A stretch of DNA of 45,659 nt from Catajapyx aquilonaris (lineage: Eukaryota): assembly GCA_000934665.2 (NCBI GenBank), contig JYFJ02003159.1, forward strand, positions 1-45,659, given 5' to 3'. This document shows, one piece after another, positions 1 through 45,659 of this stretch (positions within the stretch are counted from its first letter, which is position 1; every line of letters begins with the position of its first letter). The notes beneath the pieces were generated by a model. That model was not told where the DNA came from. It worked only from the letters and a program-made list of their open reading frames with translations, and did not search any database. The position numbers and the translations under genes are program-made.

Positions 1-804
1 CTAGATCTACTTTTGACATGCCTGGTGACTCCGTGGGCCTACCATTCTGGGCAGGGGGGGGTCAAAGTCCAGGAGCCCTGGGGCCTTTCTTCGCACCAAC
101 CCCAACCCAAGGTGATAAATGAGGAACAGAAAGAGTTGACCCCCTGAAGAAGCCACGCCTCTGGGAGGGACAAAGGTTCCCTTCTTGGTTCGGCCTAGTC
201 GCGCCAGAGGGAAACTAATCTCAACACTTCCCTGGTCCATCAGAGGTTCAGTCACGGCAGAGGACTTGTCACATGCTCTCAGTTATTAGCTCTTGATTAA
301 ACCCGTTGTACAAAGGCCTGCAATGAGAGGCGCCGGGTTGGCGGGAAAGTATTTGGGCGGGAAACCAACTGTCACGTGCTCACTTTTTATTATTTTCTGC
401 CGACAATGTTGCGGTCGCTGCCACCAGATGGCTCGTGTGTACGGCTGAGAGAGAAAAAGAAGGAACCACACCAGAGCCACCTAGGTGGTCGGAATGAAAG
501 CTTCTTACTCTTAAAGTTTGACAAAGAGAGATAAACTTCATTGAAAGAAAAAATAATGTGGCTTATAAACCCGAATCCATCTCTAATAAATCCATCATGC
601 TCACGTCAAGGATGTTATCAGACCATATATCATTGCTTCTGTAGATTTCTGCAAGATAGGATTTTCTGTTTTGCAAGGTCACCATCAACAACAACGAAAC
701 AAATTTAATGATTTATCACACAGTTCCTGAAGGAAAAATATTTTATTCAGACATGATATAATAGGTTATTATATTGCGGCCTAAGTAATAAGAGAGAGAA
801 ATGG

Positions 805-915
805 GGGTGGAATTTTCGTCCCACTGCTAGTTACTGCTAACTTAGCAGTAGCATATCATTGCCAACCCTCGTACTGCTAAGTTAGCAGTAACTGGGAGGG
901 GCGAAAAAGTCACCC
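805..915. repeat. Nested inverted repeat (MITE-like) in the presumed cGLR1 3'UTR
   Basis: Perfect 22-bp arms 829-850 and 872-893 (AGTTACTGCTAACTTAGCAGTA), plus imperfect outer arms GGGTGGAATTTTCGTCCC / GGGGCGAAAAAGTCACCC. Confidence 0.75.
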
Positions 916-941
916 ATCACCCATGTAATGGCCAATATTCA

Positions 942-2609
942 TCAGGCGATGATGCAACGTCCACCGGAAGAAGAATCCGTTTCCTGTTGCTGCTCTTCTT
1001 CCGGTTCATCCATCCCAGGATCCATCCTCATCTGAGTTGGTTGCACCGAAGCTCCGACTGCAGATGATGGTGATCGGAAGTAGTCATTCACGTTTTGCGG
1101 GTCCCTTTCAATCTCCCGAATGATGGTGGCCAGCCTTCCTCCGATGTTGGTCATCTGCACGTGCTTCCCGGTCCAGATGTTGTGTTGTGGACACCAGTAG
1201 TTTGGAAGCTCTCCCTTCAGAGCATAATCACGCAATGTCTTCAATGCCTGTAGAGGATGGAAACATGTATGTAAGACTCCAGTTCAATGGAAGAAGATTC
1301 AAATTGAAGCTTTGCGATCGACATACCAACATGAAGATTGATCCCAAGTGACGCTCTTCATATTCCCCATGTTTCTCCAGCATCCACATCACTGCCACTT
1401 TGATGTGATAGCTGGACAGGCCTTCGATGTTGGGGACATTTTCACGCATGCACTGGAACCATAATTATATATTACCGTTAACTGTCCTATAGCTATACTA
1501 TCGCAGAACATGGCAATGAAATGTGGCCTTACTTTGATCAGTCTGATGATCATTTTGATGCACCCTTTGTTGTAGAGCACAGAAGATCTCTCCGATTGTG
1601 AAAACCCAAGTCTCCACAGGCTTTTGTCCGTAAGGAACGATTCGGTTTTTGGGACAGCAAAAAAGTCTTTCTGTAGTGTAAATGCAGCAGATAATGTCAT
1701 AAGCCTTAATTTTTCATAAAATGTCATATCTCAAACCTTATGCTGTGCAACTTTCGGACGGACGCTGCTAGGCCAGTGCTTCTCTGAAAATGTGACAACC
1801 GGGACTAGGTCAACGTCAATAACCTTCGACCCGGCCGTGACACTGATTGTTATGGCAGGTCCCGACGTGCGGTATTTTTTCTCCTATAAAGACAACATGG
1901 AGGTTACCTAGGTTGTTTATCCTAATGTTAGTGTTCAAACTCAACCTTGACAGGAACGTCCGCGAGCTCAGACAGAGAGCGATGGACCACGCTCTGCATC
2001 CAACTTCTGACTTTCTCTGGCATCAACAACTTATTACCAGCAGAGCCCTCACACAACTTCAACAGGGCACTGGTTAAGTGATTTTAAAAATCTTATGAAC
2101 ACCTCAATAATTAGTGTTGAAAATGATGTTTCTAATAATTTTTACTCACGTGTCCGAGCAATCTTCTGGCAACTGAATACTTGCAAAACCAGGGTTGTTA
2201 TTGACGTTTACAAGCTGAAATGCATACCAATAATTAAAAATGCACTTTTGGGGTGTTTTGATTGACTTACTTCCATCTCATAAGGTATCACTAGTATGAC
2301 GTTTACGTCAAATTCAGTCGCTTCCTTGACCCTGAGTCTGTCATACATGCTTCCTGTCCAGTACACATTGTTGTGTCCAATCTGACTGAACAACGGGTCA
2401 ACTTTCTGCATGGTAGGAATCATGTGATTCTCCAGAACCTGAGTGAGGAGTCACACAATAATTAATGAACACTCAACCACAATAACGTAAAGGTTGCTTA
2501 CATCCTTCACTGTTTTAATGGACAGCCTTTTTTCCGCTTCGTCCATGGCAACCGAAGTTGCCATGATCTTTTTGAGGTGTGGCGACAGGACATTATCTTT
2601 CATATCCAT
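942..2609 (-). CDS. cGAS-like receptor (cGLR / Mab-21 nucleotidyltransferase) copy 1, multi-exon, with C-terminal CaaX
   Basis: Spliced by eye: MDMKDNVLSPHLKK (2609-2502), VLENHMIP..YWTGSMYDRLRVKEATEFDVNVIL (2438-2271), ..SGPAITISV..IDVDLVP, FFAVPK..WRLGFSQSER, LSSYHIKVAVMW, LPNYW..GGRCIIA* (stop 942). Contains the G-S, E-x-D and third Asp NTase motifs and the SYHxK motif of the cGAS/Mab-21 family; GT-AG introns in compatible phase. Confidence 0.9.
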
Positions 2610-3389
2610 GTTTTGGAATGAGATGGTGTTGGCAATGAACTATGTTATCCTTTGAACAAAACTGCCCTGTGAAGGAGGAGGGTCTAGAACTAGAACAATA
2701 ACTAATAAGTCCTGCCACGTAATGTGCAAATTATGGCAAAATTGCTTACCGGTACTAAAGCGACAGATGTCACGGAAAGTTGCTATGCTCTTCACTGACA
2801 CTGACTGATTCTAGATCAGTTGGCTGGCTTACCTCCTTAATAATTGTTATCTGAGTCTGTTTGTTCTTTCTCCTCTTATCGTCCGTAGCTCTGTACTGCA
2901 CATGGGTCGCTGCTGCACTGATATGGGAGATATGCCGACCTATCCAGAGTCACAGTATTAGCAACACCCTGCTCAGGCCGGAGCGAAAGAGAACTAGAGA
3001 AGGTTACAACCCACACTGTTGCCATATGTTCCTGTATACCTATAATTCGCCCATAGCGGCCATAGGGAATAATAATATCTACAAAAAAAATAGTTGAGGG
3101 TACTGGTTTTAACATGCTACAAGGAAATAACACATTGGTTCGCATATCAGATTTGCATACATTTGGAACTATTGATAACATTATAAGCAATCAGGCTGGA
3201 TTAATATAATAGGGTGGAATAATTCATCAGGATGTTTATTGAAATGTGGCACCCTGGGCTGCTTCTACTCATTTTCGGCGTGCTCGTGACAACCAGGAAC
3301 CTGGTCGTATTGCAAGCATAGACCTTTCTTGGGGTCACAAAACATTTGGTGACCCGCGTCCACTGGGCAGGCGAAGGTCTCGCTCGGCT

Positions 3390-3399
3390 GGAAATCCCC
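3390..3399 (-). promoter_or_regulatory. NF-kB (Rel) binding site upstream of cGLR copy 1
   Basis: GGAAATCCCC, i.e. GGGGATTTCC on the minus strand; matches the kB consensus. Confidence 0.45.
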
Positions 3400-3452
3400 G
3401 GACATCATTTCGTTGCAGAAAAAGTAGTGAGTGCAATTGGCACATATCTGCG

Positions 3453-3487
3453 GAATAATAATAATAATAATAATAATAGCTAATAAT
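3453..3487. repeat. (AAT)n microsatellite
   Basis: Directly visible AAT run. Confidence 0.9.
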
Positions 3488-3816
3488 CACATCAAAGCAT
3501 TAACAGACTATTAATTGCATTCAACAGGAAATGAGTGATGCCGATGTGTCATACTAGGATGCACATGTGCCCGGATATAAGATAATTGCGGCTTCAAGAT
3601 AAGTTCAGGATGTACAACCCAGTGATTTTATGTGCCAGTTACTTCATTCATTTGCATAACATTGTTGTTGTTTATTAAGACGCACGCATACGTCTTGTTT
3701 ACCTTCACATTACAATAACAGTTAAGTCTGCATGTATCAAAATAATGAAGACCTGCTTTATTAAATTTCGACCAAAATGTCCGCCACGAACCTTAACTAT
3801 ATATATATTTTGACGA

Positions 3817-4425
3817 TTAAAATTTGCTGCTTGTCAAAATCAATGCTGTAATATTTACCATTCCTCCCTTCCTGCATTCTTCTTCCAAACCATCTCTTTT
3901 TGGGCGGTTCAATTTTGCTGTGTCCAGATGCTCACATCCTGGAACATTAGATGGAAGATCGCAATAATACTCATTGTTGAAAGCCATTCCTTCAGGGCAC
4001 TCGAAGTCTTGTTGAACCAAATTCGAAGTTTCCTGCAATTGTTGGAAAGGTTTGTCAAAAAATAAGGCGCGTTTTTAGACATCCAATATTGTGCAATGGT
4101 TTCGCTGATTATTTTGATGATAATTGAGGTCTTACATTAATGCTGCACACGTGGTATCTGGTGCAGCTGGAGTTATATACTCCAGCACGTTCGCACTGGA
4201 AGTCTTCAGCAGGTTCCTCGTCCAATTCGGAGCGAATGGTCTTTTGGACGTCGTCGGAATCAAACAACTGCATACCTGCGTCCCAAATGTCGTCCAGCGA
4301 AAAGGCACTGGAGCACTGGAAAAATTACAAAGTGTACATTGCGCCTGAATTTGTCGAAATTGTTTTAACACAAGACGCACCGATAGGAAGCAGACCATGA
4401 CAGCGCACTTGAGCCTGTTATCCAT
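3817..4425 (-). CDS. Small secreted chitin-binding protein (peritrophin-A / CBM14 domain); 3' end uncertain
   Basis: Exons 4425-4381 (MDNRLKCAVMVCFLS), 4315-4136 and 4032-3859 join in phase 0. They give a signal-peptide-like start and a six-Cys motif C-ERAGVYNSS-C-TRYHV-C-..-C-PEGMAFNNEYY-C-DLPSNVPG-C typical of ChtBD2. Confidence 0.75.
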
Positions 4426-4780
4426 GCTTGCTGGTCGATTTTACATAGAAAGGTTGGGACGAGTTGAGAGCATCTTTTATCCCGAAAAAGCTGACGAATG
4501 TATGCATGAAAAATTTTCAGCAAGTGTTGTTGGTAAGTTGCATTTGGACTTCAAACTCTTTTGTGCTTTTTTTTGCGAAACTCATAAATGATAATATATG
4601 GATCGTATGTCATAAGACATGTGGATGCACTTGATGTGAATCATGCAGGAGGTAAATCGCATTGAACAGTTTGCCATGTTTTATGTATGAGAGAGTGATG
4701 GATACTTGGTTATTCTTCAAGTTTATTTCTGTGTACAGTACTTTATTTTCATACAACACTCAATAAGGCACTCAATTCTG

Positions 4781-6633
4781 TCACATCATGTACAAATCTT
4801 GCATATCTTTAACACTGGCCTTCATCGTTCTTCGGCGTAAATTCAGCTCTCTTCTGGTTGGATTCTCTGCACCTTCAACCAGCTCAGAGAGTTGCTGCGG
4901 TTGAATCTCGCAATATTTCAGCATTTCATATGCACGCAGCTTCAACCTGCGTACATCAGAAGGCGCCATATTTTCCATCAGGTTTTCGCCACTTGCCCAG
5001 AAATTTGGCATTTCCCCCCTTCTCAGAGCTGTGTTCAGCAGAAACAACAGAGCCTGAAGTGCAACATGCGTGTCAATTAATTGCAAATCACTTATTCAGA
5101 CATGCCCACCTTTTGAAATAGCGTTTCCACGTCGGTCAGGTCAGGATGATCATTCAGAACCCAAAGGACAGTGTTCTTTATCTGGTAGCTGTTGAGGATT
5201 GCTCCTCGATCTTGGGTTCCAAACATCAACTGTAAATAATGTGCTGGTTTGTGAATTTGATATTTCAAAGGCGTAGTTGTATATATATTATGTAACCTTC
5301 AGATGTCTGGCAACATCTCTTGCATATTTATGTCGCAGAAGATACCTCTCAGTTCTGTCAAAGCTCAACTTCCACATGTTCATAGACGTATTGATATGCT
5401 TGGGCTTTGGAACTGCGAAAAACCTTCGCGCCTGAAATTTTTGTCAAAATAATCATGCTGGCCTCCACTTCAAGAGAAGACCTACCGTACCTCTTCTGGA
5501 ATCCTTTGAATCCTCTGGTCATTTACAATTCCATGAGGCCACCGGGATGCTGGAAACTCCAGGACTGTAACCAAGTCAATGTCAAGCTGAACTCCATTTG
5601 GAAGTTTGACATCCAGGGTGACCCCAGGCTTGCACACGGTCACTCCAACGCTGGCCTCTTCAGCGTCTCTTGCTGGAAGGATCTTGAAAAAATGTGAATC
5701 CAAGTCTTTGTTGACTTCTCCAATTGTTTCGAAAACCAGCTCTGACAGCCACATTTTTATCTGTGATATACTTAGACAGCCATCGGTGTTTATCCAGCCG
5801 CAAAAGGTGCTGTAAATATGTACTGTTAGACCTTTGCTCTTTTGTAAAATGAAATACACTCGATCTCACCGGTAAGTGGGAGGGCCAGAGATGAATCTCT
5901 TTATCAGAATTTTTGGCTCCCTCACCCTGACGAAGACGCGATTTTGCGGTGCATTTCGTTTCTGTTCAAGCTGCATGTTAGGAAGAAAAATAGGATTACC
6001 GTTACAGGTAGTACTGACACGTCAAAAAGACAACACCTTCCTAGCACATACTGTCTTAATTTTTTATATCAATAATTAAAACACCTCTTGAAAAGGCGGC
6101 ATGGTTTGAATTACAATACTGACTTTCGGCAAGATTCAAGAAATAAATGCTGTGGCGAATTACGTACAATCAATTTGAAATCGTCTGGAATTTCCAAAAT
6201 CACGTTGATATCGAATTCCGTGGCCTCTTTGACTCTCAGTCCATTGAACATGCTTCCGGTCCAGTAGATATTTTCGTTTCGAAACAAGAGTGCAAACAAT
6301 GGATCCTTCTTTTTCATTATTGGCAGCAGTCGTCCTTCCATTAACTGTGGAGCATAAAGTCATAATACCATAATATTGTCAGAAATGCAGTGAAATAATT
6401 TAATTACATAACATACGCACATCTTTTGCTGCTGCTATGTATTGTTCTGCTTCTTGGGCGTTTATCTTGATTTTGGACTCTTCAGTATTTCTCAGAAACT
6501 TCGCTAGTCCGTCTTTCGAACTGGATTTTTCTGTAGTCTTCTGATGGACACCTTTGAAGGAATAAAATAACTCTGATACAATCTATACGCACTTCATCAC
6601 CTATTTAGTAGGCTACTGTTAGATCGCACCCAT
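4781..6633 (-). CDS. cGLR / Mab-21 nucleotidyltransferase copy 2, multi-exon (start codon tentative)
   Basis: Exons encode YWTGSMFNGLRVKEATEFDINVIL, KPGVTL..QLDIDLVTV, RRFFAVPK..WKLSFDRTER, LNSYQIKNTVLW and MPNFW..DLYMM* (stop 4781). Splice phases are compatible and no internal stop was seen. Confidence 0.88.
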
Positions 6634-7460
6634 TCTGAAAAATAATCTACTTTCACGCAATTTCTGTATATAAAATGCCACGTTTTCAGTTCAACAGTTT
6701 TGCTAAATTTCTCACAATCGCAGGCAAAAAAGAGTTAGTGTCCTGATTTTTATGTAATATTATAATAAGTGCTTAAGATCACGAGATACGTAAAATTAAG
6801 TGCTCCGTTAGTAGAAATCAACACTTAACAGTGATTGACACTAATAGTTATTTTTACGCATAATATATTGGTGACAAAACGGTGGATAAGAGCTGCAAGG
6901 GTATAAATAGCAGCAGGATGAAAATTTCATATTTAATATGAAATTACTGGAATTATTGAAGGATTTATGGCCTGCTGTATCAGCTCAAATATCAAGAAGA
7001 AAATTACTTAGAAACAATTGCTCACTATTTATTATGAATACATACGTATAAGTATATTCGTAAATTTTTCTTAATTTGTGTGGATGAAAGTGGCCCTTAG
7101 TTATTGTTACAGTCAATGATTGGAAAATTTATTTTGTAGGCAGGGGATAATTATTCCGGAGTGTCATACTATGGGCATTGGATTCGAAAGTAATCCATAT
7201 TTATCAATATTTATTATACGGACAAACCATGTTACGAGGAACAAAATCATATGCTACAAACAACTTTGCTTTATGTAGCCTTACTGTAAATTTTATTGCA
7301 TCTTATTAGTAGTCTAGCAATCACAACCTGGCAAAGTCTATTCATTAACAACAACTACTGGTTCAAAAAATTACCGCACATTTCATCAGGAGCACTCGCA
7401 GATTTGTAAATGTTACATTAGACCCAATCATCGGACAGAACTTGATATACAATACGAAAT

Positions 7461-10400
7461 CTAGTATGTCATAACGAAGTCATCGTCCGGACCTCTCTTC
7501 TGCCAAGGTTTTTTGTCTCGTGGTTTGTCCTTTCGTTTTCCTCCACGGTCCAGCTTCTTCGGGTGTCCCCGTGCCTTTTCCAGCATTCCCTTGATGACAG
7601 TCTTGAGGTTGCTGATGTCCTTCTTCTTCATCTTTCTCATCAAGTCCTCTCGGTCTGCCCAGTAATTAGGCATTTTCTCGTCTGTCAGAAAAGTGTTCAG
7701 AAGCAGAAGCAACGCCTGGAAGGAAGCGTGAAATCACGCACAGCTCATCTGTACCTTTTTTTCAAATTAACGATTGTAATCAATAAGGTACCTTCTCCAA
7801 AAGGTCGCCTCTGTCGGTCATGTACGGATAGTAATGCAGGGTCCAGAGGACAGTGTTCTTTATCTGGTAACTGTTTAATGTAGTTCCTCGGTTTTGAGTT
7901 CCAAACTTGTACTGTGGAGAAAGTCACATATTATTGACATTGTAATATCGGATTATTATGCCTCATCAACTACGAGTACCGATATATATTAAATACTTAA
8001 CAGCTTAACAATCGCCTCTTCAATATGAATACTGTATGTACCGACCTTAAGAAATTTGGCAACATTTTTGGCATATGTTTCTCGCAGAAGGTATCTCTCT
8101 GTTCTGTCAAAGCTCAGCTTCCACTTGTTTTTAGTAGTGGCGTCATATTTGGACTTGGGAACAGAGAAGAATCTTCTTTCCTGAAATATACATACAGCAA
8201 AATGTATTCATTGCTCTTGTGGTGGCTTATGAGTCGAAAATCTTGCCTCTTCTGGAACCTCTTGAATTCTTTCATCAAACCTGACTCCAGGAGGCCACGA
8301 GGATGCCGGAAACTCGAAGACGAAAACCAAGTCAATGTCTAGCTGGACTCCGTTCGGAAGCTTGACCTCCAGAGTGACGCCTGGCCTGCAGTATGACACT
8401 CCGACACTGGCGTCGTCGGCGTCGTCTCCTTCCGGAATGTTGAGGAAAAGCGACTCAATATCTCGGTTGGCTTCCCTGCGAGCTCCTTCAACCATATCCC
8501 TCATCCAACCTTTGACCCCTTGAGGCTTAACGTGACCCTCGCCATCTATCCATTTATGCAGCTCCCTGAAATGGTACAGCAACGCATTCCTCACTTTCCA
8601 ATTAGGCTAATTAATTACTATTTTAATAATAGCAGCTATTGCTTTTAAGAATCGCTCAAGCCTCAAGGTACCTTTAAAACACTGCCAAAACCATCTACAC
8701 TGCATTATGCTCATAAAAATAAATTTTACTTCGGGAATTATTGACATGGATAGATGTAGAGAAATTTAAATCATCATCATTGTCACATTGCAGGATATTA
8801 CTTACACATAAGCAGGGTTACCAGAGTCCGATTTACTCTTAATCATCTGAGCGTCGGAGGGTTGAACCTTGACGAAAGCATAATTTTGCGGGACATCGCT
8901 TGGCTGAGACAACTACATGAAATATTTTTTTTTAAAACTTGCAGAATTGCATAAAAATAATGGAAAAGAAAACTGTGTATACCTGCAAGGGAGACATGCC
9001 GTCCGGCATTTCCAAAACAATGTTGACGTCGAATTCCGTAGCTTCTGCGACCCTCAGACCATTGAACATGCTTCCGGTCCAGTAGATCTTTTCGTTCCGA
9101 AACAGGAGTGCAAACAGTGGATCATTGCTTTTCATCCACGGCAACATGCATCCTTCCACCAACTGGAATAAAGAAGCATTATTTTAAAAGATTCATTCAG
9201 GAGAATGAAAAATTTGGTGCATGTTTACGTCTTTTGCTGCTGAAACGTATAGAGCGGATTCCTGCTTGTCAATCTTGATATTTTTGCTTGCAATTTTCTT
9301 CATGAACGTTGTGAGCCTTCCTCTTGGGGTTGATTCTTTGCACATCTCTATGTACTCCTGGAATATTAAAATTACCTCCATTTCACTACCACTCTAAAAC
9401 CCTCTCACTATTCGTTGCTCTATACACTATACTATAGTTTATAGTAGGTTACCTAATATAAACATTATTTTGAGAACATTTTCCTGGTACGGGGATTAAC
9501 CTTTCAAAGGCGACTTACGAGTCTCATAAAAGCACATAAAAGCCAATATATAATGATAGATTAACGCCAGACATCTAGGTGAGACTATCTTATCGCGTAA
9601 GTTAGGCAGGAAAGTGTCGAGCTAAACATGAGACACATTATTTTCAATGTTCTTATCAGTGAAAATCGGGTAAATATCGAAAAAATAAATCCCACCGACA
9701 GTTGACAACGTATGATATCACACATGACAAGGATGCAGTTATTGTTTTATCATATTTCCTATAGACATCAATCATAGATTTACACACAAGTTCAAAGTAG
9801 ATTTACGGTAACATTGCGTCAGCTAGTTTGTAAATAAGTATTTTATCCGTAAAAGGAATTGTATGGCTGTTCAAACAGAGTGAATGAACCGCCAGTGAGT
9901 GCAAGCAGTGGGTTTTGGCAGCTGGCCAAAACAGAAACTTTGTCGCCCAGTCAAGGTCAATTCCATTGAGCGCCGGAAATTAATGCATATTAAACTTACT
10001 TTTTGCAGCAGTACATTCGCTTCCAAGAATTCTTTGCCGGCAATTAGAAACACAACATTACCGGTAATTATTTTTGGGGTGCCCTTGATGAATTTTGAAA
10101 TCTGCATGGTCACTGCCAAATATTGTCCGGTGTGAGACTTGTCTGCAGATGTACTTACAGGCTCTGTCGAGTACTCTTCAGGTGGTTTGATTCCAGTTTT
10201 GTGTCCCATTTTTGGTTGATGGTGGAAATCGGGACGGCCTGTAATCAAATATTGAACATTCTCAAGTGCAACATTTCGGTCCAGTTGCGTCAGATATATG
10301 AGTCGGATATATGAGTAGACTCAGTAGAGTATTTACCTGGACATTTGCTGTGTTCAGTCTTTCTTTTTGTCGATTTAGTGCTTTTGTACAGCCCTTGTAT

Positions 10401-10532
10401 CAATTCATCGTACTTCTGCAATGAGATTATTACGACTGTGATGCGCCTGAGACATATGAGATGTCCGTTACTTACGGAATCTGAGTCTGAATCCGATGAT
10501 GGGCACTCATCCTGATTTCCACCAGATGCCAT
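7461..10532 (-). CDS. cGLR / Mab-21 nucleotidyltransferase copy 3 with low-complexity N-terminal extension
   Basis: Proposed first exons MASGGNQDECPSSDSDSDS (ATG 10532), KYDELIQG.. and GRPDFHHQ.. splice in phase to EYIEMCK (9357). Core motifs: YWTGSMFNGLRVAEATEFDVNIV, QLDIDLVF, WKLSFDRTER, NSYQIKNT. Basic tail ends DDDFVMTY* (7461). One GC-AG intron (8181-8246). Confidence 0.85.
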
Positions 10533-10790
10533 GTTCCTAAGGCAGTGTTGAACCGGGTTGCAAGTCTTGAATCCAAGCAGAAGGCAGGCCTGCAAATTGA
10601 TGATAGTTCAGAACGCGGTTCAAGTAGGGACCGGATTTTATGACAGACCGCGATGGTGTAGCTCCGTAGTGTAACTGCGGCTCGCCACATTAGAAGCCTC
10701 TCAGCAGCCTCTCAGGATATAAATGGATCGGGTTCAGTTCTTAGAAACCGAGTGGCATGTTGTGTATGGTGTCACGGGCCAGCTTTTCAG

Positions 10791-10800
10791 GGGATTTCCC
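10791..10800. promoter_or_regulatory. NF-kB binding site upstream of cGLR copy 3
   Basis: GGGATTTCCC about 260 bp upstream of the proposed ATG; conserved in paralogous promoters. Confidence 0.6.
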
Positions 10801-11426
10801 TCTACATGGACATTCGTGTCCGATTGGCTCAAAGTGATACGATGAGATTTCATCCTGCACTGATCTGTAGTTATCAACAAACTTGCCTCATTATTAAGAG
10901 GGCACCATTATTGGCACCCATTATTCCCATTGACAACATTTTCCATTTCATTCACCCAGCCGCATTGACTTTGTGATTACAAGCTTCCCGGCTCGGTCTT
11001 TTATCACGAGGACAAGTTAGGGCACAAGGCCACAACTGTAATGTCCTAGTTTTTTTTAACATTGATCTTTGAGTTTAGCTCATTCCTCGTGAGCTGGCGC
11101 CATGTGACGAACCTCTTCTTTACGTGCAAGGCCATTCATAGTAGCGACTTGGAAATTACTCGTTAGATGGCTTCTACACACTGGAGATAGGCCTGTATCG
11201 TATTGAACCGGTCGATACGAACCTGCCATATGAAAACTTTTACATAGAATAGATGTTTAGGGCACCATTGACGAGTTCGAAAAGTATGATACCTTTGTAA
11301 AACACTCAGTGAGACTACATGATAGTTTATTTTACACATGACAAAAAATTCAGTACGTAAGTACACAGAAAAATCTCAAATGCAATTTTGATCACATACC
11401 ATACACTCAAAAGGGAGACGTCATCG

Positions 11427-12465
11427 TTATGTCCTCGCACTTTTTCTCAGTTTTCTTCTCTCCTCATTGTAATTTTATGCTGTTTCCTTTTGGCATGCCT
11501 CCAAGAAAAAGTTTTCCCGGTTTCCCCTCGCAAGCTGTCAGCATTTGTTCGATAGCCTGCTTTTCTGCTTCGATCCCAAATTCCTCATCAAGTCTTCTCC
11601 ACCTGCCCAGTAATTAGGAAGTTTCTTCTCCTTTAAAAAGGTGTTCAGGAGCGACAACAACAAAGCCTAGGGCAACACGCATATGTTTCAATTAATCCAG
11701 CAAATTATCAACATTATATGGCAAAAAATTCACTGCATGAATTTACCTTATGGATGCCTATATTTAGTTTCTTTAGAGCTGGGATGGTTTTGTGAAAAGA
11801 TCTATCAGTTTCATAGGTGCAGGATGTGAAAAATGTAGGCTAAAATTGCCTATTTCGTGGATTTGCGAACTATTTTTCCTGTTCTGCCTTTTTGTGACTT
11901 TTCATGCCAATTTGGCCTTTTGTGGGATAGTTTTTGAACCTTTTGAAGCACTTTCCTGACTTTTTGGGCCTCTTCCTTCAGAGGCATGTTTGGTTTTATT
12001 TTGCGAACTATTTTTTTTGTACTCCTGAAATGACCAAAATCGTTCAGAAATAATACGAATCATGTTGTCGTATGAGTCTGAAGGCGGTTCCAGTCAGAGG
12101 AAAATCTAGAAAAATATTTGGTAAGATACCGTACTGTGCAAGTGGAAACAGTAAGTGGGAGTAGTAGGTATGGGAGTAGTGGAAGTGATGTTGACAAAAT
12201 AATGTGAATCCAAAGTTCTTGTTGACTTCTACAAGTGCGACGTCAACTATGTATAGGTCTCGCATGACCAGGCTTTGATAAGTTGCGGTTTTATGTGGCC
12301 CTGTTCGTCCATCAAATTCAACGAGGAGCTCAAAAAAGCCCAGTGTGAATAAACGACTCCTTGATACTATAGTTAGTATAGTATTAGGCACACATTACAA
12401 TAAAAGGTTTTTACCAGCAATAATCGGCACAACCTGAGTCTGATTTCCTCTGCATGATTTCAATG
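11427..12465 (-). pseudogene. cGLR copy 4, degenerate fragment of a copy-7-type gene
   Basis: Aligns by eye to 19226-20360. The last exon (LLSLLNTFLKEKKLPNYWAGGEDLMRNL) has a deletion after SRL causing a frameshift and stop. Middle exons are degraded or missing and the GS/EFD exon is absent. Confidence 0.75.
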
Positions 12466-12726
12466 GTCTTCAGTTAAACAAACTAAATATAGTGCTCAAA
12501 ATCACAGGTAAAAAGTAGTTAGTGTCCTGATTTTGATTAATACACTAACAGTAAGTGCTTCAGATCATGGGATATAATTATGGTTAGTTTAAATAGACCA
12601 CTTAACAGTGATGGATACATTTCTTTGCACAAAATTGGTGACAAAAAATTAATGTGGATAAGATACGTAAAGGTAAATAACAGCAGGATGAAATTTGAAT
12701 GTACTCCAATTATTACAAGTAGAAAT

Positions 12727-12970
12727 GAGAGGTGTGGTGGAAAAACGTGACAACCATCATTTTTTGACCTGAACACTTAGCAACTACGCATGTAAAAGAC
12801 ATGACAAACAGTTTGGTATTCTCAAAGTTCACGTGTCATGCACGAGACGGATACACGGGCTAGATCAAAACCCGAATTCCTTACGATTTGTGAAGAGAAT
12901 TTAAACTTAAATTCGCTCTCCCGAAAAATTGCACTTTTGTCGGTTGTCACGCTTTTCCACCACACCGCTC
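12727..12970. mobile_element. Non-autonomous DNA transposon (MITE), about 29-bp TIRs, 4-bp AAAT TSD, Sola-like termini
   Basis: GAGAGGTGTGGTGGAAAAACGTGACAACC ... GGTTGTCACGCTTTTCCACCACACCGCTC with AAAT on both sides. The paralogous region near 7000 shows the empty site. Confidence 0.8.
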
Positions 12971-13379
12971 AAATTATTTAGGAAAGATGGCTCACTATTT
13001 ATTATGAATACGTACTCATAATCCTAAATTTTCCTCAATATTTAGTTATTGTGCTGTACTTTCTGCAAAATTTATTTTGCAGGCAGGGAATGTATTGGGA
13101 GTGTCATATTGCATGCTTTATGCATGGTAAAGGTATGTATGATTTGAAAAGATCCACATTCATCAATATTTTATTACAGACAAACCATCATGTTACGAGC
13201 AACAAAACAATCTGCTCCTAACAACTTTCATTTATGGCACCTTACTGTAGATTTTGGAGCGTCTTATTCGGTGTTATTAGTAGTCAAAATGCGCATTTTA
13301 GGATCACTCACAGATTTATAAACGTTACATTAAACGCAACCGGCTGATAGAACTTGATACACTACACTGTCCAATAAAA

Positions 13380-16300
13380 TTAATAGGTCATTCCAACGAA
13401 GTCATCCGGACCTGGAGAGCTGTGCTTCTGCCAAGGTTTCTTCTTGTCTCGTGACCTGTCCTTTGGTTTTCCGCCACCCAGCTTCTTCGGGTGACCCCGT
13501 GCCTTTTCCAGCATTCCCTTGATGACAGTCTTGAGGTTGCTAATGTCCTTCTTCTTCATCTTTCTCATCAAGTCCTCTTGGTCTGCCCAGTAATTAGGCA
13601 TTTTCTCGTCTGCCAGAAAAGTGTTCAGAAGCAGAAGCAAAGCCTGGAAGGAAACGTGAAATCATGCACTGCTGCTCATTTACACTTTATTTTTTTTTGC
13701 AAATTAAGGATTCTAATCAGAAAGGTACTACCTTCTGCAAAAGATCACCTCTGTCGGTCATGTATGGATAGTAATGCATGGTCCAGAGGACAGTGTTCTT
13801 TATCTGGTAACTGTTTAGTGTTGTTCCTCGGTCTTGAGTTCCAAACTTGTACTGTGGAGAAAGTCACATGTTATTGACATTGTAATATATCGGATTATTA
13901 TGCCTCATCAACTACGAGTACCGGTATATATTAAATAATTAACATCTTAACAATCGCCTCTTCAATCTGAATACTGTATGTACCCACCTTAAGAAATTTG
14001 GCAACATTTTTGGCATATGTTTCTCGCAGAAGGTATCTCTCTGTTCTGTCGAAGCTCAGCTTCCACTTGTTTTTAGTAGTGGCGTCATATTTGGACTTGG
14101 GAACAGAGAAGAATCTTCTTTCCTGAAATATACATACAGCAAAATGTATTCATTGCTCTTGTGGTGGCTTATGAGTCGAAAATCTTGCCTCTTCTGGAAC
14201 CTCTTGAATTCTTTCATCAAACCTGACTCCAGGAGGCCACGAGGATGCCGGAAACTCGAAGACGAAAACCAAGTCAATGTCAAGCTGGACTCCGTTCGGA
14301 AGCTTGACCTCCAGAGTGACGCCTGGCCTGCAATATGACACTCCGACACTGGCGTCGTCGGCGTCGTCTCCTTCCGGAATGTTGAGGAAAAGCGACTCAA
14401 TATCTCTGTTGGCTTCCCTGCGAGCTCCCTCACCGATGTCCCTCATCCAACCTTTGACCCCTTGAGGCTTAACGTGACCCTCGCCATCTATCCATTGATG
14501 CAGCTCCCTGAATTGTACAGCAACGCATTCATCATCTTCTAATTATTAGGCTAATTAAATGCTATGACCTTAATAATATCAGCTAGTGCTTTTGAGGTAC
14601 ACTCCCGGTACATAACTTCAAAGCACCGTCAAAACCATCTACACTGTATTATGCTGTATTAAATATAGTTTTGGCATTACCGATGTGGATATAGACGTAA
14701 AGAATTTTGAAGAATCACTGATTTCTTTTGTAATATTTCAGGACATTACTTACACATAAGCAGCATTGCCAGAGTCCGATTTACTCTTAATCATCTGAAC
14801 GTCGGAGGGTTGAACCTTGACGAAAGCATAATTTTGTGGGGCTTCGCTTGTCTGAGACAACTGCATGAAATAACAAAACCGTGGGATGTAATGTTAATTA
14901 TTGCAGTTCAGTATTGCAGGAAAATGTGGGTACCTGCAAGGGAGACACGTCGTCCGGCATTTCCAAAACAATGTTGACGTCGAATTCCGTTGCCTCTGCG
15001 ACCCTCAGACCATTGAACATGCTTCCGGTCCAGTAGATCTTTTCGTTCCGAAACAGGAGTGCAAACAGTGGATCATTGCTTTTCATCCAGGGCAGCATGC
15101 ATCCTTCCACCAACTGGAATGAGAAGCACGTGAAATTCCATTCCAGGAAATGAAAAGGGTGCTGAATATTTACGTCTTTTGCTGCTGAAACGTATAGCTC
15201 CGATTCCTGCTCGTCAATCTTTATATTTTTGTTTGCAATTTTCTTCATGAACGTTGTAAGCCTACCTTTGGGGGTTGCTTCTTTGACCAACTCCACGTAA
15301 TCCAACTTCTGGAATATTAAAAATTACCACGATTTCACAACCACTTAAAAATCTTCCCACTATTTGCTGGTCTTTTGATAATAATCTGCACTGAAAACAT
15401 TATTCTGAGAAAATTTTCCTGGTGCAGGGATTAATCTTCCAGAGGCAACTTATGGGTCACATAAAAGCCAATGGATGATAATAATTGACGCCAGACTGGA
15501 GACTATACCTATCTTATCAGTGTTATCGCAATATTGTTGGGAACCTCTTTAACCTCTTTCTCAGACATACCTGGCATCGTTTTCGTTACTATCTCTACTT
15601 TCAAGCAAATATTTTCCACTCTAAGGGCCGGTTCCATCAAGACCGGTTTATGATAAAACTCTGGTTCTTACGGAAACTCCCTGCAAATAGAATAGGGATT
15701 TTCCGAAAGAACCGTGGTTTTATCATAAACCGGTATTTTATCATTTTTCCTAGACATCAATCATTGATTTACACACTTCAATGTAAATTTATCGGTAACA
15801 TTGCGTCATCGAGTTTGTAAATAAGTATTTTAGCCTCAAAAGGAATTGTATAATATTTAATATGCCATGGCAGAGTGATGAACCGCCAGCATGCTGGACA
15901 GTGAGTGCGGTTTTGTCGCCCAGTCAAGGTCAATATATTCGAATCAGTGACTGAATCTCGCCATGAAGTCTGGCAAATTAATGCATTCGTATTTTTTTTG
16001 CATCAGTAAACACATTTATTATCTGATTTCTTTGCAATTAGGTACGCCGCATAACCATTTACAGGTAATAATATTCTTGCGATGCATTTGATGATTCTCG
16101 AACTTTTCATGGTCAATGTGAAATGGTACAGTACAAGTGAGTGTGAAACTCTTTTTTTTTGCAGGTGTGTACTTACAACTAGAGTGTCCGCATAAGAAGA
16201 TGGCTTGATTCCAGTTTGGTGTCCCTTTTTTGGTTGATGGTGGACATCTGGACGGCCAGTAATGAAAATTAATACTGAACATTCTTTCTCAAATGCATTG

Positions 16301-16590
16301 CACCAACATTTAACCCCAGTTGCATCATCCAAGGTTTTTTAAAGAACTCGCATTATGTGCTGAAAATATTTACCTTGACGTTCAGTCTTTCCAGGTAGAA
16401 TTGAGCTCATCAATAATTTCTTTTCTTTTGATTTTAAAGGTTGGTCTAACAATAATTCATAGTACTTCTGCAATGAGATTATTCGTGATGGTTCGGGTTA
16501 TGGGACTCGGACATAATATAGGAGGTTACTTACGGAATCCGAGTCTGAATCCGATGATGGGCACTCATCCTGATTTGCTCCAGATGCCAT
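13380..16590 (-). CDS. cGLR / Mab-21 nucleotidyltransferase copy 5 (close paralog of copy 3)
   Basis: Same exon series as copy 3 (MASGANQDECPSSDSDSDS, ATG 16590) with intact GS, EFD, DID and SYQIK motifs; ends DDFVGMTY* (13380). The exon-3 acceptor is mutated AG>TG, but an in-frame AG lies 18 nt upstream (exon start 16274). GC-AG intron at 14123-14188. Confidence 0.8.
15642..15734. mobile_element. Fold-back/MITE-like palindrome in a cGLR5 intron
   Basis: 41-bp arms 15642-15682 and 15694-15734 (ACCGGTTTATGATAAAAC perfect for 18 bp) with an 11-nt loop; absent from the paralogous copy-3 intron. Confidence 0.7.
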
Positions 16591-16827
16591 GTTGCTAAGG
16601 CAGTGTTGGACCGGGGTGCAAGTTTTGAGTACAAGCAGAAGGGAGACCTGCGAATGTCTTAGTTCAGAATGCGGTTCAAGTTGGCCTAATTTTATGACAG
16701 ACCGTGATGGTGTAGCTCCGTAGTGCAATTGGTGCGCCCCACATTAGAAGCCTCCTAGGGTGCAAATTGATCAGGTTAGACACCATGTGACACGTTGTGG
16801 ATGGTGTCACCCACCGCAGATTTTGAG

Positions 16828-16837
16828 GGGATTTCCC
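16828..16837. promoter_or_regulatory. NF-kB binding site upstream of cGLR copy 5
   Basis: GGGATTTCCC retained exactly although the flanking promoter has diverged from copy 3. Confidence 0.6.
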
Positions 16838-17501
16838 TCGACATGGATAATCATGTCCGATTAGCTTTCTGTAGCCTAACACTTTGATACGATGAGATTT
16901 GATAACAGATCAACAAACTTAACTCCTAACTCGATTTTAACTACCCGATTATAAAAAGTGGACATCATAGATTATTCAGTGGTTTCCAACATTTTACTGA
17001 TTGCGACCCCCTTAAACATGTTTCCATAAATGTAAATAAATTGTGAAAATTTTCTCGCCGTTTCGCCTGAATTTATCGGAATTGTTTGAACACAAGACGC
17101 ACCGAAAAGAAGCAGATGACAGCATATTTGAGCCTGTTATACATTCGTGGAGGTCGATTTTACATAGAAAGGTTGGGCCGAGCTGAGAACATCTTTGATC
17201 CCAAAAAAGCTGCAGAATGTATGTATTCAAAATTATTTTATTTTCGGCAAGTGTGTTATCGGCTTCAAGCTCTTTTGTGCTTTTTTTTGCGAAACTCATA
17301 AAGGATAATGTGTATCGTATATGTCAACAAATATGTGAATGCACTTGTTGTGAATCATATACAGGAGGCAAATCGCATTGAACATTTCGACACGCTTTAT
17401 GTATGAGAGAACGTGACGGATACATAGTCAGTCATCAGTTTTATTTCTGCCGTGTACAATACTTTTATTTCATACAGCACAATGTAAGGCACTCAATTGT
17501 G

Positions 17502-18359
17502 TCACATCATGTACAAATCTTGCATATCTTTAACACTGGCCTTCATCGTTCTTCGGCGTAAATTCAGCTCTCTTCTGGTTGGATTCTCTGCACCTGCAAC
17601 CAGCTCAGAGAGTTTCTGCGGTTCAATCTCGCAAGATTTCAGCATTTCATATGCACGCAGCTTCAACCTGCGTAACATCAGAAGGCGCCATATTTTCCAT
17701 CAGGTTTTCGCCACTTGCCCAGAAATTTGGCATTTTCCCCCTTCTCAGAGCTGTGTTCAGCAAAAACAACAGAGCCTGAAGTGCAACATGTGTAGCAATT
17801 ATTAATTATTGTCAATCACTAACTTATCCAGAGATGTTTACCTTCTGGAAGAGCGTTTCTACGTCGGTCAGGTCAGGATGGTCATTCAGAACCCAAAGGA
17901 CAGTGTTCTTTATTTGGTAACTGTTGAGGAGTGCTCCCCGGTCTTGGGTTCCAAACATCAACTGTAAGATTATGAAGAATTATGTGCATTTGGTACTGCA
18001 AAGGCGTCTATTGTATATGTAACCTTCAGATGTCTGGCAACATCTCTTGCGTATTTCTCTCTCAGAAGATACCTCTCCGTTCTGTCAAAGCTCAACTTCC
18101 ATATATGAGGGCATAAGATGAATTAGGCTTTGGAACTGCGAAAAACCTTCGCTCCTGAAATTTTTTGTCAAACCAAGTCTTGTGAATACAGATCGCGGTC
18201 TCCGTGTCAAGAACAGAACATAGGATTTAGTCGTGTATTAATCGTACTTTTGCAATGAAATTATTCGGATTATGGGCCTGAGACATACGACACGTTACTT
18301 ACAGAATCTGAGTCTGAATCCGATGATGGGCACTCATCCTGATTTCCACCAGATGCCAT
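17502..18359 (-). pseudogene. cGLR copy 6, chimeric pseudogene (copy-3-type first exon plus last three exons of copy-2 type)
   Basis: 17502-18160 aligns to 4781-5430, with frameshifts in the FFAVPK exon and a 1-nt insertion in the last exon (cgtaacatca vs cgtacatca). 18300-18359 is a near-identical copy of the copy-3 first exon. Catalytic exons are absent. Confidence 0.8.
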
Positions 18360-18604
18360 GTTCCTAAGGCAGTGTTGAACCTGGTTGCAAGTCTTGAATC
18401 CAAGCAGAAGGCAGGCCTGCAAATGATATAGTTCAGAACGTGGTTCAAGTAGGGACCGGATTTTATGACAGACCGCGATGGTGTAGCTCCGTAGTGTAAC
18501 TGCGGCTCGCCACATTAGAAGCCTCTCAGGATATAAATGGATCGGGTTCAGTTCTTAGAAACCGAGTGGCATGTTGTGTATGGTGTCACGGGCCAGCTTT
18601 TCAG

Positions 18605-18614
18605 GGGATTTCCC
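18605..18614. promoter_or_regulatory. NF-kB binding site upstream of cGLR pseudogene copy 6
   Basis: GGGATTTCCC in the duplicated copy-3-type promoter. Confidence 0.5.
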
Positions 18615-19225
18615 TCTACATGGACGATTGCCTCGAAGTGATACGATGAGATTTGTTCCTGCAGTGATCTGTAGTTATCAATAAACTTGCCTCATTATTA
18701 AGAGGGCATCATTATTCCCATGGGAAATATTTTCCATTTCATTCACTCAGCGGCATTGACCTTGTCATTACAAGCTTCCCGGGTAAGTTTTTACCCCCAT
18801 GAGGACAAGGTCACAAACTGGAATGTCCTAGATTGGGGTTCCGCCTTTTTTGACATTGATCTTTGAGTTTAGCGCATTCCTCGTGCTGGCGCCATGTGAC
18901 GAACCAGGCAAGGCCATTCAATTTAAAAACCACTCGATAGATGGCTTCTACACTAGAGCTGGAGATAGATCGACATAGTGTATACAAAAACCCTCCTTGG
19001 TCGCGCACTAGTCGATACGAACCTGCCATATGAATACAGTGATTTACATATGACGCATAATTATGACCACCTAATGCTTATCAGGAGTATTCAGAAAATG
19101 GTGCCATTTCAGGTGCGAAAAGTGTAATACAAACACTCAATGAGACTGTACATGGTAGTTTATTTAACATCACAAAAATTCAGCAAGTACAAAGACAAAT
19201 GGCAAATGAAGAAATTAGCGAGATG

Positions 19226-21641
19226 TCATGTCCTCGTACTTTTCCTCAGCTTTCTTCTCTCCTCGTGTAATTTTATACTGTCTTCTTTTGTCGTGACTTC
19301 AGGAAAAAGTCTTTCCGGTTTCGCCTCGCAAGCTGTCAGCATTTCTTCTATCATATGTTTTAGCCTGCTTTTCTGCTTCGATGTCAAATTCCTCATCAAG
19401 TCTTCGCCAACTGCCCAATAATTAGGCATTTTCTTCTCCTTTAAAAACGTGTTCAGGAGCAACAACAAAGCCTGTGAAAAATGCGCGTGTGTTAATTCAG
19501 CAAATAATGAACATTATGCGATGAATTTACCTTCTGGAAGAGCGTTCCTATGTCTGCTGTCACTTCAGCGTTGTCACTAATGATCCAGAGGACAGTGTTT
19601 TTTACCTGGTAGCTGTTGAGGATTGCATTCCGCTCTTGGGTGCCAAATATCAACTATAGGAAAAGGATTGTAACATCTGGTGACTTTAATTATTTTAATA
19701 ACCAGAATTATTATAAGCGACGCTAACCTTCAGATGTTTGGTAACATCTTTTGCATAATCTTCTCGAAGAAGATACCTCTCGGTTCTGTCAAAACTCAAC
19801 TTCCACATGCTCCTAGAATTTGCATTGTATTTGGATTTGGGGACAGCGAAAAACGTTCGTTCCTGATGAAATATGGATTAGATTAGACATTAGAGCCACT
19901 TTAATTTTATGGAAAGTGACCTTGCCTCTTCTGGAACATCTCGAATCCTCTGGTCACATCTGACTCCAGTAGGCCATGAAGATGCCGGAAACTCAAAGAC
20001 GAATACAATGTCAATGTCAAGCTGGACTCCATTGGGCAGCTTGGCTACCAGCGTGACTCCAGGCTTTGTGTAACTTATTCCGACGCTGGCGTCGTCGGCG
20101 TCTGGCACGGGAGTGATGTTGACAAAATGTGAATCTAAGTCATTGTTGACTTCTACAAGTGCCTCGTGAACTAGATCCCGCATCCAGTGTTTGATAAGTT
20201 GCGGTTTTATGTGGTCATCTTGGTCCATCAAATCCAAAGGGGAACTGAAAAAAGCTCATACGAATAAACGACTACTTCTGTATATTACATCACAATAAAA
20301 TAATTACCAGTAATAATTGGCACAGCCTGAGTCTGATTTCCTCTGCATGATTTCAATGTCGGATTTCAAGACATTAACAAAGGCATAATTTTGTGGGGTG
20401 TTCTCTTCCTGCTGCAGCTGCACATTAAAAATTTTATTTTCAGAGTTAGTGGAGATGAAATTAAGCCAGCTTAGAAATGTTCCCCAAAAAATTAGACATC
20501 GTTCGGATATATTTTTAAATATATCAAGCAGATCACGAAAAATCCTTCCAGTTACAAAAGTTTCCCCTTCTTTCTCATATGCAATAATTAATATGCAAGA
20601 GTGAAGAAGTTAGCGGACTCTGGAAAATTGTACCGTACCTCCAACCGGACACCATCCGGCATTTCCAAAATTACGTTGACATCAAATTCCGTTGCCTCTC
20701 CGACCCTCAACCCGTTGAACATGCTTCCGGTCCAGTAGATGTGTTCGTTTCGAAACATAAGTGCGAATAGTGCATTATTCCTTTTCATCGAAGGCAGAAT
20801 GCATCCTTCCACCAGCTGAAAAATAAATCCACCAACATTATTGATGCCTAATTTGCTAATAATATTGGTAAAATGGAAGGTTAGGCCCACCTGTTTGGTT
20901 GCTGACACGTATAGTGTTTCCTCTTTTTCGTCGATTGGGTGTTTTTTGTCTGCAATCTTCTTCAAGAAATTGGACAGCTTTTCTCTTACTTTTACCATTT
21001 CTGTCATAAAATATAGTTTAATAATTATTAATCATGTATTTTTGGACTTAAATTTGAGGCAGTATTTTCGCATGTCATATCCTGCATGCAACTTGAAACA
21101 TTCTTCTCGACTCTTGCCCATTGTGAAATCAACAATCATTTATTTGGTTGACGTACTGCTACATCTTATTTTGTCTGACTGTGAGACTGCGCATTTCCCG
21201 TGAACTCGAACTAAAACTGTTAAACATTTATTTACCTTGGCTTTTTATATTGGTAGTAGTAACACGGCGATTGGACTTTTTGCTCTCTCTTCGTACTGTT
21301 TTACGAGCGTTGGAATAGCCAGACAGAAATAATTCATCGTCCTTCTGTAAGAAATAATAAAGCTGAATAATGTGGCGAATTATTAGTCTGCATTACTTAC
21401 AACTACAAGAATGTGCAATTACAATGTTGCCATGTGGGATGCTCAAATTTTTCAGAATTATAAAATGCCCAACTCTTTTTTTAAAAAAAAACAACATATA
21501 GGATATGCCCACTTTTATATTGAATTGTGCACTGTCTCTAAGCACACTTACGGAATCAGGCTTGGATTCAGAGGACGAGGACACTGGTCCGGAAGCTGCT
21601 TTATTCTTCTGGATTCCATCATGCCGCCGAGGAACTGACAT
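19226..21641 (-). CDS. cGLR / Mab-21 nucleotidyltransferase copy 7 (start tentative)
   Basis: Exons: MSVPRRHDG..SSSSESKPDS (21641-21552), KDDELFLSG.., MVKVREKLSNFLKK.., YWTGSMFNGLRVGEATEFDVNVIL, QLDIDIVF, WKLSFDRTER, NSYQVKNT, MPNYW..KSTRT* (19226). Phases are compatible; GC-AG intron at 19863-19925. Confidence 0.85.
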
Positions 21642-22127
21642 GACTGTGCTAGCTCTCAAGGCAAACACTCGACTGGGTTATTTCCATGCAGTGACTAATC
21701 GGGATATTGAAGCCAGTCTGAGGCAGATTAGGTCACTACCCTGTTGCAAAATGTATCAAGATTGTTAAACAACTGCATATGGCCTTGACATCATCGCCGT
21801 TGTGGAGTGCTAAATTATGACCTTGAGAGGAAACTGCAAAACAAAAACTTTGATATCTGACCAGTATATTAATTTATTGTTCAGGTTACTTTAGCGTTTA
21901 CGGTAACTGAGCACTGAGAAATAAATAGATAAATACTGAAATGATACAGACGGATAAAGAATAGTACCCATTGTTGTTTGGACTTGACGTGGTCCCCATT
22001 CGGAGCAAGATAATCCCGATAATTCGGTGTAATATTACCCACAATAGCAAATAAAGTAACTGACTTCGAAATAGTCACAAAATCTCTCTTTGGACAAATA
22101 GGTCGGACTTCATCAGATATAAGTATG

Positions 22128-26466
<4,339 letters not shown>

Positions 26467-27230
26467 ATTTACACCTTGCAGATATGATTTTCTGGGATTG
26501 TAATTCATGAGCCTGAAAAATAATGTCACTGGTATTTTGAACAATGAACATGCACGGATTCTGAAATTAAATTTGAATGAAATGTAAATGGTAACATGCG
26601 AATGTTGTGGTGAAGGTGATTATAATCTCTGACTGAAAAAAATATATACCTAAATTGTCATTACATTGGTATACATTTTGTTTTGGAATTTTAAAAAAAT
26701 TTGAATGCGCCTTTCCAGTTTCAAGCCAAGGCTCCAAATAACCTTTAATATCTTATGAAAATATAACAAAGTAGACTAAGAGTTATTCTATGATATTCAT
26801 GTGATTAAAATATTTCTTAGCATGAATTCAAATAAGAAGTTAGATGCTGAGTGCAAGGACCACTTACATCCGATTAAGCCGGAAATTTATCAAGTAGTAC
26901 TGTACTGCAAAGCCGGATTTTGATAAAGGCATTGGTTTGGCTACATCCTGCATTTTCCTATCCAAGTTCCTTTGTTGCGGTCATCGGCAGGCATATATAC
27001 CACAGGATTTTTCCGGAGTAGGAAAATACCCCCGGCAAATGTCGTTCCTGCCTAACCTCTTGTTGATAAACACCTTGTCTACAAGTTGAATATTGTGAAA
27101 ACATGATTGTGGAGCTGAAAATGAAAACATGATACCCGAGAGGTGACAACTAGATTTTGATGCATTTTCTGGTGAACATGGCATGTAAAAATAATTATGC
27201 TGTTATCGTTAGGTTTATAATATGACGTCT

Positions 27231-32968
<5,738 letters not shown>

Positions 32969-34544
32969 TTTTGTCAACAACTTACGACGTATAGTTCTCC
33001 AAGCAAGTGAGAATAAGCGTTCTTACAAAATGTTGTATATAGAACGGATATTTTTCTGATAAAAACAGGAAGTGTTTAATCATGCTTCATGTTTCCTTTA
33101 GTGGTCAACCACAAGAAAGGTCTGAAACTTCCCCAAGAAGGAAGGATAACGTGGTTTACGTGCATAAAAATACATTGGGTGGAAAAAACTCTCAAATAAT
33201 TTTCAAACATTGCACTTATAGAGCGCAACATAAAATTTGAAATGCAATTCAATACTGTACGGAATAGTCATACCGGACGATGTTGAAATGTATATCATGA
33301 CTGTTTTGGCTTCACTACTCGCGCAACCGAATAAACCGTCATTTTCCTGTCGAACTCGCCTGTGAAACCGGGTGTGTCGTTAATAATGAATGACAACTCT
33401 CTTTTCCCAATAGCGTGACGTTTAAATCCACTTGTACTTACCGACTCTCGAAAAATCTTGCCAGTTGTTGCATTTGACACGTAAGGAATGTTAAGGAATG
33501 TCGATAATATTTTTGTCACCACTTTATTCCAGTATCAAATTGGATCATGCCAGAGGCAGTATTATACTGATTATATACTGTATACACTTTCATCACTACA
33601 TACACACGGTTACTGAATAATGAATAAGATTACGTACTGTTACCTAAAGTGTGAAAATAAAATTATTGCACAATTTTGTTAACACGCACCTCACATCTGA
33701 CATTGTTTTCCTCGACCTTCAGCCCTTGAAAGAATATGTTTGCGTCATGGATAAAATGAAGCAACCTGTTATGAGTAAGACATTGCCTTTGATTGTACCG
33801 ACACAAACTGCAATTTTGCAGACGCAAACAGACCTCTGTTGGTATCTGATCTGTTTCAAGAGATTGCAGGTCCCTTAAGAGAACGCGATATATCGATCGG
33901 TGTCTTGCATCGTACCGAAAGCTTACGTAACTCGCCATCATTGGCACTTTAGTTTTTCACAAAATTCGCTTGTAACTGAATAATGATTTCTTGCCTTTGT
34001 AAGGTACGAATAACACTGTAAAGAGCATTTCAATAATTGAAATATTCACACTTATTATTTTCCTTTCAATCGAGCGCTACCAGAAATGGGGGCTTATAAT
34101 GTTGTGCAGAAATATTCAGGCCATCATGACTTTCCATGAATTTAATTGCGAGTGACTCATTCTGACCATTCCTGCAGGATACAATCGTTATGTCTCATTA
34201 TGTCCATCTAATGCTATCAGCCGTCAGGTTATGTTAGACCAATATTTGACCCACAAGACATATTTCAATGTGACATTGCAACAACTGATTGTCCTTGGCC
34301 TTTACGTAATCCTCGTCAGGTATTCAGTAATTGCACTAGCTACGTTGTAACATCTAGATAAACAGTCCTTATTAAAATTGATGGAAGGTTTGAAACATTG
34401 CCTGTGTCCCTATTAACCTGTCCTGATAAGAGCATTGTTGGTATACACTTGCGCAAATCACGCGATTCTACTCAATTATTAGTGTGTTGTTTCTGCGACC
34501 TTATAAAAACCAGGGAGAAGGATAGGTACGTTGTACTTGCAACC

Positions 34545-36628
34545 ATGGCATTGTTGCTGGTTCTTTCTGTGTGTCTTCTGGCCAATGGCGCCAGTGGACT
34601 TGCACCAGTTTCTGCCGAACTTCATGAAGAGTCTTTGGTTGCGGAGTTTGTTGAGCTGGTGCAGAAGGACAAGCCGGACAGCGTCGTTGTTGTTGTCCAC
34701 GATTATGATATCCTTCCCAAGCCGTTCGAGACGATGTTGTCCAAACTGAACCGCGACCAGAACATAGTGACTCCACTCAGATGGACGCCCGCGACGCCCG
34801 AGCCGCCTCCAAACACCGGACAAGGCAACTTCGAGTACTGGTTCTCATGGATGACCCGAGCATCGCAGAAGAACCTGGCCAACCACGTGCTGACAGTCAT
34901 GCTGTTCAGAGACGTTAATCTGAAGAGGATGATCGAGCACGTCTTCAGCGTCGTGGCCATCCATCCTGCCACTGACCGATTTCTATTCTGGAGCCGAGAC
35001 GGAAACACAACCGGTGCTCTTCTGCACCCAAGAGCAGACGTGTTCCTGTACCTGATGGGCTGCCAGTACGACACCAGCTCCAGGTCAATCCGTGTCCTTC
35101 ACAACTGTCACTATTGCGATTCAGGCAACCCAAAGGTGATCCAAGTGGGTGAGTTCGTCCCATACCACGGTCTGATCCCTTCAGACCTTTTACTGTATCC
35201 GGACTACACCAGAAACCTGCATGGAAAGTACCTGAACGGCAGCTTCCCTCTGGACGTGACCCCATCCGAGATGAAGTACATGCACGAATCATTCCTTCCC
35301 ATATTTCCGTTCTGTTGGATCTACTACGACGTCGGTGAGCGGATAAACTTCAACTGGCACATGGACATGACCCCCATTGTCGAAGGAGAGGACATTGAGT
35401 TCGAACAGCCGGACGGAAACTGGACAGGAAGCACAGGACTAGTGTTGCAGAAGACAGTCGACTTTGCCGGTAAGGAACTTACGACATCATAAAATAATTA
35501 TTGTACTACATGTGCTTGGTGTATTTATCGTCCAAGGTGCTCCGACGTCTGCCCGTAAGCTCCAAGTGATCGACTGTGTGTACCCGCACGTGTTTACGTA
35601 CATGGCCTTCTTAAACCGAACCCCGCGTCCACTGTGGTCCTGGAAGGCCCTGATGCAGCCGTACACTCCTGGAATGTGGGGACTCATCTTCCTGTCCGCT
35701 GTCTTCGGAAGCATCGCCTTCTACACGATGCTCAAACTCCATTCGTACATGGAAAGCCCGTTTCCATCGCAGCCTCCAACGCATCTCTCGCTCTACTCAA
35801 CCAGGTAAGTGAACCGGGTCCGGACCCGGATCCAGTTCACTATAACTGTAGCCTACCCCAACTTGCAGATACATCTTCTCGGCCGTGATTGAAGAGAATC
35901 CGAATCTGATCCCGACAGCATCTGGAGCCAGGGTGTTTCTGATATTCTGGTGGTTGTATGCTGACGTCATAGTTTGCGGATTCGAGGCCAAGTTCATAGG
36001 GTTCCTGGTGGCTCCTGAGATGGAGCTGCTTCCGATGGACTACAAGGAGATGGTCCAATGGCCCGGATGGAGATGGGGCTGCATCAATTTCGTCAAGCCT
36101 TTCGTCGACGGGATGGTTGCAGACTCGGTTCTTCCTGAGCACCAGCCTCTTCTGAAGAAGATGGAGGACGGAGGAGACATGCTTCGTTGCATGATCCGGA
36201 CAGTGACGGAAGACTTCTCATGCATGGGTCTGACCGAGATACTTCTGGCCATGAAGTTCACCCACATTGACCTGATGGGCAACTTTCCAGCAGAAGAAGT
36301 GGAGAAAACGACCATATTCGTCCAGGGGGCCATGACCTTAGCCAAAAACTCCATGATCACTCCGATCTCCTGGAGAATCGCTCTGTACTCAAACGCAGCC
36401 GGTTTGCATGAGGAGTACAGGGTGCTTTTTGAGAACGCATGTGGTATTATGGGTCTGAAGGAGGCCAGAAAGACCAGGAGGATCTACGAGTACTCAATGA
36501 AGCTGCAGTTCAGCCAGATGAAAGGTCCGTTCGTCATGTTGGTCATTCTGCTGTCCGCCAGCACCCTGAGCTTCTTGGCCGAGGTGGTCAGCTTCAGGAA
36601 TAGAAAGAGGCCTGATTCGGCTGACTAG
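34545..36628 (+). CDS. Divergent ionotropic receptor (IR, iGluR-related chemoreceptor), 3 exons
   Basis: Exons 34545-35469, 35537-35804 and 35869-36628. Signal peptide MALLLVLSVCLLANGASG; NLHGKYL, DGNWTGSTGLV..VDFA (S1), WKALMQPYTPGMW (M1), SGARVFLIFWWLY (M2/M3), LQFSQMKGPFVML..FLAEV (last TM). TATAAAA at 34502. Confidence 0.88.
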
Positions 36629-37309
36629 AAGTCATCAGAAAACATTTTGGCACCTAGGACCTACTTATAAAATATAAGGTTTTTGTTCCGGTTATCACTG
36701 TTTCTTTTGACGTCCTTATTGCGTTTACGTAATTTTTCATGGCATCAGCACTTGATGATACAGTATGTTGCAAGTTTATTGTTTGACTACACATTTATAG
36801 CGTTATTTCCTCAGTTTGATAACCACGCTTTGAGTAGGGTAACGTAGGTCGCCTGCAATATTTCAATGTGTGCGTCGTGATTAGATTACGTATATTAAAA
36901 GCTTCTGTGAGAGTCAATTAATACCGGTATAGTGAAAGAAGAGATGTCACAATCACTTTAGTCCCTAATTGAATCGGTGAGCATCAAGTCCGTTTATGGT
37001 AACTTGTAATTAGGATATGGTAGCACAAAATATGAAGATTGTCTATCCAACCCGACCCAACTCTATTATGCAAATAAAAATATGGCACATGATCAATGTT
37101 ATTATTGTCCCTTTTTTGCAGTGTGCTTCTGTTGCGTCTTCTAGAACTGTTTTGTAAGCGGTACACACCTATAAATTAGGATTGTGTCTGTTCCATTTTA
37201 TTGTCCAGCTTTCACGGTAGCCTAAAACCTTTTATCAGATGGAATTACATGATGTCCTATAGTATATAAGTGAACATGTCTATCCTCCAATAGTCCGTCC
37301 TCATTCAGG

Positions 37310-38970
37310 ATGGCGTCCACAACAACAGTGTCGTGGAGGACGTGCACTGTCCTGTTCATCTCGCTTTTTTCATGTAAATTGCGACTGGGTCATTATTATC
37401 TTATTTTAAAACAGTACGTGACAAATCATCTTTTTCCGCAGCATTTTACGCACAGTCAGATCTGACAGTGGTGAATTCGACTACCTTTGTAGTGGTTGGC
37501 CCAGACGAAAACACGACTGTCTTGTACGCGAAAGTGGATACGCCAGTTAAGAGATGTCTTTTCAAAGGTCCAAACTACGAAGAGTTCATTATCGATAAGG
37601 AAATCCACTCCCCTGACATTGAGGTGGTCGCAAACCTCACAGACGGATGGTGTGCAGCCAAGTTCTTGTACATGAGCTACTATTTCAATGGAAATTGGAC
37701 CATTGAAATCATACCTGAATCGCCTGACTATGCGATGGCAAATGCAAACATGACGCTGCTGATTGCACGTAAGCAGTACTTGTTAATGGGCTGGCGATTT
37801 TCAATAATTCGTGATCATTTGGTTACAGATGTGCCAATCATTATGCTACTGACTCCAGAGGAAATTGTTGTCAACAACTCTCAATATGTCGAGATTCAAT
37901 GCGTTGCTTGGTACTCTCGTCCTGCAGCGAACTTGAATTGGACTCTCGGTAAGCGTTGGTTACTTACAAGTCAGTCAGTCATCTGATTCTTATTTTGTTA
38001 TGCAGATGACGAACCTCTTCAAGGCATTTTCACCCAGTCTTACAGCAACAGCTCAAATGAGTTTGAGTACAGTACGTATCAGAGTTACATCGGCAAATTT
38101 GGACCTGAACAACACGGAAAGACTTTCCGCTGCAATGGATCAATCAATGGATTCCCAGACACCTACACTCAATCATCAATCACTGTTCACTGTAAGCTCA
38201 TTTTGTAGCTCATCCTATATGCCTGCTTATTTGGCTGTGATCAGTTCCTCCCCAGAACATGACGCCAAACGATCAGCCTCAAGAATTTGGCCCATTTCCT
38301 CTGGGCCAAAAGGCGAATTTCACTGCTCTCATATTCGCAAACCCTGAACCAGATGTTATCTGGGACCTTCCCAGTGGAGAAGGACAATTATTGGCAGGAA
38401 ACACCACTTCTGATGGTAGAGTTACATCCAATCGACTGGAACCAGTACCAGACAAGGTATGTGGCACCGACTTTAAATTAAAATTTACCGACGTTAATTT
38501 GTACGCAGCCTGGATTCTACGGAGCGGAACTGATTGTCTGGAATTTGCAAGAGAGCGATTGCGGAGTAACATTTTATCTGAACGCTACGAATGACTATGG
38601 ATACTATGCATATCCTATTGTTATAATTGGTGAGGGAGGAACAACTACTACAGATCAACCTGAAACGACGACGGGACATCACGAGCACATTGTCATCGAC
38701 ATTGACATTGAGGAGTAAGTTTTGTGCATATCCGTAAATGTTGCAATGTAATACGAGTATAGGCCTACAATATTAATCTATACATATTTTTGAAAGCTAA
38801 AAATGCAGAATAATCAGAGACATACTAGAAAAATTTACCCAATTTCTTCGCATGTTGTTACAGCGGTTTTACTGATAATTACACCATTGTACGATACAAC
38901 TAGCAAAGTATAAAACCTCTTTTCCCCCAGGAAAATCCACATTGACGAGTGGCGTGAATTCAACGACTAA
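37310..38970 (+). CDS. Secreted Fasciclin-3-like immunoglobulin-domain protein A (no TM segment)
   Basis: Signal exon MASTTTVSWRTCTVLFISLFS. Ig-like exons RCLF..GWCAAKF..NGNW, IQCVAWYSRPAANLNW..FRC and FANPEP..W..LQESDC. Thr-rich linker, then terminal HHEHIVIDIDIEEKIHIDEWREFND* (38970). TATATAAG at about 37263. Confidence 0.72.
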
Positions 38971-39665
38971 CAAGCAGTCCTGCTGATTAAGTGTGGGAAA
39001 TATGCGGTTTTACCTCCAATTAGTCATCACCTCATATGGTACTGTGCCAGTGAAATACGAGAACAAGTTTCACGATATTCTTTGCTGGAAAAATAAAAAC
39101 ACTGGGTCTACAATTTTTCTTCTTCTAATGCCTGTAATTCAAAATTATCTGCAGTAAAATTTTCATGAATTTTATTATGGTTCTCATTCAGACATTTGTT
39201 GCATTATAGCAAAATAAGCCGACAATTATTATTCGGGGCTGCGTGACGTCACTGGAGATGCGCGTCACACATAAATTATCTCTTTATGTTTTATAGGCAA
39301 AGTACAGAGCAGAAAACACTTACACAGTAAATAAAGTGATGAACCGCTTTTTACAATCATTTTGAGCTTTAGATTTGAAATCATATAATACTGCATTTAT
39401 ACAGTATACAATGTGTCTCAACTTTTTTTGTCCCAACAGTTGTTATCGGAAATATTGCACTAAGCTCTTTCGGTTGCAGTATGCAATATAGGTTCAAGAG
39501 CTTTGCGTTGCAAAAAACAAATTCACCTTTCAAGTTATTATCTTCGTTATCACCTAAATTTACGGGCTCAGATAAAACATTGAATTCCAGGAAGTGCCAT
39601 AAGTGTCGTCGTGCACATATAAGTGGACCTCTGTCTCTATAGATGGCATTCGGTCTTTTTCAAGG

Positions 39666-41653
39666 ATGGCATCCACAACAGCAACAAATCTTTGGAAGAC
39701 TTGCTCTGTTGTTCTTCTCTGCTTCAGCACTCTCTATACAAGTACTACACTGGTTTGATATTTTAAAGCAATCTTGAGTTTTTAAAGTGAGTAGGCCTAT
39801 AAATGAACATACTTTCAGCATGCTGCGCAGCGATGAAGGTTGTTGATGAACCACGAGTGGTAAATTCTAGTTCGACAGTTGTGGTTACGCCAGGAGATAC
39901 GACTTTTGTCATGTATGCGAAGGTTGATGTGTCACTTGACAGATGCCTCTACACAACACCTAAGGGCGAAGTAACTTTCACTGTTACTAAAGATGTCAGA
40001 ACTTCAAGCAAAAATGTGTTGGATGTAGGAGACCTGGCAGTTGGATGGTGTGCGGCCAAGTTCTTGAACATTAGACACGAGGATAATTACTACGGAAACT
40101 GGACCATTAGTCTTATACCTGATAATTCTTATGCCGGCGGGATGGCGACTACAGTTGTTCCTGTGCTGATTGCCAGTAAGCATTATTTTTAGTTGCATGC
40201 TGGCTGATTTTCAAAAGCACTGCCTTATTTTGTGATAATTTGGTTACAGAACAACCTGAAGCGCTGTTAATGTGGCCAAATGAAATTGTTGCGAACAGTT
40301 CTGACTACGTCGAGATTCAATGCCTGGCTGTGAACTCACGGCCTGCAGCCAACTTGACTTGGAGTGTTGGTGAGCTCATTCATTTTGGTTTACATAATGC
40401 GTACTTATAATGCGATCTAATTGATTTAGGTGACTTGCCTCTTCGTGGGAACTTCTCTGCGCTTGCCACCAATATGTCCGAAGACTTTGAATACAGCTCC
40501 TTCCAGAATTATTATAGCAGATTTGGGCCTGAATATCACGGGAAATCACTTCGCTGCAACGCATCCATTCCCGGATTTTCAGACAAATATACCGAAGCAC
40601 CAATTACTGTTTTTTGTGAGTACTGTAATTTGAGAAAATAAGAAACGATGAAACTCATGACTGTTTAACATCTTCTCCTGGCCAGTTCCTCCCCAGATTG
40701 TGACGCCCAACAACAACCCTCAAGAATTTGGCCCATTTTCCCTGGGTCAAATGGCGAACTTCGGTGCTCTAATATTTGCAAACCCTGAACCATTTAACGT
40801 CACCTGGCATCTTCCAGGTGGCGAAGGTACTCTAGAGGCTGGAATGAGTACATCTGATGAAAGGTTCACATCCCGTACACTGGTTCCTGTACCAGACAAG
40901 GTAAGGCTTGCACTGTCAGACCAGCCATAAAAGTACGGATAAGTAAATCGAACCAAAAATATTTTTATTAACTATACATCAGTAATAAATCTTATTTTTA
41001 TGCAGCCTGGATATTATCGAGCTCCTTTGACTGTCTGGAATTTACGCGAGAGTGATTGCGGGACAGTATTTTACATTATCGCTGTGAATAAATATGGAAG
41101 CCTTCATTATCCAATTGTCATAATAGGAGACACACCAGCTACTACTACTAGTGGGCCGGAAAGTACTACTCCAACTGATGGCCATCACGAACACATTGTT
41201 TTCGATATTGACGTGGAAGGGTAAGTTTTATCGTATCAGTAGCAGATTATTAAGGTGCATGTAATACGTCATGATTGTAATACCACATTTAATTAGCTAC
41301 ACTGTACTCCCGATTATCCGGGCTAATGAATACACGGGTAATGCCGGATAATTGCCCTACTGCCATATTTTCGGACTTATATTTATTTTCATTTGTTTTG
41401 GAGGCGCACGGATAATCCGCAAGCCGGATAATCGGGAGTACAGTGCAATTGTATTAAATGGGCACTCGCCAAAAATTAAATCCTGTGCAGGTAAAGTACA
41501 GAACGATCATTACCAGTGTGTAAATCTCGATTAAAGCACTAAAGGGTGTTAACATTTAGATTTTAGATTGTTGCATAGTCCGCAAAACTAACTGCAGGCA
41601 ATTTGTCCTTCAGGAAAATCCATATTGACGAGTGGCTGGAATCCGGAAAGTAA
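39666..41653 (+). CDS. Secreted Fasciclin-3-like immunoglobulin-domain protein B (tandem paralog of A)
   Basis: Same exon order and phases as protein A: MASTTATNLWKTCSVVLLC, GWCAAKF, IQCLAVNSRPAANLTW, FANPEP, LRESDC, HHEHIVFDIDVEGKIHIDEWLESGK* (41653). Confidence 0.72.
41300..41445. mobile_element. MITE with perfect 22-bp TIRs in the last intron of Fas3-like B
   Basis: CACTGTACTCCCGATTATCCGG ... CCGGATAATCGGGAGTACAGTG, preceded by TA, with internal CGGATAAT subrepeats. Confidence 0.8.
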
Positions 41654-41829
41654 CAAGAAATAATATGTCATATTGTTGGTAACACGTGACTTTAGCTGGA
41701 AATAGTAATTCATATAGTTTTGGTGTAGTCCCTGTGCAAGAATTGACGCCTATTGAAATAAATGCCTTGCAGGCAAAAAAATATATATTCCATAATTCGC
41801 AGCAGAAATTGAGCATGTTTTTTTTTACT

Positions 41830-41990
41830 CAGCCTGGATTCTACGGAGCGGAACTGATTGTCTGGAATTTGCAAGAGAGCAATTGTGGAGTAACTTTTTA
41901 CATGAACGCTACGAATGACTATAGATACTATACGCATATCCTATTGTCAGAATATTGCTGGAAAAAGAAAAACACTGCTGGGTCTACAAA
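41830..41990 (+). pseudogene. Remnant of a third Fas3-like paralog (one exon fused to 3'UTR)
   Basis: Near-identical to 38508-38625 (PGFYGAELIVWNLQES), joined directly to sequence resembling 39080-39115. Has a frameshift and no upstream exons. Confidence 0.7.
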
Positions 41991-42002
41991 TTATTTTTTA
42001 TA

Positions 42003-42670
42003 ATGGAGTTTGTGCTTCTGATCGGTCGTCTCCCTGTGATGCCCAAGTACTTAGCAATGTTCTCCATTAGTTCTACGCAACTATTCCTCGTCTTTATCTA
42101 TGTCCCTGATTGGTTTCGTCATTACCTTACTTCTTCATGTCATTCAATTTTTGCGATTATGACGATGAAGGGAACAGTGTTGGGTGTGCCAAAGGTGTGT
42201 TCAACAGTCCCCAAAAGGTAGGTGGATCTCAAGATGCTGTCGAGGATGCTATAGGTGAGCTCAACTTTGACGATCAGGACATCAAGACTCTTGCCTTCAC
42301 TGCCAATCTATTCTTCTTCGTCGTCCTCATGTTCATGGACCTTCTGAACGCTTTGGCCGTCAACGACACGCAGGCAATTTACGACGAGGCTGAAGTGTAC
42401 AGTCACATTCTTGGTCACATTGCACTGGTCAAACTTGTGTGCTACATTGAAACTTACTTCTTCGGCAACAAAAAAGGGACAGTAACTGTGAGTACAATGG
42501 TAAAGGCTGCTGCAACTGACACTACTCCCTTATTACGAGACATATTAACAGCACACGATCGAACGTATTTGCTTCCGTGTAAATTCAACCCGGCAGAAGA
42601 AGACAGCAAGCAAGACCTACAGCATGGCCACCGCAATGGAGCGTCTCCTCATTTTGCGCCAGTCCAAAGG
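42003..42670 (+). pseudogene. Painless/TRPA-like TRP channel fragment (S4-S6 and post-S6), frameshifted
   Basis: MEFVLLIGRLPVMPKYLAMF in one frame, then in another frame F-NSP..IGELNFDD..LFFFVVLMFMDLLNALAVNDTQAIYDEAE..YIE. This resembles the Painless/TRPA S6 motif NLLNGLAVSDTQ-I---AE. No ankyrin or N-terminal exons are visible upstream. Confidence 0.7.
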
Positions 42671-43389
42671 GACATACACTCAAGGCAGCCATGTCACTCA
42701 TGATTTCTCCAATACCTCCCAACCAAACTTGGATCTGGATGATGGAAAACACCAGCCATGGCCTGCATCTTGTCATTGCATAATAGAGCACGTTGCTAAA
42801 CTCAACGCTCGGTGGCCAACTGCAGAAAGTAAGCAAGTCATTGTTTGAAATAATATCCAACAATTTTTAAACAGTGACTTGTTTACTTCCTGCAGTGGCA
42901 GCCACTGTGAGTTTATAGCGACGTGCTCAATTGGTTCCAAGACAACAATCATTGAACACGACGCATGTCGCAATGGTTACAAAGCGTTGCCAAGAGACGA
43001 CTGAAGCCAACAATTTGTTGCAACAGAAATCATGAGGGGCAGGTTCTTGGTGTATACTGTATATACAACTGATTCGGTATTTCATCTAAATCGAACTGTA
43101 AGTTTAGTTCTCCACTTTGAATTAGATCGCAACACATTCTCCTTATACGCATGCAATCGGTCACAATCTTATTACTCCTCTCATTGCACCAAGTGCAATC
43201 AGTGACATTGTTGAAACCGGTTTCATGCGAAAGTGAATATTAGAAAAGGGTGATTCATGGCCATTGTGTCAAGACAGTTCCGTAAAATAATTGTACTCCT
43301 CAGGTCATAGATTCAAGTGTGAAGGCTTGGAGTCTAGATTTATTACGCTTCAGGAACTTCAAATACATTCCCTAAATTAAAATAGAGAC

Positions 43390-44949
43390 ATGCCACGACG
43401 AAACACATTTCCTCGTCTGGAACAACTGGCCCTCAAGTCCTTCGTCCAGCTGGTGACCAGATGCTGCCAGACACTACCGAAGGGACACAACAGTGAGATC
43501 GAAGCTCTTTCCAGCTCCATCCCAGTCACCCTGGCCGATGACTACATGAAGGAGTTCATCTCGTCGTATGGTCGGGAGTGGCCCGGAGTCAACATCCGCA
43601 ACGCCATGTGTCCCTCGTGCACCCACCTCACCCTCTGGTTCACCGAAACGGACCTGGAGGTGGCCAGAAACCTGGACCGGCTGAAGCACCTCACCTGCCT
43701 AACGATGACGTATGACGGATTCTCCTCGAAATCCAGGGCACACGTCATTACTAAGGCAGTGGCCAAGCACCTGCCCAGACTCCAGAGGCTGAAGTGTCTC
43801 CGACTGGGAGTGAAGGTCACGGACGACATGAAGCTCATTGAGAAGGTGGCGAAGTACTGCCCTCTGTTGGAAGAGCTGTCGTTCGAGTGGGGGATGTCCC
43901 GCAATCAGCAGGTGACACTGGGGAGCTGCCAGGAATTGAAGAGTGTGTGTGTCCAGTACAGAGGTAAGTCTGCGAGAGATGTGCTGGTCATCCTGCAGAC
44001 CGTCCCTCAGCTGGACACATTGACGATCTGGCGCGATAGTCTGGCGACGTCATTGGTTGAAGCTTGCCATGGGCCATATCGCCTTCGGAGACTGGAGGTC
44101 ATACCTGATTCCGGGATTGTAAATGATGTTGAGTTTCTGGTGCGTCACTTCCCAGAACTGCAGGAGGTGAGGCTGAACAGGTGCGACGACCTGTCGCCAA
44201 TCAACAGCATGGTGCACGGGAAGGAACTGGCCTTGAGAGAATGCACCTCGGAGCAAGTCTCGGTAGTAGATAGCGCCGTGTTCTGTCGCCTTGTGAGACT
44301 CCAACTCACTCTTGTTCCAGATCTGCAAAAGGTACTTGGAGTAATCAGCGGCCCATTGCAAGGCATGGAAACGCTGGAGCTGACTCTCTGCGAACAGGTC
44401 GATCTGGTGCAGGTCAACAACCTGTTCCCCAATTTGACGAGTCTTGACCTGATGTGCAACCAGTTTACCAGCATCGCGAGAAACAAAGACAACCCTTTCG
44501 TGCATTTGAAGATCCTTATGATTGTGATGGATGATGATAACGCTTTTGGTATACACCATCTGGCTAACTTGCTGGGTCACTCTTGTGGTCTGGAGGTTCT
44601 GCATATAAGTGATATAAGACAGAACTACGCCCTGGATGACTCCACTGTCCACTCCCTGCTTCAGCGCAACCCAATGATCAAGCTGAAAGAATTAGATTTG
44701 TCCAGCCACCGCCTGACCCCATCTGTCACATCAGTGATCTTCGATTACTTTGGGAAAGACCTGGAGTACGCACGTTTTGACGGTGAGCAGATGAGGGACT
44801 TACCGAACGGTTTCATTACTTCGATGAGAGAGAAGTTGAAGCCATACTTCTTGGAGTTGAGAATCGGGTGTGACCCCGGGCGTGACGTGGTATTCACATG
44901 CCAGGCGGGCAGATGCTCCTTATCAGGTGTATCACATGACGAGTTGTGA
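43390..44949 (+). CDS. Intronless leucine-rich-repeat protein with N-terminal BC-box-like motif (putative Elongin BC-Cullin E3 substrate receptor)
   Basis: 519-aa uninterrupted ORF with repeated LxxLxL motifs (LKHLTCLTM, LQRLKCLRL, CPLLEELSF, FPELQEVRL, FPNLTSLDL, LKELDLS). N-terminus PRLEQLALKSF followed by IPVTL; AATAAA shortly after the stop. Confidence 0.8.
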   Translation: MPRRNTFPRLEQLALKSFVQLVTRCCQTLPKGHNSEIEALSSSIPVTLADDYMKEFISSYGREWPGVNIRNAMCPSCTHLTLWFTETDLEVARNLDRLKHLTCLTMTYDGFSSKSRAHVITKAVAKHLPRLQRLKCLRLGVKVTDDMKLIEKVAKYCPLLEELSFEWGMSRNQQVTLGSCQELKSVCVQYRGKSARDVLVILQTVPQLDTLTIWRDSLATSLVEACHGPYRLRRLEVIPDSGIVNDVEFLVRHFPELQEVRLNRCDDLSPINSMVHGKELALRECTSEQVSVVDSAVFCRLVRLQLTLVPDLQKVLGVISGPLQGMETLELTLCEQVDLVQVNNLFPNLTSLDLMCNQFTSIARNKDNPFVHLKILMIVMDDDNAFGIHHLANLLGHSCGLEVLHISDIRQNYALDDSTVHSLLQRNPMIKLKELDLSSHRLTPSVTSVIFDYFGKDLEYARFDGEQMRDLPNGFITSMREKLKPYFLELRIGCDPGRDVVFTCQAGRCSLSGVSHDEL

Positions 44950-45070
44950 ATAATTATGCGGAAAGGCGATTTTCGACGACAAAATTCATTGATTAAAATA
45001 AAAAGCTATATAAATAAACATGTTGTTACACATTTTGTCAATATATTATAAGTTATTTTGTGTGACAAGT

Positions 45071-45271
45071 TTAACGTGACACCAAGGGACTGACCAGGAC
45101 ACCACTGGTAATACTGCTGTTGACGAGCAGTACTGGGGGTAGAATTCCGTAACATTTCAATCGTGTAACAGAATAGTTGTCCACGTAGAGCTGCAGAAAT
45201 CCAGTGTCCACCTGCCATGTGATGGTGAACCTCTTCAGGTTCACGCTGTCCTCGGGCAACGGGCGTAGAAC
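45071..45271 (-). CDS. Possible terminal exon of a convergent gene lying beyond the window
   Basis: AG acceptor then an open frame VLRPLPEDSVNLKRFTITWQVDTGFLQLYVDN..VSR* with coding-like composition; no family recognised. Confidence 0.3.
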   Translation of the reverse strand, partial: VLRPLPEDSVNLKRFTITWQVDTGFLQLYVDNYSVTRLKCYGILPPVLLVNSSITSGVLVSPLVSR

Positions 45272-45286
45272 CTGCCAACCGCTTCA

Positions 45287-45338
45287 CCGGTTGGGACAGT
45301 CGCGTACCGGTTAACCGGTACGCGACTGTCCCAACCGG
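45287..45338. repeat. Perfect 52-bp palindrome with no spacer
   Basis: CCGGTTGGGACAGTCGCGTACCGGTT|AACCGGTACGCGACTGTCCCAACCGG. Confidence 0.9.
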
Positions 45339-45659
45339 ATCGTATAAACGTATATCGTACGCATATCGTACAAAAAGTCATGAAAAGTGAGAGTAAAAGC
45401 AGTTTATGTGTTCAACATGTAGTCTACTTTTTAATTTTTTGACGCATTATATATTGTCTCTTTCTGACTTACGCTCTTTCCCATGTCAACGTCTCAATTA
45501 TTTTACATCCCATCAGCTGAGGTATTGATGAGTATTACCGACGCGACGTCTAAATAACAATACATTTTTATTCATGTGCGATCCTCAAATAATGGAGCTC
45601 AACCTATTCAATAATTGAATAAGCGGGCGCGGCGATTAAAAAGTGTTAGACTCTACAGT

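Follow-up and report, generated by a model that had tools for sequence, protein, structure and literature searches.

A tandem array of cGAS-like receptor genes with intact-looking and broken copies in Catajapyx aquilonaris

The cGAS-like receptor (cGLR) of Tribolium castaneum (XP_969398.1, PDB 7LT2) is activated by dsRNA, and its activity, ligand and product have been measured (PMC8410604), whereas the proteins reported here are known from their genes alone. Drosophila cGLRs comprise several paralogs, 2-7 per species, with repeated duplication and loss and with basic members beside acidic ones, and the available sections of these accounts mention neither a tandem array of seven loci nor chimeric remnants or gene conversion (bioRxiv 10.1101/2023.05.08.539652; PMC8410604). 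Lineage-specific radiations accompanied by more than one STING are reported in corals and bivalves, with >40 cGLRs and 7 STING in one coral and >200 cGLRs in bivalves (PMC9980059). cGLRs of ticks, spiders and insects (Ixodes CAN8026188.1, Periplaneta, Schistocerca, Diabrotica) combine Mab-21 with Mab-21_C, and developmental Mab21 proteins (MAB21L1/2 type) share the Mab-21 fold.

The window, the whole 45,659-nt stretch of C. aquilonaris DNA analysed here, contains no N. Seven loci (L1 to L7) lie on its minus strand, from 942 (the L1 stop) to 21641 (the L7 ATG). L1, L2, L3, L5 and L7 give open spliced frames of 393-502 aa, and two of the seven loci, L4 and L6, are broken copies. The spliced models and their motifs bear out the preliminary description, which had proposed a one-strand cGLR array of five intact-looking genes and two broken copies, and intact duplicates beside two remnants agree with the lineage-specific tandem expansion with gene death that it suggested. 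In this genome the family is much smaller than in the coral and the bivalves, with at least nine cGLR-type loci that have GS and E-D. The STING domain, implied by the signalling role proposed earlier, was found at 2 places, and the Rel domain on 3 contigs. We think it fairly probable that the array is a lineage-specific tandem cGLR family with the sensing and signalling scheme and the duplication history set out below. It exemplifies a known pattern well and does not represent a new system. Because expansion and loss of cGLRs are already published, the array is an incremental advance unless its biochemistry turns out to be unusual. Its five cGLRs are uncatalogued and come from an arthropod lineage that has been poorly sampled.

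L1 (942..2609) has 8 coding exons and encodes ~393 aa from the ATG at 2609. It is the most canonical copy (SGPA, DVDLVP, WRL, SSYHIK), and its N-M-D start recurs in a 57% identical relative on contig C7324. L2 (4781..6633; 419 aa) also has 8 coding exons, the first of which is predicted to be only 4 nt long (ATGG, 6633-6630); contig C12119 keeps this micro-exon and its donor. A leader spliced from L3 to L2 would be phase-compatible but is unsupported, and the local 4-nt exon is simpler. L3 (7461..10532) encodes 486 aa in 10 exons, with an N-terminal extension that is acidic and then basic, and a basic tail. L5 (13380..16590), with 88% protein identity to L3, has TG instead of AG at 16257, at the acceptor equivalent to that of L3 exon 3, and yields 502 aa if an in-frame AG 18 nt upstream (16275) is used. 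Judged from the gene models, L5 and L2 are intact only if this alternative acceptor and the 4-nt coding exon, respectively, are used. Intron 3 of L5 holds a palindromic high-copy element (15639..15737, no strand assigned) that is absent from contig C15531. L7 (19226..21641) encodes 472 aa in 9 exons. The introns of the five open models are GT-AG, plus one GC-AG intron each in L3 (8246-8181), L5 and L7 (19925-19863), and L2 has GT where these three carry the GC-AG donor.

L4 (11430..12465) is an L7-type remnant, 88% identical to L7 with several indels, that retains only parts of three exons. Similarity to L7 locates parts of exons 5 and 6 at 12465-12181 and a frameshifted last exon at ~11670-11430, and a high-copy repeat (~11744-12180; 439 candidate copies) splits the locus. 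L6 (17502..18359) is a chimeric pseudogene in which, by sequence comparison, a deletion has fused an L3-type exon 1 (18359-18303) to the last three exons, which are of L2 type (18154-17502); its 5′ end is 96.9% like L3 and its 3′ end 89% like L2. It lacks the catalytic exons, so that GS, EFD and the third Asp are all missing, and it has two frameshifts, a 4-nt deletion and a 1-nt insertion. Four sequence types (1; 2/6; 3/5; 4/7) had been distinguished previously. This grouping holds for L4 as type 7 and for L3 and L5 as paralogs, but L6 had been misfiled: its L3-type 5′ end rules out a simple type-2 copy and makes it a 3/2 chimera.

The GS, E-F-D, D-[IV]-D and SY[HQ][IV]K motifs reported earlier are kept in all five spliced models, where the active-site residues read WTGS, EFD[VI] and [VI]D[LI]. 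Li et al. (PMC9980059) defined the cGLR active site by h[QT]GS, [DE]h[DE]h and h[DE]h, spaced by X8-20 and then X50-90. The first spacer is 11 in the array genes; the second is 97 in L1 and 123-126 in L2, L3, L5 and L7, above the stated 90. That limit does not separate members, because homologs and the active Tribolium cGLR exceed it: the second spacer is 98-148 in 27 of the 29 homolog rows with the triad column (282 and 38 in the other two) and, counted from the alignment, 118 in the Tribolium protein, against 97-126 in the array. A long second spacer was discarded as a sign of inactivity. In none of the five models do the 35 residues that follow W[KR]L[SG]F contain a His/Cys ribbon, in line with the earlier remark that a vertebrate-type zinc ribbon is missing.

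A profile built from 11 arthropod cGLRs recovers the spliced models at E 1.9e-79 to 6.5e-57; the matches extend over ~360-380 of its 404 positions (~10-380) and take in both the NTase core and the helix bundle at the C-terminus. This full-length match is shared with the tick, spider and insect proteins from which the profile was built, although identity to the array is only 20-34% in the six homolog-type rows compared. In a Mab-21 HMM search, a check proposed earlier for the spliced products, 11 of the 17 scanned array ORFs matched Mab-21 or Mab-21_C at E<=0.1, four of them above the curated cut-off. Pfam Mab-21 was matched by the L3 ORF 8211-8606 (E 2.9e-9) and the L7 ORF 19893-20255 (E 2.4e-9); five last-exon ORFs matched Mab-21_C at E 5e-4 to 0.046, none of them reaching the curated cut-off. 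Searched against solved structures, the L3 GS/EFD exon had Tribolium cGLR 7LT2 as its only match at E<1 (E 5.8e-7), another L3 exon matched cGAS chains weakly (E 0.09-0.18), and one L3 exon gave chance matches only. Profile searches of four exons against 1.84 billion representative proteins returned 8 matches, 4 of them repeat-rich and false and 4 true Mab-21. With the 60-aa GS/EFD exon as query, a word-based protein search listed 11 candidates, none of which was scored, and counts as weak evidence. In an atlas search, 13% of the members of the top cluster (0.94) carry Mab-21; recognition was 1850, under the trust level, and the result serves only as a lead.

The intact triad, the profile match, identities and shared introns all place these genes with cGLRs rather than with Mab21, as had been proposed. 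Array proteins are 18-20% identical to the animal's own Mab21 (contig C170) versus 28-57% to the cGLR on C7324. Four intron positions align within one column with L1 and C7324, whereas the animal's Mab21 has no introns and no GS, and E-E-Q stands in place of E-D-D. With the Tribolium cGLR the array shares the GS loop, E-h-D with the third Asp, the missing zinc ribbon and DPLF..LFR before the GS loop. Unlike the Tribolium protein, which reads GGPA, L2, L3, L5 and L7 have [KR]PG, and L3, L5 and L7 carry N- and C-terminal extensions.

In a tree without Drosophila sequences, the array genes fell outside the insect and chelicerate clades. The trees also left out the gene on C2920 (a poor automatic gene model) and an ankyrin-fused gene on C206. 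L2, L3, L5 and L7 formed a long-branch clade (stem 1.75 changes per column, support 100/100). In AU tests on 20 rows, neither the array as one clade (p 0.06) nor L2/3/5/7 beside Mab21 (p-AU 0.67) was rejected, and we therefore make no claim about the root. The tree cannot place the long L2/3/5/7 branch, and taken alone it would leave a basal place next to Mab21 possible.

From these features we infer the sensing and the product of the array proteins. At least some copies, with L2 and L3 as best candidates, would bind long double-stranded nucleic acid, most likely dsRNA, putatively in a basic groove behind the spine helix. Bound copies would cyclise two NTPs to a cyclic dinucleotide, which would activate STING and a Relish-type NF-kappaB factor. 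Full-length pI is 9.2 for L2, 8.8 for L3, 8.5 for L7 (core 6.2), 8.3 for L5 and 6.9 for L1. Values >8.5 are described as typical of nucleic-acid-sensing cGLRs (PMC9980059), and L1, L5 and the L7 core fall under this value. Intact motifs do not prove sensing: one STING reporter screen of 52 Drosophila cGLRs found just 15 to be active, and three Mab21 proteins of shrimp are reported to work without making cGAMP (PMC12928593); many screened cGLRs were likewise inactive in vitro (PMC9980059).

The NF-kappaB factor would in turn raise transcription of L1, L3 and L5 through kappaB-like sites, in a feed-forward loop; in Drosophila, cGLR3 and STING are reported to be induced by cGAMP (PMC10917227). 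One such site, GGGGATTTCC, lies on the minus strand at 3390..3399, 781 nt upstream of the L1 ATG. Another, GGGGATTTCCC (no strand assigned), lies at 10790..10800, 258 nt upstream of the L3 ATG, with copies at 16827..16837, 237 nt upstream of the L5 ATG, and at 18604..18614, 245 nt upstream of the first exon of L6. These three copies represent one duplicated site, and other blocks in the L3-type promoter are equally conserved. With a kappaB pattern that was narrowed after sighting, 197 occurrences of GGGGATTTCCC were counted in 285.6 Mb, against 120 for the reversed control, and 3 of the 197 sit 237-258 nt before type-3 first exons. No strict kappaB-like site precedes L2 or L7. An ISRE-like signal was discarded, with 3 loose matches in the first 24 kb versus 5 in the rest.

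It is unlikely, though worth weighing, that L2, L3, L5 and L7 have a remodelled substrate pocket and give a non-cGAMP signal or respond to a non-nucleic-acid ligand, with one STING paralog perhaps as the reader. All four have PG instead of PA beside the third catalytic strand ([KR]PG for GPA), have lost the Pro that follows D-L-V, and carry WK in place of WR; these positions are constant in 29/29, 29/29 and 30/30 arthropod cGLR rows, respectively, the 30 rows being a chosen subset of 84 retrieved proteins. The long, fully supported stem and the two STING loci are consistent with such a change, as is the finding that the four exons searched have no close relative among the 1.84 billion representatives (best true match E 4e-5), and cUA products are reported for oyster and coral cGLRs (PMC9980059). 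However, neither that Pro nor that Arg is present in the active Tribolium cGLR (DLVA and WSL, respectively), so that an enzyme reported to make 2′3′-cGAMP (PMC9980059) tolerates two of the three changes, and the pocket-lining place of the changed positions is itself read from the alignment.

Rather doubtful is a broader proposal, in which these four genes form a private subfamily with a signal new to arthropods, a catalytic half kept uniform by conversion, a diversifying spine, an NF-kappaB loop and L3-L2 read-through. The [KR]PG-for-GPA pocket would then make the nucleotide signal while the ligand-binding spine diversifies, and one haplotype would give a single L3-L2 transcript because the polyadenylation signals between L3 and L2 are deleted there. 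Four array motifs were absent from the searchable text of 6 supplements of PMC9980059, in which control motifs were found. Four of the five new cGLRs lie in the divergent clade, which makes a sensible pick for product screens.

That the array proteins act without a second messenger, as kinase scaffolds, seems quite improbable. Three crustacean Mab21-domain proteins are reported to activate IKK-epsilon, which they bind, with neither nucleic-acid binding nor cGAMP synthesis (PMC12928593), and the neutral pI of L1 and of the L7 core would suit such a role. However, the shrimp proteins are described as lacking canonical ligand residues (PMC12928593), whereas all five array proteins keep GS, E-D-D and the SY..K lysine across 27-55% identity.

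Returning to the family reading, an old split would have separated L1 from the common ancestor of L2/3/5/7. Later, a 7-3-2 block, whose boundaries come from self-comparison of the window, would have been duplicated, and both L6, the 3/2 chimera, and L4, the remnant of type 7, would have arisen by deletions. L3 and L5 would stay similar in their catalytic half through conversion, whereas their N-termini and spine helix drift. The conversion tract, 7912..8465 in L3 and ~13852-14407 in L5 (both minus strand), was recognised by identity and includes the third catalytic Asp strand, FFSVPK, WKLSF and two introns. Intron differences between L3 and L5 number 6/200 inside the tract versus 113/429 outside; one intron is identical at 66/66 positions, and L3 and L5 share an identical run of 230 nt. 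Judging from this contrast, gene conversion has homogenised the L3/L5 catalytic half. In the literature searched, outside which most subscription papers lie, no report on gene conversion among tandem cGAS-like paralogs was found.

The dN/dS ratio, suggested earlier as a check, is 0.21 for the L3/L5 core, 0.25-0.45 among L2, L3, L5 and L7 (dS among L2, L3 and L7 is near saturation, 0.9-1.2) and 0.20, 0 and 0.32 against three small contigs. These estimates show purifying selection on the five open genes. Together with the pseudogenes, this qualifies the array, on sequence comparison, as the birth-and-death family of the preliminary description, but conversion, block duplication and deletion also act, conversion adding a concerted component. 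The locus thus gives a sequence-level view of cGLR turnover by block duplication, deletion chimeras, repeat insertion and conversion across the catalytic half, and includes haplotype-like contigs that differ in structure.

A separate small contig, 96-98% identical, exists for each of L3 and L5, while the introns of the two genes differ from each other by 26%, which rules them out as alleles and answers the earlier concern that they might be uncollapsed haplotypes. An assembly artefact in part of the array, with divergent haplotypes placed one after the other or a repeat whose collapse mimics conversion, would suit the fragmented assembly (20,583 contigs) with its uncollapsed small contigs in the array region, the 230-nt run, and the L7-L6, L6-L5 and L2-L1 junctions, for which no second contig was found, but is very improbable given these separate contigs, the window without N, and the recurrence of the L5-L4-L3 promoter and L3-L2 junctions in separate contigs. 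Contig C12119 spans L3 and L2, and C12131 runs from L5 through the repeat in L4 to the distal part of the L3 promoter. C12131 is near-identical to L3 inside the tract, with its own SNPs and a 2-nt deletion. L4 differs between contigs, most of it being absent from C12131.

The Catajapyx aquilonaris assembly comprises 285.6 Mb in 20,583 contigs, of which the window is one complete contig. Its short introns, the homologs and the adjacent PVR-type kinase gene are indicative of an arthropod. Self-comparison and motif scans of the window detected seven kindred loci, all on the minus strand. Five of these gave open frames when spliced by coordinate: L1 (942-2609, about 393 aa), L2 (4781-6633, 419 aa), L3 (7461-10532, 486 aa), L5 (13380-16590, 502 aa) and L7 (19226-21641, 472 aa). 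The WTGS, EFD, D[IV]D and SY[HQ][IV]K motifs were present in all five models and a zinc ribbon in none, so that the same-strand array with five apparently intact genes claimed in the preliminary description is real, as is the absence of the vertebrate cGAS ribbon. Introns followed the GT-AG rule, the sole exception being one GC-AG intron each in L3, L5 and L7, at a site where L2 has a GT donor. The open model of L2 needs a predicted 4-nt ATGG exon, which is conserved in a second contig. That of L5 depends on the predicted use of a frame-keeping AG, itself a difference from L3, 18 nt upstream of a TG that corresponds to the L3 acceptor. Protein identity was 88% between L3 and L5, 50-55% among L2, L3 and L7, and 27-28% between L1 and the others. 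The dN/dS check gave 0.21-0.45, indicating purifying selection among intact copies.

A profile built from 11 arthropod cGAS-like receptors (cGLRs) matched all five models over almost their full length, with E values of 1.9e-79 to 6.5e-57, and the GS/EFD exon of L3 matched Tribolium cGLR 7LT2 (E 5.8e-7). In a 38-row tree (five array genes, three others from the same genome and 30 of 84 retrieved proteins), L2, L3, L5 and L7 formed one clade (support 100/100, stem 1.75), L1 grouped with a gene on contig C7324 (100/99), and no array gene fell within the insect or chelicerate clades. AU tests covering 20 rows did not reject the array as a single clade (p 0.06), nor did they reject L2/3/5/7 as neighbours of Mab21 in rooting the tree (p 0.67). 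Since the catalytic triad is intact, identity to the genome's own intronless Mab21 is 18-20%, and intron positions are shared with L1 and C7324, we place the array outside Mab21. The second spacer (97-126) was above the X50-90 given for cGLRs in PMC9980059, but it exceeds that range also in most arthropod rows and in the active Tribolium enzyme (Tc-cGLR). Four array motifs were absent from the examined supplements of that paper's 3,020-cGLR catalogue, in which control motifs were found.

We consider it fairly probable that some of the copies are dsRNA sensors and produce a cyclic dinucleotide that serves STING and Relish. Judged by pI, L2 and L3 were compatible with nucleic-acid binding, L5 and L7 were borderline and L1 was not compatible. 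That the derived clade makes another product or responds to another ligand is unlikely, though conceivable: L2, L3, L5 and L7 were changed at three positions that do not vary among the homolog rows (PA 29/29, Pro 29/29, WR 30/30), and these residues may lie near the pocket. At the second and third of these positions, however, Tc-cGLR differs as well, which leaves PA to PG as the one distinctive change. By analogy with shrimp, where PMC12928593 gives a precedent, the array proteins might form a non-catalytic kinase scaffold, which we regard as improbable.

Copies 3 and 5 had been flagged as possible uncollapsed haplotypes. Small contig C12119 matched the 3′ half of L3 (96%) and the 5′ half of L2 (93%), C12131 the 3′ half of L5 (96-97%), and C15531 the L5 intron (97-98%). 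Their synonymous differences from the window were mutually similar (7/155, 4/97 and 5/166), and L3 and L5 diverged far more (dS 0.15; introns 26% outside a near-identical tract). We read the small contigs as a second haplotype, and L3 and L5 are therefore paralogs; separate contigs at 96-98% for each, against 26% intron divergence, speak against their being haplotypes. The small contigs could instead be further tandem blocks. Compared with the window, C12131 lacks most of L4 and C15531 the palindromic element in L5. From the L3 stop to the L2 start, C12119 has 335 nt (1131-1465) with no AATAAA or ATTAAA, versus 827 nt and four AATAAA in the window; a read-through transcript from C12119 is possible. 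No second contig for L1, L6 or L7 was found in the assembly.

The near-identical tract of L3 and L5 (about 7912-8465), which we attribute to gene conversion, takes in the third catalytic strand together with the motif WKLSF. Intron differences numbered 6/200 inside and 113/429 outside (Fisher p 1e-14, borders picked after inspection), third-position differences 3/118 and 35/296, and one 66-nt intron was identical. C12131 was near-identical here too, with SNPs of its own, and some sites were common across paralogs, which disfavours pure assembly collapse; that part of the array is an assembly artefact is very doubtful. The last exons of L2 and L6, too, seem to have been homogenised (1/58 synonymous differences versus 15/53, p 6e-5). 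The literature covered, which included a minority of subscription papers, yielded no account of gene conversion within an array of cGLR genes.

Both claimed pseudogenes were borne out. The first exon and promoter of L6 were 96.9% identical to L3, after which the locus switches to L2-type sequence, covering the three final exons (89%); it carries a 4-nt deletion and a 1-nt insertion and has no catalytic exons. L4 retains parts of exons 5-6 of an L7-type gene and a last exon that is frameshifted (88% to L7), and the repeat between these parts has 439 candidate copies. Of the proposed types (1; 2/6; 3/5; 4/7), the pairs 3/5 and 4/7 stand, while L6 is not simply type 2, having an L3-like 5′ part and L2-like last exons. 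In the simplest history, a 7-3-2 block would have been duplicated, and deletions would then have joined neighbouring genes, leaving L4 and L6 as remnants. At 12726-12971, terminal inverted repeats of 30 nt bound an element of 246 nt, probably a MITE, which is missing from the corresponding L3 flank.

If some copies do sense dsRNA, the cyclic dinucleotide would serve to activate STING and Relish. The genome search for STING recovered two tandem STING-domain genes on the minus strand of C6185 (about 2900-3900 and 8800-9700), and Rel domains occurred on three contigs. Other cGLR-type genes were found on C7324, C403, C206 (1233-4468, a fusion of ankyrin repeats with a cGLR domain that has GS and E-D-D) and C2920 (about 4450-4780, minus strand, a partial model with SGS and EFD). 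The kappaB consensus is GGGRNWTYCC. It matched 13 times in the window versus 1.8 expected from shuffles, and these matches reduce to four promoter sites (three being copies of one), two in a repeat and one elsewhere. The kappaB-like 11-mer of the promoters before L3, L5 and L6 had a genome count of 197 against 120 for the control. Similar sites lay before the C403 cGLR and, as the palindromic GGGGAATCCCC (C6185 4951-4961), between the two STING genes; none occurred in the C206, C2920 or Mab21 stretches examined. As motif matches, these sites fit feed-forward induction as in Drosophila, described in PMC10917227.

The array is correctly recognised and is an instance of an already known pattern. 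In Drosophila, cGLRs are reported to have expanded, with genes gained and lost repeatedly (bioRxiv 2023.05.08.539652; PMC8410604), and radiations reported in corals and bivalves are far larger (PMC9980059). The sources consulted also included bioRxiv 2025.06.05.657997.

Beyond the array, a receptor tyrosine kinase gene (22128-26100, minus strand) has kinase and last Ig exons 74-88% like those of the adjacent PVR-type gene (27231 onward), and its upstream exons code two C-type lectin domains. The plus strand holds an ionotropic-receptor-like gene of two long frames (34362-36628; weak Lig_chan match, E 0.004), two Ig-domain genes with similar exons, apparently duplicated (37378-41900), and a frame resembling by eye a decayed TRP-channel fragment, lacking a Pfam match (42110-42703). 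An intronless leucine-rich-repeat frame of 522 aa (43381-44949, plus strand) contains a kappaB-pattern match at 43891.
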